In this document: piece by piece, positions 1-17,836 of the stretch
How the letters are laid out: the number at the start of each line of letters is the position of its first letter
Numbering within the stretch: position 1 is the stretch's first letter
IMG/VR virus record: IMGVR_UViG_2554235189_000012
Coordinates: 1-17,836 of that record
From: a virus
Taxonomy: Duplodnaviria; Heunggongvirae; Uroviricota; Caudoviricetes
Direction: 5' to 3' (one strand)
Length of the DNA stretch: 17,836 bases
Notes under the pieces: generated by a model
The model's database searches: none
What the model saw: only the letters and a program-made list of their open reading frames with translations
What the model was told of the DNA's origin: nothing
Program-made: the position numbers and the translations under genes

Positions 1-1248
1 ATGGCACTGAATATTCCATTCAGAAATGCGTACTATCGTTTTGCATCCAGTTACTCATTTCTCTTTTTTATTTCCTGGTCGCTGTGGTGGTCGTTATACG
101 CTATTTGGCTGAAAGGACATCTAGGGTTGACAGGGACGGAATTAGGTACACTTTATTCGGTCAACCAGTTTACCAGCATTCTATTTATGATGTTCTACGG
201 CATCGTTCAGGATAAACTCGGTCTGAAGAAACCGCTCATCTGGTGTATGAGTTTCATCCTGGTCTTGACCGGACCGTTTATGATTTACGTTTATGAACCG
301 TTACTGCAAAGCAATTTTTCTGTAGGTCTAATTCTGGGGGCGCTATTTTTTGGCTTGGGGTATCTGGCGGGATGCGGTTTGCTTGATAGCTTCACCGAAA
401 AAATGGCGCGAAATTTTTATTTCGAATATGGAACAGCGCGCGCCTGGGGATCTTTTGGCTATGCTATTGGCGCGTTCTTTGCCGGCATATTTTTTAGTAT
501 CAGTCCCCATATCAACTTCTGGTTGGTCTCGCTATTTGGCGCTGTATTTATGATGATCAACATGCGTTTTAAAGATAAGGATCACCAGTGCGTAGCGGCA
601 GATGCGGGAGGGGTAAAAAAAGAGGATTTTATCGCAGTTTTCAAGGATCGAAACTTCTGGGTTTTCGTCATATTTATTGTGGGGACGTGGTCTTTCTATA
701 ACATTTTTGATCAACAACTTTTTCCTGTCTTTTATGCAGGTTTATTCGAATCACACGATGTAGGAACGCGCCTGTATGGTTATCTCAACTCATTCCAGGT
801 GGTACTCGAAGCGCTGTGCATGGCGATTATTCCTTTCTTTGTGAATCGGGTAGGGCCAAAAAATGCATTACTTATCGGAGTTGTGATTATGGCGTTGCGT
901 ATCCTTTCCTGCGCGCTGTTCGTTAACCCCTGGATTATTTCATTAGTGAAGTTGTTACATGCCATTGAGGTTCCACTTTGTGTCATATCCGTCTTCAAAT
1001 ACAGCGTGGCAAACTTTGATAAGCGCCTGTCGTCGACGATCTTTCTGATTGGTTTTCAAATTGCCAGTTCGCTTGGGATTGTGCTGCTTTCAACGCCGAC
1101 TGGGATACTCTTTGACCACGCAGGCTACCAGACAGTTTTCTTCGCAATTTCGGGTATTGTCTGCCTGATGTTGCTATTTGGCATTTTCTTCTTGAGTAAA
1201 AAACGCGAGCAAATAGTTATGGAAACGCCTGTACCTTCAGCAATATAG
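1..1248 (+). CDS. cscB: Sucrose permease, LacY-family MFS sugar:H+ symporter
   Basis: 415-aa ORF beginning at window base 1 with TAG stop at 1246-1248; strongly hydrophobic multi-TM profile; sequence recognised from memory as E. coli CscB (MALNIPFRNAYYRF...). Confidence 0.9.
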   Translation: MALNIPFRNAYYRFASSYSFLFFISWSLWWSLYAIWLKGHLGLTGTELGTLYSVNQFTSILFMMFYGIVQDKLGLKKPLIWCMSFILVLTGPFMIYVYEPLLQSNFSVGLILGALFFGLGYLAGCGLLDSFTEKMARNFYFEYGTARAWGSFGYAIGAFFAGIFFSISPHINFWLVSLFGAVFMMINMRFKDKDHQCVAADAGGVKKEDFIAVFKDRNFWVFVIFIVGTWSFYNIFDQQLFPVFYAGLFESHDVGTRLYGYLNSFQVVLEALCMAIIPFFVNRVGPKNALLIGVVIMALRILSCALFVNPWIISLVKLLHAIEVPLCVISVFKYSVANFDKRLSSTIFLIGFQIASSLGIVLLSTPTGILFDHAGYQTVFFAISGIVCLMLLFGIFFLSKKREQIVMETPVPSAI

Positions 1249-1257
1249 ACGTAAACT

Positions 1258-1301
1258 TTTTCCGGTTGTTGTCGATAGCTCTATATCCCTCAACCGGAAA
1301 A
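1258..1301. repeat. Perfect 11-bp inverted repeat (TTTTCCGGTTG ... CAACCGGAAAA) with 22-nt loop, 10 nt after cscB stop
   Basis: Read directly from sequence; no U-run on either strand after the stem, so not a classical intrinsic terminator. Confidence 0.5.
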
Positions 1302-1689
1302 TAATAATAGTAAAATGCTTAGCCCTGCTAATAATCGCCTAATCCAAACGCCTCATTCATGTTCTGGTACAGTCGCTCAAATGTACTTCAGATGCGCGGT
1401 TCGCTGATTTCCAGGACATTGTCGTCATTCAGTGACCTGTCCCGTGTATCACGGTCCTGCGAATTCATCAAGGAATGCATTGCGGAGTGAAGTATCGAGT
1501 CACGCCATATTTCGCTATCAGGATTCTGTGTGATGGTTACATCGCCCGGCTCAGGGCTGTTTAGTCATCAGCGCTTTCTGACAGTGCTGAGATTTCAACC
1601 TGTTGCAGTAAAAATGAGTAGATATAAGGCAAGTGTGCTGCCAAACCCATCTTTTACGGGGTGAAGGTAGATTTCGTTTGAAGGGTATC

Positions 1690-1704
1690 TGGTGTCCCCT
1701 GCAG
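1690..1704 (-). other. 15-nt segment matching the 3' end (T-stem/acceptor/CCA) of an Arg tRNA (argW-like), reverse orientation; candidate att core remnant
   Basis: tggtgtcccctgcag is the reverse complement of CTGCAGGGGACACCA, which I recall as the 3' end of E. coli tRNA-Arg(CCU); identity stops after 15 nt, so no complete tRNA gene is present. Confidence 0.4.
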
Positions 1705-1777
1705 ACATCTACTTGAAGCGACAGGGGATTGATTGGAATGGTGTTTTTTAGATGTGAAAAATATTTTACCCGCTATT

Positions 1778-1978
1778 TTACCCATTGGCGCGGCTTAAGA
1801 GCTTATTTTTGAATTCACAATGGTCACGATATAACCATCTTGCTCGCCCGTGGATAACTTTGGCTTTTGGCAGGTCGCCGGACTTAATCCGGTCGTAGAT
1901 GAAGGTTTTACCGAAGCCAGTATCGGCCATGATGAATTTCAAATCAACCAGTGAATCAGGCTGGAGTTCGTGTTGCAT
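1778..1978 (-). CDS. xis: Excisionase-like / AlpA-family small DNA-binding protein
   Basis: 66-aa ORF with GGAG about 9 nt upstream of ATG; motif FIMADTGFGKTFIYDRIKSGDLPKAKVIHGRARW resembles prophage excisionase/AlpA-type winged-helix proteins; located at the prophage-chromosome junction. Confidence 0.5.
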   Translation of the reverse strand: MQHELQPDSLVDLKFIMADTGFGKTFIYDRIKSGDLPKAKVIHGRARWLYRDHCEFKNKLLSRANG

Positions 1979-1997
1979 GAGTGCTATCTCCGAATAT

Positions 1998-2013
1998 GGA
2001 ATCGAACCTGCAA
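1998..2013 (-). other. 16-nt segment matching the T-arm of the same Arg tRNA (reverse orientation), on the other side of xis
   Basis: ggaatcgaacctgcaa is the reverse complement of TTGCAGGTTCGATTCC, the stretch I recall immediately 5' of the 15-nt piece at 1690-1704 in argW; flanks do not continue the tRNA. Confidence 0.3.
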
Positions 2014-2020
2014 ATCAGGT

Positions 2021-2043
2021 AATAAAAAACCGCCATCAGGCGG
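2021..2043 (-). terminator. Putative intrinsic terminator on minus strand (5-bp stem CCGCC/GGCGG, loop TGAT, then TTTTTTATT)
   Basis: Hairpin plus U-run read from sequence; short stem, so moderate confidence; sits at the 3' end of the IS2-interrupted ORF. Confidence 0.4.
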
Positions 2044-2083
2044 CTTGGTGTTCTTTCAGTTCTTCAATACAAATATTGGTTAC

Positions 2084-2088
2084 GTCTG
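2084..2088. repeat. IS2 target-site duplication GTCTG (left copy)
   Basis: Identical 5-bp GTCTG directly abuts both ends of the IS2 element; 5-bp duplication is typical for IS2. Confidence 0.8.
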
Positions 2089-2099
2089 TGGATTTGCCC

Positions 2100-3005
2100 C
2101 TATATTTCCAGACATCTGTTATCACTTAACCCATTACAAGCCCGCTGCCGCAGATATTCCCGTGGCGAGCGATAACCCAGCGCACTATGCGGATGCCATT
2201 CGTTATAATGCTCGAACGCCTCTGCAAGGTTCTTTGCTGCCGTTAACCCGTCTGGTTTGGGCATGATACTGATGTAGTCACGCTTTATCGTTTTCACGAA
2301 GCTCTCTGCTATTCCGTTACTCTCCGGACTCCGCACCGCCGTGTTCTTCGGTTCAAGTCCCAACATCCGGGCGAACTGGCGTGTTTCATTAGCCCGGTAG
2401 CATGAACCATTATCCGTCAGCCACTCCACTGGAGACGACGGAAGATCGTTGCCGAAGCGGCGTTCCACCGCTCCCAGCATGACGTCCTGTACTGTTTCAC
2501 TGTTGAAGCCGCCGGTAGTCACCGCCCAGTGCAGTGCCTCACGATCACAGCAGTCCAGCGCGAACGTGACACGCAGTCTCTCTCCGTTATCACAGCAGAA
2601 CTCGAACCCGTCAGAGCACCATCGCTGATTGCTTTCTTTCACGGCCACTCTGCCTGTATGTGCCCGTTTCGATGGCGGTACAGCAGGTTTTCGCTCAAGC
2701 AACAGCGCATTCTGGCGCATGATCCGGTAAACACGTTTGGCATTGATCGCAGGCATACCATCAAGTTCTGCCTGTCTGCGAAGCAGCGCCCATACCCGAC
2801 GATAACCATACGTGGGCAGCTCTCCGATAACATGGTGTATACGGAGAAGCACATCCGTATCATCAGTGTGACGACTGCGGCGGCCATCCATCCAGTCATC
2901 GGTTCGTCTGAGAATGACGTGCAACTGCGCACGCGACACCCGGAGACAACGGCTGACTAAGCTTACTCCCCATCCCCGGGCAATAAGGGCGCGTGCGCTA
3001 TCCAC
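2100..3005 (-). CDS. insD: IS2 transposase OrfB (DDE integrase-type catalytic domain)
   Basis: 301-aa [26 protein letters not shown]... recognised as IS2 InsD; overlaps the 3' end of insC as expected for an IS3-family -1 frameshift arrangement. Confidence 0.9.
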
Positions 3006-3328
3006 TTTTTTGCCCGTCCATATTCAACGGCTTCTTTGAGGAGTTCATTTTCCATCGTTTTCTTGCCGAGCAGGCGCTGGAGTTCTTTAATCTGCTTCAT
3101 GGCGGCAGCAAGTTCAGAGGCAGGAACAACCTGTTCTCCGGCGGCCACAGCAGTAAGACTTCCTTCCTGGTATTGCTTACGCCAGAGAAATAACTGGCTG
3201 GCTGCTACACCATGTTGCCGGGCAACGAGGGAGACCGTCATCCCCGGTTCAAAGCTCTGCTGAACAATTGCGATCTTTTCCTGTGTGGTACGCCGTCTGC
3301 GTTTCTCCGGCCCTAAGACATCAATCAT
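2963..3328 (-). CDS. insC: IS2 OrfA (HTH DNA-binding protein)
   Basis: 121-aa [44 protein letters not shown]... recognised as IS2 InsC; the ORF-track entry starts 15 codons further upstream. Confidence 0.9.
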
Positions 3329-3419
3329 CTGTTCTCCAATGACTAGTCTAAAAACTAGTATTAAGACTATCACTTATTTAAGTGATACTGGTTGTCTGGA
3401 GATTCAGGGGGCCAGTCTA

Positions 3420-3424
3420 GTCTG
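3420..3424. repeat. IS2 target-site duplication GTCTG (right copy)
   Basis: See left copy at 2084-2088. Confidence 0.8.
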
Positions 3425-3550
3425 CATGTGCTATCTGCGCCCATATCATCCAGTGGTCATAGCAGTCGTTGATGTTCTCTGCTTCGATAACCCTGTCGAA
3501 TGACTCTCCATTCCATTCACCTGTGACTCGGAAGTGCATTTATCATCTCC

Positions 3551-3577
3551 ATAAAACAAAACTCGCCGTAGCGAGTT
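3551..3577 (-). terminator. Putative intrinsic terminator on minus strand (stem AACTCGC/GCGAGTT, loop TACG, then TTTGTTTTAT)
   Basis: 7-bp inverted repeat followed by a U-rich tract on the minus strand, 43 bp downstream of the 3620-3811 gene. Confidence 0.5.
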
Positions 3578-3619
3578 CAGATAAAAGAAATCCATCAATT
3601 GGTTAGGGTTTTTGTAATT

Positions 3620-3811
3620 CTACGAATTATGTTGTTTTTTAGCTTCAGCTTTCCATTCATCAAAGGCAGTGTCTTTGTTCATGGTGCTGATATTGATCTT
3701 ACGGTCAATATCATATACACGCCACTCACCGTTGGGCCTCTCTTCGCATCTAACTAAGTATGAATTGCCATTAATATCTATGCGTCTGTCTATTTGCATG
3801 AACATTTTCAA
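3620..3811 (-). CDS. Hypothetical small protein (63 aa)
   Basis: ORF MKMFMQIDRRIDINGNSYLVRCEERPNGEWRVYDIDRKINISTMNKDTAFDEWKAEAKKQHNS; AGAGGA upstream of a TTG/ATG start cluster; preceded by an AT-rich region with a TATAAT box and followed by a terminator. Confidence 0.45.
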   Translation of the reverse strand: MKMFMQIDRRIDINGNSYLVRCEERPNGEWRVYDIDRKINISTMNKDTAFDEWKAEAKKQHNS

Positions 3812-3874
3812 TTTTCGAATCCTCTTTAATATGCATTTTTTGCTATTTCAGTAGTTTACTATTGATGAGGCGTT

Positions 3875-3880
3875 ATTATA
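3875..3880 (-). promoter_or_regulatory. Candidate promoter -10 element TATAAT on minus strand, upstream of the 3620-3811 gene
   Basis: Consensus TATAAT on the minus strand in the AT-rich 3812-3922 intergenic region; no well-spaced -35 (TTGCAT lies only 12 nt upstream), so weak evidence. Confidence 0.3.
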
Positions 3881-3922
3881 CACACTTCATTAATGCAAGC
3901 ATCTTTATGCTATGCTACTAAT

Positions 3923-4204
3923 TTAGCAATTGATATTCACCTTTATCGCGTATACCTTTACCGGTTTATCACCGAAGTGGGGGTGTGTGATTGTTTTCAC
4001 TTCATATCCTCCATACGGAACATCAATTCTGCGACTGGAGTCGTCGCGCTTCGGATATCCCTTTGTGATAATCAGGCGGTCATACTCCCGGAACATAATT
4101 CGCTTATTCCAATAGTCATTACACAGGCGATACTCTTCCGTTTTCTCCCCGCGAATCATGGCATCGAAGTATTCACCTTTGACGGCAAGTTGTAGGTTAG
4201 CCAC
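3923..4204 (-). CDS. ASCH/PUA-like small protein (93 aa)
   Basis: GTG start preceded by AGGAGG at 6-nt spacing; motif YFDAMIRGEKTEEYR resembles the conserved N-terminal signature of ASCH-domain proteins; start overlaps the stop of the upstream gene. Confidence 0.45.
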   Translation of the reverse strand: MANLQLAVKGEYFDAMIRGEKTEEYRLCNDYWNKRIMFREYDRLIITKGYPKRDDSSRRIDVPYGGYEVKTITHPHFGDKPVKVYAIKVNINC

Positions 4205-4499
4205 GGTTAACCTCCTGCGGAGTAGCCTTTACAAGCACTGGTGTAAATCCATCTTCATTAAGGTTATGAATATAGACTTCTGTTCTCCTGCGCTCTTCAA
4301 CGTTTAATATTGTTTCTGGATCATAAACCCATACTTTCATTCGACTATTCCATGAAGAAATCGCTTCAGATCTAGTTCGTTTTTCTGGTCCTTGGGCACC
4401 ACATTTGCATGACACATAGCGCATTTTCCCTCTGATACTGAATGAGTATCCGATATTAAGCACAGTGGAACCACAGAATGGGCAGCGATATAGATTCAT
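4197..4499 (-). CDS. Lar-family restriction-alleviation-like protein with C-terminal extension (100 aa)
   Basis: N-terminal CPFCGS...(22 aa)...CKCGAQGP...AISSWNSR matches the Lar-family zinc-ribbon pattern; start overlaps upstream stop (ATGA). Confidence 0.6.
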   Translation of the reverse strand: MNLYRCPFCGSTVLNIGYSFSIRGKMRYVSCKCGAQGPEKRTRSEAISSWNSRMKVWVYDPETILNVEERRRTEVYIHNLNEDGFTPVLVKATPQEVNRG

Positions 4500-5029
4500 A
4501 AATCATCCACCTTAGGCGCAGCTGAGACAGCAACATTCCAGAACTCAGAAAACATATTGTATGCACCAGATAGATTGGAAGTGGCATACCCTCCAAGCTC
4601 ACTTCTAATCTGAACGGCTCTCATCATTTCCGGTGCTAACTCCTTCGGCACCATAACCCAACCATCCGGAGTTACCGGAGAGTTGCCCGACAGCTCGTTC
4701 AACTTGTAAGTTTGGCTTACAGGTTCGGCTTCCAGTTCTGCTATGCGCTTTTTTGCTGCTTCCAGCTCGCCAAGCAGCGCCAAGACGGTAGCTGGATTGG
4801 CTGCGGCGATGAATTCAGCATTGGCCTGCTGTTCCATTTGGAAATCTTCATCGAAACCGCTTTCAGGATGCGCTCCTTCAATTCTGCAAATGGGAATATA
4901 TCCAACAACTTCACGATGAATTAGCGCATCACCAGCATCAAATCTCTCCTCTCCATATTCGAGCGACCACACACCACACGTTGCTTTCTCTGCCTTTTCA
5001 CGCAGTGCCTGATAGTCAATCTTGCTCAT
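4496..5029 (-). CDS. Ead/Ea22-like prophage protein (177 aa)
   Basis: N-terminus MSKIDYQALREKAEKATCGVW resembles the conserved N-terminus of Ead/Ea22-like proteins of lambdoid prophages; typical position between xis and the recombination genes. Confidence 0.5.
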   Translation of the reverse strand: MSKIDYQALREKAEKATCGVWSLEYGEERFDAGDALIHREVVGYIPICRIEGAHPESGFDEDFQMEQQANAEFIAAANPATVLALLGELEAAKKRIAELEAEPVSQTYKLNELSGNSPVTPDGWVMVPKELAPEMMRAVQIRSELGGYATSNLSGAYNMFSEFWNVAVSAAPKVDDL

Positions 5030-5030
5030 G

Positions 5031-5330
5031 TCACATCACCCTGAATCCGTTGCATTTACGTAAAAAATCGCAGATATAGCCCTTCATTTTTTCGTGCCAA
5101 TCTCGATCATTCCCATTGCACCAACCATAAGGTGGAGTCCAGTTTTCTATCAGAGCAGCCATTTTCTTTGCTTTTGCAGGAGTAGCTGTTGCGGTATCGC
5201 AGTAATGACGAGTGTCGATCAACGTATCCATACCATCGATATCAAGTACGCAAAACCATGTGTGATTCGGCATTTCAACAGATGGTATTTGTTGCCCACG
5301 TCGACGTTTATCAATAAGACATACAGTCAT
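5031..5330 (-). CDS. Hypothetical protein (99 aa)
   Basis: ORF with AAGGTGG upstream of ATG; start overlaps upstream stop (ATGA); no family recognised. Confidence 0.5.
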   Translation of the reverse strand: MTVCLIDKRRRGQQIPSVEMPNHTWFCVLDIDGMDTLIDTRHYCDTATATPAKAKKMAALIENWTPPYGWCNGNDRDWHEKMKGYICDFLRKCNGFRVM

Positions 5331-5872
5331 GGTTCCACCTTCTCTATTTGCTTAAGACCGTCTCTCACTGCATTAAGTACGCGTTCCAGATACTGGTATT
5401 TCGGGTTTGGTGCCGTTGGCCAGTCGGCATACCACGGATCATCACCAAAGAGATTCAGCAGTTTGTTACCGACACCGAAACAACAGCAGCTTTCTTTTAC
5501 GTCATCGGCGTTTTCCGCCTCGTCCCACATTTCGCGAGCCTGTACCGCGTCGATTTCTCTCTCTCTTCGTAAATTTATGATTTCTGACTTCACGAAAAGC
5601 AGATTTGCATCGTTGTCATCGTCGACCGTGCTTCGCAGTTGAGGGTCGAAATAGCCGATTAGATACTCGTTGCTGACCCGCTTAATGAACGTCTGCACAT
5701 CATCACCGCCCATAGCAAACCAAGCCGCAGTCCACGCTTTTCCGTAGCAGGTGATGGTGATTCTTCCCTTACCAGGTTCGTAGTTTTCAATCATCACTCG
5801 AACCGGATCTAGTCGCTCTGCACCGGTTATAACGAATGACAACACATCAATCTTTTCAACCGTTACACTCAC
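5327..5872 (-). CDS. Hypothetical protein (~181 aa, GTG start)
   Basis: The ORF track extends this frame to 6064, but that extension overlaps the Lar-like gene at 5856-6092 in another frame; AGGAGG lies 6 nt upstream of an in-frame GTG at 5872, the start preferred here. Start remains uncertain. Confidence 0.45.
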   Translation of the reverse strand: MSVTVEKIDVLSFVITGAERLDPVRVMIENYEPGKGRITITCYGKAWTAAWFAMGGDDVQTFIKRVSNEYLIGYFDPQLRSTVDDDNDANLLFVKSEIINLRREREIDAVQAREMWDEAENADDVKESCCCFGVGNKLLNLFGDDPWYADWPTAPNPKYQYLERVLNAVRDGLKQIEKVEP

Positions 5873-6092
5873 TGGTTGCCTCCTTTGCTCGCTGATTCCA
5901 CTCTGCTCTAACCTCTGAATAAAAAATCGCGCAGTCATTTCCAGGCGCTGCATATTTGCTACCAGATTGAGCGCGACACGTACCGCATCGAACGAAATAG
6001 AATCGACCGCCAGAGCCATATTCAGGGTGATCTGCTTCGCTGGCAACGTGCGCTGCGCCGCCACAGAATGGACATGGTAGTAGGTTGCTCAT
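5856..6092 (-). CDS. Lar-family restriction-alleviation-like protein, second paralog (78 aa)
   Basis: [16 protein letters not shown]...FYFVRCGTCRAQSGSKYA...AEWNQRA matches the Lar zinc-ribbon pattern; GAGGGAG upstream of ATG at 6092; start overlaps upstream stop (ATGA). Confidence 0.55.
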   Translation of the reverse strand: MSNLLPCPFCGGAAHVASEADHPEYGSGGRFYFVRCGTCRAQSGSKYAAPGNDCAIFYSEVRAEWNQRAKEATSECNG

Positions 6093-6565
6093 GAATGCAC
6101 TCCCTCGTGAAGCTGTTCCGCACAATGCAGCAGGGCGTCCGTCGCTTCTTTCACCGTAACGATATCGCCATCGTCCAGCCCGGCAACCGTCGCGTCCTTA
6201 ACGAACACCGAGCAAAGGTCATTAAACGCCTGCGCCCGTACTTCAGCCAGAAAAGCATCGGTAGCTGGAGTTTCAGTAACATCATCTTCCCATTCGCTAA
6301 ACTCCTCACGACAAAAGTCATTAAATTCCTTCTCAGATTGCTTAAGCGATGTATTTTCAGCAGCCATCTTCGCGCATTTAGCCTCAAGGTTATCAATCGT
6401 GATTCCAGCAGAACGACACTCCCGCAACGCAGTTTCCAGTTTTGATTCAAGCTCACCGAACTTACGCACCAGATATTCAGCGTTTGTTTCGTTAACCTTT
6501 AAATCTCGTGGGATGCATTTACCTTTCAGAAAACCATCCATCTCAATTAGTGACATTTGTTTCAT
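6089..6565 (-). CDS. Hypothetical, predicted coiled-coil protein (158 aa)
   Basis: [19 protein letters not shown]...; heptad-like charged repeats; no family recognised. Confidence 0.5.
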
Positions 6566-6726
6566 TTCTTCCCACTCCGCAACATTGCATTCAGATATTT
6601 GTTGTCATTAACAGAACCGAAACTCTTTCTCTTAAGCAATTCCTCTCTCGATGGCATTGGCTTTACGCGTTGGCGAATAATCATTTCTGCCGGAAGAATG
6701 CCGGGATTGTATGCAAGTCCTCTCAT
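6562..6726 (-). CDS. Hypothetical small basic protein (54 aa), below ORF-track size cutoff
   Basis: ATG at 6726 overlaps the stop of the upstream gene (ATGA), and its own TGA overlaps the ATG of the downstream gene; [54 protein letters not shown]; exactly fills the gap between two called genes. Confidence 0.35.
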
Positions 6727-7004
6727 GATTTACTCTCAACGAACTGGTCAATAGCCATGCTAAGTGACATACCTAAAGTTTCGATATGCTGCTGAATATC
6801 CTGTAGCGTCTGCGCCTGAGATAACAGGATTTCACGGTTGCATAACTCTTTAACCAGATGCTCAAACTTGCTGTAATAACCGATACGACTTAGTGTTTCT
6901 TTCCCTGCATTCTCTCCTTCTTTGATAATTCCTCTTTCGCTAAGAATCAGGTCGTGTTTGGTTCCGGTAATAACGTATTTTCCGAGGTCGATGTTTAGCT
7001 TCAT
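6723..7004 (-). CDS. Hypothetical protein (93 aa)
   Basis: ORF with GGAG upstream of ATG at 7004; no family recognised. Confidence 0.5.
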
Positions 7005-7020
7005 TGTTAATTACTCCATG

Positions 7021-7335
7021 TTAATTTATTCGTATGCCTGCTCTTTCTTCATCGAGTTTTTTTAGCTTGTATCGCATAGCTCTTACTGAATAAATTGAGC
7101 GGCAGGTTGCAATTGCTATTTCTTCTGCGGAGAACTTACCGAAAAGTGATACTTCGGCTCTTGTCCATCGTCTTCCACGAAGTCGGCTAACAATGTCAGC
7201 GCCAATCCTTGTTGCTTTCGCCATTACTGCTTTTTCAGTCCTTTCCAGTTTTTCAGCGATAACTTCAACTGGCATTGTCGCCGCTACTTCGCGCAAGAAA
7301 TCGACTTCCCATTTCTCCCATGGAGTCTTTTTCAT
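7021..7335 (-). CDS. Putative DNA-binding protein with two Myb/SANT-like repeats (104 aa)
   Basis: Two tandem ~40-aa segments each with a conserved Trp followed by helix-like A/E/I-rich stretches (WEKWEVDFLREVAATMPVEVIAEKL and RRWTRAEVSLFGKFSAEEIAIATCR); assignment is by pattern only. Confidence 0.4.
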   Translation of the reverse strand: MKKTPWEKWEVDFLREVAATMPVEVIAEKLERTEKAVMAKATRIGADIVSRLRGRRWTRAEVSLFGKFSAEEIAIATCRSIYSVRAMRYKLKKLDEERAGIRIN

Positions 7336-7346
7336 AGGCGATACCG

Positions 7347-7829
7347 TTATTTGATAAGAAGTGAAGGTTTCCCAACCTTGAGTTGAGCGCCTGGGATATT
7401 TATTCCTGCTTTTAGTTGGTGCTTGATTGCCAACTTGTCGGCTTTAATTGTCGTTTCAAACTCAACGTATTCAGGAGGAATGGCGCTTGAGTCGATGATT
7501 TCTACAGTTTCTGACGGTTTGCGGATTGTTACCTGGTGAATACCTGCTCGAATCTTTTTCTTGCCAACCATTTCAAGCGATGACGCTATATATGCCATAA
7601 TGCTATCAATCTTATTTTGAATTACTGCTGCTCGTTCATTCAGTGACTTTGCCTCGTCCTTGAGGCGTTCAGCATAACCAGATTCATTTTTAATAATGGC
7701 AAGAAGTTGCTCTATTTTATCGGTAAATTCTCCTTCCATGCCTTCTATTGTGTCAGCAATCATCTCTGGCTCTAAATCTGAATCCATCAGCTTTGCGTAT
7801 TCATTGGCTATTTCATACAGTTTGCTCAC
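7347..7829 (-). CDS. Mu Gam-like / Gp157-like protein (~160 aa)
   Basis: Directly downstream of recT; N-terminal predicted coiled coil and C-terminal G-x-V-x-I-R-x-P pattern resemble Mu Gam / siphovirus Gp157 family proteins; GTG start at 7829 preferred because GGAGG lies 6 nt upstream. Confidence 0.4.
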   Translation of the reverse strand: MSKLYEIANEYAKLMDSDLEPEMIADTIEGMEGEFTDKIEQLLAIIKNESGYAERLKDEAKSLNERAAVIQNKIDSIMAYIASSLEMVGKKKIRAGIHQVTIRKPSETVEIIDSSAIPPEYVEFETTIKADKLAIKHQLKAGINIPGAQLKVGKPSLLIK

Positions 7830-8724
7830 TGGCAACCTCCAGTTTCGCTTTGCATTCTATGTAAATGGCTTGTACGTTCTGCTGCAATTTCATTCCAGAT
7901 GTCAGGCGATATGCTTCTGCAAAATATCGCTTCAAATCATCCATGTTTTCTGCCTGAGCCATTTCATCGCAAAGAAGTTGTGCTTTATCCATTATTTCCT
8001 GCTGGCGTTTCCGTTCATCTTCGCGGATATCTTCCTCTGATTTGTGCGGCATAACTGGTTCAGTCCATACACCTTCTTCTTCGTTTAGTACGTGAATAGC
8101 ACTATCAAGACGTGATGCCTTAGGCCAATACTTGCTTGCACGCTTTACGACCGTCTTTCGCGCCATCTCATTCCAGTGATTTACCCATGGTCCTTTATCG
8201 CTGAATGCCGCCTTGCTTGTTTTCCTTACAGCCTCAATTTCAGCCAGACTCATCTCTTCCGTTAGATAATCACCTGCTGGCGTCTTAACTGTGCAGTAAA
8301 CGCCAACGATATCACCACGATCACCGAAGGCGTTGTATTTATGGGTTGGTGCTTTATCAAGCCCGTTTGACTCATAGGTATCGTTAGCATGAACAAGTTT
8401 TGCCTGACCCCATGAGATAACACCAGACTCCATTGCAATATGGAGCAATCCCATATAACTGATATCAAGGCACACCATGCCGTCGCGCGGAACCAGATAA
8501 GCCAGTTTGCTAGCCGGGTTTAAGGTGATGCCGATCGCCGCAACATTGATGATGGCGTTCTGTGCGCTGGTTGGATTTGCCAGTGCCGTTTTAGCCAGGT
8601 AATCATTTTTCTGGAAATACTGAATTGCAAACTGGCTTTCCTTAGCCCATGTCACCGTCTGTTCAGTCAATGCTCCGCAGAATAACTGCTCCTGCTGTTT
8701 AACGAATTCAACGATATTGCTCAT
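7813..8724 (-). CDS. recT: RecT-family single-strand annealing recombinase
   Basis: 303-aa ORF; motif GPWVNHWNEMARKTVVKRASKYWP closely parallels GPWVTHWEEMAKKTAIRRLFKYLP of E. coli RecT; GGAG RBS; position matches bet of lambda. Confidence 0.8.
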   Translation of the reverse strand: MSNIVEFVKQQEQLFCGALTEQTVTWAKESQFAIQYFQKNDYLAKTALANPTSAQNAIINVAAIGITLNPASKLAYLVPRDGMVCLDISYMGLLHIAMESGVISWGQAKLVHANDTYESNGLDKAPTHKYNAFGDRGDIVGVYCTVKTPAGDYLTEEMSLAEIEAVRKTSKAAFSDKGPWVNHWNEMARKTVVKRASKYWPKASRLDSAIHVLNEEEGVWTEPVMPHKSEEDIREDERKRQQEIMDKAQLLCDEMAQAENMDDLKRYFAEAYRLTSGMKLQQNVQAIYIECKAKLEVASEQTV

Positions 8725-9032
8725 GCTGCTTCTCCATAAATGTGTCTGCGTTTGAATATTGCGAAGGCATATTCAGCCTTAACTCTTTCGGTTATTGCAT
8801 CCCAGAACCATTCAGCGGCTTTTTCCTGATAGTCACAGTCATCATCTTCCAGCCAGTCGATAGCGTCCTTAGTGTGTTCATCTGGTTTATATGAGCGAAG
8901 CATTTCGCTTATTGGGTCGCAACGTTTGCAGAGGCGATCAACTTCACTGTTGATTCGTTCGTAATCATCATCAGTAAAACTTGCGATGATTTGCGATATT
9001 TCACGCTTATCATTCAGAGTCAGAATCATCAT
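8721..9032 (-). CDS. Hypothetical acidic protein (103 aa) at the gam/abc position
   Basis: ORF with AGGAGAAAG upstream of ATG; Asp/Glu-rich; lies between kil and recT where lambda has gam and P22 has abc1/abc2; function not assignable from sequence. Confidence 0.5.
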   Translation of the reverse strand: MMILTLNDKREISQIIASFTDDDYERINSEVDRLCKRCDPISEMLRSYKPDEHTKDAIDWLEDDDCDYQEKAAEWFWDAITERVKAEYAFAIFKRRHIYGEAA

Positions 9033-9113
9033 CTTTCTCCTGTTCTTTGTGCTGATTGAGCATTTCTTTCATCTGACGAATGAATTCTTCGTCTGACCAG
9101 TTATCTGTAAAAC

Positions 9114-9266
9114 TCATTTCCTGCGATACCACGGAAGGTTGATAGCTGATTTCATCGCTTTATTTGCTTCAAGCCACATTTTTGAATCACCAATAAATCT
9201 GGCTATTACTGCTTTGTTCTGTGCAGCACGAAGCATCTGGTGATTAATGGCTATTTCATTGCGCAT
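9114..9266 (-). CDS. kil: Kil-like host cell-division inhibitor (50 aa), below ORF-track size cutoff
   Basis: MRNEIAINHQMLRAAQNKAVIARFIGDSKMWLEANKAMKSAINLPWYRRK shares the IA-FIGD-KM-EA pattern I recall from lambda Kil; immediately downstream of cIII as in lambda; GAGG RBS 7 nt upstream. Confidence 0.45.
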   Translation of the reverse strand: MRNEIAINHQMLRAAQNKAVIARFIGDSKMWLEANKAMKSAINLPWYRRK

Positions 9267-9376
9267 AATAAGACCTCAACTCTTTTCCATCCGTCACGTA
9301 ATTTACGGGTGATTCGTTCAAGTAAAGATTCGGAAGGGCAGCCAGCAACAGGCCACCCTGCAATGGCATATTGCAT
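9251..9376 (-). CDS. cIII: CIII-like regulator (inhibitor of FtsH-mediated CII degradation)
   Basis: MQYAIAGWPVAGCPSESLLERITRKLRDGWKR matches the lambda CIII N-terminal region as I recall it; AAGGAG RBS; the ORF-track entry 9251-9478 includes a non-coding upstream extension. Confidence 0.8.
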   Translation of the reverse strand: MQYAIAGWPVAGCPSESLLERITRKLRDGWKRVEVLLCAMK

Positions 9377-9436
9377 GGTGTGCTCCTTATTTATACATAA
9401 CGAAAAACGCCTCTCGTGAAGCGTTATTGGTATGCA

Positions 9437-9463
9437 TATAAAAAGGCCCTCACACTGGAGGGC
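9437..9463 (-). terminator. Intrinsic terminator on minus strand (stem GCCCTC/GAGGGC, 6-nt loop, then CTTTTTAT) upstream of cIII
   Basis: GC-rich 6-bp hairpin followed by a U-run on the minus strand; analogous in position to a tL terminator that would need N antitermination for read-through. Confidence 0.55.
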
Positions 9464-9599
9464 AAAGAAGATTTCCAATAATCAGAACAAGTCGGCTCCT
9501 GTTTAGTTACGAGCGACATTGCTCCGTGTATTCACTCGTTGGAATGAATACACAGTGCAGTGTTTATTCTGTTGTTTATGCCAAAAATAAAGGCCACTA

Positions 9600-9851
9600 T
9601 CAGGCAGCTTTGTTGTAAATGTTGCAGGTATCAAGTAAGTAATTAGATGGAGCGCCATAAATTATGAATTCATCGTTTGTCTGGTCCATCTCCATCTCTT
9701 GGCCTATTGCCATTCTTGCGTCAGTGTCATCAGCGGCGAAGCATAAAACAGCCCACGCACCCATTGTTTTAAAAAGAACTGCAATTGGCTGTGGTTTTAC
9801 TGAATTTGCGTTAGCGCGAAAATCACAAATCGCACTTTCATGAAATTCCAT
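9600..9851 (-). CDS. Hypothetical protein (83 aa)
   Basis: ORF MEFHESAICDFRANANSVKPQPIAVLF...; preceded by the conserved 26-nt leader and a GAGGTGA RBS. Confidence 0.5.
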   Translation of the reverse strand: MEFHESAICDFRANANSVKPQPIAVLFKTMGAWAVLCFAADDTDARMAIGQEMEMDQTNDEFIIYGAPSNYLLDTCNIYNKAA

Positions 9852-9858
9852 ATCTCAC

Positions 9859-9884
9859 CTCAAATAATTGGTTTGCTGCCAAAA
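9859..9884 (-). promoter_or_regulatory. Conserved 26-nt 5' leader element, copy 1 (minus strand TTTTGGCAGCAAACCAATTATTTGAG)
   Basis: 25/26 identical to a second copy at 10096-10121; both end 7 nt upstream of an ATG start codon. Confidence 0.4.
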
Positions 9885-9893
9885 GAAAACCGA

Positions 9894-10088
9894 CTATGCG
9901 TCCTGTCGTTTTTCCGACGCTCTATTCATTTCCTGCCAGATGGCAACTACAGCATCTTCAATATTTCTTTCCTTCAGATCCCATAAATCCCACAGGCCTG
10001 GCATCTCATGACCAAGTTCATCTAAAAGTTTTTTTGCTCCAGCCTGAATCACGTTCTCACTCAGTTGAATCTCTGTTGTTGATTTCAT
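9894..10088 (-). CDS. Hypothetical protein (64 aa; alternative start at 10154 would give 86 aa)
   Basis: ATG at 10088 is preceded by GAGAGGA and the conserved leader; the upstream in-frame ATG at 10154 overlaps the previous stop (ATGA) and cannot be excluded. Confidence 0.45.
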   Translation of the reverse strand: MKSTTEIQLSENVIQAGAKKLLDELGHEMPGLWDLWDLKERNIEDAVVAIWQEMNRASEKRQDA

Positions 10089-10095
10089 AATTCCT

Positions 10096-10121
10096 CTCAA
10101 ATAAGTGGTTTGCTGCCAAAA
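10096..10121 (-). promoter_or_regulatory. Conserved 26-nt 5' leader element, copy 2 (minus strand TTTTGGCAGCAAACCACTTATTTGAG)
   Basis: See copy 1 at 9859-9884. Confidence 0.4.
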
Positions 10122-10150
10122 CAATGAACCATCCGGAAATTCCAGATAGT

Positions 10151-10375
10151 TCATAATTCACTCTTCAATACTTCCAACTTACTAATCGCCGATAGATATC
10201 CGCGCTGATAGGGCATCATCATTCCTTCGAGCTTGCCACTTCTTAACTCCTCCCTGAGCAATTGTATTGCTTGATCAATAACCTCTGCCTTAGCGTCCTT
10301 TATGGCTTGCTTGCGGGGCTTTGCTTTCTGCTTTGGCAGATTTCTCAAGCATGATGGAATGTATGTCTGATTCAT
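10151..10375 (-). CDS. Hypothetical basic protein (74 aa) immediately downstream of N
   Basis: ATG 3 nt after the N stop codon, GAGG upstream; Lys/Arg-rich; no family recognised. Confidence 0.5.
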   Translation of the reverse strand: MNQTYIPSCLRNLPKQKAKPRKQAIKDAKAEVIDQAIQLLREELRSGKLEGMMMPYQRGYLSAISKLEVLKSEL

Positions 10376-10378
10376 CAC

Positions 10379-10651
10379 TTACCTCGCTGTCAGTTGTTTT
10401 GATTTCCGGTAGCCTGCCGCGTAAAGAGCTACGTTTGGCAGGCAAATACTTCCACTGCATTCATCTGCCTTCTTGCAGCGAAGGCCTCCGAGTGATGCTG
10501 CTTTATCTGCTCTGACGCAACCAGAGAGCTTTAGCGCAATTTTTCGCGCCAGTCGCTGCTCTTGCATTGCCTGTTCACGTTGAGCCTGTCTGCGTGCTCT
10601 GCGGCGATTTCTGGCGTTATCGTCAGCCAGATATGTAATGACTACTGCCAT
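10379..10651 (-). CDS. N: N-like transcription antitermination protein with arginine-rich motif
   Basis: 90-aa ORF with GGAGG RBS; Arg-rich N-terminus (NARNRRRARRQAQREQ); central and C-terminal segments (ARKIALKLSGCVRADKAASLG..., VALYAAGYRKSKQLTAR) resemble phage 21 and P22 N proteins as recalled; lies downstream of pL/nutL. Confidence 0.75.
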   Translation of the reverse strand: MAVVITYLADDNARNRRRARRQAQREQAMQEQRLARKIALKLSGCVRADKAASLGGLRCKKADECSGSICLPNVALYAAGYRKSKQLTAR

Positions 10652-10758
10652 GTTGACCTCCGATGATTGACTTTGGCGGTGACGCGCCGGGTGCTTATCT
10701 TCCGGTTGCCGTCGTGCAGCTGCACTTCACGTCACCCCAAAGCCAACTACTCTTTGGT

Positions 10759-10799
10759 TCCCGCATTTCGGCGGGACAATCCCATCAATGTTAAAGAGC
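10759..10799 (-). promoter_or_regulatory. nutL-like site: boxA GCTCTTTAAC plus boxB hairpin TCCCGCCGAAATGCGGGA (minus strand)
   Basis: The same boxA and boxB sequences occur on the plus strand between cro and cII (nutR); each lies downstream of its promoter. Confidence 0.55.
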
Positions 10800-10845
10800 C
10801 TGCCAATCTGTTCCGTTTGGCTACCAGCGTCCTGCTGATGGCTAA

Positions 10846-10874
10846 AGAATACTGTAGGTATTTTATTGTGTAAA
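10846..10874 (-). promoter_or_regulatory. Candidate pL promoter (-35 TTTACA, 17-nt spacer, -10 TATTCT) overlapping operators
   Basis: Hexamers read on the minus strand overlap two AATAC-N5-GTATT operators; the same -10 hexamer and operator arrangement occur at pR. Confidence 0.4.
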
Positions 10875-10932
10875 TACCCAAGGTATTTATTTTTGATGAA
10901 ATAATGATAAGCAAATGAATACAAAGGATATT
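10848..10932. promoter_or_regulatory. oL operator region: three AATAC-N5-GTATT-type sites (10848-10862, 10873-10887, 10918-10932)
   Basis: AATACTGTAGGTATT, AATACCCAAGGTATT (part of a perfect 17-bp palindrome AAATACCCAAGGTATTT), AATACAAAGGATATT; same half-site as the oR sites. Confidence 0.55.
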
Positions 10933-11018
10933 TATTTTTTCGGTGTCTGCTTGTTCAGTGCTTTTTATGCGGGATATGTGAAGTGGATCCCGATAGCTAT
11001 TGCTGCCGGGATTATAGG

Positions 11019-11387
11019 TTAGTCAGCGAAGGTTAAGACGAGAATTACCTTAATGATGTCTGCTACAACAGACACGGCCATAGATAAACCAAAGACGATC
11101 CAAGCCACAGTGATGTCTTCACTACCATCGTATAGAGTTCCGTAATCACTGGTGTAAGGCGTAAATGTCGCGCCTTGATACAATAGGTATAAGCTTGATC
11201 CATAGAGGATAAATGCAGATATCCCTTGTATTGCTATGATCACCAGAATCATGAAACGAGCTGATCTATGCGCCCAAGCCTGGCTTATTTTTTCTGATAG
11301 AGATTTCGCAATAAAAGTATGCGCTAAGCCGTAAATTGTCGAGATTGCCAACATCCCAAAAAAGCTTGCTATAGCGGTTCCAACCAT
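11019..11387 (-). CDS. Small integral membrane protein (~122 aa, three predicted TM helices) downstream of cI
   Basis: ORF begins 18 nt after the cI stop with AAGGGG upstream of ATG at 11387 (the ORF track starts it at a TTG inside the cI stop); three hydrophobic segments; occupies the position of rexAB in lambda. Confidence 0.6.
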   Translation of the reverse strand: MVGTAIASFFGMLAISTIYGLAHTFIAKSLSEKISQAWAHRSARFMILVIIAIQGISAFILYGSSLYLLYQGATFTPYTSDYGTLYDGSEDITVAWIVFGLSMAVSVVADIIKVILVLTFAD

Positions 11388-11404
11388 AATCGCCCCTTGC
11401 GTGA

Positions 11405-12121
11405 TCAAACCAGCCTTAGTTTTGTCTCAATTGCAACGCCTATAATCTTGCAGTTTCCATTGATTGGCACGAGAGGCCATGCAGGATTAAGTCCCTTGAG
11501 GTATTTATTTCCGCCGTCGATTATCAGCTTCTTGAATGTTGCTTCGTTAGAGTCAGAAAGTTTTGCTATGACCAAGCTGCCGTTGATCGCCTCCCTTCCG
11601 GTATCGAAAAGAACGAATGTTCCCTCTGGAATACTTAACCCAACCGGTGCCGTCATTGAATCACCTTCCACTTTAAGCCAGAACGCATTACCTTGAATAT
11701 GCGCGTCAGACTCAAGCCAAACATCTATGTCTTTAATGGTGTATGGTTCGCATGCTTCACACCACGAGCCAGCCTGGATACTGCTTAACACCGGATACCT
11801 CTTTCCTGCTCTGTATTCCCCTGCATACCTTACGTTGGCATCGCTCTTAAGGCTTTCTGCCTGTTCTGCAACCTTGGCAGCAATTGACTGGCTAAAATCA
11901 GCAATTGAGACTTGCAACAAACGTGCAAAACCAGATGCGACCTCAACGTTTAGCGCGTTTCTGCCATTAAGATAATGCCCTACCGCTCCTTGGGTGATAC
12001 CCAGTTCATCAGCGATTGAGTATTGGGTTATTCCCAATTCTTTCTTTTTTGACTCATACAAAGCCTTAAGCCGCTTAGCGTCTTCGAGCTGTTCTGTCGT
12101 CAGTGATTTTTTATTTTCCAT
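11405..12121 (-). CDS. cI: CI-type prophage repressor (HTH_XRE N-terminal domain plus LexA/S24-like C-terminal domain)
   Basis: 238-aa ORF; N-terminus TEQLEDAKRLKALYESKKKELGITQYSIADELG parallels lambda CI; C-terminal FWLKVEGDSMTAP matches the S24 autocleavage domain; divergent from cro with operators between. Confidence 0.9.
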   Translation of the reverse strand: MENKKSLTTEQLEDAKRLKALYESKKKELGITQYSIADELGITQGAVGHYLNGRNALNVEVASGFARLLQVSIADFSQSIAAKVAEQAESLKSDANVRYAGEYRAGKRYPVLSSIQAGSWCEACEPYTIKDIDVWLESDAHIQGNAFWLKVEGDSMTAPVGLSIPEGTFVLFDTGREAINGSLVIAKLSDSNEATFKKLIIDGGNKYLKGLNPAWPLVPINGNCKIIGVAIETKLRLV

Positions 12122-12156
12122 AGCTTAATTCTAATAGCTAAGGTACTTAAACTAAA

Positions 12157-12196
12157 AATACCCTGAGTATTGATTGCTTTGAATACCTGTAGTATT
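12157..12196. promoter_or_regulatory. oR operator region: two AATAC-N5-GTATT sites (12157-12171, 12182-12196)
   Basis: AATACCCTGAGTATT and AATACCTGTAGTATT, 10 bp apart, between cI and cro; a third site nearer cI could not be defined. Confidence 0.55.
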
Positions 12197-12198
12197 CT
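12170..12198 (+). promoter_or_regulatory. Candidate pR promoter (-35 TTGATT, 17-nt spacer, -10 TATTCT)
   Basis: Hexamers overlap the two oR sites; cro ATG about 30 nt downstream. Confidence 0.4.
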
Positions 12199-12227
12199 TT
12201 GTTCATGGTTAATAACGGAGAGTGCAT

Positions 12228-12422
12228 ATGATTCGAATGACACTTGCCGATTACGCCAAAATCCATGGACAGGCTAAAGCAGCCAGTGACTTTGGTGTAA
12301 TCCAGTGCGCTATCAGCAAGGCCATTCTGGCAGGCCGTAACATTATGGTTACGGTAAAGCCTGATGGCAGTGTGATTGGAGAGGAAGTTCGTCCTTTCCC
12401 AAGCAACAAGAAAAACAAATAG
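12228..12422 (+). CDS. cro: Cro-like repressor
   Basis: 64-aa [65 protein letters not shown], homologous in pattern to lambda Cro; GGAG RBS; the ORF track starts it at an upstream GTG. Confidence 0.8.
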
Positions 12423-12429
12423 TAACACC

Positions 12430-12473
12430 GCTCTTTAACAGTCATGGTCCTCATTCCCGCCGAAATGCGGGAA
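12430..12473 (+). promoter_or_regulatory. nutR-like site: boxA GCTCTTTAAC plus boxB hairpin TTCCCGCCGAAATGCGGGAA
   Basis: 7-bp stem and 6-nt loop hairpin 14 nt after boxA, between cro and cII; boxB core identical to nutL. Confidence 0.55.
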
Positions 12474-12530
12474 TACAACGCGCATAAGTTGATGCGCATA
12501 ACTTCTTATTTGTTAAGGAAATACTTACAT

Positions 12531-12824
12531 ATGGTTCGTGCAAACAAACGCAACGAGGCTCTACGAATCGAGAGTGCGTTGCTTAACAAAATCGCAATGC
12601 TTGGAACTGAGAAGACAGCGGAAGCTGTGGGAGTTGATAAGTCGCAGATCAGCAGGTGGAAGAGGGACTGGATTCCAAAGTTCTCAATGCTGCTTGCTGT
12701 TCTTGAATGGGGCGTCGTTGACGACGATATGGCTCGATTGGCACGACAAGTTGCTTCGATTCTCACCAATAAAAAACGCCCGGCGGCAACCGAGCGTTCT
12801 GAACAAATCCAGATGGAATTCTGA
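12531..12824 (+). CDS. cII: CII transcriptional activator (lambda-type)
   Basis: 97-aa product [51 protein letters not shown]... is, as far as I can recall, essentially identical to lambda CII; upstream RBS region also lambda-like. Confidence 0.9.
12540..12553 (-). promoter_or_regulatory. CII-binding TTGC-N6-TTGC repeat of a pRE-type promoter (minus strand)
   Basis: Minus strand reads TTGCGTTTGTTTGC inside the 5' end of cII, as in lambda pRE. Confidence 0.5.
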
Positions 12825-12846
12825 GGTCATTACTGGATCTATCAAC
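12770..12846 (-). ncRNA. oop: Possible oop-like antisense RNA (terminator hairpin within 3' end of cII; promoter only partly conserved)
   Basis: Lambda-like sequence at the cII 3' end includes a GC-rich hairpin followed by TTTTTTATTGG on the minus strand; a CATAAT -10 is retained but the -35 region differs because the downstream sequence is not lambda-like. Extent inferred by analogy. Confidence 0.3.
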
Positions 12847-12856
12847 AGGAGTAATT

Positions 12857-13002
12857 ATGACAAAACAACTCAGTCCTTACCAGGACAAAATTCACAAACA
12901 CATACTACGTGATCGCTTCCTGTCCAGCTTCAAGCAGCCTGGTCGATTCAGGGCTGAGTTGGAAAAAGTGAAGCTGATGCAGAAGGAGAAAGGTCATGAG
13001 TA
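12857..13002 (+). CDS. Hypothetical 48-aa protein between cII and the O-like gene (reminiscent of P22 orf48 by position and size)
   Basis: AGGAG 6 nt upstream of ATG at 12857; [48 protein letters not shown]; stop overlaps the O-like start; its RBS and first codons coincide with where lambda O would start. Confidence 0.4.
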
Positions 13003-13856
13003 ATATTGCAACCGTAACACATTTAAGGCCTTCACAACGGCCTGTGGAGCGTCGTGTGGCAGAAGTTGAAGATGGTTATACCCGTCTTGCAAATGCCCTG
13101 TATGAAGAGCTTATCGGCGCTGATTTAACGAAAAATCAGAGCAAGGTTGCCCACGCCATATGCCGTAAAACATACGGCTACGGTAAAAAGATGGATCGCA
13201 TCTCTGATAGTCAGTTAGCTCAAATTACCAGGCTGCCAAGACAGAAGGTAAACAAGGCCAAGAATGAGCTTATCGCGATGAAGGTTATCCTTCGCGAAGG
13301 CCAGCAAATCGGGCCTAACAAGAACATCGAAGAATGGCAAATCGAAGGGTGTCACTACTCTGGTGATAATGTCACCGCATTGGTGACAAAAAGTGTCACC
13401 AAAACGGTGACAGCGCTGTCACCAAAACAGGGACACACAAAAGAAACTATTACAAAAGAAAAAAGAAATAATAAAAACACTATGTCCGAAAGTGTTCGGA
13501 CGGAGTGTGAAAAATCACCTGACCGTCACGAAGAAACCGACAAGGCATTCGAGGAAATATTCTGGTGTGCAGGCATGCGGAAAGCCGGGAAGAAAAACGC
13601 AGCTTCGGCATTCAGAACACAGTTCAGGGAATGGCGTAAAACTACCAGGGGTACGGCAAGCGAGTTTGCCACGATGCTGGCAGAAGACATCGCATGCAGG
13701 AATGGTAAGCAGTTCGGATTCGACAGGTTGTTACCATCGAGCTACCTGAACGGTCAGCGCTGGAACGACGAAAAGCCAGAAACCATTCAACCACAATCCA
13801 AACCATCATCCGCAATCACCGTATCGAAAACTGGCTACGTGTTTTTCGACAGGTGA
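12996..13856 (+). CDS. Replication initiator, lambda O-like N-terminal domain with a heterologous C-terminal domain
   Basis: 286-aa ORF with AAGGAG RBS; N-terminal region ([56 protein letters not shown]...GPNKNIEEW) parallels lambda O; internal iteron array and AT-rich tract; C-terminus unlike lambda O. Confidence 0.8.
13349..13480. repeat. Putative replication origin: four TGTCACC-N4-7-GGTGACA-type iterons followed by an A-rich tract
   Basis: Four ~20-bp-spaced dyad repeats inside the O-like gene, then GGGACACACAAAAGAAACTATTACAAAAGAAAAAAGAAATAATAAAAAC, closely resembling the lambda ori layout. Confidence 0.6.
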
Positions 13857-13859
13857 ACC

Positions 13860-13967
13860 ATGAAATCAAAAATCAAATCGCTACTGGTCGCTGGTTATAA
13901 CCACGGCTGGTTAAGTATTTCGTTTGTCGATTTCTGGTTTAAAAATCTCAATCTGAGGGAATCATGA
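13860..13967 (+). CDS. Possible 35-aa coupling ORF between O-like and primase-helicase genes
   Basis: ATG 4 nt after the O-like stop with AGGTGA upstream; MKSKIKSLLVAGYNHGWLSISFVDFWFKNLNLRES; its stop overlaps the helicase ATG (ATGA). Could equally be non-coding. Confidence 0.25.
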   Translation: MKSKIKSLLVAGYNHGWLSISFVDFWFKNLNLRES

Positions 13968-15844
13968 GGCCAAGTGAACTCAGCGACCTGCTTTGGGCGC
14001 AGGTTGACAGGGTGGCTCCGCACCTGTTGCCAAACGGCAAGAAAGATGGGCATGAGTGGGTTGCCGGTAACGTCAACGGTGACAAGGGAAACAGCCTTAA
14101 GGTCAACCTTAGCGGCAAGAAAAAATGGGCTGATTTCGCTGAGGGAGACGGCGGTGACATGCTTGATTTGTGGATGGCATGTCGTGGAATTAACCTGCAT
14201 CAGGCTATGCAGGAAGCGAAAGCCTTTCTCGGTATCAAGGATGACGATCACCATTTCGATGCCAAACGTGAGAAGAAATTCTCCAGACCTGATCGCAAGA
14301 AAATCGCCCGCTACGTTACCAGAACAGAATCCCATCTTGAGTACCTGCAATCGCGTGGCATATCGCCAGAAGTCGTAAAGCGCTACGAAGTTGTCAGCGG
14401 CAAGGTGTGGAATGGAGAACGAGAACTTGATGCACTGGTGCTTCCGTACAAACGCGATGGTGAGTTGTTGCAGGTCAAGCGAATCAGCACTGAGCGACCG
14501 GACGGGAAGAAAGTCATTATGGCAGAAGGTGATTGCGAACCTTGTCTGTTCGGATGGCAGGCTCTGGACGCTGGCGTGAGGGCGGTTGTACTTTGCGAAG
14601 GCGAAATTGATTGTATGAGCTATGCGCAATACGGCATCTCGGCGTTATCCGTGCCGTTTGGTGGCGGGAAAGGCGCTAAGCAACAGTGGATTGAGTTTGA
14701 GTATCACAACCTCGACAGGTTTGAGGAAATATTCATCTCGATGGACGTTGATGATGTTGGTCGTGAAGCCGCAAGGGAAATCGCAAGCCGACTCGGTGAA
14801 CATCGTTGCCGTCTTGTTACTCTGCCGTACAAAGACATCAACGAATGCCTGATGAACGGTGTTACCGAGGATGAAATCTGGCAGTACATCGGCACGGCAT
14901 CCTACTTCGATCCTGAAGAACTCTACAGCGCGCGAGAGTTTTACCAGGACACTATCAACGCTTTCTACGGCAAGCAGCAGTATCTGTTTAATCCACCGTG
15001 GGAATCTCTGGCAGATAAATTCCAGTTCCGTGAGGCCGAGTTGACGCTGGTCAATGGTGTGAACGGTCACGGAAAAACGGAGGTTGTCGGGCATATGGCA
15101 CTTGAGGCAATGCGTCAGGGTGTGAAGACGTGCATCGCGTCACTTGAGCTGAAGCCTGGTATTCTCCTTAAGCGCCTTACCCGTCAGGCAACGTGCTGCA
15201 AGATGCCGCCAGTGCTGGAAATTGACTCTGCATTTAAATTTTATGACGAAAGACTTTGGGTGTTTGGCCTGACCGGAACGGCGAAAGCCGACAGGCTGAT
15301 CGAAATATTCGACTACGCTCGCCGCCGATACGGGATCCAGTTATTCATCATCGACAGCCTGATGAAATGTGGCATAGGCGACGATGACTATAACGGGCAG
15401 AAGGCGTTTGTTGACTTGATTTGCGACTTCAAAAACAAAACAAACTCCCACGTCATTCTCGTTACTCACTCGCGAAAAGGAGACAGCGAAGAAAAACCAA
15501 CCGGGAAAATGGACGTAAAAGGCTCTGGAGCGATAACAGACCTGACAGACAACCTTTTCATCATCTGGCGTAACAAGGCTCGCGAGAGAGCGTTACAGAG
15601 AGTTCAGAGTGGTGAAAAGATGTCAGAGAAGGACGAACAGCTACTGGCATCTCCGGCATCTGTTTTGATGCTTGAAAAACAACGTAACGGCGAAGGTTGG
15701 GAAGGTGGTGTCCCGTTGTTCCTTGACGAGCAATCGCACCAGTTCCTGCAACTTGAATCAGGATCGCCTTATAGCTACATCGCCAATATGCCGAAATCGG
15801 AATATGACGAGGCGTGGCGACAGGAAAACGTGACGGAGTATTAA
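13964..15844 (+). CDS. Bifunctional DNA primase/helicase (TOPRIM domain plus P-loop SF4-type helicase)
   Basis: 626-aa ORF; TOPRIM-like motifs (VVLCEGEIDCMS, FISMDVDD); Walker A NGVNGHGKTEV and Walker B-like LFIIDSLMK; occupies the position of lambda P / P22 gene 12. Confidence 0.8.
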   Translation: MRPSELSDLLWAQVDRVAPHLLPNGKKDGHEWVAGNVNGDKGNSLKVNLSGKKKWADFAEGDGGDMLDLWMACRGINLHQAMQEAKAFLGIKDDDHHFDAKREKKFSRPDRKKIARYVTRTESHLEYLQSRGISPEVVKRYEVVSGKVWNGERELDALVLPYKRDGELLQVKRISTERPDGKKVIMAEGDCEPCLFGWQALDAGVRAVVLCEGEIDCMSYAQYGISALSVPFGGGKGAKQQWIEFEYHNLDRFEEIFISMDVDDVGREAAREIASRLGEHRCRLVTLPYKDINECLMNGVTEDEIWQYIGTASYFDPEELYSAREFYQDTINAFYGKQQYLFNPPWESLADKFQFREAELTLVNGVNGHGKTEVVGHMALEAMRQGVKTCIASLELKPGILLKRLTRQATCCKMPPVLEIDSAFKFYDERLWVFGLTGTAKADRLIEIFDYARRRYGIQLFIIDSLMKCGIGDDDYNGQKAFVDLICDFKNKTNSHVILVTHSRKGDSEEKPTGKMDVKGSGAITDLTDNLFIIWRNKARERALQRVQSGEKMSEKDEQLLASPASVLMLEKQRNGEGWEGGVPLFLDEQSHQFLQLESGSPYSYIANMPKSEYDEAWRQENVTEY

Positions 15845-15873
15845 ATGACCATCTACATTACTGAGCTAATAAC

Positions 15874-15906
15874 AGGCCTGCTGGTAATCGCAGGCCTTTT
15901 TATTTG
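15874..15906 (+). terminator. Intrinsic terminator (8-bp stem AGGCCTGC/GCAGGCCT, 8-nt loop, then TTTTATTTG), tR2-like
   Basis: Read directly; immediately downstream of the primase-helicase gene. Confidence 0.55.
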
Positions 15907-15932
15907 CATCAGAAACAGAGTGAGGTGAGAGC

Positions 15933-16121
15933 ATGAGTAACAGCGAATATATGTTTTACGCAATCATCGACGATGAAGATCGGCTTGTTTCAGTAGCGCA
16001 TGAAAAATACGGTGAAGTTAAGGCGGTATTCCGCACTAAAGAGGATGCTCAGCGAGCTATTGATTTACAAGATGATGAGAACGGTCTCCGCATAAGAAAA
16101 TGTGAAATCGTACAGGCCTAA
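15933..16121 (+). CDS. Hypothetical protein (62 aa)
   Basis: ORF with GAGGTGAGAG upstream of ATG; acidic; no family recognised. Confidence 0.5.
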   Translation: MSNSEYMFYAIIDDEDRLVSVAHEKYGEVKAVFRTKEDAQRAIDLQDDENGLRIRKCEIVQA

Positions 16122-16146
16122 CACCCCAGCACACTAATGGAGAGAA

Positions 16147-16347
16147 ATGATGACAACGATTGGTGTTCTTTACGACGGGTGGACAAAAGAACGATTAAGA
16201 CGTCATTACAAGATGGCAAAAGTTATCCGCAACAAGCCCTATCGCAATGACTATCGAAAGGTGATGGCAAATAACATGCAGAAGAATATCGACAGGATAT
16301 TCCCGCGCGGAAAGGCTGTGTGGCGCTTACTTAAAAATGAGTGGTGA
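16147..16347 (+). CDS. Hypothetical basic protein (66 aa)
   Basis: ORF with GGAGAG upstream of tandem ATG codons; Lys/Arg-rich. Confidence 0.5.
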   Translation: MMTTIGVLYDGWTKERLRRHYKMAKVIRNKPYRNDYRKVMANNMQKNIDRIFPRGKAVWRLLKNEW

Positions 16348-16358
16348 TGGAGAGGAAT

Positions 16359-16673
16359 ATGGACGAATCAAGAAAGCAGTTTGAGGAATACGTTGCCAAA
16401 AAATTGAAATTACCATTCGAGATGATAACCGAGGCAAGAAATGGTGATAGGTACTTCGCATTTTCAAGCATGGATATTCGTCACTCCTTAAATGAGTGGT
16501 GGACTTTATGGCAGGCATCGCGAGCAGCTATTGAAATAACCGCGCCAAAGTTTATCGACAGCAGAGAAGCATTATCCAAAGGGTTTACTGTTGATTATTC
16601 CAATGGCTTCGGCGATGGAATGGATGCTTATGAGGAAAACATCCGCGCCGTTGGAGTCAAAGTGAAGGAGTGA
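16359..16673 (+). CDS. Hypothetical protein (104 aa)
   Basis: ATG at 16359 preceded by GGAGAGG at 4-nt spacing (the ORF track begins at an upstream GTG); no family recognised. Confidence 0.5.
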   Translation: MDESRKQFEEYVAKKLKLPFEMITEARNGDRYFAFSSMDIRHSLNEWWTLWQASRAAIEITAPKFIDSREALSKGFTVDYSNGFGDGMDAYEENIRAVGVKVKE

Positions 16674-16675
16674 CG

Positions 16676-17086
16676 ATGAAGCAAACAATCTTCCTCCGTG
16701 GTAAACAACAACAGCAAGCCGCAATCAACGCCATCCTCGCAACACCACTCGATAAAGACAAGCCAGTTACCATCCGCATTACTGACTACAAGCGCAACCT
16801 TGACCAGAACGCAAAATTTCACGCGATGCTGGCGGATATCGCTCGTCAGGTTCAATGGTGCGGCAAATGGTTAAAACCAGAACAATGGAAGGTTTTGTTG
16901 ATCAGCGGTCATGCAGTGGCAACAAAACAGGAAGCTGATGTTTTACCCGGGCTTGAAGGCGAATACGTCAACATTCGCGAAAGCAGCGCGCAGATGAGCG
17001 TGAAGCGTATGGCAAGTCTGATCGAGTACACAACAGCCTGGGCTATTGGTCAGGGTGTCAGATTTACCGACAGGAGGTACGAATGA
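16676..17086 (+). CDS. ninB: NinB-like recombination protein
   Basis: 136-aa ORF with GGAG RBS; [53 protein letters not shown] parallels lambda NinB (HQQNAIHAVQQILPDPTKPIVVTIQERNRSLDQNRKLWACLGDVSRQVEWHGRWL) as recalled. Confidence 0.7.
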
Positions 17087-17265
17087 GACGACAGCGACGA
17101 AATATCACCGACATCATCTGCGAAAACTGCAAATACCTTCCAACGAAACGCTCAAGAAATAAACGCAAGCCAATCCCAAAAGAATCTGACGTAAAAACCT
17201 TCAATTACACGGCTCACCTGTGGGATATCCGGTGGCTTAGAGAACGTGCGAGGAAAACAAGGTGA
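17083..17265 (+). CDS. ninE: NinE-like small basic protein (60 aa)
   Basis: AGGAGG RBS; start overlaps the ninB stop; size, position and sequence resemble lambda NinE as I recall it; could be a different small nin-region protein. Confidence 0.5.
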
Positions 17266-17432
17266 TTGACCCAAATCGAAGTTACGAACAACAAAGCGTC
17301 GAGCGGGCTTTAACGTGCGCTAACTGCGGTCAGAAGCTGCATGTGCTGGAAGTTCACGTGTGCTCCGATTGCTGCGCAGAACTGATGAGCGATCCGAATA
17401 GCTCAATGTACGAGGAAGAAGACGATGAGTGA
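17262..17432 (+). CDS. ninF: NinF-like small cysteine-rich protein (56 aa), below ORF-track size cutoff
   Basis: GTG start overlapping the upstream stop; [56 protein letters not shown] with CxxC...CxxxCC motifs; resembles lambda NinF as recalled. Confidence 0.5.
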
Positions 17433-17563
17433 TGTTAAAGAAAAAGATATCCCCGGCTTTGAGGGTATATATAAAGTAACTGAAAATGGAGACATCATTT
17501 CATGCCGTAAATCAAAAAAATTATCTCATGGCATTAAACCAGGAGGATATGCATTTGTCGGTC
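17425..17563 (+). pseudogene. HNH/NUMOD4-type homing-endonuclease-like gene, 5' fragment truncated by the IS629-like element
   Basis: ATG at 17425; [47 protein letters not shown]; the IPGFEGIYKVTENGDI pattern is typical of the NUMOD4 motif of phage HNH endonucleases; the frame runs directly into the IS terminal repeat at 17564. Confidence 0.45.
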
Positions 17564-17836
17564 TGAACCGCCCCGGGAATCCTGGAGACTAAACTCCCTG
17601 AGAAAGAGGTAAACAGGATGACTAAAAATACACGTTTTTCCCCCGAGGTCCGTCAACGGGCAGTTCGTATGGTTCTGGAAAGTCAGGGCGAATATGACTC
17701 ACAATGGGCGGCAATTTGTTCCATTGCCCCAAAGATTGGCTGTACACCAGAGACTCTGCGTGTGTGGGTTCGTCAGCATGAGCGGGATACCGGGAGTGGT
17801 GATGATGGACTCACCACCGCTGAACGTCAGCGTCTG
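17564..17836 (+). mobile_element. IS3-family insertion sequence, IS629/IS1203-like, left end and start of orfA (continues beyond window)
   Basis: Begins TGAACCGCCCCGGGAATCCTGGAGACTAAACTCCCTGAG, matching the IS629 terminal repeat as recalled; orfA start follows. Confidence 0.8.
17618..17836 (+). CDS. IS629-like OrfA (HTH transposase N-terminal protein), 5' partial in window
   Basis: GAGG RBS then ATG at 17618; [59 protein letters not shown]...; no stop before the window end, so absent from the ORF track. Confidence 0.8.

Follow-up and report, generated by a model that had tools for sequence, protein, structure and literature searches.

The region at positions 1249-2088 of the window (the whole 17,836-nt stretch of viral DNA analysed here) very probably corresponds to the attR junction of a P22-like lambdoid prophage inserted in argW, with a recombination module of the KplE1/HK620/Sf6 type. 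The arrangement is already known: it is the ordinary right-hand end of an HK620/Sf6/KplE1-type argW prophage. An excisionase gene and a tRNA fragment without an adjoining integrase constitute the normal attR signature of these prophages, and such ends should not be scored during annotation as those of a degraded or “locked-in” prophage. What is left of possible interest is the T-arm-like leader, a conserved element, that precedes the excisionase gene, torI.

The argW pieces and the attR junction

The 15-mer CTGCAGGGGACACCA, identical to the last 15 nt of Escherichia coli K-12 argW (L001, positions 1370-1384), was present as a single copy on the minus strand, at 1690-1704. The 16-mer TTGCAGGTTCGATTCC, corresponding to the argW stretch directly 5' of the 15-mer, with one C common to both, was likewise found only once, at 1998-2013 on the minus strand. 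The 3' terminus of K-12 argW reads ...AATTGCAGGTTCGATTCCTGCAGGGGACACCA, and the two pieces are consecutive parts of this tRNA 3' end. Chance matching was ruled out for both pieces, each unique in the window, with expected numbers of matches of 0.01 for the 15-mer and 0.04 for the 16-mer, even with two mismatches allowed. A 66-codon ORF (1778-1978, minus strand) sits between the two pieces, which are separated by 293 nt, and the stop codon (TAA) of this ORF lies 73 nt from the 15-mer. Read along the minus strand of 1640-2110, the upper part contains an intrinsic terminator followed by ...ATTACCTGAT-TTGCAGGTTCGATTCC-ATATTCGGAGATAGCACTC-ATG, and the lower part contains the 66-codon ORF, the TAA codon, 73 nt and CTGCAGGGGACACCA-GATACCC... 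The initial annotation had described a 15-nt argW segment 75 bp from an excisionase-like gene and a 16-nt segment at 1998-2013 on the other side of this gene, the tRNA 3' portion being split by about 295 bp. These pieces are real and both align to the K-12 argW sequence; the distances were corrected to 73 and 293 nt, with a one-C overlap between the pieces. The end coordinate of that annotation, 2088, is the final base ahead of an IS2 element. ARAGORN identified no tRNA gene in the window, and no hidden tRNA or tmRNA gene was found, the Rfam search over 1500-2200 yielding only sub-threshold noise.

The left end of the window is host DNA. The cscB gene, encoding a sucrose/oligosaccharide MFS permease (1-1248, plus strand), is annotated as such in hundreds of E. 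coli genomes, and it is followed by host intergenic DNA (1249-1689) forming the right flank of attB, which normally lies directly after argW. For the empty-site test, argW was joined in silico to the reverse complement of window positions 1390-1689, and complete E. coli genomes were searched with the resulting 375-nt construct. An uninterrupted match with 100% identity was obtained in many E. coli genomes, and at least 80% of the construct was covered in 2620 genomes. In prophage-free strains, cscB lies 441 nt from argW, as illustrated by FORC_069, with the gene order yfdC - argW - 441 nt - cscB - cscK. The alignment with prophage-free argW and its flanks proposed in the initial annotation therefore recovered the exact empty site, which identifies 1689/1690 as the prophage boundary and the 15-mer as the duplicated core. 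The best coverage of the window by any genome of the E. coli collection was 54%.

The 66-codon ORF is torI, the gene for the recombination directionality factor (RDF, or excisionase) of the KplE1/HK620/Sf6 module. Its 66-aa product is identical to K-12 TorI at all 66 residues (100%), its PHROG match was to family 66, “excisionase and transcriptional regulator”, and hundreds of E. coli genomes matching the region at 98-99% carry the gene under the name torI. The 15-mer at 1690-1704 (minus strand) is identical in sequence and equivalent to the K-12 pawZ pseudogene (L001, positions 11585-11599), annotated at the end of CPS-53. It also matches the published 16-nt core of the module, CTGCAGGGGACACCAT (PMC2951348), the 16th base being a host-derived G in the window and a T in K-12. 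For a KplE1/HK620/Sf6-type module, this 15-mer represents the att core in duplicate. The P arm of attR (1705-1800, minus strand) contains two integrase arm-type repeats, GGGTAAAAT, at 1783-1775 and 1771-1763, which overlap the torI stop codon and have the same sequence as the HK620 “attP” repeat_region (L108, positions 1695-1717). TorI- and IntS-dependent excision has been demonstrated for KplE1 and HK620 substrates (PMC2951348, PMC3509656). The 135-bp attR fragment active in excision in vitro starts at the primer CTCTTAAGCCGCGCCAATGG (PMC3509656), which corresponds to window positions 1800-1781, at the 3' end of torI, so the 16-mer is not part of this fragment.

The features of module membership present in the window are thus a TorI-type 66-aa winged-helix RDF, an argW-identical core at the boundary between prophage and host, and the position of torI as the last prophage gene, read towards attR. 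The closest parallel is KplE1 (CPS-53), the cryptic prophage of K-12 with the order argW-attL-intS ... torI-attR(pawZ), which spans the last 15 nt of argW to the 15-nt pawZ, with intS as its first gene and torI as its last. The window shares with KplE1 an identical TorI, the 15-nt core, the arm-type repeats over the torI stop codon and the 16-mer leader, located 19 nt upstream of torI in K-12. However, KplE1 is a 10-kb remnant flanked by dsdC, without a terminator hairpin upstream of the leader, whereas the window contains a lambdoid prophage with an intact early region, flanked by cscB. The P22-like phages HK620, Sf6, Kapi1 and CUS-3 (hkaC/gene 18/xis - attP - int) have the same module, with a 100% identical RDF, the gene for which is preceded by the same terminator and leader. 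They are free genomes with attP, whereas the window presents the integrated attR form, and the phage of the window has another early-gene mosaic plus an IS2 element.

Position of the integrase

No integrase was detected by tblastn with K-12 IntS against the window (best E-value 0.75), in agreement with the initial annotation, which had reported no integrase ORF and had inferred that the prophage was probably excision-defective. No such inference follows from the arrangement, as the integrase of these prophages is normally at the opposite end. The free phage carries torI, the P arm, the 15/16-nt core, the P' arm and intS in this order and all in the same direction, and IntS catalyses recombination between the core and the 3' terminus of argW, which has the same sequence. 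Once the phage is integrated, intS adjoins the regenerated argW at one prophage end, and torI, with the 15-nt copy of the tRNA end, lies at the other, here beside cscB. The location of attP between torI and intS places the two genes at opposite prophage ends after integration, so a missing integrase is expected and is not a defect; no integrase would be anticipated within about 25-35 kb of the torI junction.

This organisation, in which xis and a distal int have att between them, was among the alternatives listed in the initial annotation and is the published one. In Kapi1, Sf6, HK620 and KplE1, attP lies between int and xis, which are hence at opposite ends once integrated, and int is never on the torI side in the KplE1/HK620/Sf6 group (PMC8787464). 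The module has been described as having uncoupled int and RDF transcription and as conserved in HK620, Sf6 and CUS-3 (PMC2951348). The GenBank records of HK620 and Sf6 agree: in the free genome, hkaC/gene 18 (= TorI) is collinear with the attP core and int. The attP form, torI - core - P' arm, is also found in several IMG/VR contigs. Strain WCHEC025943, the closest complete relative, has the order cscB - attR - torI ... intS - argW - yfdC, with a normal attL; its prophage is 41 kb long and P22-like, and terminates in tailspike - intS - argW - yfdC. A P4-family IntS beside an intact argW at the opposite end, with five RDF sites and P' arm sites across the intS promoter, was seen in both WCHEC025943 and K-12, at a location that lies beyond this window, which extends about 14 kb into the prophage and includes early and replication genes only. 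By analogy with WCHEC025943, the integrase would be expected 25-35 kb past the right end of the window, beside an intact argW, and we infer that intS is at the far end of the prophage of this strain too.

The initial annotation had also considered a deleted or rearranged att region. A strain-specific event of this kind, in which an integrase gene formerly situated between the tRNA fragment and xis, in a lambda-type attL-int-xis layout, was lost, would account for the absence of an integrase from the window and for the presence of an IS element close by, but we consider it extremely improbable. The lambda-type layout fails here, with only 73 nt between the core and the torI stop codon and no integrase similarity in the window. 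The 346-bp stretch from 2035, in the T-tract of the terminator, to 1690, in the core, aligns without gaps to K-12 (333/346 nt identical), the same 16-mer - torI - 15-mer layout is found in free HK620 and Sf6 and in K-12 KplE1, int is never found on the torI side in this group (PMC8787464), and joining at 1689/1690 gives back a perfect empty argW site. The IS2 element (1331 bp, 2089-3419, minus strand) shows 100% identity to copies labelled “IS3-like element IS2 family transposase”. It is a simple insertion: GTCTG is duplicated at the target, as 5 bp at 2084-2088 and 3420-3424, and the flanks are contiguous in the relative WCHEC025943 (L002). Deletion of the integrase by IS2 was ruled out on this basis.

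The second proposal, that the two partial tRNA copies around xis arose when elements integrated at argW in nested or tandem fashion in the chromosome of this strain, draws on the adjacency of the two pieces within the tRNA and on the known status of argW as an integration hot spot. It is nevertheless highly unlikely, since free phage genomes have the 16-mer in the corresponding position and more than 70 IMG/VR contigs carry it as well. There was no second core or int remnant between the pieces; the upstream piece lacks a core and torI alone separates the two, contrary to what would be expected of a tandem or nested array. Furthermore, a T-loop-like C-site, TTCGATGTaTGCAGG, accompanies the motif in other genera, such that the pieces overlap rather than tile. 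The KplE1-type attR junction remains by far the best explanation of the region.

The HK620/Sf6/KplE1-type module can be set beside other phage systems. Lambda and P22 resemble it in their tyrosine integrase and small winged-helix RDF, with xis reached by leftward early transcription, and in the lambdoid “boundary” terminator upstream of xis. They differ in that att lies beyond int, with int and xis together at attL, whereas att lies between the two genes here. Int of the KplE1 type has its own autoregulated promoter inside attL (PMC2951348). In P2/186 and P4, transcription of the integrase gene is independent of that of the RDF gene, and the RDF both sets directionality and acts as a repressor of int (PMC2951348); these phages differ from the window module in proteins, att sites and gene orders, and the likeness is by description only. 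Pseudomonas AlpA homologues (phi297) had a different int/RDF layout.

The T-arm-like leader of torI

Comparison with K-12, HK620 and Sf6 defined a conserved torI leader (1979-2022, minus strand) consisting of a Shine-Dalgarno GGAG, the T-arm-like 16-mer (2013-1998), with its conserved core CAGGTTCGATTCC (2010-1998), and a TTAC-N5-TTGC element (2022-2010), annotated as a cII site in HK620. The leader was identical or near-identical in K-12, HK620 and Sf6. The position of the 16-mer was likewise unchanged in K-12, in the free genomes of both phages and in almost every one of about 80 E. coli viral contigs. The 16-mer, which happens to match the argW T arm exactly, is therefore carried by the phage as part of the conserved leader preceding the excisionase gene, and is not the product of a rearrangement or of nested integration at the locus.

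Protein-similarity retrieval of RDF homologues, covering species-representative genomes, NCBI phages and IMG/VR, yielded 65 distinct RDF proteins. The sequence GTTCGATTYC was present no more than 60 nt upstream of the start codon in 38 of the 65 alleles and absent from the other 27. Its spacing was almost constant in the alleles concerned, as it ended 19 nt ahead of the ATG in 33 alleles and 18 nt ahead in three (36/65). It was also found in phages of Enterobacter, Citrobacter, Serratia, Pantoea, Edwardsiella and Erwinia, with flanks that could not be aligned with those of E. coli. Beyond E. coli, only CAGGTTCGATTCC was common to the leaders, and the extra TTG of the E. coli 16-mer was lineage-specific. 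On the phage side, a T-loop-like sequence (TTCGATGTaTGCAGG) also immediately precedes the core in most other genera, and the impression of two tiles is thus peculiar to the E. coli lineage. Every retrieved module with a readable att core targets argW. A DNA-pattern scan of IMG/VR for the motif returned mostly unrelated tRNA-like matches, with 5/120 corresponding to RDF leaders.

Two further observations were made on these leaders. In the Erwinia phage Midgardsormr38 (L112, at about 1940-2000), the motif CAGGTTCGATTCCC occurs twice, as a direct tandem with copies 16 nt apart, directly upstream of the excisionase Shine-Dalgarno sequence. In addition, L124 and L155 share with L010 and L216 near-identical upstream blocks, comprising the terminator, the motif and the Shine-Dalgarno sequence and extending to the ATG, with RDF genes only about 45% identical, which indicates a recombination breakpoint at the RDF start codon.

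Our best guess is that the leader motif regulates torI expression in cis, in a manner linked to the tRNA target or to the core specificity of the integrase. The motif is not essential to recombination itself, as 27 of the 65 alleles lack it and the attR fragment active in vitro does not contain it. The broader proposition that the T-arm-like block (CAGGTTCGATTCC) is a new cis-element, a mimic of an attB half-site or of the tRNA through which the integrase or a host tRNA-recognising factor would control excisionase synthesis, is tentative, and we would not favour it over its negation. If true, such a regulatory role would be a small addition to a well-studied model of uncoupled integrase and excisionase expression.

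The signals surrounding the motif vary between lineages. The layout of the P' arm is constant, the int promoter being preceded by a group of two and a group of three RDF sites, and the repeated word differs: GTTCG, RTTACC (phiEt88 and L241/244/255/257/258) or GAAC (L278), GTTCG, GATCG and GTCCG being the published TorI sites (PMC2951348). Arm-type sites also differ by lineage (GGGTAAAA versus GCGGGCATA). The leader motif nonetheless stays GTTCGATTCC where present, and the core stays argW wherever readable. The constancy of the motif while the RDF and arm words switch suggests that it follows the tRNA target, and not RDF or arm specificity, which argues against a TorI operator.

The motif may be a spare core-type half-site of attB (the B half, GGTTCGATTCC), at which the core-binding domain of the integrase would couple torI expression to occupancy. 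This reading, based on sequence comparisons, is possible, though we hold it at well below even chances. GGTTCGATTCC is exactly the 11 bp abutting the presumed overlap region in argW, and the motif would be compatible with recognition by the core-binding domain. The invariant 10-mer corresponds to the T loop of the tRNA with 3 further nt, it stands at a fixed distance from the ATG, Midgardsormr38 carries two tandem copies of it, and it has been kept, together with the argW core, where the RDF sites (GTTCG, RTTACC, GAAC) and arm-type sites (GGGTAAAA, GCGGGCATA) changed. Conversely, B-type half-sites are usually weak integrase binders, 27 of the 65 alleles have no motif, the motif is outside the 135-bp attR of the published in vitro excision (PMC3509656), and argW is the single common target in all lineages, leaving no covariation of motif and target for comparison.

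A rather less probable reading is that the 16-mer supplies the -35 element and spacer of a cII-activated, pI-like promoter, reading across attP into int during the establishment of lysogeny. The HK620 record places at this position both a cII site, TTGCCTGATTTGC, the second TTGC of which is the start of the 16-mer, and a “phage integration” promoter. The Sf6 record similarly has “pI; possible integrase expression promoter” within a “boundary sequence”, and there is a parallel with lambda pI, which lies just upstream of or inside xis. These HK620 and Sf6 annotations are predictions, however, and the repeats are TTGC-N5-TTGC rather than N6, the first being TTAC in the window. The TTGC repeats were kept only in lambdoid phages of E. 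coli and Salmonella, whereas GTTCGATTCC is also found in Erwinia phages, and the conserved block would fall within the promoter spacer. No sigma-70-like promoter was detected in 1600-2100, although this would be expected of an activator-dependent promoter. The torI promoter was described as “non-characterized” in the KplE1 paper of 2010 (PMC2951348).

Three remaining readings, together about as likely as the half-site, are that the motif is a TorI operator for autoregulation (with GTTCG inside it), an anti-Shine-Dalgarno element of the torI mRNA (UUCC...GGAG) or a functionless “boundary sequence” relic of mosaic exchange. The published TorI sites GTTCG/GATCG/GTCCG (PMC2951348) and the presence of a further (A/G)T(T/C)CG 12 nt downstream in several lineages are consistent with an operator, but the motif is unchanged where the RDF sites have switched to RTTACC or GAAC. 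Pairing between UUCC and GGAG was obtained in four of six minimum-free-energy folds, but the fold z-scores ranged from -1.3 to +0.7 and were not significant. A relic would be in keeping with the near-identical leaders preceding RDF alleles only about 45% identical and with the name boundary sequence given to the region in the Sf6 record; it is harder to reconcile with an invariant 10-mer and a fixed spacing across alleles 39-100% identical with otherwise unalignable flanks.

Two other origins were considered and rejected. The leader is not a decayed full tRNA 3' end in which the acceptor became the Shine-Dalgarno sequence, as the similarity of the post-motif sequence to TGCAGGGGACACCA was no better than that of shuffled sequences (p 0.17-0.7). 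A conserved RNA T-arm hairpin was also rejected, stems being found in Edwardsiella, phiEt88 and Serratia but not in E. coli, with insignificant z-scores. An ancient site-specific insertion of the RDF gene into a longer ancestral attP is still conceivable, but the post-motif leader had no significant similarity to the acceptor end.

The P' arms surveyed (L108-L113, L241, L244, L255, L257, L258, L278 and L291) contained the words GTTCG, GTTCT, RTTACC and GAAC. The switches between these words parallel RDF divergence, as if RDF specificity had changed repeatedly in nature while the att scaffold stayed the same.

The boundary segment, IS2 and the rest of the prophage

The torI leader is preceded by an intrinsic terminator with an 8-bp stem and a T tract (2027-2046, minus strand; terminator scan), enclosed in a lambdoid segment of 68 bp (about 2021-2088). 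This segment matched lambda 29103-29170 at about 95%, together with 933W, P22 and many lambdoid phages, in which it lies just upstream of xis, and in P22-pbi its equivalent bears the annotation “terminator”. The segment has the appearance of a mosaic “boundary sequence” bordering the integration module. It also gave a weak, sub-threshold Rfam match to isrK. In WCHEC025943 (L002, positions 3271-3585), about 315 extra bp, absent from the window, are present between the torI leader and the lambdoid terminator.

The IS2 element lies between the leftward early genes and the torI terminator and leader, with its transposase genes oriented like torI. If torI relies on read-through from the early-left transcript, the element could lower torI expression and excision, and it may weaken induction-coupled excision in this strain. 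IS2 upstream of torI is the only feature of the window that might affect excision. Beyond it, the window contains the early region of a lambdoid (P22-like) prophage (3420-17836), identified from PHROG matches and collinear with the WCHEC025943 prophage, with leftward Gam-like and RecT genes, a cI-type repressor gene (11405-12121, minus strand), cro/cII, and genes for an O-like replication protein, a primase/helicase and nin products.

A minor observation concerns the other end of the relative. In the attL of WCHEC025943 (L002, positions 43704-43778), the argW 3' end donated by the phage has GACGCCA in place of GACACCA, and cores with GACGCCA were also found in L011, L015/L017, L018, L021, L238 and L291. 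Such a core gives the lysogens a tRNA-Arg(CCU) with the discriminator base G73, rather than A73.

Follow-up and report, generated by a model that had tools for sequence, protein, structure and literature searches.

The segment at positions 3594 to 3931 of a lambda-like prophage sequence is, judging from its nucleotide comparisons, best explained as a horizontally acquired accessory-gene cassette, that is, a moron in the comparative sense, within the normal range of lambdoid mosaicism. Its only gene codes for a protein of 63 amino acids (aa). The window referred to throughout is the whole stretch of DNA analyzed (17,836 nucleotides, IMG/VR record IMGVR_UViG_2554235189_000012). The features of the locus, all on the minus strand, are the following.

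3420 to 3539, minus strand, orf55-like gene, the downstream neighbor (PHROG 676; homologue of HK022_33 and lambdap35; truncated by IS2)
3549 to 3578, minus strand, intrinsic-terminator-like hairpin and U-run (backbone, common to HK022 and 933W; mosaic junction)
3594 to 3931, minus strand, inserted module of 338 bp (from HK022/933W alignments; replaces ca. 30 bp including the tL4 hairpin)
3620 to 3811, minus strand, gene for the 63-aa protein (TTG start; PHROG 16329)
3820 to 3824, minus strand, Shine-Dalgarno sequence GAGGA, 8 nucleotides (nt) upstream of the TTG start (read from the sequence)
3812 to 3922, minus strand, AT-rich leader of 111 bp, GC content 29.7% (always with the ORF in close relatives)
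3875 to 3880, minus strand, candidate −10 hexamer TATAAT, a perfect match (AATAAT in clade 2, see below)
3889 to 3922, minus strand, imperfect RNA hairpin directly after the ASCH stop, overlapping TTGCAT (RNA fold of 3812 to 3925)
3923 to 4204, minus strand, ASCH-domain gene, the upstream neighbor (PHROG 625; lambda ea8.5 position; last in the coupled block)

Prophage setting

The window starts with a cscB-type sucrose permease gene (1 to 1248) that leads into the end of the prophage, and this arrangement is best explained by integration of a lambda-like prophage at a KplE1-type site, on its csc/dsdC-side end. Prophages of this type use the argW site; no tRNA gene or fragment was detected at 1249 to 1777, between cscB and the excisionase gene. 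The latter, of the TorI type, is found on the minus strand at 1778 to 1978. Next comes a complete IS2 element (2089 to 3419, 1,331 bp, with insC/insD on the minus strand), flanked by a 5-bp target duplication, GTCTG, at 2084 to 2088 and 3420 to 3424. The orf55-like gene is split by this element, and a truncated ORF of 40 aa remains at 3417 to 3539. Between the orf55 remnant and the torI-type gene there is also a strong terminator-like hairpin on the minus strand at ca. 2022 to 2046 (GCCGCCTGATGGCGG and then TTTTTTATT), which together with the hairpin at 3578 to 3549 makes up a series of terminators ahead of xis.

The early-left genes, all on the minus strand, run in the order orf55-like gene, 63-aa ORF, ASCH, Lar, Ead/Ea22, and DUF7739 and on to RecT (7813 to 8724), with the N gene at 10379 to 10651 and the cI, cII, O, and primase-helicase genes further to the right than N. 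From this order, the 63-aa ORF belongs to the distal end of the pL operon and comes shortly before xis. There are overlaps between the ASCH, Lar, and Ead/Ea22 genes (4197 to 4204 and 4496 to 4499), which are thus coupled, in agreement with the original prediction, which was made from the letters of the window and had described a coupled operon upstream of the gene.

A 338-bp insert at the tL4 site

By megablast, the sequences on both sides of the insert (3420 to 3593 and 3932 to 4210) matched lambdoid and P22-like phages by the hundred at 94 to 96% identity, HK022, 933W, and CUS-3 among them, and this backbone was present in 3,089 of 5,426 complete Escherichia coli genomes. The uninterrupted full stretch was found by megablast in only 26 to 27 E. 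coli genomes and one phage record. When the middle part was searched alone, it was recovered from 30 of the 5,426 genomes and from Stx2_16002, while HK639 matched at 72% identity over the ORF only. Alignment with HK022 and 933W set the junctions at 3593/3594 and 3931/3932. At this site, both phages read ...GTGAATATC-GACAATGAATGACAATCCTCGCATTCGCGG-GGATTTCTTTTATCTGAACTCGC..., and the window swaps those 30 bp for 338 bp. The new segment contributes the final two codons of ASCH together with its stop, then the leader and the 63-aa ORF, and lastly 26 bp of 3′ sequence. The HK022 int-xis record annotates the tL4 terminator exactly at the replaced segment (X51962, 2417 to 2445). The insert had a GC content of 34%, whereas that of the phage genes on either side was ca. 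45%.

A perfect 8-bp inverted repeat, ATCAATTG (3594 to 3601) and CAATTGAT (3927 to 3934), coincides with both insert junctions and may reflect chance or recombination microhomology.

Homologous cassettes in other phages

We retrieved 32 IMG/VR loci, which fell into three groups, namely, clade 1 (the window type), clade 2, and the HK639 clade. Within clade 1, the leader was constant, its variation being confined to a homopolymer of A6 to A9 (3836 to 3841 in the window) and a few point changes. In clade 2 (loci L027 to L035), the ORF was 98% identical and the leader 93% identical, and the hexamer read AATAAT. These loci diverged 14 bp past the stop, with no terminator after the ORF and more same-strand genes following. 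One of them (L027) had a different upstream gene, joined ca. 40 bp inside the 3′ end of ASCH. An inverted copy of the junction motif was also seen ca. 80 bp downstream of the ORF in this clade.

In the HK639 clade, an identical leader of 125 bp, starting with a hairpin, stood behind three different upstream genes. It contained TTGCCG and AATAAT at a spacing of 17 bp (9 of 12 positions matching the sigma-70 consensus), and the ORF had its own strong terminator. The HK639 protein HK639_31 (L004, 2982 to 3248) is annotated with 88 aa, but alignment of the family, together with a Shine-Dalgarno sequence GGGGTG, points to a product of 62 aa starting at MKKF, so that the annotated N-terminal extension would fall in the leader. 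Two further, more distant homologues differed in their surroundings. P0009 had an upstream gap of 124 bp and a strong terminator 17 nt after the stop, while P0008 overlapped the upstream gene by 4 nt and is therefore an ordinary operon member in its phage. The HK639 and P0009 leaders, otherwise unrelated, both open with CGCAAC(C)TGATA(T)GCCA after the upstream stop (L006, 4875 to 4900; L039, 2872 to 2895), which may be a shared cassette boundary. From the comparison of lineages, the family tends to occupy the position of last gene before a terminator, often with a long leader, without being autonomous everywhere.

The 63-aa ORF as a gene

The gene predicted at 3620 to 3811 was found as described, on the minus strand, with a TTG start. 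The window protein, the HK639 core, P0008, P0009, and the clade 2 protein aligned over their full lengths without gaps; the TTG of the window aligned with ATG or GTG starts of the homologues, and the stops were aligned too. Against the diverged homologues, synonymous change was saturated (pS of 0.77 to 0.83), compared to pN values of 0.21 to 0.39, and between clades 1 and 2, the dN/dS ratio was ca. 0.2. By these substitution patterns, the 63-aa ORF is a genuine coding gene under purifying selection. NCBI PGAP annotates it in none of the 30 RefSeq E. coli genomes holding the insert (e.g., L003, 4121 to 4503), an annotation gap in which a gene under purifying selection has been missed in all complete E. 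coli genomes with the insert. A homopolymer near the stop (3635 to 3640) was variable, and the database variants P0003 and P0004 had frameshifted C termini.

As for RNA, a search of Rfam at an E value of ≤1 gave no family match, and no covarying structure was visible between the clades, the folds of the leader and the 3′ sequence having z scores of ca. −2.

The leader and its candidate promoter

A gap of about 110 bp, rich in AT, had been noted upstream of the gene, and its exact extent from the ASCH stop (3925 to 3923) to the ORF is 111 bp. Given its length, long for a gene that is merely cotranscribed, and the fact that it is kept with the ORF, an autonomous promoter or regulatory region fits better than a passive spacer. 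The consensus TATAAT that had been pointed out is indeed a perfect hexamer (3880 to 3875). Of the claimed −10 box and promoter, it is this hexamer that was observed; no −35 hexamer was found at 15 to 19 bp, and clade 2 reads AATAAT. The promoter scan found no two-hexamer sigma-70 site in the leader; the sole −35-like hexamer, TTGCAT, was 12 bp from the −10, and the TGn of an extended −10 was absent at this TATAAT when read from the sequence. The motif was not enriched, with 4 copies in the window versus 8.3 expected, and by a rough estimate the chance of one TATAAT on one strand of 111 bp of 70% AT is ca. 0.2. Promoter-like sites in the region were likewise below the shuffle expectation (2 versus 3.8).

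The 45 nt upstream of the −10 were identical in clades 1 and 2, with eight changes in the rest of the leader. For this invariant stretch, we estimated roughly a P value of 0.01, recent recombination being an alternative explanation. No promoter motif was conserved across lineages, the window leader and those of HK639 and P0009 not being alignable with each other. The hairpin at the start of the leader (3889 to 3922) is not a canonical terminator because it lacks a U-run. Three loci considered as natural promoter-swap variants were uninformative; one (H83) was just an IS66 truncation of the leader, and the other two (H84 and H85) were deletion remnants.

A terminator borrowed from the backbone

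The hairpin and U-run that had been predicted as the terminator of the gene are present (8 bp, GAACTCGC-TACG-GCGAGTTT and then TGTTTTATGG), but they are not the gene's own, since the element is shared backbone and clade 2 has no terminator. The hairpin lies outside the insert and occurs in HK022 and 933W without the 63-aa gene. By RNA folding, HK022 has a tandem pair of hairpins, of which the window keeps just the second; thus, the insert replaced the tL4 hairpin, and the hairpin now found after the 63-aa gene belongs to the backbone. Among the IMG/VR copies, four different genes were found downstream of this backbone hairpin, so that it is a junction at which mosaicism recurs. Nevertheless, a usable terminator, borrowed from the backbone, would appear to be available downstream of the insert.

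Expression of the cassette

The moron-like layout originally proposed held as far as the extra DNA, the deviant GC content, and the coinherited leader are concerned, while the gene lacks a terminator of its own. Expression independent of pL, as also proposed, is not implied by the anatomy, because neither the terminator scan nor RNA folding revealed any terminator-like element separating the gene from the upstream pL operon. We think that the locus is probably a mosaic accessory cassette expressed mainly by read-through from pL, with the addition of an unproven weak promoter of its own. The cassette would have replaced a tL4-type hairpin lying between the ASCH and orf55-like genes in HK022/933W, and the certain route of expression would be pL read-through after induction, given that the gene is co-oriented with the operon, that there is no terminator from ASCH to the ORF, and that an N gene is present. 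With tL4 removed, any pL transcript that reaches ASCH should run through the 63-aa gene. Antitermination of the polymerase by N is established in lambda, and after induction N-modified polymerase would also pass the remaining hairpin, while transcripts that are not antiterminated would end there (3578 to 3549). In the lysogen, weak transcription from the consensus −10 may come in addition, without the involvement of pL; it would start near 3866 to 3871 and have a 5′ untranslated region of ca. 55 to 60 nt. Real expression in lysogens from the TATAAT promoter is, however, doubtful on the sequence features described above, which are also our basis for weighing read-through from pL against a promoter of the gene's own.

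Alternatively, the cassette might be a true autonomous moron, with the TATAAT at 3880 to 3875 acting as the −10 of a functional sigma-70 promoter that is either −35 independent or aided by the AT-rich upstream DNA. The gene would then be expressed from the repressed prophage, with transcripts ending at 3578 to 3549, and its product would be a lysogenic-conversion factor serving, for example, superinfection exclusion, antiphage defense, or host fitness. Such a reading agrees with the presence of extra DNA of deviant GC content between genes that are adjacent in relatives, as in the published description of morons (PMC3594210), and with the consensus −10, the AT-rich DNA upstream of it, the coinherited leader with its 45 invariant nucleotides, the terminator that immediately follows in three lineages (window, HK639, and P0009), and the 9-of-12 promoter match in the HK639 cassette. 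Nevertheless, we consider it rather unlikely, in view of a hexamer that is not enriched, is accompanied by neither a −35 at 15 to 19 bp nor TGn, is not called as a promoter by the scan, and has its first base changed from T to A in clade 2. Moreover, no alignment is found among the leaders of these three lineages, the terminator is backbone outside the cassette and is absent in clade 2, and P0008 shows translational coupling with the gene before it.

Other explanations concern the nature of the insert itself. The perfect repeat on both junctions, together with the inverted motif copy in clade 2, could be taken to indicate a miniature mobile element, the 338 bp moving as a unit by means of 8-bp terminal inverted repeats. 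This is very unlikely, though, since there is neither a target-site duplication nor a transposase, close copies are always at the same site beside ASCH, and no unrelated site in the 5,426 genomes carries these 338 bp with identical termini. Three bases of one repeat arm belong to the backbone, and four inverted pairs of at least 8 nt occur within the 421 bp examined, so that chance alone readily yields such pairs; the pattern is accounted for by ordinary mosaic recombination at short homologies. A shade more improbable still is an antisense or type I toxin-like locus, in which the true product would come from the plus-strand ORF at 3599 to 3757 (52 aa, with a hydrophobic N terminus) or the minus-strand gene would be under the control of an antisense RNA. 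In its favor, there is a 9-of-12 promoter-like site on the plus strand (3687 to 3714), but such matches are below the shuffle expectation, and the substitutions follow the pattern expected if selection acts on the minus-strand frame. In terms of a type I toxin-antitoxin or small RNA locus, we found no Rfam match and no conservation of the antisense ORF in the HK639, P0008, or P0009 homologues. Least probable of all, in our view, is that the 63-aa ORF is spurious and the insert consists of noncoding filler, a regulatory RNA, or a remnant. The absence of PGAP annotation in all 30 RefSeq genomes, the TTG start, the short length, and the lack of a curated family would be compatible with this. Against it stand the saturated synonymous sites with far lower replacement change, the absence of indels, and the aligned starts and stops among four diverged homologues, as well as the strong Shine-Dalgarno sequence at an ideal spacing, the confident fold prediction, the unexceptional leader fold, and the Rfam result.

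Protein family and predicted structure

The lack of a recognizable family, also part of the original prediction, was confirmed, in that Pfam, NCBIfam, and PADLOC gave no match even at E values of ≤1 or ≤0.1. The only family match was to PHROG 16329 (E value of 8.5e−49; residues 1 to 63 against profile positions 1 to 63 of 63), a phage protein family annotated as “function unknown.” A phmmer search against 1.84 billion representatives returned only six real relatives, and weak repeat-like matches to β-hairpin repeat proteins (P0010 to P0012) were judged to be compositional or convergent. When a profile was searched against 5.8 billion proteins, the family amounted to 13 clusters, none of them usefully annotated. 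All relatives came from enterobacterial phage or prophage contexts, and none were found among GTDB species representatives.

Structure prediction, suggested originally as a check, gave a confident β4-α model (AF2 in single-sequence mode, pLDDT of 85.9), with four β-strands and then a C-terminal α-helix, yet there was no informative structural match, and a PDB profile search with the protein found none either. The protein has acidic and basic residues in equal numbers and hence no net charge, is without a hydrophobic segment, and is predicted to be soluble; a catalytic signature is absent. By default, we infer a small soluble binding or modulating protein. Other nonessential early-left lambdoid genes are thought to act by binding and modulating host or phage proteins, and the 63-aa product would most likely do the same. 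The predicted model also resembles Rhs-toxin immunity proteins such as TriX in fold, but weakly, and we take this as no more than a hint. It seems quite improbable that the β4-α protein is the founder of a new, very rare lysogen-expressed family, made in the repressed prophage from its own −35-less promoter as a small protein inhibitor (for example, a superinfection exclusion or antidefense factor or an immunity-like binder).

Comparison with known systems

Among lambdoid phages, morons were reportedly first described for HK97 gene 15 and HK022. They are defined as extra DNA of deviant GC content, with a promoter and a terminator of its own that allow expression from the repressed prophage (PMC3594210). 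The window locus resembles them in that the insert is extra DNA between genes that are adjacent in related phages, has a deviant (lower) GC content, and consists of a single small gene with a noncoding leader that holds a −10 consensus and with a terminator directly downstream. It differs from them in that the terminator is backbone and not inserted DNA, the candidate promoter has no −35, and the cassette sits inside the early-left operon in the same orientation. Because of this last feature, it would be expressed on induction in any case, and because the terminator is borrowed from the backbone, the locus departs on this one point from the strict sense of a moron, in which the terminator is part of the inserted DNA.

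The early-left genes of the b2/ea region in lambda and HK022 (ea8.5, ea22, orf61/63/60a, and lambdap35) provide the other obvious comparison. In lambda they are transcribed from pL under N antitermination, and in HK022 by means of put RNA. The 63-aa gene shares with them its position between exo/bet-type recombination genes and xis, its strand, its small size, and its mosaic distribution, as well as functions that are largely unknown. Unlike these genes, which are mostly tightly packed or coupled, it has an AT-rich leader of 111 bp, and it has no sequence similarity to any of them. The locus thus works like a moron and equally like any early-left accessory gene.

In HK022 itself, the tL4 region is the exact insertion site. 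The tL4 U-tract and the second, downstream hairpin are kept in the window, while the tL4 stem (CCTCGC/GCGGGG) is gone, with the cassette in its place. HK639_31 is the closest parallel as a gene, with a homologous protein (66% identity over a 62-aa core) and an equivalent location, close to the int end of the early-left operon. Its leader and terminator are kept behind three different upstream genes, and the window gene is also cassette-like. On the other hand, the HK639 leader is unrelated in sequence, has a better promoter match, and is followed by an ORF annotated with 88 aa and by a strong terminator of its own.

The moron class has repeatedly yielded exclusion, defense, and virulence functions, and expression of the 63-aa gene in lysogens, if it occurs, would bring this class another small effector encoded by a prophage. 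Altogether, the finding is one of ordinary lambdoid mosaicism with an uncharacterized, very rare small-protein family. The locus shows how a cassette enters a phage operon, one hairpin of a tandem terminator pair being replaced and the other borrowed, and this blurs the textbook image of a moron that brings both its own promoter and its own terminator.

Follow-up and report, generated by a model that had tools for sequence, protein, structure and literature searches.

A mosaic chain of accessory genes with two distinct Lar-family members in the leftward operon of an Escherichia coli lambdoid prophage

The window analyzed here, 17,836 nucleotides of a Caudoviricetes virus record (IMGVR_UViG_2554235189_000012), holds a prophage integrated in an E. 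coli genome next to a cscB-like permease gene. Profile searches identified RecT, Gp157, N, cIII, CI, CII, replication protein O, and a primase/helicase in the flanks of a cluster of small genes, all of which lie on the minus strand, at the coordinates given in an earlier note on this DNA. The gene order is N, cIII, RecT, Gp157, the cluster, and then homology to the Sf6 xis/attP region, which stops near position 1690. The N antiterminator gene (10379-10651, minus strand; PF25694, 59 bits) is accompanied by a pL-like promoter site at 10874-10846 on the same strand, found as a promoter-like consensus match. The cIII gene carries a Lambda_thermo RNA element (9331-9389), and a recombination module consisting of a Gp157-family protein and RecT (7347-8724, minus strand; PF05565, 127 bits, and PF03837, 112 bits) lies upstream of the cluster in the same operon. 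The cluster therefore has the placement of an ea region: it sits between the recombination genes and xis/att and shares its strand with N, cIII, and recT. Just downstream, an IS2 insertion (2089-3419, minus strand; NF006918, 727.6 bits, and NF006928, 275.8 bits) bounds the cluster and is not part of it. IS2 is flanked by a 5-bp target duplication and is missing from an otherwise 99.8%-identical locus (L008).

The genes of the cluster form a tightly packed chain. Start and stop codons overlap as ATGA at 4496-4499, 5327-5330, 6089-6092, 6562-6565, and 6723-6726, and the other junctions are overlaps of 8 nt (4197-4204) and 17 nt (5856-5872) and a gap of a single nucleotide at 5030. A Shine-Dalgarno-like sequence stands ahead of each start in the chain. 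Translational coupling, which the earlier note had proposed for this chain, is thus borne out by the overlaps and the ribosome-binding sequences. A consensus scan of the minus strand from 7727 to 3578 returned 0 promoter-like and 0 terminator-like sites, and a terminator-like hairpin (3578-3559, minus strand) follows the last gene. N and the pL-like site probably drive the whole leftward operon; judging from the sequence, the chain between 3600 and 6600 would depend on pL.

In the direction of transcription, the chain includes genes for two small proteins with which it continues upstream, DUF5405 (6723-7004) and DUF2737 (6562-6726; both minus strand; evidence for the pair, phrog_1117, PF17399 at 25.8 bits, and PGAP names of homologs), and a 158-aa coiled-coil protein resembling HK620 hkaH (6089-6565, minus strand; phrog_614, E value of 3.9e-57), whose stop codon overlaps the Lar2 start in an ATGA. 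The record description of HK106_033 likewise reads similar to HK620p08. Next come Lar2 (5856-6092) and a 181-aa phiTE_072-family protein (5327-5872, minus strand; phrog_3451, E value of 2e-87) that starts at a GTG and overlaps the Lar2 stop by 17 nt. In L008 and L017-L025, identical genes have precomputed PF26211 assignments, and PGAP lists a 187-aa homolog in L002. A 99-aa DUF7739 protein (5031-5330, minus strand; PF24881, 73.9 bits; phrog_1239, E value of 3.3e-54) is the counterpart of Sf6 gp22, and its region is 93% identical to Sf6. The Ead/Ea22-like gene named in the earlier note encodes a 177-aa protein (4496-5029, minus strand) that matches PF13935 over residues 2 to 102 at 77.9 bits against a threshold of 27, so this assignment stands. 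The conserved N-terminal domain covers those residues, the C-terminal part is variable, and many PHROGs share the N-terminal part alone. Lar1 (4197-4499), an ASCH-like gene, and a 63-aa phage ORF (3620-3811, minus strand; phrog_16329 over its full length, E value of 8.5e-49) complete the chain.

The ASCH-like gene (3923-4204, minus strand; phrog_625, E value of 3.8e-50) encodes a 93-aa protein whose GTG start lies in an 8-nt overlap with the Lar1 stop and for which an ASCH fold (PUA-like) is proposed. It contains the ASCH signature GxKxxExR (PMC6803910) as G19, K21, E24, and R26, which are invariant in 25 homologs, and NCBI uses the name "ASCH domain-containing protein" for its homologs, of which there are 627. 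In the AF2 model (pLDDT of 88), the motif falls between helix 1 (residues 10 to 17) and strand 2 (residues 23 to 27). The top 19 PDB matches in Foldseek were nearly all ASCH-family structures, including 3iuw, 2z0t, 5gus, and YqfB (9kyh), followed by YTH domains; these matches were weak, with a best E value of 0.014, TM scores of 0.49 to 0.57, and none with an E value of 0.001 or lower. The motif and the names of homologs favor the ASCH-like label given earlier, but the score against Pfam ASCH (PF04266) was 15.7 bits (E value of 0.024), below the gathering threshold of 21.2. Precomputed Pfam assignments were empty for 120 of 120 ASCH-like homologs among the matches listed.

Lar1 (4197-4499, minus strand) encodes a 100-aa zinc-ribbon protein that is 98% identical to Sf6 gp20. 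It scored 35.7 bits against PF14354 over residues 2 to 53 (gathering threshold, 28.6) and 58.7 bits against TIGR03655 (cutoff, 39.6). Its motif residues are C6, C9, C31, C33, W50, and N51, with a second knuckle of the form CxC. The Lar domain occupies residues 2 to 54 and is followed by a 46-aa C-terminal extension (residues 55 to 100) that is conserved among relatives, down to 38% identity, in agreement with the extra C-terminal segment of about 45 aa described earlier. The AF2 model (pLDDT of 78) predicts a strand-helix-strand arrangement for the extension. A scan of genome contigs with Lar1 returned 1 locus.

Lar2 (5856-6092, minus strand) encodes a 78-aa zinc-ribbon protein for which PGAP lists 78-aa Lar counterparts in L001 and L002. 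It exceeded the Pfam cutoff alone, with 38.5 bits against PF14354 (above 28.6) and 29.8 bits against TIGR03655 (below 39.6). Both genes are consequently Lar type by the profile check that the earlier note had proposed. The motif residues of Lar2 are C7, C10, C36, C39, and EWNQR, and the protein carries a 9-residue, Cys-containing insertion ahead of the WN helix. HK106, ST104, Phi75, UAB_Phi20, and HF4s each have an ORF that matches it at 98.7% identity, and the homologs available at the DNA level were 98.7 to 100% identical. Lar-like genes of Vibrio phages share 50% identity with Lar2 and also encode the insertion. One Vibrio phage Lar appears, judged by eye, to be fused to a DUF551-like tail. 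Alignments showed that four Cys residues, a Trp, and an Asn are invariant across Lar1, Lar2, RalR of the Rac prophage, and diverse family members, and from their sequences both proteins are predicted to bind zinc.

Lar2 is overlapped in another frame by a listed 245-aa ORF (5327-6064), so we considered whether Lar2 might be spurious and the longer ORF the true gene, as annotated in HK106, ST104, and HK620-type records. That second frame is open right across Lar2, the first 74 residues of the 245-aa ORF match phrog_4132 (E value of 1.6e-22), and the downstream gene calls in the HK106 and ST104 records begin within the Lar2 sequence. The Lar2 frame, however, exceeds the Pfam threshold, keeps all of the family-invariant residues, has 50%-identical protein homologs in the Vibrio phages, and begins with a Shine-Dalgarno sequence and ATGA coupling to the upstream gene. 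The GTG at 6064 lacks a ribosome-binding site (RBS), whereas the GTG at 5872 is preceded by AAGGAGG. Moreover, the gene after Lar2 varies by phage, being phiTE_072 in the window but of the Ead type in ST104 and HK106, and still the extended calls all begin inside Lar2, a pattern expected of over-extended gene calls. The RBS evidence and the Lar2 homologs led us to reject the 245-aa ORF and to regard a spurious Lar2 as exceedingly improbable; the supported gene between the two Lar genes is the 181-aa ORF at 5327-5872, with its GTG start and AAGGAGG RBS. In the two records inspected, HK106 and ST104, the Lar2-type ORF is unannotated and covered by an over-extended downstream gene call, an omission that merits an annotation fix.

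The earlier note had called the two Lar genes paralogs, a label that proved misleading. Lar1 and Lar2 share 29% identity and differ in GC content (0.41 versus 0.52), and each has single-copy relatives elsewhere at 98 to 100% identity, namely, Sf6 gp20 for Lar1 and the HK106/ST104 ORF for Lar2. On these grounds, with the single-copy relatives, at least 98% identical, residing in different phages, we rejected a local duplication: the two genes are separate mosaic modules joined by recombination, not diverged copies. The genes flanking Lar vary between loci. Other E. coli assemblies, those behind L008 and L023, show the two-Lar layout at 99.8% identity, and another locus (L025) also has the double arrangement, with different intervening genes. 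Co-occurrence is nevertheless the minority state, seen in 1 of 10 contexts for Lar1 and 2 of 9 for Lar2, and none of the phage records searched contained close relatives of both. When 5,426 complete E. coli genomes were searched with the 1.9-kb block, 0 covered at least 80% of it, and pieces were present in 2,042.

One part of the chain looked more cohesive. Lar2, phiTE_072, and DUF7739 stay together in 9 of 9 contexts that encode an identical Lar2, in both nin-region and ea-region settings. An obligate three-gene system is contradicted, however, by ST104 and HK106, in which an Ead-type gene follows a 98.7%-identical Lar2, and by the Vibrio phage homolog (50% identity), which is followed by unrelated genes. 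We therefore downgraded the trio to a recently shared DNA block. The chain as a whole is a mosaic of exchangeable modules, in which recombination has put two Lar genes not related by in situ descent into one operon.

What the two Lar proteins do can be approached through the family. To our knowledge, a restriction-alleviation phenotype has been described for Rac Lar only, and the family name rests on this member. King and Murray reportedly found in 1995 that Rac Lar relieves restriction by the Type I system EcoKI in vivo and increases modification. By analogy, Lar1 and Lar2 may alleviate restriction as well, and the anti-restriction specialisation raised in the earlier note is plausible. In a more specific form, Lar1 and Lar2 would be retained together against different Type I families or defense systems, with the tail and the insertion giving specificity. 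The conservation of the Lar1 extension and of the Lar2 insertion, each within its own lineage, is consistent with this, as are the double-Lar arrangement in independent contexts, including L025, and the presence of lambda Ral as a third gene in some prophages. The low rate of co-occurrence and the want of an isolated phage with close relatives of both argue against it, and random module shuffling accounts equally well for the frequency with which the two are found together, so that we judge joint retention for this reason unlikely. We think it quite unlikely that the Lar subtypes are specificity variants aimed at different Type I families or other defenses, a view under which Lar2 might act with phiTE_072 and DUF7739. 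The neighboring genes had also been put forward as candidates for anti-defense functions; PADLOC gave 0 defense-model matches for the ten cluster proteins, and our literature search found no anti-defense roles assigned to the cluster families. Given the PADLOC result, we also set aside the idea that the cluster carries defense genes of the prophage itself.

Two further readings leave restriction aside. Rac Lar is identical to RalR, a reported non-specific DNase toxin with the sRNA antitoxin RalA (PMC4041452), and both window proteins share its Pfam family, so one or both Lar genes could specify DNase toxins like RalR, as parts of type I toxin-antitoxin modules that stabilize the prophage. Yet the RalA model (RF02694), which in a positive control picked up the Rac copy of RalA at 225 bits, gave no match in 3400-6700 at an E value of 1 or lower, nor anywhere in the window when the gathering threshold was applied. 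The RalR equivalog model (NF007260) scored RalR at 166 bits and matched neither Lar1 nor Lar2, and the two genes lie inside a coupled lytic-phase operon and do not form a stand-alone unit with an antisense partner. Since these RalA searches were negative and the control worked, we rejected a RalR/RalA module here, and a toxin role strikes us as improbable. It is similarly doubtful that the family name has simply been propagated too far, the Lar domain being a generic nucleic acid- or protein-binding zinc ribbon and the Lar proteins and their neighbors serving phage development, not defense. The single characterized phenotype fits such a view, as do the PADLOC result, a weak likeness to Elf1-type zinc ribbons, and the many proteins in which Lar domains occur as 2 to 4 tandem copies or fused to other modules (P0140, P0138, P0157, and P0198). 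Against it stand the synteny of the window Lar genes with Rac lar and the location in an accessory, non-essential early region with high turnover between phages, which is typical of host-interaction genes.

We favor, with moderate confidence, the reading that this E. coli prophage is lambdoid (lambda/P22-like) and of the Sf6/HK620 type, that the interval makes up the promoter-distal accessory (ea) part of its pL operon, that the two Lar genes there were joined by recombination, and that Type IA anti-restriction is their likeliest role. Once the phage infects or the prophage is induced, transcripts antiterminated by N would run from pL across the cIII and RecT/Gp157 genes and then reach the small-gene chain, where the overlapping start and stop codons would give a series of coupled translation events. 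By homology to Rac Lar, each Lar protein would most likely target the Type IA restriction-modification complex of the host early in infection, relieving restriction of unmodified phage DNA and favoring methylation in a Ral-like manner. Some observations sit uneasily with that role. Rac Lar, which gave the family its name, is 31 to 33% identical to the window proteins and is also reported as a DNase toxin, and Lar2 scores below the stricter TIGR03655 cutoff. Lambda-type Ral occurs alongside Lar in related prophages (L008, L012, L014, L024, and L025), which implies either redundancy or another task for Lar and counts against a Ral-like role. Both Lar genes also lie 4 to 6 kb from pL, which would mean later expression than that of lambda ral and is awkward for the shielding of incoming DNA.

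The observation itself holds, and NCBI already annotates every gene of the region under these family names; in related loci of E. coli, PGAP names these families as well. Tandem Lar domains and combinations of Ral with Lar are common elsewhere. If our reading is correct, the cluster adds one more mosaic combination to an accessory region already well cataloged in P22-like and lambdoid prophages, and little changes. Lar1 and Lar2 do represent Lar subtypes that are clearly distinct and widespread, and what they bear on is whether the family name fits.

Among known systems, the gene 19-23 region of Sf6 shares with the window the order DUF2737, DUF7739 (gp22), Ead (gp21, in a position equivalent to that of the Ead/Ea22-like gene), and Lar (gp20). 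Sf6 lacks Lar2, phiTE_072, and the 158-aa module between DUF2737 and gp22, and gp19 sits where the window carries the ASCH-like gene. Phages of the HK106/ST104 type likewise place a Lar ORF after an hkaH-like gene, but an Ead-type gene comes next instead of phiTE_072. The window Ead/Ea22-like protein resembles its P22 and lambda namesakes in its conserved N-terminal domain and ea-region location; it differs in its C-terminal 75 residues, which form a variable module (phrog_12449), and relatives have DUF551 or other tails. With the ASCH proteins E. coli YqfB (an ac4C amidohydrolase), Zymomonas ZmASCH (a ribonuclease), and human EOLA1, the ASCH-like protein shares GxKxxExR and, in its predicted model, a beta-barrel with helices, but it is shorter, and its Pfam score is below threshold and its fold matches weak.

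For the Lar proteins, two systems are relevant. Lambda Ral, which converts M.EcoKI to a de novo methylase and so alleviates Type IA restriction (PMC3874165), is a small pL-operon protein and the expected functional analog of Lar. It belongs to a different Pfam family (PF11058) and is promoter proximal, whereas Lar is distal; a tblastn search found no lambda Ral homolog in the window. Rac Lar/RalR of E. coli K-12 (b1348) is a small CxxC...CxxC zinc ribbon of the PF14354 family with a WNxR helix motif, and, like both window Lar genes, it is encoded downstream of recT toward the xis/int end. It is 31 to 33% identical to the window proteins and, in contrast to them, has neither the 46-residue tail and CxC knuckle of Lar1 nor the 9-residue insertion of Lar2.

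Two Lar genes with ASCH-like and Ead/Ea22-like neighbors, as recorded in the earlier note, are confirmed in this cluster; the interpretation attached to them is partly supported, its family and architecture part being right and its suggestion of specialization a conjecture. Lar1 (4197-4499) and Lar2 (5856-6092) both exceeded the Pfam Lar_restr_allev threshold of 28.6 bits, with 35.7 and 38.5 bits, respectively. Against TIGR03655 (cut-off, 39.6 bits), Lar1 scored 58.7 bits and Lar2 29.8 bits, which is below the cut-off. Aligning Lar1 and Lar2 with Rac RalR (sequence from the MG1655 record) and a diverse set of relatives showed that all four cysteines are invariant, as is the Trp-Asn pair in the next helix. 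The Lar domain of Lar1 ends at residue 54 and is followed by 46 residues, matching the C-terminal extension of about 45 residues noted earlier. This tail is conserved in enterobacterial orthologues (66 to 97% identity). When 1.84 billion representatives were searched exhaustively with Lar1, 226 matches reached E ≤ 0.001, nearly all of which span residues 3-55 only; among the full-length, non-fragment matches, the tail was covered only by the homologues P0133 (61% identity) and P0136 (38%). The Ead/Ea22-like assignment also held (PF13935, 77.9 bits, residues 2-102), and the DUF7739 protein matched PF24881 with 73.9 bits.

For the protein encoded at 3923-4204, the earlier label of ASCH/PUA-like stood as to motif and, tentatively, predicted fold, and not as to the Pfam ASCH score, which was 15.7 bits, below the threshold of 21.2. 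The signature GxKxxExR, by which the ASCH motif is defined (PMC6803910), is present as G19, K21, E24, and R26; all four are invariant across 25 homologues and lie at the helix1-strand2 junction of the AlphaFold2 model (pLDDT 88). The best PDB matches of the model were ASCH structures (3iuw, PH0355, ZmASCH, and YqfB), with YTH domains next, all of them weak (E ≥ 0.014, TM about 0.5). We accept a predicted ASCH-like fold for this protein and refuse it strict membership of Pfam ASCH.

Every gene of the interval is on the minus strand. In transcription order, a 158-amino-acid (aa) coiled-coil protein (6089-6565) is followed by Lar2 (78 aa), a phiTE_072-family protein (5327-5872, 181 aa), the DUF7739 protein (5031-5330, 99 aa), the Ead/Ea22-like protein (4496-5029, 177 aa), Lar1 (100 aa), the ASCH-like protein (93 aa), and a 63-aa ORF (3620-3811). 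Start and stop codons of adjacent genes overlap as ATGA at 4496-4499, 5327-5330, and 6089-6092, and again farther upstream at 6562-6565 and 6723-6726; the other junctions are overlaps of 8 nt (4197-4204) and 17 nt (5856-5872) and a 1-base gap (5030). Because of these overlaps and the Shine-Dalgarno-like sequence ahead of every start, the earlier note was accurate in calling the chain translationally coupled.

A mechanical ORF list also contained a 245-aa ORF (5327-6064) overlapping Lar2 in another frame. We rejected it as a gene, as no ribosome-binding site precedes its start codon (GTG at 6064). The 181-aa phiTE_072-family gene starts at another GTG (5872), which is preceded by AAGGAGG, and this short form is the PGAP call in related genomes. 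In the records of phages HK106 (L027, 3001-3231) and ST104 (L005, 3001-3225), the Lar2 gene is left without annotation, and the called start of the downstream gene falls inside it in the +1 frame, 28 and 73 nt in, respectively. That frame is also open in the window (5327-6064), where its first 74 residues match phrog_4132 (E = 1.6e-22), a family probably built from over-extended calls like these.

The surroundings of the cluster are those of a lambdoid prophage end. The window opens with a LacY-type oligosaccharide permease gene (1-1248; cscB-like), which in related loci sits within a csc-like sucrose cluster. A region with 97% identity to the TorI-like xis, gene 17, and attP core of Sf6 (about 1690-2087) stops near 1690, which marks the prophage-host junction beside the permease gene. 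Integrase is absent from the permease side, as expected for attP placement of the Sf6/HK620 type. A complete IS2 at 2089-3419 (TnpA and TnpB models, 276 and 728 bits; 5-bp target duplication) is missing from the otherwise 99.8%-identical prophage locus of another assembly (L008); it interrupts a 55-aa phage ORF, leaving a 40-aa remnant at 3417-3539. Going upstream from the cluster, the same strand carries DUF2737, DUF5405, a Gp157-family gene, RecT, cIII with its RNA thermometer, and N, then a pL-like promoter site (10874-10846), followed by CI, CII, replication protein O, and a primase/helicase. The lambda cIII thermoregulator element (Rfam RF01804, 88.5 bits) lies at 9331-9389 on the minus strand, within the cIII gene (9251-9478). 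A consensus scan of the minus strand from 7727 to 3578 found no promoter-like or terminator-like sites. Gene order, the prophage end, and this site-free stretch therefore identify the cluster as "ea" accessory genes at the promoter-distal end of the pL operon in a lambdoid prophage of the Sf6/HK620 type, and we infer that it is transcribed from pL.

The earlier term "paralogs" is misleading, since the two Lar genes did not arise by local duplication: they share 29% identity over 68 residues, differ in GC content (0.41 for Lar1 versus 0.52 for Lar2), and have their close relatives in different phages. For Lar1 these are Sf6 gp20 (98% identity) and an ORF of Stx1a phages (99%); for Lar2, an ORF shared by HK106, ST104, Phi75, UAB_Phi20, and HF4s (98.7%), with Lar-like genes in about 100 Vibrio phages more distant (50%). 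Close relatives of Lar1 and Lar2 were never found together in one phage record. When distinct genomic contexts with exactly the same Lar1 or Lar2 protein were compared, a further Lar gene accompanied Lar1 in 1 of 10 and Lar2 in 2 of 9. Of 5,426 complete E. coli genomes, 2,042 carry pieces of the 1.9-kb block, yet at least 80% of it was found in none; the same two-Lar layout occurs in at least two draft assemblies (those behind loci L008 and L023). This pattern fits module shuffling at gene boundaries, as illustrated by P0012, a 74-aa chimera of a lambda N-peptide N terminus and the last 26 residues of Lar1. The chimera points to recombination where the Lar1 gene ends (3'); included in a profile, it produced spurious N-protein matches.

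Genes for phiTE_072 and DUF7739 follow Lar2 in all nine contexts with identical Lar2 (loci L017 to L025). In two of these, L019 (3426-5062) and L020, the block lies not in the ea region but after the lambda-P replication and DUF1064 genes, a nin-type position; it has therefore moved between both accessory regions. The likeliest explanation of this linkage is a DNA block that was shared recently. A three-gene system, which the linkage had suggested, was not upheld: ST104 and HK106 have an Ead-type gene after their Lar2 (98.7% identity), Sf6 has DUF7739 without Lar2 or phiTE_072, and the genes after the Vibrio phage homologue are dissimilar to the phiTE_072 and DUF7739 genes here. The Lar2-type protein of Vibrio phage K249 (L026, 3001-3378; 50% identity) has the same Cys-containing insertion and a C-terminal tail that by eye is DUF551-like (WISVEDKLPE...WQPLP); DUF551 often ends Ead/Ea22 proteins in enterobacterial loci.

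Rac Lar reportedly acts as lambda Ral does (King and Murray, 1995), and its gene, like the two Lar genes here, is located downstream of recT and close to xis. On that basis restriction alleviation would be their most likely role, a tentative assignment that we place at slightly under an even chance. Against it, similarity to Rac Lar, the single characterized member, is only 31 to 33%, and both genes are far from pL. Moreover, lambda-type Ral (PF11058) accompanies one or two Lar genes in related prophages (L008, L012, L014, L024, and L025; two in L008 and L025), which could mean that Lar proteins do something else; no Ral was found in the window. The Rac protein, RalR, has also been described as a DNase toxin with an sRNA partner, RalA (PMC4041452). 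The Rfam RalA model found no such RNA in the vicinity of the two Lar genes, even with the cut-off relaxed to E ≤ 1 (Rac RalA control, 225 bits), and the RalR equivalog model left both Lar proteins unmatched. PADLOC defense models matched none of ten cluster proteins, and our literature search found no paper giving these families a counter-defense role.

The best-understood analogue for Lar proteins is lambda Ral, which makes M.EcoKI, a Type IA maintenance methylase, act de novo, with the result that unmodified phage DNA is methylated and not cut (PMC3874165). A double dose of Lar is not very unusual. In many family members a single chain contains two to four zinc-ribbon domains in tandem (four in P0140; two each in P0138, P0157, and P0198), and multiple Lar domains per element are therefore recurrent in the family. 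Every gene of the cluster already carries the same family names from NCBI in many E. coli genomes, and the exact layout exists elsewhere; the region is of a known kind, with a slightly uncommon combination of modules.

Follow-up and report, generated by a model that had tools for sequence, protein, structure and literature searches.

ATGA gene junctions in the accessory block of a lambdoid early-left operon

A lambdoid early-left operon and its accessory genes

The DNA analysed here is a 17,836-nt stretch of a virus of the Caudoviricetes (the window), and its minus strand has the canonical lambdoid early-left layout of cI, OL/pL, nutL, N, cIII, kil, RecT and accessory genes; all genes and junctions of the operon given below are on this strand. 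The cI gene (11405–12121, with HTH_3 and Peptidase_S24 domains) lies beside a leftward pL-like promoter (TTTACA, 17 nt, TATTCT) that is followed by nutL-like boxA and boxB elements (10759–10874 in all). The promoter-like site sits between operator-like inverted repeats at 10874–10846, and the boxA (GCTCTTTAAC) and boxB-like hairpin at about 10800–10759 match the 'putative Nut boxA site' of HK140. The N antiterminator gene comes next (10379–10651; Pfam PF25694, E = 7e-16). The cIII thermoregulator RNA was recognised by Rfam RF01804 at 88.5 bits, together with a Lambda_CIII profile match, and past it lie kil (Lambda_Kil), RecT and Gp157 (Sipho_Gp157). A TorI-like ORF at 1778–1978 was assigned by synteny with annotated torI; it gave only a weak HTH_17 match. 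The locus thus has cI beside a leftward promoter with operators, then nutL and an N antiterminator, as in a lambdoid pL operon, and the lambdoid gene order of cIII, kil, recombination genes, accessory genes and xis on one strand.

Between the recombination genes and xis, nine genes lie head to tail, encoding in order DUF5405, DUF2737, a 158-aa protein, Lar1, a 181-aa protein, DUF7739, an Ead/Ea22-like protein, Lar2 and an ASCH-type protein, with successive spacings of −4, −4, −4, −17, −4, +1, −4 and −8 nt. The first gene of this packed block, DUF5405 (6723–7004, 93 aa; PF17399, and phrog_154 over residues 1–92), has its own GGAG Shine–Dalgarno sequence and is set off by a 16-nt spacer from the upstream D5-like gene (7021–7335), and is homologous to HK140 gp38 and Sf6 gene 24. 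Its stop codon shares the ATGA at 6723–6726, which is also a mosaic breakpoint, with the start of DUF2737 (6562–6726, 54 aa; PF10930, residues 1–53 to profile positions 1–53, E = 5.7e-30), a gene whose annotated length is 165 nt in the HK140 and PGAP records but 168 nt in Sf6. A second ATGA (6562–6565) joins DUF2737 to the 158-aa gene (6089–6565), which is mosaic, has no assigned function and belongs to phrog_614, with PHROG matches from residue 1–3; its homologues are HK140 gp36 and HK97 gp37, and a sequence search found no PDB relative of its product. The third (6089–6092) joins the 158-aa gene to Lar1 (5856–6092, 78 aa), and PGAP annotates this junction likewise in the related loci L002 and L003.

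Profile scores indicate that Lar1 is a member of the Lar restriction-alleviation family. It reached 38.5 bits against PF14354 over residues 3–69, above the gathering cut-off of 28.6 for this curated Lar zinc-ribbon profile, and 29.8 bits against TIGR03655, under the cut-off of 39.6; in L002 the PGAP annotation has a Lar gene of 237 nt, and PGAP names a 99%-identical homologue 'Lar family'. The assignment of ATG 6092 to a long ORF ending at 5327 (5327–6064 or 5327–5872) was rejected because that ORF is in a different frame; the codon opens Lar1. The 181-aa gene (5327–5872; phrog_3451, E = 2e-87) has no assigned function, and neither a Pfam match nor a PDB relative was found for its product. It starts at a GTG (5872), preceded by a strong AAGGAGG, within the 3′ end of Lar1. 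The ATGA at 5327–5330 then leads into DUF7739 (5031–5330, 99 aa; PF24881, residues 1–93 to profile positions 1–92, and phrog_1239 over residues 1–99), a homologue of Sf6 gene 22. The Ead/Ea22-like gene (4496–5029, 177 aa; PF13935, E = 1.4e-21, residues 2–102 to profile positions 1–89) follows and meets Lar2 (4197–4499, 100 aa) in the ATGA at 4496–4499. This second Lar-family protein, a homologue of Sf6 gene 20, consists of a Lar domain and a tail of about 47 aa, and scores 58.7 bits against TIGR03655 (cut-off 39.6) besides matching PF14354. The ASCH-type gene (3923–4204, 93 aa; phrog_625 over residues 1–92) opens at GTG 4204 behind a strong AGGAGG; PGAP calls it 'ASCH domain-containing protein', with the same −8 overlap, in L002, L004 and L005.

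Patches of the block match Sf6, HK140 and HK620-like phages, and no record covered 80% or more of the span 4197–7004. We conclude, with a probability of roughly 85%, that a lambdoid E. coli prophage of mosaic make-up is the source of this span, which forms the accessory 'exo-xis' or ea-type block of its early-left (pL) operon. From 9406 to 3578 a sequence scan found no terminator-like site on the minus strand; a consensus scan, which may miss an internal promoter, found fewer promoter-like sites than in shuffled sequences. Expression of the exo-xis genes is driven by pL in lambda, and an internal promoter has been reported within the region (PMC7093339). The context supports one long leftward transcript covering the accessory genes, and it is from this context that we infer co-transcription.

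ATGA junctions and the breaks between them

ATGA, a −4 overlap, is the commonest co-directional gene junction in prokaryotes and phages, and it evolves easily because the start codon provides three of its four bases. The first-pass annotation had listed seven such sites, the five in the span and two further upstream at 8721–8724 (stop of a 103-aa gene and start of RecT, with the same −4 annotated in HK140 gp42/gp41) and 10151–10154. All seven were found as described: the tetranucleotide is present on the minus strand, each TGA is the in-frame stop of an upstream ORF and each ATG opens a downstream ORF. The tetranucleotides and frames are established, as are the gene identities and start positions in the block and the operon context. 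When a junction was defined as a TGA closing one ORF and an ATG opening another, each of at least 50 aa, every listed site qualified, giving seven on the minus strand; 300 dinucleotide-preserving shuffles averaged 0.38 and never exceeded 3, a trivial null because shuffling destroys ORFs. The same criterion gave a false positive at 550–553, inside cscB, and another at 4337–4340 when the threshold was lowered to 45 aa. Counted up to 3 kb on each side of the DUF2737 gene, ATGA junctions number six in the window, one more than in any of 42 full-length related viral loci (1–5 each, mean 3.2); this places the window at the upper limit of the family range or slightly beyond it, with junctions of the same kind.

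The proposal that these overlaps form an unbroken chain through 4197–7004 was not borne out. The five true −4 junctions of the span (6726, 6565, 6092, 5330 and 4499) are interrupted twice, and the longest consecutive run is three (6726, 6565 and 6092). The first break is the 17-nt overlap at 5856–5872, between the GTG of the 181-aa gene and the Lar1 TGA ending at 5856, which PGAP annotates likewise in L002. The relatives L113–L126 have an NTGA junction at the end of Lar; being 1 nt shorter, the window type has this TGA out of frame. The second break, also a mosaic boundary, is TGAcATG at 5027–5033, where a 1-nt spacer separates the DUF7739 stop (5033–5031) from the Ead/Ea22-like ATG (5029–5027). 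The +1 spacing is annotated at the same place in Sf6 (genes 22/21), L002 and L004, and the Sf6 record labels it 'bsq3; boundary sequence'. The 4197 end of the proposed chain is not ATGA either: the Lar2 TAA (4199–4197) and the next GTG (4204) form an 8-nt overlap.

The ATGAGA at the DUF2737 start stands behind a spacer without an upstream stop in 64 of 80 related loci and overlaps an upstream gene in the other 16, while the junction at its 3′ end, A(A/G)AAATGAAAC, is retained in 65/80 with downstream ORFs of 111–256 aa. All 44 Lar homologues of at least 85% identity begin with ATGA, and an upstream ORF of 129–251 aa ends there in 41. At the DUF7739 start, relatives have GTG, with a −4 overlap in L004 and −20 in L002. 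The Ead/Lar2 junction is identical in the Sf6 annotation (genes 21/20, 98% DNA identity). The five ATGA junctions of the span are therefore real, ordinary and already known, since relatives carry the same annotation.

Translational coupling and mosaic boundaries

Tight translational coupling had been taken as implied by the ATGA overlaps; it is plausible at −4 junctions, rather than implied by the tetranucleotide. On prophage induction, a single N-antiterminated pL transcript would run through the block, and a ribosome terminating at UGA, 1 nt from the next AUG, could re-initiate there (termination–reinitiation). Predicted Shine–Dalgarno pairing at the five −4 junctions ranged from −3.1 to −8.0 kcal/mol, being moderate at 4499, 5330, 6092 and 6565 (−6.2 to −8.0 kcal/mol) and weak at the DUF2737 start (6726, −3.1 kcal/mol). 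Such moderate sequences upstream of most starts would aid re-initiation and also permit some independent initiation. At the longer overlaps weaker coupling would be expected, and these carry the strongest pairing (−11.0 kcal/mol at −8 and −11.6 kcal/mol at −17). RNA folding at the five −4 junctions revealed no unusual local structure and no buried start (z −0.3 to +1.5), which favours re-initiation over an RNA-unfolding mechanism. Given their own Shine–Dalgarno sequences and unstructured RNA, four of the five starts might also be used independently, so that coupling, whose degree we infer, need not be tight.

An alternative that we consider possible but rather unlikely is that the overlaps are neutral by-products of compaction and of the easy evolution of NTGA, with independent initiation and little or no functional coupling. 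The moderate Shine–Dalgarno sequences at 4499, 5330, 6092 and 6565, free of occluding structure, are in keeping with this, as is the lability of the junctions, the same starts being found at −4, at −17/−20 or behind a spacer among relatives. According to a large-scale study, ATGA accounts for 24% of short overlaps between unidirectional genes; these overlaps are labile in evolution and show no enrichment for interacting partners (bioRxiv 10.64898/2026.09.10.750558). In E. coli reporters of five native −4 pairs, one (bioBF) was uncoupled; however, three were strictly coupled and one about 60% coupled (PMC6728339), so the majority of tested pairs speak against neutrality. The weak pairing at the DUF2737 start does so too, as does the −4 architecture at the 3′ end of DUF2737, which is kept in about 74 of 80 loci although the downstream ORFs vary in length.

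The junctions may instead serve mainly as portable 'boundary sequences', short conserved cassettes made up of a Shine–Dalgarno sequence, an AACC-type spacer and NTGA and common to non-homologous gene pairs, in which homologous recombination shuffles modules; we consider this reading, by which ATGA would be kept as part of the cassette, possible but rather unlikely. In favour, AAGGAGGCAACCAGTGA recurs at Lar1/181-aa in the window, between another gene and DUF7739 in L004 and at Lar/Ead in L003, with variants at 5330 and 4204, and junctions of this sort carry 'boundary sequence' features in the Sf6 record. BLAST endpoints cluster at 6720–6739 (66 endpoints) and 5020–5039 (19), with further clusters at 5340–5359, 7000–7019 and 3920–3939, and a 43-nt linker is duplicated on either side of an inserted cassette (9845–9887 and 10082–10124). 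However, many breakpoints are intragenic (4760–4779, and 6220–6460 inside the 158-aa gene), and the motif is largely a Shine–Dalgarno sequence and start codon, which translation alone would conserve. Coupling at the −4 junctions is in any case compatible with boundary sequences.

Start codons, the 10124–10154 hairpin and known systems

The overlaps had also been offered as support for the proposed start codons. The starts at 4499, 5330, 6092, 6565, 6726 and 8724 stand, that at 10154 is doubtful, and what backs the six is independent evidence, not ATGA itself, which the 10154 case shows may mislead. The notion that the ATGA overlaps are longest-ORF artefacts with true starts further downstream, although it probably holds at 10151–10154 and gains from the false positives in cscB and at 4337–4340, is very improbable given that Pfam or PHROG profiles align from residue 1–3 at the five junctions of the span, and that Sf6, HK140 or PGAP E. 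coli prophage records use the same starts for these and for 8724.

At 10151–10154 the ATGA forms the first four bases of a terminator-like hairpin (10124–10154; 14-bp stem, −22.1 kcal/mol, z −3.3) followed by UGUUUUGG, in a tL1-like position after N and a 75-aa gene. ATG 10154 has no Shine–Dalgarno sequence (−2.4 kcal/mol). The hairpin is conserved in 64 viral contigs, and its sequence is identical in phages JEP4 and ECP1. Their annotation treats it as intergenic and places the start of the following gene where the window has the in-frame ATG 10088, 66 nt downstream of 10154. With GAGAGGA before this ATG, the gene after the hairpin probably starts at 10088.

From the foot of the hairpin, ATG 10154 opens a mini-ORF of about 20 codons in relatives. 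In 63 of 65 hairpin-bearing copies (the 64 contigs and the window) the mini-ORF either ends at a distance of no more than +3, −1 or −4 nt from the ATG of the next gene or is fused to that gene in frame, across at least eight different downstream genes. These 63 copies rest on about three independent linker classes, so the rough chance estimate of about 0.01–0.05 is not negligible. If the mini-ORF were translated, the terminator could be melted by ribosomes coming off the 75-aa gene, which would then pass on to any cassette lying next to it, giving a translation-dependent route past tL1 additional to N. It is conceivable, though decidedly improbable, that the gene junctions of this operon are dual-purpose portable cassettes, both recombination linkers and translational relays; the clearest candidate would be 10151–10154, outside the span.

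Beyond annotation quality the significance of the region is small. Three points of the gene map are corrected: ATG 6092 belongs to a Lar gene, GTG 5872 is the start of the gene that follows it, and the one beyond the hairpin probably begins at 10088. An ATGA does not by itself support a start codon. Two textbook points are seen in the region, namely that −4 overlaps dominate compact phage operons and are evolutionarily labile, and it shows mosaic breakpoints located at, and sharing, short junction motifs. Only the 10124–10154 hairpin and mini-ORF might be worth experimental work.

The junctions resemble known −4 NTGA termination–reinitiation pairs (Huber et al. 2019, PMC6728339; Brown and Wade 2025, PMC12548453) in that AUG and UGA share two bases between co-directional genes, with a Shine–Dalgarno sequence in the 3′ end of the upstream gene and E. 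coli as host. Unlike those pairs, the window genes are phage accessory genes, mostly without assigned function, rather than subunits of one complex. Phage f1 gene VII/gene IX, where −4 coupling with a hairpin follows an RNA-unfolding model (PMC12548453), is relevant to 10151–10154 only, where the −4 start codon likewise sits within a stable hairpin and has no Shine–Dalgarno sequence; but the window hairpin is followed by a U-tract and is terminator-like, and use of its AUG is doubtful.

The closest relatives are Sf6 genes 19–24, HK140 gp33–gp38 and related E. coli prophages, whose homologous genes are 95–98% identical in DNA in patches and include Lar-like, Ead/Ea22-like, gene 22/DUF7739, DUF2737 and gene 24/DUF5405 members. 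The −4, +1 and −8 junctions are annotated at the same places, and Sf6 genes 20–24 and HK140 gp34–38, annotated independently, have the same starts and junctions. The combination of modules differs: between the 158-aa gene and DUF7739 the window has two additional genes, Lar1 and the 181-aa gene, and these give it the one −4 junction by which it exceeds all 42 full-length related loci. The lambda exo-xis region (orf60a, orf61, orf63, orf73, ea22 and ea8.5) is similar in lying between recombination genes and xis and in having small accessory ORFs and an Ead/Ea22-family member, whereas most window genes are non-homologous to it, and the window has a TorI-like xis and a distal end interrupted by a copy of IS2.

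Prophage context and gene content

The window corresponds to the early region of a lambdoid prophage, carried by a chromosome of E. coli type. We located a cI-type repressor gene with HTH_3 and Peptidase_S24 domains (11405-12121, minus strand, as are the features that follow), a promoter-like site (TTTACA-17-TATTCT, 10874-10846) with operator-like inverted repeats on both sides, a nutL-like boxA (GCTCTTTAAC) with a boxB-like hairpin (about 10800-10759) that matched the nut site annotated in HK140, and N (10379-10651). An Rfam scan of the window returned nothing besides the cIII thermoregulator RNA (RF01804, 9331-9389, 88.5 bits); the match put the cIII start at 9376, and the cIII ORF is only 41 aa long, with a 16-nt overlap with the kil start. 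After cIII come kil, a 103-aa gene, RecT (7813-8724), a Gp157/Mu-Gam-like gene (7347-7835) and the accessory genes. A 51-aa ORF (9503-9658) matched phrog_31828 end to end; 59 nt of it overlap the 3′ end of an 83-aa gene (9600-9851), and it may be spurious, propagated from one annotation to the next. Judged from this context, the operon reading of the accessory block is well supported.

At the other end, the prophage adjoins cscB (1-1248, plus strand), a host gene for a sucrose/oligosaccharide MFS transporter, and a TorI-like excisionase gene (TorI-type xis) lies at 1778-1978. No integrase was found between cscB and the operon, and it is presumably located at the opposite prophage end, in a KplE1-like layout. 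The related E. coli prophage L003 has the same cscB-side end, with a TorI-type xis and without an integrase. An IS2 copy (IS3 family, about 2090-3415) sits within the distal early-left operon, between the excisionase gene and the accessory genes; its terminal inverted repeats lie at 2097-2129 and 3378-3410, and the large ORFs at 2100-3373 are its transposase (orfA, 2963-3373; orfB, 2100-3005). The DNA is a patchwork with 95-98% matches to HK140, mEpX1, Sf6, CUS-3, Stx phages and many E. coli prophages, and no match to the window or to 4197-7004 reached 80% coverage in the phage and E. coli collections.

The accessory block, all on the minus strand, consists of genes for DUF5405 (93 aa, 6723-7004), DUF2737 (54 aa, 6562-6726), a 158-aa protein (6089-6565), Lar1 (78 aa, 5856-6092), a 181-aa protein (5327-5872), DUF7739 (99 aa, 5031-5330), an Ead/Ea22-like protein (177 aa, 4496-5029), Lar2 (100 aa, 4197-4499) and an ASCH-type protein (93 aa, 3923-4204), which closes it. 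PDB sequence searches with the 181-aa and 158-aa proteins gave no match below E = 0.2. Two Lar-family restriction-alleviation paralogues (5856-6092 and 4197-4499) thus share one operon. Lar2 is a homologue of Sf6 gene 20 with a tail of about 47 aa, and in the E. coli prophages L004 and L005 this tail forms a 47-aa gene annotated on its own beside a Lar pseudogene.

Lar1 is also overlapped, in a different frame, by a 245-aa ORF (5327-6064, minus strand). That frame, shared by the 158-aa and 181-aa genes, is open across Lar1, with the TGA at 6091-6089 as the sole divider, and the N-terminal part of the ORF matched phrog_4132 as well as the N-terminal third of phrog_3451. The possibility of dual coding or read-through across Lar1 was rejected, as Lar homologues of 85-93% identity carry two to four stops in that frame, one of them the upstream gene's own. 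The PHROG matches therefore probably reflect long ORFs mis-annotated in the databases.

Stop/start overlaps, start codons and coupling

Seven ATGA overlaps had been proposed (4496-4499, 5327-5330, 6089-6092, 6562-6565, 6723-6726, 8721-8724 and 10151-10154). All were confirmed on the minus strand, and at each the TGA closes one ORF in frame and the ATG opens another, both ORFs being at least 50 aa long. The first-pass annotation had described an unbroken chain through 4197-7004, but two breaks lie inside this span and one at its end. The five ATGA (−4) overlaps account for five of the eight block junctions, the longest consecutive run being three (DUF5405 to Lar1); the remainder are a 17-nt overlap between Lar1 and the 181-aa gene (GTG 5872), a 1-nt spacer between the DUF7739 and Ead/Ea22-like genes (TGAcATG) and an 8-nt overlap between Lar2 and the ASCH-type gene (GTG 4204). 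The ATG at 6092 is out of frame with the ORF ending at 5327 and opens Lar1 instead; in a PGAP-annotated relative the Lar gene and its 17-nt overlap are the same.

The seven minus-strand ATGA junctions compare with a mean of 0.38 in shuffled sequence, a trivial excess because shuffling destroys genes; the proper yardstick is other compact operons. By itself, ATGA accounts for 24% of the short unidirectional overlaps in 3,998 genomes (bioRxiv 10.64898/2026.09.10.750558). A greedy gene caller intended for a spacing histogram lost the real Lar1 and DUF2737 genes to longer spurious ORFs and was dropped, and spacing was instead compared using published and PGAP annotations and a count of ORF-pair junctions. 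By this ORF-based count, six ATGA junctions lie in the window no more than 3 kb from DUF2737 on either side, and 42 full-length related viral loci have one to five (mean 3.2). The extra Lar1 and 181-aa module largely explains why the window is at the upper limit of the family range, and it does not differ in kind from its relatives. Packing is the same in the rightward operon's nin-type region (16341-17592, plus strand): two of the overlaps there span 4 nt and use GTG starts (16670-16673 and 17262-17265), a third is ATGA (17083-17086) and a fourth covers 8 nt (17425-17432). The leftward block is thus not alone in having compact junctions.

The overlaps had also been taken to support the proposed start codons, which held for the five span junctions and for 8724. 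DUF2737 residues 1-53 align to profile positions 1-53 and DUF7739 residues 1-93 to positions 1-92, the profile alignments begin at residue 3 in Lar1 and residue 2 in Lar2, and PHROG families align to the 158-aa protein from residue 1-3. Published and PGAP annotations use these five starts too, and HK140 has the same start for RecT (8724). At 10151-10154 the start is probably 10088 instead, and ATGA alone therefore does not validate a start.

Translational coupling in the block is plausible. Shine-Dalgarno pairing at the five −4 starts was −7.6, −7.3, −8.0, −6.2 and −3.1 kcal/mol, and independent initiation at these junctions is possible. The −8 start has a canonical AGGAGG (−11.0 kcal/mol) and the −17 start AAGGAGG (−11.6 kcal/mol). 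Coupling is reported to weaken at longer overlaps (PMC12548453), and the stronger sites at these two starts are consistent with such a fall-off if coupling operates. Native −4 pairs have been tested systematically in E. coli only once: three proved strictly coupled, one was coupled to about 60% and one was uncoupled (PMC6728339); given this mixed outcome, the tight coupling said to be implied by the overlaps is a reasonable expectation rather than an implication. Coupling by RNA unfolding was rejected, since no unusually stable local structure was detected at the five −4 junctions (z −0.3 to +1.5); termination-reinitiation would fit better, if coupling operates.

A hairpin and a recurrent linker near N

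The ATG at 10154 lacks a Shine-Dalgarno sequence (−2.4 kcal/mol) and is the first base of a 14-bp hairpin, AUGAACUAUCUGGA-AUU-UCCGGAUGGUUCAU, followed by UGUUUUGG (10124-10154, minus strand; −22.1 kcal/mol, z −3.3). The hairpin is conserved and terminator-like, and it starts precisely at the ATGA closing the 75-aa gene that follows N; the linker behind it runs on to 10086. JEP4 and ECP1 carry an identical hairpin sequence in a stretch annotated as intergenic; there the ATGA-initiated frame closes after 20 codons, and the next gene begins beyond a conserved linker and GAGGTGA, its start aligning with the in-frame ATG at 10088 of the window. The mini-ORF from ATG 10154 crosses the hairpin and in relatives is about 20 codons long. 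Of the 65 copies that carry the hairpin (the window and 64 viral contigs), 63 either have the mini-ORF stop within +3, −1 or −4 nt of the next gene's ATG or have the two fused in frame, as in the window's own 86-aa ORF; about three independent linker classes account for this count. The arrangement could be a relay or attenuation device; with only about three independent classes, it could also be coincidence. Lying outside the span, it is the sole item that might merit experiment.

A 43-nt direct repeat (9845-9887 and 10082-10124; 84% identity, 237 nt apart) corresponds to the linker TTTTGGCAGCAAACCAnTTATTTGAGG...ATATG on either side of an inserted small-gene cassette (about 9894-10088). Among the 64 viral contigs this linker lies upstream of at least eight different downstream genes, and it behaves as a module-boundary sequence.

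Junction variation and annotated relatives

Junction type varies around start codons that stay fixed. Of 80 related loci, 16 have the ATGAGA start of DUF2737 in an overlap and 64 have it behind a spacer, and the 3′ junction of DUF2737 is ATGA in 65 and GTGA in 9 of the 80, with downstream ORFs of 111-256 aa. The relatives L113-L126 have an NTGA junction at the end of Lar1. Immediately upstream of it, the window type lacks 1 nt, so that the TGA falls out of frame, Lar1 gains five codons and the −17 overlap results; a like change at the DUF7739 start in L002 gives an overlap of −20. This matches the report that short overlaps are evolutionarily labile (bioRxiv 10.64898/2026.09.10.750558). Mosaic breakpoints cluster at junctions (6720-6739, 5020-5039, 5340-5359, 7000-7019 and 3920-3939) and also occur within the Ead/Ea22-like and 158-aa genes. 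A Shine-Dalgarno/spacer/NTGA motif, AAGGAGGCAACCAGTGA, is found at junctions of differing, non-homologous gene pairs, at 5869-5885 (minus strand) in the window and at about 1843-1860, 4395-4412 and 2095-2112 in L002, L003 and L004, respectively, with variants at window positions 5330 and 4204. 'Boundary sequences' are annotated at such junctions in the Sf6 record.

Annotations of relatives already include the ATGA phenomenon and these very junctions. HK140 has four consecutive annotated −4 junctions (gp34-gp38), Sf6 genes 20-24 are annotated with −4, +1, −4 and −4, and PGAP-annotated prophages have two to four such junctions apiece. The region 3923-7335 is the positional counterpart of exo-xis in lambda, where pL drives expression of the exo-xis genes (PMC7093339).

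Follow-up and report, generated by a model that had tools for sequence, protein, structure and literature searches.

How does a lambdoid prophage put a RecT-family annealing protein to use when no exonuclease gene lies beside it? The question is raised by a minus-strand block of small genes in the window analyzed here (the whole 17,836-nt stretch, positions 1 to 17,836 of IMG/VR virus record IMGVR_UViG_2554235189_000012). A sequence-only reading of this DNA had described a three-gene recombination module, made up of recT, a protein of about 160 aa and an acidic 103-aa ORF, and all three ORFs were confirmed on the minus strand where it had placed them. The module proved to be larger than that, since a 35-aa ORF (9010-9117) on one side and a 104-aa ORF (7021-7335) on the other had been missed. 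The features needed for what follows are these, in the order in which the leftward genes would be read, with a rightward gene last:

9114..9266, minus strand: kil (septation inhibitor), the upstream boundary gene and not a recombination gene (phrog_2055, E = 1.2e-35)
9010..9117, minus strand: 35-aa ORF, possibly a P22 Arf-like accessory gene
8721..9032, minus strand: acidic protein of 103 aa at the place of gam in lambda, a candidate nuclease (RecBCD) inhibitor
7813..8724, minus strand: RecT-family single-strand annealing protein, 303 aa (PF03837, TIGR00616, phrog_148)
7347..7829, minus strand: Sipho_Gp157 protein, 160 aa (PF05565, phrog_253)
7021..7335, minus strand: 104-aa Abc1/Mu gp9-like protein (phrog_323)
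16670..17086, plus strand: NinB/Orf recombination mediator of the rightward operon (PF05772, E = 2.3e-55)

The five genes from the 35-aa ORF to the 104-aa gene are intact and tightly packed, with overlaps at three of the four junctions and a gap of 11 nt at the fourth, between the Gp157 and 104-aa genes. Transcription of all five from PL, after N, cIII and kil, is the probable arrangement; promoter and terminator matches around the block were no more frequent than expected by chance. In the lambda Red region (cIII-kil-gam-bet-exo) and in the GamL modules of phi80 and HK639, which have the same operon position, gam or gamL sits where the 103-aa gene sits here. Of the earlier placement of this gene at the "lambda gam / P22 abc position", the lambda half holds and the P22 half does not, since in P22 the genes downstream of erf are abc1 and abc2, and the one upstream is arf.

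The identity of recT is secure by profile, with matches above the curated cutoffs for PF03837 (E = 3.7e-32, 111.9 bits against a cutoff of 24) and TIGR00616 (82.4 bits against 52.65), and with phrog_148 at E = 6e-92. The core spans residues 31-217, after which some 85 aa form a helical C-terminal extension. Within the family the protein is well removed from the Rac version, scoring 101.7 bits where the Rac RecT equivalog cutoff is 296; Rac RecET and Gifsy-type modules share with the window a RecT-family annealing protein, but their RecE is absent from it. It is 67-73% identical to the RecT proteins of HK639 (67%) and L090, and in both of these recT is again followed by the gene for Gp157. We also considered whether the C-terminal domain of RecT covaries with its partner, but the three Gp157-linked RecT proteins, 67-73% identical, are too alike to inform on this.

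The earlier statement that no RecE or lambda Exo-type gene is present also stands, and no exonuclease was found in a neighboring ORF among the window ORFs scanned. These covered the PL operon and the right arm, and neither Pfam nor PHROG gave a match to a nuclease family, YqaJ and DUF3799/RecE included. Two unannotated ORFs, of 245 and 158 aa, were considered as nuclease candidates and gave no Pfam, NCBIfam or PDB match, in sequence searches that leave room for a novel fold. Judged by its gene content, then, the block lacks the adjacent 5′-3′ exonuclease gene that defines the canonical two-component Red/RecET module.

It does not follow that the module is unusual. It had been called non-canonical, and this description did not survive comparison with known phages: the same genes in the same order, with 96-98% nucleotide identity, form the Rec modules of HK140 (98%) and mEpX1, essentially without difference, and the same identity range holds for Kapi1 and Gally. 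In the survey by Zheng et al. 2025 (PMC12315714), HK140 is listed as strand-annealing type 4 plus MuGam without a phage nuclease, a nuclease is missing from 84 of the 246 lambdoid Rec modules, and the P22 functional class (an anti-RecBCD function and an annealing protein, no nuclease) numbers 46 phages. In its main text the survey counts RecT and MuGam alone as module genes, and the annotation of HK140 and mEpX1 calls the other three genes (103-aa, 35-aa and 104-aa) hypothetical or "D5-like regulator". The module type is already known, common among lambdoid phages, and ordinary. Our reading is that the block is probably the Rec module of an E. coli lambdoid prophage, lying in its leftward early operon, and that it is of the HK140 type and the P22 functional class. 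The likeness to P22 is one of function: its region (kil-arf-erf-abc1-abc2) is likewise nuclease-free and combines an annealing protein with small accessory genes, but that protein is Erf where the window has RecT, and P22 has no counterparts of Gp157 and the 103-aa protein. Moreover, Abc2 has no homologue in the window, so that hijacking of RecBCD through RecC cannot be assumed here.

A nuclease-free module might also be a decayed one, a non-functional relic of a defective prophage from which the exonuclease has gone. In the same operon an IS2 element lies some 3.6 kb further downstream, and the window contains no integrase gene, both of which would suit such a history. Against it stand the five intact ORFs, with their tight packing and three overlapping junctions of four, and the distribution of the block: the arrangement is identical in HK140, mEpX1, Kapi1, Gally and Louie, and among 5426 complete E. 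coli genomes 266 carry the block, at 90-99% identity. Among related viral loci the five-gene order is kept in 79 of 80, the remaining locus being a truncated contig. Even the diverged versions in HK639 and L090, at 60-73% protein identity, keep RecT followed by Gp157 without a nuclease. Decay is therefore very improbable. The homology to HK140, mEpX1 and Gally stops exactly at 9117.

If the module is functional and has no nuclease of its own, interest turns to the gene that occupies the place after recT. The mechanically called ORF (7347-7835) opens at a TTG at 7835, but translation most likely begins with the GTG at 7829, because it lies six bases after a GGAGG and yields 160 aa, the length of most homologues among the 120 matches listed; from this start the gene overlaps the 3′ end of recT by 17 nt. 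The protein had been described as Mu Gam/Gp157-like. The Gp157 part of this was borne out by a full-length match to PF05565 Sipho_Gp157 (E = 8e-37, 127.1 bits against a gathering score of 28.6, residues 5-162 on profile positions 1-162) and by phrog_253, "Mu Gam-like end protection" (E = 3e-53). The Mu Gam part fell below the cutoff: Mu Gam itself belongs to PF07352, to which the window protein scores 15.6 bits against a gathering score of 28.3 (E = 0.016), hhalign gives E = 0.07, BLASTP finds no similarity between the two proteins, and a PDB sequence search with Gp157 returned nothing significant. The AF2 model has long helices and a C-terminal beta domain (pLDDT 76).

Phage Mu Gam is a Ku-like protein that binds double-stranded DNA ends. 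By analogy, Gp157 is presumed to be a remote Mu Gam relative that would bind and protect double-stranded ends. An alternative, which we consider unlikely, is that Gp157 is a dedicated RecT partner in the exonuclease slot and not primarily a RecBCD or end-protection factor, the gam-slot gene supplying the anti-RecBCD function; it might place RecT on ends, hold two ends together, or bring in a host helicase or nuclease. Slot occupancy speaks for this partner role: RecT is followed by the YqaJ exonuclease in L088, L089, ENT47670 and Midgardsormr38 and by Gp157 in the window, HK639 and L090, and in SEN22 a cassette of a RecE-like nuclease and a 189-aa protein stands in for RecT and Gp157 together. 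A gam-slot gene lies upstream in every RecT-Gp157 module seen, which would be redundant if Gp157 were a RecBCD inhibitor, and the similarity to Mu Gam is, as noted, sub-threshold. On the other hand, Gp157 has no recognizable catalytic or helicase-binding motif, and the sub-threshold PF07352 matches are collinear and near full-length in five of the nine family members scanned (E 0.002-0.045). Both PHROG and the 2025 survey (PMC12315714) place Gp157 with Mu Gam, the latter classing the HK140 protein as MuGam type. Finally, Mu Gam-like and Gp157 genes are the usual neighbors of erf and sak4 in Firmicutes phages and are interchangeable in the position beside them (PMC8093625).

The 103-aa protein is acidic, as had been claimed (pI 4.57, 25 D+E against 15 K+R), is predicted to be all-helical, and would shorten to 102 aa with initiation at the second ATG (9029). 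By sequence it falls into phrog_3486 (E = 4e-59), a genuine conserved family of about 54 cluster representatives, for which an exhaustive HMM search returned 54 matches, mostly small proteins of around 100 aa; the representatives that could be identified come from Enterobacterales phages and prophages. A search of genome contigs with the family alignment gave 67 pattern matches, of which none was confirmed.

The gene stands between kil and the annealing-protein gene, the lambda gam position. At its 3′ end the stop overlaps with the start of whichever recombination gene comes first, both in the window and at the four distant junctions read (L087-L090); the same overlap is implied by annotated coordinates in SEN22 and three further phages. 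What follows the overlap varies. The family occurs with three partner sets (RecT and Gp157; RecT and YqaJ; a RecE-like nuclease with either RecT or the SEN22 189-aa protein), and a RecE-like or YqaJ nuclease is present beside its relatives, close as well as distant, in L087-L089, SEN22, ENT47670, Midgardsormr38 and phiEt88. In HK639, where the order is kil, GamL, RecT, Gp157, the slot is taken by GamL.

Lambda Gam is an inhibitor of RecBCD. The earlier suggestion that the acidic protein could be a RecBCD modulator is consistent with the gam slot, with GamL in that slot in HK639, and with a weak similarity to Gam. The proposed comparison with the lambda Gam and P22 Abc2 families did not bear it out at the level of family membership: no match to PF06064 (lambda Gam) was found at E ≤ 0.1, and BLASTP against Abc2 gave E = 2.6. 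What similarity to lambda Gam there is consists of a 28-column C-terminal alignment (columns 56-83) of the family profile, a weak local match that nevertheless beats all 200 shuffles. By comparison, lambda Gam and GamL align over the N-terminal 64 columns with a probability of 91%, but their N-terminal helix motif, MNAY..DR.E..W, is absent from the 103-aa family, whose profile gave no alignment with HK639 GamL. A PDB sequence search with the family profile returned nothing significant, and a Foldseek search of the BFVD viral structures with the model of the 103-aa protein found nothing at E ≤ 0.001 and no viral Gam model. A 104-aa protein of Edno5 appeared as a non-significant Foldseek match (E = 2.0). 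As to P22 identities, no scanned window ORF matches phrog_656 (Abc2), and direct similarity to Abc1 or Arf was not significant.

We propose, tentatively and at somewhat short of even confidence, that the family is an unrecognized inhibitor of RecBCD or another host nuclease, either a very divergent relative of Gam or an analogue of it, and that modules of the RecT type carry it as their standard gene in the gam slot. A competing notion, possible but on the doubtful side, is that the protein is unrelated to RecBCD and acts as an accessory factor for the downstream proteins, as Arf does for Erf, or as an inhibitor of some other nuclease or defense. The conserved stop/start overlap with the first recombination gene and the missing Gam/GamL N-terminal motif favor a role apart from RecBCD, as does the lack of significant similarity to Arf, Abc1 or Abc2. 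Three different partner sets, however, argue against a specific protein partner. Without it the modules concerned would be left with no anti-RecBCD gene, whereas most modules of the lambda type carry one (PMC12315714), and both the occupation of the same slot by GamL in HK639 and the local Gam match above all shuffles point the same way.

The module probably works, on this evidence, by combining an annealing protein with end-protection and anti-RecBCD functions, taking its single-stranded DNA from the host and not from an exonuclease of the phage. RecT would anneal single-stranded phage DNA to complementary single strands at replication forks or resected ends and so produce the concatemers and recombinants that packaging requires. 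Gp157, if the analogy with Mu Gam and Ku holds, would bind double-strand ends, those of rolling-circle tails and cut genomes, and keep RecBCD and other exonucleases off them. The 103-aa protein, in the place of Gam in lambda and GamL in HK639, most likely neutralizes a host nuclease, with RecBCD the prime candidate. A RecBCD block by both proteins would be redundant, and hence at least one of them probably does something else. The source of 3′ single strands for RecT is entirely inferred; it could be resection of the RecQ/RecJ type by the host with RecBCD out of action, or gaps left in the lagging strand at the fork, and NinB/Orf from the right operon may assist, helping RecT or RecA to use host-generated single strands. 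The earlier idea that the module relies on host nucleases and/or DNA-end protection is thus a reasonable one, and it is how PMC12315714 treats the module type.

With the module type already catalogued, the residual value of the locus is practical and modest. It lies in part in the 103-aa family, a candidate new inhibitor of RecBCD or another nuclease that is well defined and open to test; if confirmed, it might find modest use in recombineering or in protecting linear DNA. Were the family inhibitory, the modules of SEN22 and perhaps Edno5, scored as lacking an anti-RecBCD gene, would have one; two end-protection functions would be the rule in RecT-Gp157 modules and not an HK639 exception; and Gp157 would probably have a role beyond RecBCD inhibition, as a non-nucleolytic partner of RecT. 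Confirmation would also refine the reported link between anti-RecBCD genes and Chi-site scarcity in lambdoid phages; the window itself, which has 0 Chi sites against 0.34 expected, is too short to be informative. Independently, RecT paired with Gp157 in place of an exonuclease is a naturally occurring case in which to study how an annealing protein comes by single-stranded DNA when it has no cognate nuclease.

The two small genes at the ends of the block also have relatives elsewhere. The 35-aa acidic ORF (MSFTDNWSDEEFIRQMKEMLNQHKEQEKDDDSDSE) starts with an ATG that shares bases with the stop of kil (ATGA), and its last 23 nt overlap the start of the 103-aa gene. It matches phrog_17766 (E = 7.5e-16) and phrog_2123, a "recombinase" (E = 7e-12), and weakly phrog_2445, Arf (E = 0.045); it shares with P22 Arf an SDEEFI motif and the place after kil, from which a P22 Arf-like accessory gene is a possible reading. 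The ORF is present in 80 of 80 close loci and is annotated in phage Louie, and in Cronobacter phage ENT47670 a 33-aa homologue precedes the member of the 103-aa family.

The 104-aa protein contains two repeats of a small helix-turn-helix-like unit; a PDB sequence search with this ORF found nothing significant. Its profile match to phrog_323 (E = 2.8e-20) is shared with P22 Abc1 (1.3e-23) and Mu gp9 (5e-29), by which it is an accessory gene in the P22 Abc1/Mu gp9 remote-homology group. BLASTP links it to Mu gp9 (E = 5e-5); a direct BLASTP match to P22 Abc1 was sought and none obtained, the connection running through phrog_323 and Mu gp9 only. In phage Mu, gp9 directly adjoins gam, an adjacency mirrored here by the Gp157 and 104-aa pair. 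The protein is found in 79 of the 80 close loci, the remaining one being truncated, and in phage Gally it is annotated as "similar to P22 Abc1".

Directly behind kil, five closely packed genes occupy the minus strand of the window, in this order:

9010-9117, minus, acidic 35-aa ORF between kil and the 103-aa ORF, its ATG overlapping the kil stop
8721-9032, minus, acidic 103-aa ORF, pI 4.57 (phrog_3486, E=4e-59)
7813-8724, minus, RecT, above Pfam and TIGRFAM cutoffs
7347-7829 (best start the GTG at 7829, behind GGAGG), minus, Sipho_Gp157 protein of 160 aa
7021-7335, minus, 104-aa protein downstream of Gp157 (phrog_323, E=2.8e-20)

A sequence-only reading had named the middle three, without an exonuclease partner. 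All three are present where it placed them, and the window ORFs scanned matched neither YqaJ, nor DUF3799/RecE, nor other Pfam or PHROG nuclease families; the observation is therefore confirmed. The module extends to five genes rather than the three then described, by the addition of the 35-aa ORF and the 104-aa gene, and the 103-aa gene lies in the place of lambda gam but not, as also proposed, in that of P22 abc, since abc1 and abc2 are downstream of erf. Four junctions overlap (kil/35-aa, 35-aa/103-aa, 103-aa/RecT, and RecT/Gp157), 11 nt separate Gp157 from the 104-aa gene, and promoter-like and terminator-like matches within the block show no excess over chance. The order arf-like, 103-aa, RecT, Gp157, Abc1-like is kept in 79 of 80 related viral contigs, the remaining one being truncated.

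Phages HK140, mEpX1, Kapi1, Gally, Louie, and others carry the block at 96-98% identity. Among 5426 complete E. coli genomes, 266 have it at a coverage of at least 80%, with PGAP naming block genes "recombinase RecT" and "siphovirus Gp157 family protein." A survey by Zheng, Casjens, Davidson, Amundsen, and Smith (2025; PMC12315714) sorted lambdoid Rec modules, from 325 phages, into classes; it lists HK140 by name as strand-annealing type 4 with MuGam and no phage nuclease, a nuclease gene is missing from 84 of 246 Enterobacteriales Rec modules, and the P22 functional class (anti-RecBCD and annealing protein, no nuclease) comprises 46 phages. In phages of Firmicutes, erf and sak4 are reported to have Mu Gam-like and Gp157 genes as their usual neighbors (PMC8093625). 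Thus, from the close copies and the survey classes, RecT plus a Mu Gam-like protein without an exonuclease is an established module type, and the label "non-canonical" has to be withdrawn. The finding is real, but the module it describes is already catalogued; the sole part not already explained is the 103-aa family.

The 103-aa ORF is acidic, as claimed, and a member of a real family, with no Pfam or NCBIfam model. A word-indexed search recovered close relatives only; when 1.84 billion representatives were searched exhaustively with a profile, 54 matched, mostly proteins of ~100 aa, with identity down to roughly 25%. The contexts of the distant members are strikingly uniform.

Gene order around distant members of the 103-aa family
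Locus L087: family member, DUF3799 nuclease, RecT
Locus L088: cIII, kil-like, family member, RecT, YqaJ
Locus L089: kil-like, family member, RecT, YqaJ
Locus L090: cIII, kil-like, family member, RecT, Gp157
Cronobacter phage ENT47670: kil, 33-aa arf-like, family member, RecT, exonuclease
Erwinia phage Midgardsormr38: cIII, kil-like, family member, RecT, exonuclease
Erwinia phage phiEt88: family member, exonuclease VIII, RecT

Since these contexts are uniform with or without a nuclease, the 103-aa family is the standard occupant, in RecT-type modules, of the gam slot (the place between kil and the annealing-protein gene, held by gam in lambda), irrespective of nuclease presence. Its stop overlaps the start of the next gene, as ATGA, TGATG, or TAATG, in the window and at the 4 distant junctions read (L087-L090), and for SEN22, ENT47670, Midgardsormr38, and phiEt88 such an overlap follows from the annotated coordinates. 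The codons for the conserved C-terminal E-[A/V]-A carry the downstream Shine-Dalgarno sequence (window 8721-8735, L087-L090), and translational coupling, acting as a constraint on the nucleotides, probably accounts for part of this "protein" conservation.

In Salmonella phage SEN22 (L004 3013-5025, against window 7021-9032), the 103-aa gene is 94% and the Abc1-like gene 91% identical, and a cassette swap replaces RecT and Gp157 with a RecE-like nuclease (DUF3799) and an uncharacterized protein of 189 aa (phrog_11517). The survey lists SEN22 with a nuclease and SSB, and with neither annealing protein nor anti-RecBCD gene (PMC12315714). Two proteins from E. coli prophages are natural chimeras relative to window 6089-9117. 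In P0022, the 103-aa protein contributes its N-terminal half and the 158-aa ORF (window 6089-6565) its C-terminus, a fusion implying that recT, gp157, and neighbors were deleted; in P0025, the 35-aa ORF is fused, at repeated KDDD/EDDD codons, with the C-terminal half of the 103-aa protein.

Whether the 103-aa protein is a Gam has evidence on both sides. Lambda Gam is likewise small and acidic, and the AF2 model of the 103-aa protein (pLDDT 79.9) has five helices, in an order and of lengths that we take to be similar to those of lambda GamS. Profile-profile alignment of the family with lambda Gam gave a collinear 28-column match (P=9.4e-4) centered on the family's most conserved motif, pairing DDDCDYQEKAAE of the window protein with DDDVEFQERMAE of lambda Gam; its score of 23.3 was unmatched by 200 column-shuffled Gam alignments (null mean 11.3, sd 2.3, maximum 19.2). 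PF06064 (lambda Gam) did not match the protein, and Foldseek of its model against viral models returned nothing significant. The calibration is unfavorable as well: Gam and GamL align at 91% probability over their N-terminal 64 columns, a region with no counterpart in the 103-aa family, which gave no alignment at all with GamL. In Gam-RecBCD structures, the N-terminal helix is the part of Gam that enters RecBCD. On these alignments, the family may be distantly related to the C-terminal half of Gam, Gam-family membership is not established, and a putative nuclease-inhibitor role rests mainly on position. In HK639, the gam slot holds GamL, flanked by kil and by a RecT with 67% identity to that of the window, with Gp157 next, as in the window; GamL is cited as a RecBCD inhibitor in the survey (PMC12315714). 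We suggest, tentatively, that the 103-aa family may be an unrecognized Gam analogue in many RecT-type modules, some of them currently classed as lacking an anti-RecBCD gene.

Of the "Mu Gam/Gp157-like" features ascribed to the ~160-aa protein, the Gp157 part stands, with a full-length PF05565 match (E=8e-37), and 160 aa is the length of most homologues among the 120 matches listed. A PHROG labelled "Mu Gam-like end protection" is also matched (E=3e-53), but the Mu Gam Pfam model scored 15.6 bits, under its cutoff of 28.3. This model gave collinear, near full-length, sub-threshold matches in 5 of the 9 family members scanned (E 0.002-0.045), and hhalign against Mu Gam itself aligned the C-terminal beta region (E=0.07). 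Remote kinship, as PHROG and the 2025 survey assume (PMC12315714), is plausible and not proven here. Gp157 sits after RecT in the place that YqaJ occupies in sister modules, and a gam-slot gene accompanies every RecT-Gp157 module seen here. Both patterns suggest a function linked to RecT, in place of generic RecBCD inhibition or in addition to it; they favor the main rival explanation, which we regard as rather unlikely overall, that Gp157 is RecT's non-nucleolytic partner and RecBCD inhibition comes from the gam-slot protein. In phage Louie (L005 3327-3794), an HNH endonuclease gene lies exactly between recT and gp157 in a block otherwise 96% identical, and resembles a mobile insertion rather than a nuclease belonging to the module.

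Gene content and order, the four junction overlaps, conservation, and the lack of a recognizable nuclease match are direct observations. The reading we prefer, and consider reasonably probable, combines a RecT annealing core with end shielding, nuclease inhibition, and host-supplied ssDNA. RecT would be the catalytic core, annealing phage ssDNA; by analogy, Gp157 would probably bind and shield dsDNA ends; the 103-aa protein would probably neutralize RecBCD or another host nuclease; and the Arf-like and Abc1/gp9-like proteins are putative accessory factors. The ssDNA would have to be supplied by host resection or by gaps at replication forks, the main annealing target in Red-beta and RecT-type recombineering, and NinB/Orf of the right operon may help.

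As for these accessory candidates, the 35-aa ORF matches two small-protein PHROGs (E=7.5e-16 and 7e-12) and, weakly, that of P22 Arf (E=0.045), with which it has the motif SDEEFI in common. The PHROG of the 104-aa protein, phrog_323, also takes in P22 Abc1 (1.3e-23) and phage Mu gp9 (5e-29); BLASTP links the protein to gp9 (E=5e-5) and not directly to Abc1. In phage Gally its gene is already annotated Abc1-like. P22 Arf and Abc1 are described in the survey as non-essential helpers of unknown molecular function (PMC12315714), and a helix-turn-helix domain has been reported for Abc1 (bioRxiv 10.1101/2023.04.06.535777). In phage Mu (L091 5482-6325), gp9 (99 aa, phrog_323) is directly upstream of gam, mirroring the window's 104-aa and Gp157 pair, an arrangement suggestive of a functional connection of Mu-Gam-type proteins with the small helix-turn-helix family of phrog_323. 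The pairing is not universal: another protein follows Gp157 in HK639 and L090, and in SEN22 the 104-aa gene occurs but Gp157 does not. In HK639 (L092 1764-2192), L090 (2130-2510), and L089 (1939-2268), a conserved small protein of phrog_1680 (N-terminus MKK.P.[FY]RR) follows the recombination pair, in the place held in the window by the Abc1/gp9-like gene; it is another uncharacterized module-associated family.

The window covers the early and immunity region of an E. coli lambdoid prophage, with these landmarks:

1-1248, oligosaccharide MFS transporter, beyond IS2
about 1778-1978, TorI-like excisionase, beyond IS2
~2089-3419, IS2 element (InsC/InsD, NF006918 E=1e-219)
9114-9266, minus, kil, leftward PL operon
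within 9251-9478, minus, cIII, leftward PL operon
10379-10651, minus, N-like antiterminator, leftward PL operon
11405-12121, minus, cI-type repressor
12222-12422, rightward, cro
12444-12824, rightward, cII-like gene
12996-13856, rightward, replication O-like protein
13964-15844, rightward, primase-helicase

NinB, NinE, and NinF are further rightward genes, and no integrase gene lies within the window. The leftward operon runs from the N-like antiterminator through cIII, kil, and the five-gene block to Ea22-like, Lar-like, and other small ORFs; IS2 is inserted in its distal portion, and similarity to other E. coli genomes ends at 2088. Two Lar-type zinc-ribbon ORFs (CPFCG motif) lie at 5856-6125 and 4197-4499, the first overlapping a mechanical 245-aa ORF (5327-6064), the real start of which probably lies inside it; neither the 245-aa protein (phrog_3451) nor the 158-aa protein has an assignable function. 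Where lambda has a P-type helicase loader, the gene after the O-like initiator here encodes a fusion, 626 aa long, of a primase (Toprim) and a DnaB-like helicase.

Follow-up and report, generated by a model that had tools for sequence, protein, structure and literature searches.

The idea of modular evolution is reportedly that of Susskind and Botstein, and "boundary sequences" of the immunity region are said to have been described by Degnan et al. in 2007. A "boundary sequence 4" is annotated in the GenBank entries EF120458 and EF120460; for lambdoid phages, the term was not found in the literature searched. A passage of PMC2327257 that cites Clark et al. (2001) on phage HK620 describes short conserved linkers at lambdoid module boundaries. 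We describe here a 26-nt element that occurs twice in the pL region of a phage genome and estimate, with a probability of about 0.8, that it is a lambdoid mosaic-joint sequence, acting both as a portable translation-start region and as a short-homology recombination linker. Like the lambdoid linkers, the element spans a few tens of nucleotides at a gene boundary, is found in many phages and joins non-homologous modules in many combinations. In contrast to them, its origin can be named: one allele of N contributed the 3' end of its coding sequence, and the next gene its Shine-Dalgarno sequence. Boundary sequence 4 belongs to the same phage group and operon. It follows on the pL transcript after a further 300 bp or so, where the module of an 83-aa gene ends, whereas the element lies at the N side of this module and is not annotated as a boundary sequence in either entry.

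The window, by which we mean the whole stretch of DNA analysed (17,836 nucleotides), was described in the initial annotation as carrying in a pL operon a 26-nt element repeated on the minus strand 237 bp apart, each copy ending 7 nt before the start codon of a small gene (83 aa and 64 aa) with dissimilar products. These observations were borne out. The pattern TTTTGGCAGCAAACCAMTTATTTGAG has two exact matches in the window, at 9859-9884 and 10096-10121, both on the minus strand, and none of 200 dinucleotide-preserving shuffles contained a match, even at up to 3 mismatches. The 83-aa and 64-aa products gave no BLASTP alignment at E<=100, and a cI-like repressor, an N-family antiterminator and RecT are all encoded on the minus strand. 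The two copies differ by a single mismatch, and in a repeat search their similarity reaches over 43 nt (84% identity; 9845-9887 against 10082-10124). The features of the region are the following.

11405-12121, minus strand: cI-like repressor
10379-10651, minus strand: N antiterminator, mosaic (Pfam PF25694, N_peptide; phrog_271)
10151-10378, minus strand: 75-aa gene of unknown function between N and copy 1 (phrog_5305)
10124-10154, minus strand: 14-bp hairpin ATGAACTATCTGGA/TCCGGATGGTTCAT followed by TTGTTTTGG, from the terminator scan; overlaps the ATG at 10154
10096-10121, minus strand: copy 1 of the 26-mer, TTTTGGCAGCAAACCACTTATTTGAG; core at 10096-10117, a relic of the N 3' end
9894-10088, minus strand: 64-aa cassette gene, very rare, between the two copies
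9885-9911, minus strand: 3' end of the 64-aa cassette, GGACGCATAGTCGGTTTTC and then TTTTGG; supplies the TTTT of copy 2
9859-9884, minus strand: copy 2 of the 26-mer, TTTTGGCAGCAAACCAATTATTTGAG; core at 9859-9880
9855-9861, minus strand: Shine-Dalgarno sequence GAGGTGA of the 83-aa gene, read from the sequence; contains the TGA used as N stop in phages with a coding core
9600-9851, minus strand: 83-aa cassette gene of unknown function (phrog_2471)
9560-9614, minus strand: shared 3' boundary of the 83-aa cassette, AACAAAGCTGCCTGATAGTGGCCTTTATTTTTGGCATAAACAACAGAATAAACAC, with a terminator-like stem at 9593-9608 and a T-tract
7813-8724, minus strand: RecT

In many relatives, the 22-nt core, GGCAGCAAACCA(C/A)TTATTTGA, forms the final seven codons (G-S-K-P-L-I-stop) of N genes of full length. 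N reading frames that end in the core carry arginine-rich N-termini of the lambda, 21 or P22 type, and phmmer matches such a protein to lambda N of the solved antitermination complex (6GOV chain N) with E = 2.4e-57, the alignment reaching the last residue (GSKPLI against KSIPLI). Lambda N ends in GKSIPLI and a stop, homologous to what the motif encodes. Over residues 1-64, the N protein of the window is 95% identical to an N of the phage-21 type with the motif at its end, and continues after residue 64 with another type of C-terminus, ending in YRKSKQLTAR (CLPNVALYAAGYRKSKQLTAR followed by the stop). It terminates 258 nt upstream of copy 1, and the core is neither in frame with it nor terminates it. 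Since the window N has this alternative C-terminus, both copies are out-of-frame, non-coding relics; the GSKPLI frame is open for just 18 codons at copy 1 and 22 codons at copy 2, so that copy 1 is not part of N.

The core shares its TGA with GAGGTGA, the Shine-Dalgarno sequence of the gene that follows; where the core is coding, the N stop lies inside this Shine-Dalgarno sequence, 8 nt before the following ATG. Phages with a coding core therefore show the classic geometry of junctions in which stop and Shine-Dalgarno sequence overlap for translational coupling. Unlike at such junctions, no long reading frame ends at either copy in the window, and for this reason the 83-aa and 64-aa genes would have to rely on direct initiation. 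Behind copy 2, GTGAGAT leads to the ATG at 9851, which gives GAGGTGA, 3 nt and ATG; behind copy 1, a variant spacer, AGGAATT, leads to the ATG at 10088, and the Shine-Dalgarno sequence is GAGAGGA. GAGGTGA(T) can pair with 7-8 nt at the 3' end of 16S rRNA. If a translation-initiation region is defined by a purine-rich, 16S-complementary stretch 4-9 nt before an ATG supported by comparison, both copies qualify as putative ribosome-binding sites. Lambda itself has a decayed copy of the element, GCAATCCACTATTTAAGGTGATATATG, in front of orf28, and the tail behind lambda ral equals the terminator-like tail behind the 83-aa gene of the window; this boundary (9560-9614) is near-identical in lambda and is also present at two further loci of our comparison. 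The lambda relic differs from those of the window in that the sieB region lies between it and N and in that it has suffered a 1-nt deletion and several substitutions. Lambda also lacks the 75-, 64- and 83-aa genes.

The element is widespread. A 46-mer search recovered it in 307 phage records, and the exact 22-mer is found in more than 120 viral contigs. Eight upstream contexts are combined with about 12 unrelated downstream genes in 38 combinations (about 260 loci), and of 204 occurrences, 177 have the ATG at a distance of 7 nt from the end of the core. In an alignment, homology is limited to about 35 columns. The 75-aa gene of the window is one of the upstream contexts (context B) and is common to the phages JEP4, ECP1 and phi296. 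JEP4 carries the 75-aa gene, a single copy and the 83-aa gene, and at 98.7% identity it lacks exactly the 237-bp unit. Its copy is a hybrid with the left variant of copy 1 and the right end of copy 2, which is consistent with, though short of proving, a crossover inside the element. ECP1 and phi296 have a JEP4-like single copy followed by lambda orf28-ral. In E. coli Z0117EC0117 the order is N, copy, 64-aa gene, copy, orf28-ral, and thus the 64-aa cassette retains its trailing copy in a second, independent context, next to other neighbours on either side. Two full copies are also found at the loci L254 and L248, and one full and one truncated copy at five others. Elsewhere, the 83-aa gene has N itself, an N relic or the 75-aa gene as its immediate upstream neighbour. 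The 64-aa protein is far rarer, with 5 protein clusters only among 5.8 billion sequences; a search of viral contigs gave no match to the start of its gene, and Pfam has no family for the 64-, 75- or 83-aa proteins. At locus L266, a homologue of the 64-aa gene stands behind N of the other type, between directly repeated copies of the stop/Shine-Dalgarno junction of that N, ACAGCGAGGTAGTYATG, and judged from this arrangement shows the same process at a different junction sequence.

Conservation across many phages, a position at gene boundaries with non-homologous flanks, and modules that are reassorted around it are the properties of a linker or boundary sequence. Of the possibilities raised in the initial annotation, a recombination linker marking a mosaic joint is therefore well supported, given the many partners and relatives that differ by exactly the inter-copy unit; recurrence before different genes was found in about 300 records, so that absence of the motif from related phages no longer speaks against it. 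Module exchange via short conserved flanking sequences is a mechanism described in the literature (in the passage of PMC2327257 citing Clark et al., 2001). As a mosaic joint, the element would be composed of three parts. The first four T's would be contributed by the cassette in front, whose terminator-like end has a T-tract. The core would derive from the end of a common N allele (seven codons and stop, G-S-K-P-L-I-TGA), and the stop would overlap a GAGGTGA placed 3 nt before the ATG of whichever gene comes next. The 3' part, read from the sequence, would serve as ribosome-binding site of the downstream cassette gene. The comparative pattern suggests that the whole 26-43 nt form the homology shared by co-infecting phages or prophages, through which small early genes near N could be swapped, inserted or deleted while the translation start stays working. 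The two copies in the window may then reflect the presence of an extra, rare 64-aa cassette with its own trailing copy between the 75-aa and 83-aa genes, either by insertion of this cassette here or by its deletion in JEP4, and a crossover between the two copies would yield the single-copy arrangement of JEP4. The 5' two-thirds of the element probably have no regulatory function of their own.

The TTTT of copy 1 is the T-tract of the hairpin directly upstream (10124-10154), which folds with -20.8 kcal/mol (z = -4.99; 0 of 200 shuffles equally stable) and appears terminator-like, with a stable stem and a T-rich tract, although just 5 of the 14 stem pairs are G-C. At copy 2, the segment 9885-9911 is a decayed version of the terminator tail that closes ral-type cassettes, as seen at L248 (AAGGCCGCATAGTCGGCCTTTCTTTTTGGCAGC), L263 and L126. 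The hairpin before the element is strong in context B, clean at L248 and decayed at copy 2. The idea that all non-N contexts have a terminator hairpin in front of the element was considered and rejected, because contexts D and E/F have none. In context E, an unrelated Cys-rich reading frame reads through the motif.

A shared regulatory site, that is an operator, a target of an sRNA or protein, or a processing site, had been proposed in the initial annotation on the grounds that non-coding sequence is conserved before two different genes. Conserved and non-coding holds for the relics in the window, but not for the many phages in which the same sequence is the coding 3' end of N, and this coding status alone explains where the core comes from. 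An identical sequence that adjoins the ribosome-binding site of unrelated genes and is widely conserved could still point to a dedicated cis-regulatory RNA site, such as an operator, an sRNA target or an RNase site. The structure prediction that had been suggested gave no significant fold at either leader (z = -0.65 and +1.48 relative to shuffles, the latter for copy 1, which is less structured than its shuffles). Rfam at E<=1 over 9300-11000 returned nothing at the motif and only a cIII thermoregulator elsewhere. No antisense or sRNA partner with more than 11 complementary nt was found within the window, and complementary 8- to 11-mers were at chance level in a search space of 36 kb, where a handful of 10-mers is about the chance expectation. 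On the transcribed strand, the promoter scan found no promoter-like site in the motif, and in the region as a whole 3 sites against 2.9 expected from shuffles. Diversity in the relic core (0.014-0.077, MAFFT alignments) shows no consistent excess of purifying selection over the synonymous sites of its neighbours (third-codon positions, 0.026-0.104), a comparison of few, closely related sequences that has opposite signs in two gene sets and is compatible with weak constraint. The downstream genes also do without the element. The 83-aa gene and orf28 are found directly behind N alleles ending with GGCAAATCGATTCCGTTAATTTGA or CCAGCTTATTACGATTGA, with only TGAGGTGAKATATG in common, the 64-aa homologue at L266 uses ACAGCGAGGTAGTTATG as its leader, and a truncated version, cactg joined to AATTATTTGAGGTGAGAT, serves another gene. 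The element thus does not accompany the 83-aa gene, orf28 and the 64-aa family everywhere. Taken together, the only regulatory support is the trivial one of a strong Shine-Dalgarno sequence at its 3' end, and we regard a dedicated regulatory site as very unlikely. The same observations bear on a milder version, in which the whole stretch from -29 to -1 is a selected, portable translation-initiation region whose 5' A/U- and C/A-rich part acts as standby or S1 site or as enhancer, kept because the cassettes need early expression rather than as relic or homology only. The upstream reach of the 30S footprint is about -29 to -26, and the left edge of homology clusters at about these positions in the independent-looking contexts B, C, D and E/F/G, falling within about 3 nt in several non-N contexts (about -29 from the ATG); moreover, the leaders are unstructured and their spacing to the ATG is near-invariant. 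This clustering, however, is also explicable by the resemblance of the N end to the common terminator tail TTTTTGGCATAAACAAC, with which it shares GGCA.AAAC.AC. The different or truncated leaders of the 83-aa gene, orf28, the 64-aa homologue and another gene, the decay of lambda's own copy and a relic-core diversity that is not below that of nearby third-codon positions also argue against it, and we consider it unlikely.

Copy 1 could also be coding. The reading frame behind it can be read from the ATG at 10154 as well, which was missed in the initial annotation and yields 86 aa with copy 1 inside the gene; in relatives with a single copy, a 20-codon relay frame, MNYLEFPDGSLFWQQTTYLR followed by a stop, would start at the ATGA overlap with the stop of the 75-aa gene, end 4 nt before the next ATG and so hand ribosomes on from the 75-aa gene to the cassette behind it. 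The sequence does show an ATGA overlap at 10151-10154 and a TGA in frame within GAGGTGA. The 86-aa form has been annotated by gene callers (P0001; L264), phrog_37429 matches its residues 1-28, and copy 2 stands in frame after its TAG. The first 10 codons of this frame, however, form the stem of the -20.8 kcal/mol hairpin (z = -5.0), which would bury the ATG. In most contexts the frame is closed or another frame is coding, and the in-frame relation needs nothing beyond the fixed 7- or 10-nt spacers. Since the homologues at L126, L263 and L266 cannot be extended to 86 aa, their sole possible start being the ATG equivalent to 10088, the comparative data favour the 64-aa start, and a coding copy 1 appears improbable. 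A mini-frame in the long relic, MKLGSKPLI and stop, was likewise discarded: its ATG is ATA or ATT in some phages, as it is in real N alleles, and hence gives no sign of selection. Two direct repeats 237 bp apart, each followed by a small reading frame, might further suggest local tandem duplication of a gene with its leader and later divergence of the gene copies. The lack of protein similarity even at BLASTP E<=100, the occurrence of both genes separately in other phages with the same leader and the limitation of the repeat to 43 nt speak against this, and with the two proteins unrelated rather than paralogous, we treat a tandem duplication as refuted. The pattern ascribed to the mosaic joint could also have arisen from illegitimate joins made at random, of which selection retained those with a functional start site.

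A more far-reaching form of the mosaic-joint model, which we regard as unlikely, is that the position after N is a dedicated site of cassette capture. The stop/Shine-Dalgarno junction of N, of whichever allele, and the terminator tail (TTTTTGGCATAAAC and following) would act as paired left and right handles, phage single-strand annealing proteins such as the RecT of the window would use them to accumulate and exchange small immediate-early genes, for example ral, and each capture would duplicate the junction. In outcome only, the region resembles an integron cassette array: small, unrelated, promoterless genes under one promoter, each bounded by a repeated junction. Integrons differ in having an integrase and a structured attC site, neither of which is present here. 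Nothing points to site-specific recombination, the repeats are ordinary homology and the cassettes close with terminator-like hairpins; the region does not belong to the integron family.

As an ordinary mosaic joint, the element does not reveal a new regulatory mechanism. For annotation, the calls of 86-aa and 20-aa reading frames across the motif probably represent artefacts. Where an ATG stands 7-10 nt behind it, the motif is a practical marker for the start of early accessory cassettes. Besides ral, orf28 and phrog_2471, these comprise a dozen more without known function, and some may act in anti-restriction or anti-defence. If the capture site were real, the element would flag new early accessory genes, of which the ral-like ones may be anti-defence genes, and the region would be a recombinase-driven cassette array that works without integrase. 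The locus illustrates concretely, at the level of the sequence, the shuffling of small immediate-early genes among lambdoid phages: a junction of about 30 nt, in origin the N gene end that overlaps the following ribosome-binding site, is carried along as a relic, so that each new gene arrives at a ready-made translation start.

The 26-nt sequence TTTTGGCAGCAAACCA(A/C)TTATTTGAG has exactly two copies in the window. Both are on the minus strand, copy 1 at 10096-10121 and copy 2 at 9859-9884, with one base different and a spacing of 237 bp. This repeat is real and non-random: its pattern had no match in 200 dinucleotide-preserving shuffles, even when three mismatches were allowed, and in a repeat search of the window the similarity reaches 43 nt at 84%. 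The initial annotation had placed the copies ahead of two small genes with unlike products, and both points are confirmed. Copy 1 leads through AGGAATT into the ATG of a 64-aa ORF, copy 2 through GTGAGAT into that of an 83-aa ORF, and pairwise comparison of the two proteins detected no similarity. Gene callers open the ORF that follows copy 1 at an alternative ATG, 10154, which forms an ATGA overlap with the stop of the preceding 75-aa gene; the product would then have 86 aa and copy 1 would be coding. We consider it likely (about 80%) that the repeat is a mosaic-joint element, in which an N gene 3'-end relic, the ribosome-binding site of the next gene and the T-tract of the preceding terminator would be combined, and which would be present twice because the window contains one extra cassette. 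The repeat lies in a leftward early operon of lambdoid type, which runs along the minus strand:

11405-12121, minus strand, cI-like repressor gene
10379-10651, minus strand, N-family antiterminator (Pfam N_peptide, phrog_271)
10151-10378, minus strand, 75-aa gene
9894-10088, minus strand, 64-aa ORF behind copy 1
9600-9851, minus strand, 83-aa ORF behind copy 2
9331-9389, minus strand, cIII thermoregulator RNA (Rfam RF01804, 88.5 bits, E = 8e-22, lambda)
7813-8724, minus strand, RecT

Several further features were seen in this operon. A 22-nt unit (AATACCCAAGGTATTTATTTTT and variants) is present in three direct copies at 10848-10939, with spacings of 25 and 45 nt, which overlap a promoter-like site, TTTACA-17-TATTCT (10874-10846, minus strand); these probably represent the OL operators and pL for this immunity type. 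The interval from the repressor gene to the presumed pL contains a 129-aa ORF (11019-11408, minus strand) that appears strongly hydrophobic by eye; in other lambdoid phages this slot holds rex or other prophage-expressed accessory genes. The cIII-like reading frame at 9331-9389 (MQYAIAGWPVAGCPSESLLERITRKLRDGWKR...) seems to stop earlier than lambda cIII. Between the 75-aa gene and copy 1, a 14-bp hairpin (10124-10154, minus strand; -20.8 kcal/mol, z = -5.0) is followed by TTGTTTTGG and is a candidate tL1-like terminator that N would need to override. The start codon at 10154 overlaps this hairpin.

The origin of the core, the 22 nt behind the leading TTTT, is found in the N gene. In E. coli Z0117EC0117 the annotated upstream gene ends within the motif (...AAA TTA GGC AGC AAA CCA CTC ATT TGA), and translation of this frame at every occurrence of the element identified the core as the 3' end of full-length N genes, where it encodes G-S-K-P-L-I-stop in the final seven codons. 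These genes have N-termini of the lambda (MDAQTRRRERRAEKQ...), phage-21 (MTVVITYLADDNARNRRRARRQ...) or P22 type (...GNAKTRRHERRRK...) and a common C-terminus, ...YYRKPRSEMGVTCVGRQKMKLGSKPLI-stop. The end of lambda N (...GITCSGRQKIKGKSIPLI-stop) is homologous to this tail, whose alignment with the full-length lambda N of 6GOV, a solved structure of the antitermination complex, continues to the last residue. The core's TGA, 8 nt ahead of the ATG of the next gene, is part of that gene's Shine-Dalgarno sequence, GAGGTGA. A second N class ends ...CLPNVALYAAGYRKSKQLTAR-stop, and the N of the window is a member: over residues 1-64 it shares 95% identity with a motif-ending phage-21-type N, and it carries the alternative C-terminus from ...LRCKKADE on, so that this mosaic gene has a breakpoint between its RNA-binding and C-terminal halves. 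Phages with the second type retain the 3' end of the other allele as an out-of-frame relic, about 50 nt long in mEp234 and the Stx phages. With the 75-aa gene in between, as in the window, JEP4, ECP1 and phi296, the relic measures 22-26 nt. Since the GSKPLI frame is open for only 18 (copy 1) and 22 (copy 2) codons, both window copies are relics outside N. Such a relic has also been co-opted as a coding end by another gene: at one surveyed locus (L127, about 5800-5960, minus strand) an unrelated Cys-rich ORF (...CQLPKCDTTKWSVDDWCNWIDRYGTWWERIYFRGKPLI-stop) runs into the motif, which supplies its final codons and stop. At the sister loci L207 and L181 a 22-nt insertion closes this ORF earlier.

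The recurrence ahead of different genes in lambdoid phages that the initial annotation had suggested checking was borne out. The element matches 307 phage records, and the exact 22-mer core is found in more than 120 viral contigs, in one copy each among the matches listed. Megablast of the region against phage genomes returns two-piece matches. JEP4 carries the 75-aa gene, a single element copy and the 83-aa gene, with a record span 237 bp shorter than the query span, exactly one unit. ECP1 and phi296 share the 75-aa gene and the single copy with JEP4 but continue with lambda-type orf28 and ral. In mEp234 (lambda immunity) the core GGCAGCAAACCACTTATTTGAGGTGA directly follows N, ahead of the 83-aa gene. 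Motif-found loci were pooled with loci found by their downstream genes, which avoids selecting for the motif. In this set the element joins eight upstream kinds (intact N end, long N relic, 75-aa gene plus hairpin, 64-aa gene, Cys-rich ORF and three others) to about a dozen unrelated genes in 38 combinations. The downstream products begin MEEEFE (orf28), MEFHES (83 aa), MTKSWS, MSSIRL, MEALVV, MEEQAN, MKSTTE (64 aa), MRVKTM, MERKFE, MNMNVS or MDEEVE, with the ATG 7 nt past the core in 177 of 204 cases. When ten representative junctions were aligned, homology was limited to about 35 columns and both flanks were unrelated. The element is missing upstream of some copies of the same genes: in the gene-anchored sample, the 83-aa gene and orf28 also stand directly behind other N alleles, whose ends are homologous at the protein level with different nucleotides (GGC AAA TCG ATT CCG TTA ATT TGA, GKSIPLI-stop; ...GKSIPAYYD-stop). 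There only TGAGGTGAKATATG is shared, and thus the universal, presumably functional part is the stop/SD overlap, with the 5' two-thirds being one allele's coding end carried along. The SD portion presumably drives translation.

The extra cassette is that of the 64-aa gene. Occurrences of this gene are very rare: 5 clusters in 5.8 billion proteins, one of 5,426 complete E. coli genomes, one GTDB representative contig and none in the viral contigs searched. Three other E. coli assemblies repeat the arrangement of the window. The gene is bounded in Z0117EC0117 by an intact motif-ending N and by orf28-ral, and the element stands on either side of it, hence the cassette retains its trailing copy while both neighbours change. 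At L263 it follows an N ending ...KLSSKPLI-stop, and its 3' flank, TCTTTTGGCA joined to TAAACAACAGAGG, is the tail also present behind ral and the 83-aa gene. In the metagenome contig L266 a homologue stands behind the second N type; the motif is absent, and the stop/SD junction of that N, ACAGCGAGGTAGT(T/C)ATG, flanks the gene as a direct repeat of 13 nt. The junction repeats at 44-60 and 236-252 of this contig (ACAGCGAGGTAGTTATG and ACAGCGAGGTAGTCATG) parallel the repeat of the window with a different junction sequence. Two full copies are present at L254 and L248. At five loci (phi296, L022, L101, L114 and L232) a full copy is accompanied by a truncated one, cactg followed by AATTATTTGAGGTGAGAT, after the ral terminator. 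The truncated copy, at 2123-2140 in phi296, directly follows the terminator tail ahead of the MTKSWS... gene and carries the A variant (CCAATT), as does copy 2 of the window. At L248 a clean terminator, AAGGCCG-CATAGT-CGGCCTT, then TCTTTTT, runs straight into GGCAGCAAGCC..., and the 3' end of the window's 64-aa gene is a decayed version of it, GGACGCATAGTCGGTTTTCTTTTGG. The terminator-like ends before both copies identify the leading TTTT as the T-tract of the preceding cassette. The N end TTAGGCAGCAAACCAC matches the common terminator tail, TTTTTGGCATAAACAAC, at GGCA.AAAC.AC, a similarity that may explain why several joins have the same left edge. The single JEP4 copy combines the left variant of copy 1 (CCACTT) with the right end of copy 2 (GTGAGAT), as expected for the product of a crossover between the two window copies. 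The cassette may have been inserted in the window or deleted in JEP4, and recombination presumably uses the element as homology.

A shared regulatory site or a recombination linker at a mosaic joint had been proposed in the initial annotation. The linker part agrees with the reassorting flanks and the one-unit indel, and the regulatory part found no support in structure, Rfam matches or pairing partners. Both leaders fold no better than shuffled sequence (z = -0.65 and +1.48), Rfam returned nothing at the motif even at E<=1, and complementary partners within the window were limited to chance-level 8-11-mers. In the promoter scan the motif contained no promoter-like site for the transcribed strand, and the whole region had three sites against 2.9 expected from shuffles. 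The description as conserved non-coding sequence holds for the relics in the window and fails in many phages, where the element is the coding N 3' end. Where the core is a non-coding relic, its nucleotide diversity (0.014-0.077) is comparable to that of the adjacent genes' third-codon positions (0.026-0.104); in N-coding contexts its diversity of 0.011-0.021 was called within range of the neighbouring genes' third positions (0.023-0.085). The conservation therefore probably reflects the youth of these modules rather than extra constraint. The one observation leaving room for function is that the left edge of homology clusters near -29.

Short conserved sequences flanking exchangeable modules are an established idea for lambdoid phages, which Martinsohn et al. 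2008 (PMC2327257), citing Clark et al. 2001, set against illegitimate recombination (Juhala et al. 2000; Hendrix 2003). For this operon, 'boundary sequences' are marked in the GenBank records from Degnan et al. 2007. The present element is not among them; 'boundary sequence 4' marks the distal end of the 83-aa module, about 300 bp beyond copy 2 in the direction of pL transcription. A 22-nt inverted repeat (9516-9537 and 9542-9563) adjoins the 83-aa 3' end at that position. The last codons of the 83-aa gene (...NKAA-stop), a terminator-like stem with T-tract and TTTTTGGCATAAACAACAGAATAAACAC (9560-9614, minus strand) have a nearly identical counterpart behind lambda ral (...NKAA-stop), so that unrelated cassettes have their 3' end in common besides their 5' end. 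In lambda itself, the N tail is homologous and the element ahead of orf28 is decayed (GCAATCCACTATTTAAGGTGATATATG). Rather than a new mechanism, the repeat offers a clear case of phage mosaicism, resolved in detail, and can serve as a marker in annotation.

Follow-up and report, generated by a model that had tools for sequence, protein, structure and literature searches.

The N protein has an RNA-binding, a NusA-binding and a polymerase-binding region (PMC3526286). The boxB hairpins recognised by the N proteins of lambda and P22 are pentaloops with one extruded base, while the loop of phage 21 boxB is a GNRA-like turn of four bases flanked by a C/C pair (PMC12550061). The structure of a phage 21 peptide–RNA complex is available (PDB 1NYB). 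In the H-19B group, represented by 933W and VT2-Sakai, both nut sites have a true GAAA as their boxB loop, carried by a 4-bp stem with a U-A closing pair, and a spacer hairpin is found between boxA and boxB. A further N/nut module is annotated in coliphage HK620, and it is also present in HK630, HK140, mEpX2, ECP1 and HF4s.

The window is a stretch of 17,836 nucleotides from a virus of the Caudoviricetes (IMG/VR record IMGVR_UViG_2554235189_000012). Its region 10379–12473 is, with a probability of about 0.9, the HK620-type early antitermination module (N, nutL and nutR) of a lambdoid prophage. DNA comparison shows that these 2095 nt are 99% identical, over the full length, to HK620, HK630, phi296 and phi367. 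The HK620 record (AF335538) has N, nutL, pL, OL, cI, OR, pR, cro, nutR and tR1 annotated in an order and at positions that match those of the window, and the gene order N, nutL, pL/OL, hkaS, cI, OR/pR, cro, nutR is common to both. The two nut sites are the same base for base, the HK620 nut-site assignments being those of the GenBank annotation (AF335538 / NC_002730). The two phages differ in cII, which is that of lambda in the window and P22 c1-like in HK620, and in the gene downstream of N.

The preliminary description had hinted that this N/boxB pair was new, and had named identity to a characterised N/nut pair as a finding that would count against it. The hint of novelty was wrong, as HK620, annotated in GenBank in 2001, has exactly the same arginine-rich motif (ARM), nutL and nutR. 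Regarding characterisation, the HK620 pair has been described, but no experimental test of it turned up in a literature search on boxB, nut sites and antitermination in HK620 and the mEp phages, so the identity counts against the claim only in part. Judged from the sequence, the N/nut module is real but ordinary and already known; it is carried by 526 of 5426 complete E. coli genomes, about a tenth. At its full length, the window is matched by no phage or E. coli record beyond about 54% of its length, and as a whole it is a new mosaic of known segments.

The N gene (10379–10651, minus strand; 90 amino acids plus stop) is the first of the leftward early operon, lies downstream of nutL and has a GGAGG 6 nt upstream of its ATG. 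Its product is a small N-family protein, which scores 59 bits against Pfam PF25694 (N_peptide, cut-off 27.9) and matches PHROG 271 ("anti-termination protein N-like") with an E value of 3e-33. It shares 94% identity (five amino-acid differences) with the N annotated at the corresponding position of HK620. Residues 1–33, which include the ARM, are of the HK620 type and identical to HK620 apart from A2T; residues 37–64 have 93% identity with phage 21 N, residues 37–90 have 96% identity with VT1-Sakai N, and residues 47–90 have 61% identity with P22 gp24. Alignment with these proteins bears out the earlier claim of phage 21-like and P22-like segments in the body of N, and the protein as a whole is a mosaic of an HK620-type N-terminus, a phage 21-like centre and a VT1-Sakai/P22-like C-terminus.

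The ARM, NARNRRRARRQAQREQ (residues 12–27; codons 10571–10618, minus strand), is the predicted boxB-binding helix. In the alignment it is in register throughout with the ARMs of the lambda, P22 and phage 21 N proteins (A-x-x-R-x-x-x-R-R), and A13, R16, R20 and R21 are invariant in the nine N proteins aligned. The motif is identical in HK620, ECP1, mEp213 and mEpX2. It matches lambda at 7, P22 at 6 and phage 21 at 5 of the 18 aligned positions, in agreement with the earlier remark that N has a different arginine-rich N-terminus. Searching the PDB with the N sequence gave no relative, so the HK620-type ARM is without a solved complex.

Each nut site consists of boxA followed by a boxB hairpin. 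The boxA sequence GCTCTTTAAC is found at 10790–10799 (minus strand), inside the equivalent of the annotated HK620 nutL, and at 12430–12439 (plus strand) in nutR; the same form occurs in P22 nutL and in both nut sites of phage 21. The boxB sequence TCCCGCCGAAATGCGGGA has exactly two copies in the window, at 10759–10776 (minus strand) in nutL and at 12455–12472 (plus strand) in nutR, so that the two sites indeed share boxA and boxB, as the preliminary description had stated. In shuffled sequences the mean number of matches to TCCCGCCGAAATGCGGGA was 0.01, and two matches were obtained in 0 of 200 shuffles. The hairpin, UCCCGC-CGAAAU-GCGGGA, folds as an 18-mer with a 6-bp stem and a 6-nt loop (−9.7 kcal/mol), is identical to its HK620 counterpart at both sites, and begins 13 nt (nutL) or 15 nt (nutR) after boxA. 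At nutR, flanking U/A and U/A lengthen the stem to 8 bp.

nutL lies between pL and N, and nutR between cro and cII. The pL promoter (10839–10874, minus strand), placed from the HK620 annotation with a coordinate offset of 8878, overlaps the OL operators, which extend to about 10910; a promoter scan gave TTTACA-17-TATTCT at 10874–10846. The cI repressor gene (11405–12121, minus strand; HTH and S24 peptidase), which has HK620 cI at the equivalent position, belongs to the context and not to the N/nut module. The same holds for cro (12228–12422, plus strand; Pfam Cro E value 4e-26 and HK620 annotation), and nutR is directly downstream of it.

The pL and pR transcripts would carry nutL and nutR, each with boxA and then the boxB hairpin. 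The arginine-rich N-terminal helix of N (residues ~10–28) would bind the boxB loop, the phage 21-like centre would recruit NusA, boxA would recruit NusB/NusE, and the VT1-Sakai/P22-like C-terminus would contact RNA polymerase. The polymerase would then ignore the terminators tL and tR and go on to transcribe the genes for recombination and replication. Our observations concern sequence identity with HK620, N-family membership, nut anatomy, the hairpin, mosaic structure and ARM/boxB linkage; RNA binding, Nus factor dependence, read-through and a distinct specificity of the HK620-type pair are what we infer.

The window boxB differs from those of lambda, P22, phage 21 and VT2-Sakai, as extracted from the reference genomes, which confirms and extends the earlier statement that it is unlike that of lambda. 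ARM DNARNRRRARRQAQREQ and boxB UCCCGCCGAAAUGCGGGA at both nut sites place the window with HK620, to which they are identical, and the same pairing is found in mEpX2, ECP1 and more than 90 IMG/VR contigs. The window resembles lambda and P22 in the overall system, in the register of the ARM and in the boxA-spacer-boxB layout; as in the window, their loop starts G-A and ends A, and in P22 nutR (CCGCC-GACAA-CGCGG) a pyrimidine mismatch likewise adjoins the loop. However, the window has neither the GCCCU-GAARA-AGGGC pentaloop and Trp18-containing ARM of the lambda group (the position aligned with lambda Trp18 is an alanine), nor the GACAA pentaloop and ARM GNAKTRRHERRRK of the P22 group.

The resemblance to phage 21 covers boxA and the pL leader, which are near-identical, the N leader, which is homologous, and N residues ~34–64, which are also near-identical. 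The two boxB hairpins have a common geometry, a 6-bp stem starting U-A and a 6-nt loop starting C, and the window loop can be read in the phage 21 fashion, as C/U around GAAA. The loops themselves differ (CGAAAU in the window, CUAACC in phage 21), as do the ARMs (DNARNRRRARRQAQ and GTAKSRYKARRAEL, with 5 of 18 positions identical) and the C-termini of N, which are P22-like and lambda/21-like, respectively. The window is therefore outside the phage 21 group, defined by a CUAACC hexaloop boxB and the ARM GTAKSRYKARR. With 933W and VT2-Sakai (NGCU-GAAA-AGCN after a spacer hairpin, ARM GTAASRRRARRAN), the window shares the GAAA, the ARM core RRRARR and the C-terminal CLPNVALYAAGYRKSKQLTAR of N, but not the stem, the closing pair (there is no pyrimidine mismatch in 933W/VT2-Sakai), the spacer hairpin or the centre of N. 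Read from the sequence, the boxB loop would be a GAAA tetraloop with a C/U mismatch at its flanks, which makes it intermediate between the hexaloop of phage 21 and the GAAA tetraloop of 933W/VT2-Sakai. It is conceivable, at slightly less than even odds, that the HK620-type pair is a structurally distinct fifth mode of N–boxB recognition, in which a hexaloop frame like that of phage 21 holds a true GAAA tetraloop above a C/U mismatch. Such a pair would be orthogonal to the other four (lambda, P22, phage 21 and 933W).

Alternatively, the N/nut system would work without forming a separate specificity class, the ARM reading a generic GNRA-type fold and cross-reacting with the boxB of 933W/VT2-Sakai (NGCU-GAAA-AGCN) or of lambda. 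Indeed, VT2-Sakai N has the RRRARR core too (GTAASRRRARR), its hairpins GGCU-GAAA-AGCC (nutL) and CGCU-GAAA-AGCG (nutR) share the GAAA loop, H-19B N is described as binding a boxB "tetra-loop" (PMC3526286), and GNRA-like folds also occur in the lambda and P22 pentaloops (PMC12550061). On the other hand, the stem, the closing pair (C/U mismatch versus U-A) and the ARM flanks all differ from those of VT2-Sakai, and the ARM matches that of VT2-Sakai at only 8 of 18 positions by manual count. Natural HK620-type ARMs are found almost only with boxBs that have the CGAAAU loop, at both nut sites. The phage mEp213 combines a lambda set with an HK620-type N; its working nut sites are of the lambda type and its HK620 boxB is decayed, which also shows that an HK620-type N gene can persist without its cognate site. 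Such cross-reactivity is somewhat unlikely.

Coming back to a matched pair, the preliminary description had suggested that ARM and boxB are co-evolved, and this gains support from natural recombinants. An ARM of the form N[AT]RNRRRA[RK]R follows nutL with an HK620-type boxB in 97 of 98 IMG/VR contigs; in the exception, there is an insertion and then an N starting MTIVVTYL. The pairing is seen over at least four different N bodies: a phage 21 centre with a P22-like C-terminus, a fully 21-like body, a P22-like body and a divergent MTIVMTYLASDNARNRRRAKR group. Conversely, VT1-Sakai has the same N body as the window but the phage 21 ARM, and its boxBs are of the phage 21 type (CUAACC loop). When the search starts from the ARM, 70 of the 78 loci with enough upstream sequence have the exact boxB within 450 nt, and one has a variant with three mismatches. 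The other seven loci might have been counter-examples, which was ruled out for five (L145, L146, L153, L176 and L193), where the exact boxB lies farther upstream, on the far side of an N-leader insertion that has no Rfam match and no fold signal. Of the remaining two, one (L182) is cut short, and the other (L129) lacks both boxB and boxA over the 857 nt upstream.

The co-occurrence of ARM and boxB could also result from physical linkage and recent common descent, with no functional co-adaptation. boxB, leader and ARM codons lie within about 200 nt, most loci are more than 95% identical there, and the linkage of ARM and nutL could be simple hitch-hiking because nutL is only ~110 nt from the start of N; it is the nutR matches alone that argue for selection on the pairing. 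nutR is 1.15–2.99 kb away from nutL, in about ten spacing classes that may be read, from the distances alone, as different immunity regions, yet the exact boxB is repeated there for 154 of 176 nutL sites (it is absent for 5, and 17 have too little upstream sequence to tell). Moreover, the divergent SDNARNRRRAKR lineage has altered stems and has retained the loop at both nut sites. In the variant lineages, neither the loop CGAAAU nor the C-G pair that closes it varies, 4 of the 8 pairs in the stem are changed on both sides, and 89% of the cells are paired, compared to 37–61% when the partner strand is slid. These values indicate a conserved stem-loop in a small sample whose loci were retrieved by exact matches to boxB, a procedure that makes boxB look more invariant than it is. 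Linkage and descent alone are a very improbable explanation; from these sequence comparisons, ARM and boxB very probably match each other in specificity and pass from phage to phage together, whatever the N body and the immunity region.

To take both hairpins for intrinsic terminators, or for inverted repeats that arose by chance, instead of boxB is barely credible: they are GC-rich and downstream of promoters, but neither is followed by a T tract (GCGGGAACCAAAG and GCGGGAATACAAC) or was reported in a terminator scan, which led us to reject the terminator reading, a boxA consensus lies 13–15 nt before each, and two exact copies are unexpected by chance.

As a discovery, this N/nut module carries little weight: its annotation in a published phage genome dates back to 2001, and E. 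coli prophages often contain it. Its value is illustrative, in that the natural recombinants amount to domain swaps: one ARM is found on four N bodies, one N body is found with two ARMs, and the same nut sites are found at about ten nutL–nutR spacings. As far as sequences can tell, these swaps show that it is ARM and boxB that specify each other, whatever the remainder of N. If the pair is orthogonal to those of lambda, P22 and phage 21, it would provide one more peptide/hairpin tag for RNA tethering; if the fifth recognition mode is true, it would offer both an unsolved peptide–RNA complex and a ready-made orthogonal tethering tag.

Neither the nut sites, boxB nor the N leader are represented among the Rfam families, and the sole Rfam match in 9800–13200 is a chance one. 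The N leader of the window contains a long stem (10666–10747, minus strand; MFE and centroid fold, z = −2.5) between boxB and the ribosome-binding site of N. This stem is conserved in phage 21 and VT1-Sakai, and it occupies what we take to be the place of the RNase III hairpin in the lambda N leader.

The window has exactly two perfect copies of the 18-mer TCCCGCCGAAATGCGGGA, one being the boxB of nutL (10759-10776, minus strand) and the other the boxB of nutR (12455-12472, plus strand). In dinucleotide-preserving shuffles, the mean was 0.01 match per shuffle, and two matches were seen in 0 of 200. Upstream of each copy lies the boxA GCTCTTTAAC (10790-10799, minus strand, for nutL; 12430-12439, plus strand, for nutR), the gap to the 18-nt hairpin being 13 nt in nutL and 15 nt in nutR. 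When folded (-9.7 kcal/mol), the boxB closes a 6-nt loop on a stem of 6 bp, which reaches 8 bp at nutR once the flanking bases are counted. The ATG of the N ORF (90 aa, 10379-10651, minus strand) is preceded by GGAGG at a distance of 6 nt. N passes the cut-off of Pfam N_peptide PF25694 (59 bits vs 27.9), and its PHROG match is 271 (anti-termination protein N-like). The arginine-rich motif (ARM), NARNRRRARRQAQREQ, spans residues 12-27. All the elements listed in the preliminary description (the 18-mer pair, boxA, the hairpin, and the N ORF with its ARM) are present.

Across all of its 2095 nt, the region 10379-12473 shares 99% identity with coliphages HK620 and HK630 and with two EHEC phages; HK140, mEpX2, HF4s and others cover 91-100% of it. 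The annotated order in HK620 (AF335538) is N, nutL, pL with OL1-3, tIMM, hkaS, cI, OR3-1 with pR, cro, nutR, tR1, pRE and cII, and an offset of 8878 places every one of these features on its counterpart in the window. An independent promoter scan returned TTTACA-17-TATTCT at 10874-10846, the expected pL site. nutL and nutR are the same as in HK620 base for base, and the two N proteins are 94% identical with identical ARMs. Given this agreement in annotation, coordinates, nut sites and N, the feature is the already known and annotated HK620 N/nut module. It is widespread: of 5426 complete E. coli genomes, 526 carry the segment made up of nutL and the 5' part of N, as do at least 120 IMG/VR contigs.

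The N proteins of the window, HK620, ECP1, mEp213, mEpX2, VT1-Sakai, phage 21, P22 and lambda were aligned. Among these nine proteins, residues 1-33, which include the ARM, are common to the HK620 group only. Residues ~34-64 are near-identical to the N proteins of phage 21 and VT1-Sakai (93% to phage 21 over residues 37-64), and the C-terminal CLPNVALYAAGYRKSKQLTAR is also found in VT1-Sakai and VT2-Sakai; the match of residues 47-90 to P22 gp24 (61%) is more distant than the Sakai matches. The DNA of the pL leader and of boxA is near-identical to that of phage 21; other sequences take the place of boxB and of the ARM codons. Similarity in the N leader is ~80% (judged by eye), and identity picks up again at N codon ~34. 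The alignment thus upholds the earlier proposal of a mosaic N with a 21-like centre and a P22-like C-terminus.

That proposal also regarded N and its identical boxBs as a co-evolved specificity pair; the analysis confirms what was observed and supports this reading of it. Among 98 IMG/VR loci fetched by the boxA-boxB pattern with enough downstream sequence, 97 have the ARM N[AT]RNRRRA[RK]R downstream of nutL, the single exception having an insertion and then an N beginning MTIVVTYL. The HK620-type ARM is carried by at least four N bodies: one of 90 aa that joins a 21 centre to a P22-like C-terminus, a full 21-like body of 99-101 aa with a lambda/21-type C-terminus, a P22-like body of 86-87 aa, and a divergent MTIVMTYLASDNARNRRRAKR group of 78-88 aa. 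In the reverse test, on 78 loci found through the N protein with enough upstream sequence, the exact boxB lies within 450 nt of the ARM in 70 and a 3-mismatch variant in one. The remaining seven include five where boxB is farther upstream, past a leader insertion, and one truncated locus; in the relative locus L129, no nut site was found in the 857 nt upstream of the ARM. VT1-Sakai N combines the window's body with the phage 21 ARM, and the boxBs of that phage are of the phage 21 type, with a CUAACC loop. These natural recombinants act as domain swaps for ARM/boxB pairing.

Because only a short distance separates nutL from the ARM codons, the ARM/nutL part of this linkage could be hitch-hiking. 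However, the exact boxB is repeated at nutR for 154 of 176 nutL sites (absent in 5; too little upstream sequence in 17), and these matches hold across nutL-nutR distances that fall into ~10 classes, from 1152 to 2990 nt. We read the classes, from spacing rather than from the intervening sequences, as distinct immunity regions flanked by the same nut sites. The nutR matches across spacing classes argue for a functional constraint on ARM/boxB pairing.

Comparison boxBs were extracted from reference genomes. Those of nutL and nutR are, respectively, GCCCU-GAAGA-AGGGC and GCCCU-GAAAA-AGGGC in lambda, GCGCU-GACAA-AGCGC and CCGCC-GACAA-CGCGG in P22, UCUCAAC-CUAACC-GUUGAGA and UCACCU-CUAACC-GGGUGA in phage 21, and GGCU-GAAA-AGCC and CGCU-GAAA-AGCG in VT2-Sakai (933W/H-19B group); the window has UCCCGC-CGAAAU-GCGGGA at both sites. 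In lambda and P22, the pentaloop takes up a GNRA-like fold from which one base is looped out, and the phage 21 hexaloop forms a four-base GNRA-like turn inside a C/C flanking pair (PMC12550061); H-19B N binds a boxB "tetra-loop" (PMC3526286). The simplest reading of the window loop is a true GAAA tetraloop with a C/U mismatch on its flanks, which would unite the geometry of phage 21 with a loop sequence of the 933W type. The RRRARR core of VT2-Sakai N is also present in the window ARM. Of 18 positions in the window ARM, only 7 are matched by lambda, 6 by P22 and 5 by phage 21. A PDB sequence search with N and a literature search found no structure or binding data for a window-type ARM/boxB.

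A related lineage (IMG/VR contigs L209-L248) has the ARM SDNARNRRRAKRAAEREQ, with (U)CUCCGC-CGAAAU-GCGGGG(A) at nutL and CUCCCAC-CGAAAU-GUCGGAG, which has an internal C/C mismatch in the stem, at nutR. Since the CGAAAU loop is constant at both sites while the stems differ, these variants can help to establish which features of the hairpin the ARM recognises. In 13 distinct nut hairpins, the loop and the closing C-G pair are invariant (13/13), an invariance partly built in by the use of exact-match patterns to gather the sample. Among the eight stem pairs, four vary on both strands (e.g., G-C to A-U beside the closing pair), and 89% of cells are paired, vs 37-61% with the 3' strand slid; such compensatory changes are not built in by the sampling.

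For lambda and H-19B N, contacts of the ARM helix with boxB, of the central region with NusA and of the C-terminal region with RNA polymerase are established (PMC3526286). By homology, as pL and pR transcripts emerge, the window's ARM helix would bind their boxB; NusA would be bound by the central region, and the C-terminal region would contact RNA polymerase close to the RNA exit channel. Recruitment of NusB/NusE by boxA is described in PMC3177189, and the window boxA would do the same. The modified polymerase would then read through terminators downstream.

An 82-nt stem (10666-10747, minus strand) lies between boxB and the N ribosome-binding site; the whole leader folds at -71 kcal/mol (z = -2.5), and the stem is kept in phage 21 and VT1-Sakai. 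Its position is presumably that of the lambda RNase III-processed leader hairpin. In lambda, the RNase III site couples N translation to nutL. In many relatives (e.g., loci L146, L153, L176, L193 and L008 2640-2895), an insertion of ~230-290 nt beginning GCGGGAACTGAGTTTAACC, which the window lacks, separates the nutL boxB from this stem. It gave no Rfam match and no fold signal (z = -0.66); a variant encodes a 70-aa ORF (MLHMQQEDL...).

In phage mEp213 (JQ182733; L008 1200-3300, L254 370-520), the pL operon contains two N genes. One is lambda-type, with lambda-type nutL and nutR; the other, ~1.1 kb beyond, is HK620-type and is preceded only by a decayed boxB, CCCTCCGAAATGCGGG, without boxA. 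This second antiterminator gene appears to be an orphan.

The best coverage of the whole window is 43% by one phage and 54% by one E. coli chromosome; overall, the window combines known lambdoid segments into a new mosaic. One joint lies at 12473-12535, immediately 3' of nutR/tR1: divergence from HK620 begins exactly at the start codon of cII (12531-12824), which is lambda cII, whereas HK620 cII is P22 c1-like. A hairpin, GCGCAT-AAGTTG-ATGCGC, is found at 12480-12497, just past the equivalent of HK620's annotated tR1. Between cI and pL/OL, where lambda has rexA and rexB, a 129-aa hydrophobic ORF (11019-11408, minus strand) corresponds to HK620 hkaS; it has no Pfam match, belongs to PHROG 6534 (function unknown), and its product is a candidate for an exclusion or membrane protein expressed in the lysogen. 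Directly downstream of N, unlike in HK620, which has hkaQ, are genes at 10151-10378 and 9894-10154 (both minus strand), matching PHROG 5305 and PHROG 37429 (both function unknown). The 75-aa ORF adjoining N is the same neighbour in mEp213, mEpX2 and ECP1.

What the first reader, a model, noticed from the sequence alone, without database searches (positions are those of the whole stretch)
11019..11408. Small three-TM membrane protein downstream of cI at the rexAB-equivalent locus: candidate exclusion/abortive-infection gene
A ~122-aa ORF with three clear hydrophobic helices begins 18 nt after the cI stop on the same strand, upstream of oL/pL. In lambda this slot holds rexA-rexB, and the gene directly downstream of the repressor is a recurrent site for lysogen-expressed defense cargo. 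The protein is much smaller than RexB and I recognise no family, so it may be an uncharacterised single-gene exclusion or membrane-depolarising factor.
Basis: partly seen in the sequence, partly recalled or inferred. Interest (0 to 1): 0.6.

Follow-up and report, generated by a model that had tools for sequence, protein, structure and literature searches.

The report
hkaS: small membrane gene after cI
The ORF is real: it is hkaS, a gene for a 122-residue three-helix inner-membrane protein that always sits just after the HK620-type prophage repressor gene, and it is a reasonable but wholly untested candidate for a lysogen-expressed anti-phage protein.

Summary
Window 11019-11387 (minus strand) encodes a 122-aa protein. 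It has an AAGGGG ribosome-binding site and starts 17 nt after the cI stop codon. Three hydrophobic helices are predicted: N-terminus out, a K/R-rich loop in, an acidic loop out, C-terminus in.

It is not new as an ORF. It is hkaS of coliphage HK620, annotated "unknown" in the GenBank record, and it matches PHROG 6534 (function unknown).

It is a real gene:
- All 81 sampled alleles are intact.
- Omega is 0.13, against 0.03 for cI at the same synonymous distance.

It is linked to this repressor wherever both could be examined. 146 of 5,426 complete E. coli genomes carry hkaS and 146 carry this cI. Homologues as low as 52% identical, from Salmonella, Hafnia and Buttiauxella, sit in the same position.

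The family is tiny, with one 50%-identity cluster among 1.84 billion proteins. It has no sequence or fold relationship to RexB, SieA, SieB, holins or any PADLOC family.

The slot itself carries varied cargo: rexAB in lambda, other genes in 434 and BHUENT3, nothing in P22.

The defence reading therefore rests on position and architecture alone. My best guess is a membrane-level block to superinfecting phages (confidence about 0.4). Interest is moderate.

The parts
11019..11387 (-). hkaS coding sequence: 122 aa plus TAA stop. Predicted inner-membrane protein with three TM helices.
   Evidence: ORF and translation. It is 98-99% identical to HK620 hkaS / mEpX2 'hypothetical protein'. Full-length match to PHROG 6534, E = 7.7e-79. 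81/81 alleles intact. Omega 0.13 against the Hafnia allele.
11388..11404 (-). 17-nt cI-hkaS spacer carrying the Shine-Dalgarno AAGGGG (11393-11398). There is no room for a promoter, which implies co-transcription with cI.
   Evidence: Sequence. An SD-like AAGGA/AAAGGA motif is kept in all divergent lineages with a 17-20 nt spacer.
11307..11384 (-). TM1 (residues 2-27) with a conserved G3-xxx-[A/G]7-xxx-G11 glycine-zipper-like motif.
   Evidence: Hydropathy; alignments; AF2 helix 2-29.
11256..11306 (-). Loop 1 (residues 28-44, KSLSEKISQAWAHRSAR), predicted cytoplasmic. It is the best conserved segment.
   Evidence: 4 K/R against 1 acidic residue. 53% invariant columns and 71% mean pairwise identity. 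Short helix 31-38 in the AF2 model.
11172..11255 (-). TM2 (residues 45-72) with invariant Q54, S65, Y67 and Y70.
11109..11171 (-). Loop 2 (residues 73-93), predicted periplasmic, acidic and Tyr/Thr-rich, with a small beta-hairpin. It is the most variable segment and the site of the common T93S (with V94M at the start of TM3) dimorphism.
   Evidence: 4 D/E and no K/R. 19% invariant columns. T93S and V94M occur together in 37 of 81 alleles.
11028..11108 (-). TM3 (residues 94-120) with invariant D110 and K113. It runs into the invariant C-terminal ILVLTFAD, whose last two residues (121-122, nt 11022-11027) lie just outside this interval.
   Evidence: The invariant codons vary at synonymous sites, so the constraint acts on the protein.
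10987..11012 (-). GC-rich stem-loop 6 nt after the hkaS stop codon, with no U-tract. Candidate 3'-end or terminator structure of the cI-hkaS transcript.
   Evidence: MFE -14.1 kcal/mol, z = -2.75. Each divergent lineage has a hairpin of its own, with an unrelated sequence, at the same place (-16 to -18.5 kcal/mol). Function is inferred.
11405..12121 (-). cI repressor (238 aa, HTH_3 plus Peptidase_S24), the upstream gene of the presumed pRM operon.
   Evidence: Pfam; HK620 annotation.
10839..10937 (-). OL3-OL2-OL1 and pL, plus the element annotated tIMM in HK620, all downstream of hkaS.
   Evidence: Coordinates transferred from the HK620 GenBank annotation through a gap-free 99.2% alignment. 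The promoter-like site 10874-10846 was found independently.

Best explanation
hkaS is an accessory ('moron'-type) gene of the HK620-type immunity module.

Expression: it is transcribed together with cI from the repressor promoters. It is therefore made in the lysogen and translated from its own ribosome-binding site.

Product: a 122-residue protein that inserts in the inner membrane with its N-terminus outside. A conserved basic loop faces the cytoplasm, a variable acidic loop faces the periplasm, and the C-terminus is at the inner face. The glycine-zipper-like motif in TM1 and the buried Q54/D110/K113 suggest that it packs as an oligomer or against another membrane protein.

Proposed function: it protects the lysogen from heteroimmune superinfecting phages at the level of the inner membrane. 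The likeliest route is interference with the membrane step of genome delivery, as P22 SieA, T4 Imm and HK97 gp15 do. A less likely route is membrane collapse when a phage membrane protein appears.

Shown here: the gene is real, it is under selection, it is linked to cI, and its architecture is as described. Inferred: co-transcription with cI, the topology, oligomerisation, and the whole anti-phage function.
For: - Real gene under purifying selection. Omega is 0.13 against the Hafnia allele, at the same dS as cI (0.69 vs 0.78). 81/81 alleles are intact across 36 nucleotide haplotypes.
- Expression context. The spacer is 17-20 nt with a conserved SD, and the simple consensus scan found no terminator-like site on that strand between the genes. 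A lineage-specific hairpin follows the stop codon.
- Linkage to cI. 146 E. coli genomes carry hkaS and 146 carry this cI. 79 of 79 assessable IMG/VR loci have cI directly upstream. Homologues of 52-84% identity all sit directly after cI.
- Cargo slot. The same position holds rexAB in lambda, unrelated genes in 434/Sf101 and BHUENT3, and nothing in P22. bstA also occupies it, and the cI-N interval is a known mosaic hotspot (PMC8585504).
- Architecture. A three-TM inner-membrane protein with almost no soluble domain, like SieA, which is a three-TM inner-membrane protein that blocks DNA delivery (PMC10883804).
- Variability. The periplasmic loop is the most variable part. Non-synonymous polymorphism is about 7 times denser than in cI at equal synonymous density (Fisher p = 3e-4).
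- Module behaviour. The gene travels with the immunity module into podoviruses, siphoviruses and Stx phages, as expected of an immunity-linked cargo gene.
Against: - There is no experimental datum. I found no paper on hkaS.
- There is no homology to any known exclusion or defence family and no informative fold match.
- The MK test shows no excess of fixed amino-acid changes (p = 0.15). Most polymorphisms are conservative singletons, so the faster evolution fits relaxed constraint on TM helices as well as an arms race.
- The best conserved parts are the cytoplasmic loop and the C-terminal tail. That points to a conserved host or phage partner on the inside rather than to variable incoming phages.
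- Position next to cI is only a prior. The same slot in lambda also influences the lysis-lysogeny switch (bioRxiv 10.1101/2021.04.19.439022).
Confidence: 0.4

Rival explanations
1. RexB-like abortive-infection effector. HkaS forms, or is gated into, an ion-conducting oligomer that depolarises the infected lysogen and aborts the infection.
For: - It occupies the same operon position as rexB.
- It has a glycine-zipper-like TM1 and invariant polar or charged residues inside the TM helices: Q54, D110 and K113.
Against: - There is no RexA-like sensor gene. hkaS follows cI directly.
- It has three TM helices, not four, and no homology to RexB.
- A protein with 17- and 21-residue loops has little capacity to sense infection on its own.
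- A constitutively made pore would be toxic to the lysogen.
Confidence: 0.15
2. Switch or physiology modulator acting on the prophage itself. HkaS binds the cI C-terminal domain, or a host protease such as FtsH or ClpXP, at the membrane. It thereby tunes repressor stability, induction threshold or the establishment of lysogeny, as proposed for RexB and CI in lambda.
For: - hkaS stays attached to the cI C-terminal S24 domain even where the N-terminal DNA-binding domain and cro have been replaced (Buttiauxella locus).
- The most conserved segments face the cytoplasm.
- RexB interacts with CI in two-hybrid assays and RexAB alter induction (bioRxiv 10.1101/2021.04.19.439022).
Against: - A cI C-terminal domain 85% identical occurs with quite different downstream genes (BHUENT3). 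The 72%-identical 434 domain carries a secreted protein instead. P22 c2 has nothing there. The repressor domain therefore does not need HkaS.
- Linkage over 17 nt is expected from proximity alone.
Confidence: 0.13
3. Lysogenic-conversion factor for host fitness that is unrelated to phages, such as envelope stress, ion or small-molecule tolerance, or colonisation, in the way of bor and lom.
For: - It is expressed from the most active prophage promoter in lysogens (inference from position).
- It is found in 2.7% of complete E. coli genomes from many hosts and sources.
- It is under purifying selection.
Against: - There is no similarity to any transporter or stress protein family. The weak Cation_ATPase_C hit is below threshold (16.4 against 27.3 bits).
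- The family is confined to one immunity module of lambdoid prophages. A generally useful host trait would be expected to spread further.
Confidence: 0.15
4. No function: a chance or decaying ORF kept only because it lies between cI and oL.
For: It has no known family and a very narrow distribution. Within E. coli, pN/pS is about 0.4.
Against: - 81/81 alleles are intact with no frameshift or stop codon.
- Omega is 0.13 at dS about 0.7, and the protein is still recognisable when silent sites are saturated.
- The start codon and SD are conserved.
- Invariant motifs vary at synonymous sites.
- AF2 gives a confident fold.
Confidence: 0.03

Closest known systems
hkaS of coliphage HK620 (AAK28867.1; Clark et al. 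2001, J Mol Biol 311:657) and its orthologues in mEpX2, HK630, HK140, HF4s, phi296/phi367 and Stx2c phages; PHROG 6534
   Same: The same gene: 96.7-99.2% protein identity in all listed records except HF4s (90.2%, aligned in two pieces), the same position between cI and OL3, and the same length.
   Different: Nothing of substance. The window allele carries a private A24T change relative to the commonest variant. Every record annotates the function as unknown or hypothetical.
Lambda RexB (with RexA)
   Same: An inner-membrane protein encoded downstream of cI in the pRM operon, upstream of oL. It is lysogen-expressed by position.
   Different: RexB is 144 aa with four TM helices and both termini in the cytoplasm, and it needs RexA. 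HkaS is 122 aa with three TM helices, N-terminus out, and no partner gene. hhalign probability is 0.6%.
P22 SieA (types A-C)
   Same: A small prophage-expressed inner-membrane protein with three predicted TM helices and almost no soluble domain (PMC10883804). This is the working model for how HkaS might act.
   Different: SieA is 162-164 aa, lies between the gene 16 and gene 9 homologues of P22-like prophages, and has its own promoter. hhalign probability is 0.3%. hkaS travels with the immunity module into siphoviruses and Stx phages.
BstA (BTP1) and other cargo of the cI-N hotspot, such as nun of HK022
   Same: The same genomic slot and the same presumed transcription from the repressor promoter (PMC8585504).
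   Different: BstA is a large soluble DNA-associated abortive-infection protein with an aba self-immunity element. It shares neither sequence nor architecture with HkaS.
Class I holins (lambda S105 type)
   Same: About 100-120 aa, three TM helices, N-out/C-in topology, and glycine-zipper-type helix packing (own knowledge).
   Different: HkaS has no charged C-terminal cytoplasmic tail. It is not in a lysis cassette and is not under late control. No holin family was hit in Pfam or PHROGs.

Membership tests
PHROG 6534 / HK620 HkaS orthologue group | Full-length sequence match to the family profile | tested here: met
   E = 7.7e-79, residues 1-122 on profile positions 1-122. 98.3% identity to HK620 hkaS.
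PHROG 6534 / HK620 HkaS orthologue group | Position immediately 3' of an HTH_3 plus S24 cI repressor, upstream of OL | tested here: met
   Window; 79/79 IMG/VR loci; Salmonella, Hafnia, metagenome and Buttiauxella loci.
Lambda RexB | Sequence or profile homology to RexB | tested here: not met
   hhalign probability 0.6%. No RexB-type Pfam or PHROG hit.
Lambda RexB | Four TM helices with both termini cytoplasmic | tested here: not met
   Three hydrophobic helices, with charge distribution indicating N-out/C-in. This is a prediction only.
Lambda RexB | Partner sensor gene rexA in the same operon | tested here: not met
   Only 17 nt separate cI and hkaS, and OL follows hkaS.
Lambda RexB | Exclusion of T4 rII and other phages with loss of membrane potential | not testable with these tools
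   Needs plating and membrane-potential assays.
P22 SieA | Sequence or profile homology to SieA types A-C | tested here: not met
   hhalign probability 0.3% against P22 SieA, type A. No SieA-type family among the PHROG hits at E <= 1. Types B and C were not compared directly.
P22 SieA | Inner-membrane protein with three TM helices | tested here: met
   Predicted only. Localisation was not tested.
P22 SieA | Located between the gene 16 and gene 9 homologues of P22-like prophages | tested here: not met
   hkaS lies in the immC region after cI. It also occurs in siphoviruses.
P22 SieA | Blocks DNA delivery by superinfecting phage | not testable with these tools
   Needs potassium-efflux or DNA-entry assays.
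SieB / T4 Imm / other Pfam superinfection-exclusion families | Sequence match to the family model | tested here: not met
   hhalign against P22 SieB gives probability 0.1%. The Pfam scan at E <= 1 returns only sub-threshold Cation_ATPase_C and TssN.
Known anti-phage defence systems (PADLOC-DB 2.0) | Match to any defence-protein model | tested here: not met
   0 families at E <= 10.
Class I holin | Three TM helices, N-out/C-in | tested here: met
   Predicted topology.
Class I holin | Charged cytoplasmic C-terminal tail, and a gene in the late lysis cassette | tested here: not met
   The protein ends ...ILVLTFAD right after TM3. The gene lies in the immunity region.
Cargo ('moron') gene of the cI-oL/N hotspot | The slot is variably occupied among phages with related repressors | tested here: met
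   Lambda has rexAB. 434 and Sf101 have a 134-aa signal-peptide protein. BHUENT3 has two other ORFs. P22 has none.
Cargo ('moron') gene of the cI-oL/N hotspot | Expressed from the prophage in the lysogen | not testable with these tools
   Inferred from the 17-nt spacer and the absence of a terminator-like site between the genes in the consensus scan. Needs RNA-seq.

The most novel reading that the evidence does not exclude
HkaS founds a new single-gene defence family. It would be a 122-residue glycine-zipper membrane protein with no cytoplasmic sensor. It would recognise a membrane-inserting component of an incoming phage (ejection proteins, tape-measure or pilot proteins, or a holin) directly within the bilayer, and then either plug the DNA conduit or open a pore. 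The invariant C-terminal ILVLTFAD tail and the basic loop would couple it to a conserved host partner.
Probability: 0.12. Interest if true: 0.65.

Novelty: new member of a known kind. Interest (0 to 1): 0.38.

Why it matters
The interval just after the repressor gene is the best expressed part of a lambdoid prophage. It has already yielded RexAB, Nun and BstA.

hkaS is present in about 2.7% of complete E. coli genomes, including Stx2c-converting phages. It also occurs in the well-used model phage HK620. Even so, I found no published functional study of it.

It is a single short gene that moves as a unit with one immunity type, so a deletion or an expression clone would give a clean test. A positive result would add a sequence-novel small membrane protein to the short list of exclusion proteins (SieA, Imm, gp15). 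The conserved residues defined here (G3/A7/G11, Q54, D110, K113, ILVLTFAD) would be ready-made targets for mutagenesis. A negative result would show that position after cI is a weaker predictor of defence than is often assumed.

Tried and rejected
- **Family and profile searches.** Pfam, NCBIfam and PADLOC gave nothing usable, and PHROGs gave only the unknown-function family. PDB sequence search returned 0 hits at E <= 10.
- **Deep homology searches.** The word-indexed search found 12 clusters, all at least 52% identical. The exhaustive profile search of 1.84 billion representatives found one full-length cluster plus a 44-aa fragment. No remote relatives are available to borrow a function from.
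- **Direct profile comparisons.** SieA, RexB and SieB all gave probabilities below 1%.
- **The 129-aa TTG-extended ORF.** Rejected because the extension is not conserved.
- **A canonical intrinsic terminator after hkaS.** The scan found none on that strand. Only a hairpin without a U-tract is present.
- **An internal promoter for hkaS (pLIT-like).** No consensus match within cI, but weak promoters would be missed.
- **Positive selection.** The MK test is not significant (p = 0.15).
- **Literature.** Seven searches found no study of hkaS. The bare term 'hkaS' hits only a fungal herbarium acronym.
- **T4 Imm and HK97 gp15.** These were not compared directly because I did not fetch the sequences. 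Their exclusion rests only on the Pfam and PHROG scans.
Full report
**1. The observation**

The window is part of a lambdoid prophage early region. On the minus strand lie N (10379-10651; Pfam N_peptide), a 238-aa cI (11405-12121; HTH_3 plus Peptidase_S24) and, divergently, cro (12228-12422; Pfam Cro).

Between cI and N, the ORF listing gives an ORF at 11019-11408 (-) of 129 aa from TTG. It is preceded by AAGGGG at a 5-nt spacing and lies 17 nt after the cI TGA (11407-11405).

The TTG extension is not conserved. It is out of frame in the Hafnia homologue and stopped in the Salmonella one. The spacer also varies from 17 to 19 nt among E. coli alleles. The coding sequence is therefore 11019-11387.

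Hydropathy shows three strong hydrophobic stretches at about residues 2-27, 45-72 and 94-120. Loop 1 (28-44) has four K/R and loop 2 (73-93) has four D/E and no K/R. By the positive-inside rule this predicts N-terminus out, loop 1 in, loop 2 out and C-terminus in.

AlphaFold2 on an 8-sequence alignment gives three long helices, a short helix at 31-38 and a small hairpin in loop 2. Mean pLDDT is 88.7 and pTM is 0.75.

**2. Identity**

The 1.9-kb immunity region is 99.2-99.6% identical to phages mEpX2, phi296/phi367, HZ41, HK620 and HK630, 99.1% to HF4s and 98.8% to HK140.

In the HK620 GenBank record the ORF is gene hkaS, product 'unknown'. It is flanked by annotated tIMM, OL3-OL1/pL and nutL on one side and by cI on the other. 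In every other record it is 'hypothetical protein'.

It matches PHROG 6534 (function unknown) end to end, E = 7.7e-79. It matches nothing above threshold in Pfam and nothing at all in NCBIfam or PADLOC. The ORF is therefore catalogued, but no function is attached to it. Seven full-text searches found no paper that studies it.

**3. Is it a real gene?**

Yes. Against the Hafnia allele, hkaS and cI have the same synonymous divergence (dS 0.69 and 0.78). They have therefore been inherited together. Omega is 0.13 for hkaS and 0.028 for cI.

In more distant lineages silent sites are saturated in both genes, yet HkaS is still 52-61% identical. cI is 86-88% identical in the same comparisons.

Among 81 alleles (80 IMG/VR loci plus the window) there are 36 nucleotide haplotypes and not one frameshift or stop codon.

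Polymorphism is 22 non-synonymous to 17 synonymous in hkaS, against 6 to 33 in cI (Fisher p = 3e-4). Synonymous densities per site are equal (my estimate from the counts). HkaS therefore tolerates about seven times more amino-acid change.

The changes are mostly conservative singletons. A McDonald-Kreitman test against Hafnia is not significant (p = 0.15). So there is purifying selection, weaker than on cI, and no demonstrable adaptive evolution.

**4. Distribution and linkage**

The family is very small. The indexed search of 5.8 billion proteins found 12 clusters, all at least 52% identical. A profile search of 1.84 billion 50%-identity representatives found one full-length cluster. One GTDB species representative carries it, an uncultured Buttiauxella sp..

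In complete E. coli genomes, 146 of 5,426 carry hkaS and 146 carry this cI, with 147 places each.

Every homologue examined lies 17-20 nt after a cI of 215 to 240 aa. This holds for Salmonella, Hafnia, metagenome and Buttiauxella loci and for 79 of 79 assessable IMG/VR loci.

The module sits in P22-like podoviruses (HK620, HF4s), siphoviruses (mEpX2, HK140, HK630) and Stx2c phages. It therefore follows the immunity type, not the virion type.

Two recombinants are informative:
- The Buttiauxella prophage has a different N-terminal DNA-binding domain and a different cro. It keeps the same cI C-terminal domain followed by hkaS.
- Enterobacter phage BHUENT3 has a cI C-terminal domain 85% identical but other genes downstream. 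Phages 434 and Sf101 (72%) carry a 134-aa signal-peptide protein there.

P22 has nothing between c2 and OL, and lambda has rexA-rexB. The position is thus a variable cargo slot and hkaS is one of its occupants. The repressor domain does not require it.

**5. Anatomy relevant to mechanism**

The 17-nt spacer leaves no room for a promoter, and the simple consensus scan found no terminator-like site on that strand between cI and hkaS. Co-transcription from pRM/pRE is the straightforward inference, but it is not shown.

Six nucleotides after the stop codon there is a GC-rich hairpin (10987-11012, -14.1 kcal/mol) without a U-tract. The Hafnia, Salmonella and metagenome lineages each have a hairpin of their own, with an unrelated sequence, at the same place (-16 to -18.5 kcal/mol). 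This argues for a conserved RNA 3'-end or terminator function.

Within the protein, conservation across five lineages is as follows:

| Segment | Mean pairwise identity |
|---|---|
| Cytoplasmic loop | 71% |
| TM3 and C-terminus | 64% |
| Periplasmic loop | 49% |

- The cytoplasmic loop carries invariant K33, I34, W38, H40, A43 and R44.
- TM3 and the C-terminus carry invariant D110 and K113 and an invariant terminal ILVLTFAD.
- The periplasmic loop is the least conserved segment and carries the common T93S dimorphism, which is linked to V94M at the first residue of TM3.

The invariant codons differ at synonymous sites, so the constraint acts on the protein. TM1 carries G3-xxx-[A/G]7-xxx-G11 in all lineages. 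From general knowledge, this glycine-zipper type of motif marks tight helix-helix packing in oligomeric membrane proteins.

**6. Comparison with known systems**

- Profile comparisons with lambda RexB, P22 SieA and P22 SieB give probabilities of 0.6%, 0.3% and 0.1%.
- HkaS differs from RexB in having three TM helices rather than four, and in having no RexA partner.
- It differs from SieA in genome position and size.
- It differs from class I holins in lacking a charged C-terminal tail and in its genomic context.

What it shares with SieA (three TM helices, inner membrane, blocks DNA delivery; PMC10883804), and from my own knowledge with T4 Imm and HK97 gp15, is the general design. That design is a small prophage- or phage-encoded inner-membrane protein with almost no soluble domain.

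**7. Mechanism**

A protein with loops of 17 and 21 residues cannot plausibly sense cytoplasmic events. It can interact with other membrane-embedded proteins.

Its position in the repressor operon is shared with RexAB and BstA, in a cI-N interval described as a hotspot of mosaic diversity (PMC8585504). Given that, the explanation I favour is a membrane-level block to superinfecting phages. Most likely it interferes with the inner-membrane step of genome entry (confidence 0.4 for anti-phage action at the membrane, and lower for the specific step).

The rivals and my confidence in each are:

| Rival explanation | Confidence |
|---|---|
| RexB-like depolarising abortive-infection effector | 0.15 |
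| Modulator of the repressor switch or of host proteases, as proposed for RexB (bioRxiv 10.1101/2021.04.19.439022). The conserved cytoplasmic face and the linkage to the cI C-terminal domain favour this slightly. | 0.13 |
| Host-fitness conversion factor | 0.15 |
| No function | 0.03 |

All functional statements are inferences. None is shown.

**8. Verdict**

The sequence observation is correct, and the positional argument is sound and consistent with published views of this hotspot. However, the gene is already known as hkaS, and I found no computational evidence that supports a defence function beyond position and architecture.

It is best filed as a new, sequence-unrelated member of a known kind: a lysogen-expressed small membrane cargo gene at the repressor locus. 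Interest is moderate. It is a cheap and well-defined experimental target, present in a model phage and in about 2.7% of complete E. coli genomes.

Noticed in passing
window 9331-9389 (-): Rfam Lambda_thermo (RF01804), the cIII mRNA thermoregulator element, at 88.5 bits against a gathering score of 50. It overlaps the start of the cIII-like ORF (9251-9478).
   Followed up: no
window 1-3373: The window opens with a LacY-family sugar symporter (1-1248, cscB-like). The same csc flank is included in the 'phage' record ON470589, so this is host DNA. An IS3-family element follows (orfA 2963-3373, orfB 2100-3005, minus strand). No integrase lies between the host gene and the prophage early-left genes, so the prophage end may be rearranged or defective.
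   Followed up: partly
window 10987-11012 (-); L010, L004 and L008 just 3' of hkaS: Each hkaS lineage has its own strong hairpin immediately after the stop codon. The sequences are unrelated and there is no U-tract. The element annotated tIMM in HK620 (window 10907-10937) is an AU-rich weak hairpin that overlaps OL3. The real 3' end of the cI-hkaS transcript may be misannotated.
   Followed up: partly
L015 2067-3369 (uncultured Buttiauxella sp.): A prophage repressor with a different N-terminal HTH domain and an unrelated 61-aa cro keeps the HK620-type C-terminal S24 domain plus hkaS (56% identical). This places a recombination junction inside cI, at the domain boundary.
   Followed up: partly
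L096 2190-2594 (phage 434), L098 2190-2594 (Sf101), L097 2224-2940 (Enterobacter phage BHUENT3): Other cargo follows related cI C-terminal domains. In 434 and Sf101 it is a 134-aa protein with an N-terminal signal peptide that overlaps the cI stop codon, annotated 'repressor protection protein' in one 434 record. In BHUENT3 it is a 127-aa CxxC...CxxC protein plus a 109-aa protein with a C-terminal TM helix. None was characterised here.
   Followed up: no
hkaS codons 93-94 (window 11106-11111): A linked T93S plus V94M dimorphism at the boundary of the periplasmic loop and TM3 splits the E. coli alleles 37 to 44 (37 of 81 carry a change at these codons, one of them T93Y). The window allele has a private A24T change.
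   Followed up: partly
L003 (HK140) 353-922; Stx2c phages LC645408 and LC645426: Some carriers have an extra 200-340 bp between hkaS/OL and N. HK140 annotates a 41-aa ORF there. This is a second small variable insertion point within the same interval.
   Followed up: no

Follow-up and report, generated by a model that had tools for sequence, protein, structure and literature searches.

The early-right region of the prophage analyzed here raises the question of how a cII gene resembling that of lambda came to lie between an immunity region and a replication module that differ from those of lambda, and which proteins would replicate such a genome. The window is the whole 17,836-nucleotide stretch of IMG/VR record IMGVR_UViG_2554235189_000012. 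A sequence-only reading had proposed a mosaic with sharp breakpoints, and the features it described were found where it had placed them. Alignment confirmed the mosaic and the sharpness of its breakpoints. The DNA left of 12533 was that of HK620/mEpX2 (99.2-99.6% identity, 10700-12530 compared). The block from 12514 to 12864 was lambda-like, with 7 mismatches in 351 positions (~98% identity) and no differences from lambda within 12514-12631, and 12832-15906 corresponded to mEp043/Sf101 with 98.7-98.8% identity. The segment is very probably the lysogeny-establishment and replication part of a lambdoid E. coli prophage, pieced together from three interchangeable cassettes that meet at short conserved sequences. 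The first is an HK620-type immunity region with cI, cro and nutR. In the second, a lambda-type cII is accompanied by pRE, the promoter it targets, and by the antisense oop RNA. The third is an ES18/mEp043/Sf101-type replication cassette ('O2/P2' or Eru5-related) with orf48, an O-like initiator, orf35 and a primase-helicase. Many phages and genomes with this arrangement, in which a lambda-type cII is flanked by HK620-type immunity and ES18/mEp043-type replication genes, have already been sequenced and annotated.

The four-way alignment and the mismatch positions located the left junction in a 20-bp sequence (12514..12533, TAAGGAAATACTTACATATG) common to HK620 and lambda. The HK620 match runs to 12533 and the lambda match starts at 12514, and the shared sequence contains the cII ribosome-binding site and the -10/start region of pRE. 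The right junction is a 33-nt sequence (12832..12864, ACTGGATCTATCAACAGGAGTAATTATGACAAA) spanning pO and the oop 5' end, common to lambda (1 mismatch), P22 (3 mismatches) and mEp043/Sf101. P22-type identity starts at 12832, and lambda identity stops at 12864, 8 nt inside the ORF that begins at the lambda O start position (ATGACAAA, 12857-12864); divergence shortly after the start of O had indeed been predicted. The 33-nt sequence is conserved in 23 lambdoid phages and was the crossover of a laboratory lambda/P22 hybrid (Hayes et al. 2012, PMC3349717). That hybrid, lambda(18,12)P22, joins lambda cII/oop to orf48-18-12 and leaves lambda at base 38694 (PMC3349717), which corresponds to window position 12865. 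Judging from the aligned sequences, both breakpoints are located in short sequences common to lambdoid phages. A 62-bp plus-strand block (15845..15906) follows the replication genes and marks the right edge of the module. It has 100% identity to the lambda ren-ninB intergenic sequence and 90% to the P22 ninA region, and it contains an intrinsic terminator hairpin at 15874-15897.

The cI repressor (11405..12121, minus strand) was of HK620/mEpX2 type, with HTH_3 and Peptidase_S24 domains, as assigned from Pfam, DNA identity and the HK620 annotation. The cro gene (12222..12422, plus strand; start in RefSeq at the ATG at 12228) was also of HK620 type. It matched Pfam Cro with an E value of 3.6e-26, and BLAST aligned window positions 12307-12864 with lambda as a single block, 83.6% identical overall, starting within cro. 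Both genes had been described as heterologous. This held for cI and for the specificity of cro; because of the Pfam match and the BLAST block, Cro is assigned to the lambda Cro family, heterologous in specificity but not in ancestry. The nutR site (12429..12474, plus strand), with boxA CGCTCTTTA and a boxB hairpin, was of HK620 and not of lambda type; it was identical to HK620 in the alignment, from whose annotation its coordinates were carried over. Among loci with this replication cassette, 3 combined HK620-type cI/cro with a lambda-type cII and 10 combined it with a P22-c1-type cII, and lambda-type cII was paired with at least five cI classes. The left joint is evidently a site of reassortment.

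The cII gene (12531..12824, plus strand) matched Phage_CII (PF05269, E 1.7e-48) over profile positions 1-91 of 91. Its description as lambda-identical was slightly overstated: the protein shares 96 of 97 residues with lambda CII (A76S), and 6 of 294 nucleotides differ. The pRE promoter (12515..12554, minus strand; span carried over from the HK620 annotation) is identical to that of lambda. A motif search found the intact TTGC-N6-TTGC box that had been proposed, TTGCGTTTGTTTGC, at 12540-12553 on the minus strand, around the -35 of this leftward promoter, which overlaps the cII 5' end. The promoter is directed leftward across cro (antisense) into cI; a lambda pRE with its CII box faces a non-lambda, HK620-type cI, as suspected. 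CII would bind this box, which lies in the 5' part of its coding region, and from there activate leftward transcription across cro into the HK620-type cI, an activation that would need no match between CII and the repressor. The oop antisense RNA (12770..12846, minus strand; 5' end set by lambda homology) has 1 mismatch to lambda, and a terminator scan placed its intrinsic terminator stem at 12773-12800 (fold -28.5 kcal/mol, z -4.7). The Rfam scan of the window covered oop with no family, its sole match being the cIII thermosensor.

The 48-aa ORF that follows had been regarded as a product of the divergence from lambda. It does lie across the point of that divergence (12857..13003, plus strand), but it is a conserved gene, orf48 (DUF2740, Pfam E 8.9e-29; homologue of HK620 hkaW), with 85% amino acid identity to P22 orf48 at the same position between oop and the O-like gene. 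Lambda lacks it (PMC3349717). The orf48 stop and the start of the O-like gene overlap, and among 80 related loci orf48 was 92-100% identical in all 76 that reach the whole gene.

The O-like initiator (12996..13856, plus strand; Phage_rep_O, AlphaFold2 model) has a winged helix on its N-terminal side and a helical domain (about aa 176-266) on its C-terminal side; the disordered linker between them is encoded by the origin DNA. Residues 20-114 matched Phage_rep_O (PF04492, E 1.2e-37; TIGR01610 105 bits versus a cut-off of 45.5), and residues 1-157 were 49% identical to lambda O. As in O-type initiators, the origin lies within the gene itself. Four iterons (consensus TGTCACCAAAACGGTGACA; 13350..13435, plus strand; starts 13350, 13370, 13394 and 13417) have the 20/24/23 bp spacing of the lambda record and, when aligned, are in register with the origins of lambda, P22 and ES18. 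They are followed by a predicted A-rich DNA-unwinding region (13436..13479, plus strand; GC 0.27), almost the same as in lambda, and then by an inverted repeat (13477-13508, plus strand). The winged helix would bind the iterons and the adjacent A-rich region would melt. The phage's own T7 gp4-like hexameric helicase, with its Toprim primase domain, would then be recruited in place of the host DnaB delivered by lambda P. We infer that this route bypasses lambda P, and that it could be independent of host DnaB, DnaC and DnaG.

Beyond residue 157 neither BLASTP nor hhalign found similarity to lambda O, and neither found similarity between the C-terminal half and P22 gp18. When the C-terminal domain was compared with the C-termini of lambda O and P22 gp18, the hhalign probability was <1%; with a single sequence on one side, this comparison has low power. 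The initiator thus has neither the homologous C-terminus nor the downstream P gene of lambda O proper, the downstream gene being the primase-helicase. The proposal of an O-like protein with a new C-terminal half was right as to its lack of relation to lambda O, but this C-terminus was already known from ES18. The domain matched no Pfam family and had no significant structural neighbor; a fold search with the whole-initiator model returned only MarR-like winged helices, corresponding to its N-terminal domain. It comprises ~90 helical residues with a conserved core (AFExFW-AGMRK ... QFGFD-L-P--YLNG-RW-DE). The same domain occurs in ES18, behind a lambda-type N-terminus and lambda-type iterons, and in Stx2a_F403, behind an HTH_36 N-terminus; in both it starts directly after the A-rich region and is accompanied by the same primase-helicase. 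The alignments indicate that a domain swap occurred within the initiator.

The initiator C-terminus and the primase-helicase are inherited together. Among 44 related loci with an initiator 44-88% identical, the next large gene was a primase-helicase homologue in 41, and none had lambda P or P22 gp12. A dock specific to the primase-helicase held for these close relatives and was rejected at the family level, where distant homologues of the domain adjoin DnaC/IstB-like loaders in 6 loci, primase-helicases in 2 and a lambda-P-like protein in 1; its role as a helicase docking site is therefore only an analogy with lambda O. No fewer than five kinds of DNA-binding N-terminus carry the domain, and the helicases or loaders encoded next to it are of three kinds or more.

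The replacement of lambda P by a protein with TOPRIM and SF4 domains was verified. The 626-aa product (13964..15844, plus strand; phrog_239 E 1e-170) matched Toprim_2 with an E value of 1.8e-12, and AAA_25 and DnaB_C below the Pfam cut-off; related loci contained no lambda P homologue. It aligned with PDB 5ikn/6n7i/1q57 (E 2e-23) and with Twinkle (1e-13). The T7 gp4 alignment spans aa 192-539 (E 2e-23), in which the Toprim E/DxD/D residues (EGEID, DVDD, KD), Walker A/B (GHGKT, IIDS) and the His465 equivalent (THSRK) align with the T7 gp4 motifs. The idea that the T7 'DLRGSG' position, as arginine finger, is replaced by Lys was rejected, the position being residue 487. The stretch that probably corresponds to the Arg finger (EKQRNGEG) is not covered by the HMMER alignment.

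Toward its N-terminus the protein is similar to the DnaG zinc-binding domain, yet the first 100 residues contain a single Cys (residue 73). By its predicted sequence, the protein cannot form a Cys4 zinc ribbon because of this, and it may differ from T7 gp4 in primase activity or in how it recognizes its template. One could go further and regard the protein as a replicative helicase only, with host DnaG priming and the zinc-binding metal ligands lost as in metazoan Twinkle. The lone cysteine, the lack of any zinc-finger family or zf-CHC2 match in the protein and of any Pfam match in aa 1-199, and the presence of Twinkle among its structural relatives by sequence are consistent with this. The Toprim catalytic residues are nevertheless all kept relative to T7 gp4, TIGR01391 still detects a DnaG-like N-terminal region (aa 26-143), and this region is kept in relatives down to 68% full-length identity. 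We consider a helicase-only role unlikely, with about one chance in four, and retain the primase-helicase.

Between the O-like gene and the primase-helicase lies a conserved gene that the sequence-only reading overlooked, orf35 (35 aa; 13860..13967, plus strand), a homologue of ES18 gp60 by phrog_21848 (E 4e-26) and the ES18 annotation. Its stop overlaps the primase-helicase start (ATGA). The C-terminal domain might be a general replisome-assembly or origin-melting module, with orf48 and orf35 as accessory factors that load a zinc-finger-less gp4-type primase-helicase at a lambda-type origin; we give this a somewhat lower chance still. Rather doubtful is a version in which orf48 or orf35, instead of the C-terminal domain, acts as adaptor or loader and brings the primase-helicase to the origin. 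Each of the two overlaps the start of the gene downstream, orf48 is retained as described, a 35-aa ORF of equal length persists where the primase-helicase is just 74-78% identical, and the several partner kinds of the C-terminal domain would fit. Against it, orf48 also occurs in P22 and HK620 with DnaB-like helicases and is therefore not tied to this primase-helicase, and orf35 is absent from two relatives with a slightly longer primase-helicase (L134, L164). Recruitment through the initiator C-terminal domain remains the reading that we prefer, with only putative roles for orf48 and orf35.

Known phages carry each part of this arrangement. Lambda shares cII, pRE and oop (98% identical) and the origin layout of four iterons, A-rich region and palindrome, but has other iteron sequences and an unrelated O C-terminus, and its P delivers host DnaB (PMC3349717). 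P22 (c1-orf48-18-12) has 82% DNA identity over 12832-13100, but the C-terminal part of its gp18 is different, and gp12, the partner of gp18, is a DnaB-like helicase that lacks a primase domain. ES18 gp58-gp61, with which epsilon34 and g341c were grouped, has the same gene order: a small ORF, an O-like initiator that contains the origin, gp60 (35 aa) and gp61 (626 aa). The annotation of gp61 reads 'putative primase/helicase; similar to T7 gene 4', and from 13423 on the DNA is 88% identical. ES18 differs in the lambda-type N-terminal domain and iterons of its initiator, an HK97 gene 53-like small ORF upstream and a P22 c1-like cII (PMC2629481), and ES18-type replication genes were reported in epsilon34 (PMC2629481). 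The Stx 'O2/P2' phages (Phi24B, Min27) and Eru5 (Stx2a_F403) share 97% DNA identity from 13472 to 15906, with the same initiator C-terminal domain and primase-helicase (PMC3430580, PMC8951638); Phi24B P is Toprim plus gp4 helicase (PMC3430580). Their initiator N-terminus is HTH_36, whereas here it is Phage_rep_O, so the module is not of Eru5 type, and a LAGLIDADG intein in the P-loop extends their primase-helicase to 968 aa. T7 gp4 and Twinkle have the same order of Toprim and SF4 RecA-type helicase, with catalytic residues kept over a 350-residue T7 gp4 alignment. Compared with them, the window protein lacks the zinc ribbon, has about 60 additional C-terminal residues, belongs to a temperate phage and is predicted to work alongside an origin-binding initiator.

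Colinearity with a single known phage had been named as an argument against a mosaic, and it was found in part. The isolated phage vB_EcoP-720R6 (ON470605) carries cII-orf48-O-orf35-primase/helicase colinear with 12514-15906 at 98.6%. In this phage cI and cro are different, and the lambda-like block continues leftward across a lambda-type nutR. Complete E. coli genomes (e.g. strain C41, NZ_CP127252) contain prophages that also have the HK620-type cI and cro, with about 99% identity over 11400-15906. At least 12 such genomes contain at least 80% of the cI-to-primase-helicase region in one place at about 99% identity; five have it in one piece (98.8-99.2%), as annotated in RefSeq. An identical protein set occurs in three IMG/VR contigs. 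The segment is thus, by these alignments, a mosaic relative to lambda, which still stands, and not a new combination; the replication module was already annotated in ES18 and Phi24B. It is most improbable that the joints are assembly chimeras or that the module is decayed and the mosaic without biological meaning: beyond the window being a prophage nothing specific favors this, the same joints recur in independent complete genomes and viral contigs, that isolated phage carries 12514-15906, all six ORFs are intact without frameshifts or stop codons relative to phage isolates, and the origin repeats and terminators are preserved.

As a discovery, the segment carries little weight. It is a clear textbook example of modular exchange among lambdoid phages, and its two crossovers map to conserved regulatory sequences of 20 bp and 33 bp. 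We found no experiment on this replication type in the literature, and nothing is known of the replication proteins of the non-lambda 'Eru' types (PMC8951638). What remains useful is a reminder of an experimentally uncharacterized replication type, with its initiator C-terminal domain and two conserved micro-genes. This type is widespread in phages of E. coli, Shigella and Salmonella, with a variant form in the Stx2 phages of O157:H7, and the cII/pRE/oop cassette moves independently of the immunity and replication cassettes.

The window is a mosaic with sharply defined joints. The sequence-only reading had noted sharp breakpoints, and alignment with lambda, P22 and HK620 mapped the left one to 20 bp and the right one to 33 nt. 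Upstream of the left joint, the region from 10700 to 12530 (cI, a small ORF, cro and nutR) was 99.2-99.6% identical to phages mEpX2, HK620 and HK630. In a four-way alignment, the window equalled HK620 up to the cII ATG (12533) and lambda from 12514 onward, so the crossover lies inside the 20-bp stretch TAAGGAAATACTTACATATG, which is common to all of the aligned phages. According to the HK620 annotation, this stretch comprises the downstream part of pRE and the cII ribosome-binding site. Past it, HK620 carries a P22-c1-like cII, whereas the window carries a lambda-type cII.

A gap-free comparison with lambda delimited a lambda-like block at 12514-12864, with 7 mismatches in 351 bases; the similarity collapsed on either side. 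The cII gene within it (12531-12824, plus strand; Pfam Phage_CII, E 1.7e-48) had been read as lambda-identical. It is nearly so, but the gene differs at 6 of 294 bases and the protein by a single residue change, A76S. The CII site was indeed intact, a motif search finding TTGCGTTTGTTTGC at 12540-12553 on the minus strand. The oop RNA stretch showed one mismatch to lambda. A terminator scan placed its hairpin at 12773-12800 (minus strand), and the 79-nt stretch holding it (12846-12768, minus strand) had a fold z of -4.7.

At the right joint, lambda identity stops at 12864 (lambda base 38693), 8 nt inside an ORF whose start is the lambda O start, and identity with P22, mEp043 and Sf101 begins at 12832. 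The 33 nt common to both sides, ACTGGATCTATCAACAGGAGTAATTATGACAAA, are the pO/oop 5' sequence, which has been aligned across 23 lambdoid phages (Hayes et al. 2012, PMC3349717). The laboratory hybrid lambda(18,12)P22 departs from lambda at base 38694, with orf48-18-12 replacing O-P (PMC3349717). From this base and the shared 33 nt it follows that the natural joint of the window is that of the classical hybrid. The breakpoints of the window coincide with junction sequences from the literature. The replication cassette also ends at a conserved junction: on its right side, the primase-helicase stop codon is followed by 62 bp (15845-15906, plus strand) that have 100% identity to the ren-ninB spacer of lambda and contain a terminator hairpin. 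The ORF next after this block (62 aa, 15933-16121) had no match in a PHROG search.

The 48-aa ORF (orf48; 12857-13003, plus strand) is present after the divergence from lambda as described, but was not produced by it. It matched DUF2740 (E 9e-29) and is 85% identical to P22 orf48, and lambda "is naturally missing" orf48 (PMC3349717). It is a conserved gene and no breakpoint by-product. RefSeq and PHROG (phrog_1913) name this family, including the P22, mEp043 and Sf101 homologues, "tail protein". The label looks like a propagated mis-annotation, since a 48-aa product encoded in the early operon, between oop and the initiator gene, is hardly a plausible tail protein.

The O-like initiator (12996-13856, plus strand) has an N-terminal Phage_rep_O/TIGR01610 domain. 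Residues 1-157 shared 49% identity with lambda O and 45% with P22 gp18, and past residue 157 neither protein could be aligned. Profile comparison of the C-terminal domain with the C-termini of both found nothing, in agreement with the claim that this part is unrelated to lambda O. The domain has no Pfam model, and fold searches gave no significant match for it. An AlphaFold2 model based on 85 sequences predicted a winged helix, a disordered linker across the iteron-coding part and a helical C-terminal domain, the last confident (pLDDT >90) over residues 181-260. Within the gene, the origin consists of four imperfect palindromic iterons (consensus TGTCACCAAAACGGTGACA; starts 13350, 13370, 13394 and 13417), whose 20/24/23 spacing exactly matches that of the four lambda iterons in the lambda record. 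Next come an A-rich stretch with a GC content of 0.27, nearly identical to the one in lambda, and then an inverted repeat.

Across ES18, the window and the Stx phage Stx2a_F403, the initiator N-terminal domain and the iterons co-varied as a unit. Both are lambda-type in ES18 and of another type in the window, while the Stx2a_F403 initiator has an HTH_36 domain. The C-terminal domain is inherited together with the primase-helicase; the initiators switch from one type to the other at the conserved A-rich region. In 41 of 44 loci whose initiators are 44-88% identical, a primase-helicase homologue was the next large gene; in none of the 44 was it lambda P or P22 gp12. By analogy with lambda O and P, the observed co-inheritance fits a model in which the C-terminal domain would recruit the phage helicase. 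A 50%-clustered library yielded 367 representatives of this domain (E <=0.001), attached to HTH_36, Phage_rep_O, DUF1376, DnaD_N or Lin1244_N N-termini. Beside distant members lay a DnaC/IstB-like ATPase gene in 6 loci, a lambda-P-like gene in 1 and a primase-helicase gene in 2. At family level, the DnaC/IstB-like and lambda-P-like neighbors rule out a module specific to the primase-helicase. This variety indicates that the C-terminal domain is a general initiator module, with partner specificity, if any, set at a finer scale, and it weakens rather than strengthens the recruitment argument. One representative, the 6594-aa protein P0126, matched the domain at 10 separate places, which may reflect a repeat protein, a faulty assembly or a wrongly called gene.

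The 626-aa protein (13964-15844, plus strand) bore out the proposal of a TOPRIM plus SF4 protein in place of lambda P. It matched Toprim_2, with SF4 matches sub-threshold in Pfam, and phrog_239 "DNA primase/helicase" (E 1e-170). T7 gp4 structures aligned to residues 192-539 (E 2e-23), and Twinkle also matched (E 1e-13). The Toprim EGEID, DxD and D motifs, Walker A, Walker B and the His465 equivalent are conserved relative to T7 gp4. The N-terminus resembles the DnaG zinc-binding region (TIGR01391, aa 26-143); the first 100 residues contain a single cysteine, which makes a Cys4 ribbon impossible. In Stx2 phages (loci L085, 2996-5902, which is Stx2a_F403, and L150, L156, L157 and L159) the primase-helicase reaches 968 aa because a Hint plus LAGLIDADG intein, detected with Pfam, is inserted at the Walker A region. 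The Phi24B P intein is on record (PMC3430580).

Orf35 (35 aa; 13860-13967, plus strand), overlooked in the sequence-only reading, corresponds to ES18 gp60/phrog_21848, and its length is unchanged even in relatives that share only 74-78% identity in the primase-helicase. Orf35 is missing from two diverged relatives, L134 and L164 (~5858-5943), whose primase-helicase is slightly longer (639 aa); they could help decide whether orf35 is dispensable or fused. In locus L012 (4501-4995), and also in L015, L029, L033 and L075, a 164-aa ORF lies between orf35 and the primase-helicase. The insertion is present in some loci that are otherwise near-identical. By eye, the L012 ORF looks like an HNH/NUMOD-type homing endonuclease. 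A 55-aa ORF in the window (17425-17592, plus strand), containing IPGFEGIYKVTENGDIIS, resembles its N-terminus and could represent a homing-endonuclease gene of the nin region in truncated form.

Elsewhere, Rfam placed Lambda_thermo, the cIII thermoregulator, at 9331-9389 on the minus strand (88.5 bits). The cIII ORF (within 9251-9478, minus strand) opens with what we take to be the lambda CIII N-terminus but diverges after it and ends at 41 aa; a shortened cIII is mentioned in the HK620 record. Positions 1-1248 (plus strand) matched cscB, which encodes an MFS sugar transporter, in E. coli genomes, so the window begins in chromosomal DNA beside the prophage.

The gene combination is not new, as the arrangement has already been sequenced and annotated. 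In phage vB_EcoP-720R6, the counterpart of 12514-15906 is colinear and 98.6% identical, and its annotation lists the same six genes. Colinearity with one known phage had been set against a mosaic origin; it was found in part, but the mosaic relative to lambda stands. At least 80% of 11400-15910 occurred in one place in twelve complete E. coli genomes, and as a single piece in five of these (98.8-99.2%). RefSeq annotates the arrangement as LexA family, Cro, lambda phage CII family, DUF2740, replication protein and toprim domain-containing protein. The replication cassette is also described in ES18, where gp61 is annotated "similar to phage T7 gene 4", in epsilon34 (PMC2629481), and in Phi24B and Min27 as the O2/P2 type, with an intein in P (PMC3430580). 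Stx2a_F403, a related phage, is the "Eru5" reference phage (PMC8951638). The literature that could be searched reported no experiments on this replication type.

Overall, breakpoint alignments and domain searches confirmed the original observation, with the listed genes at their stated coordinates, and support the mosaic interpretation. The parts support a lambdoid scheme that would be the standard one but for a single substitution. Among 80 IMG/VR loci with the initiator C-terminus at >=98%, three had the exact cI, cro and cII set of the window. With the same replication cassette, 3 loci combined HK620-type cI/cro with a lambda-type cII and 10 combined it with a P22-c1-type cII, and lambda-type cII (20 loci) was paired with at least five repressor classes. 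These pairings show cassette reassortment directly. CII would act on a promoter borne by its own cassette (pRE) and could thus establish any downstream repressor, which would allow the cII cassette to combine freely.
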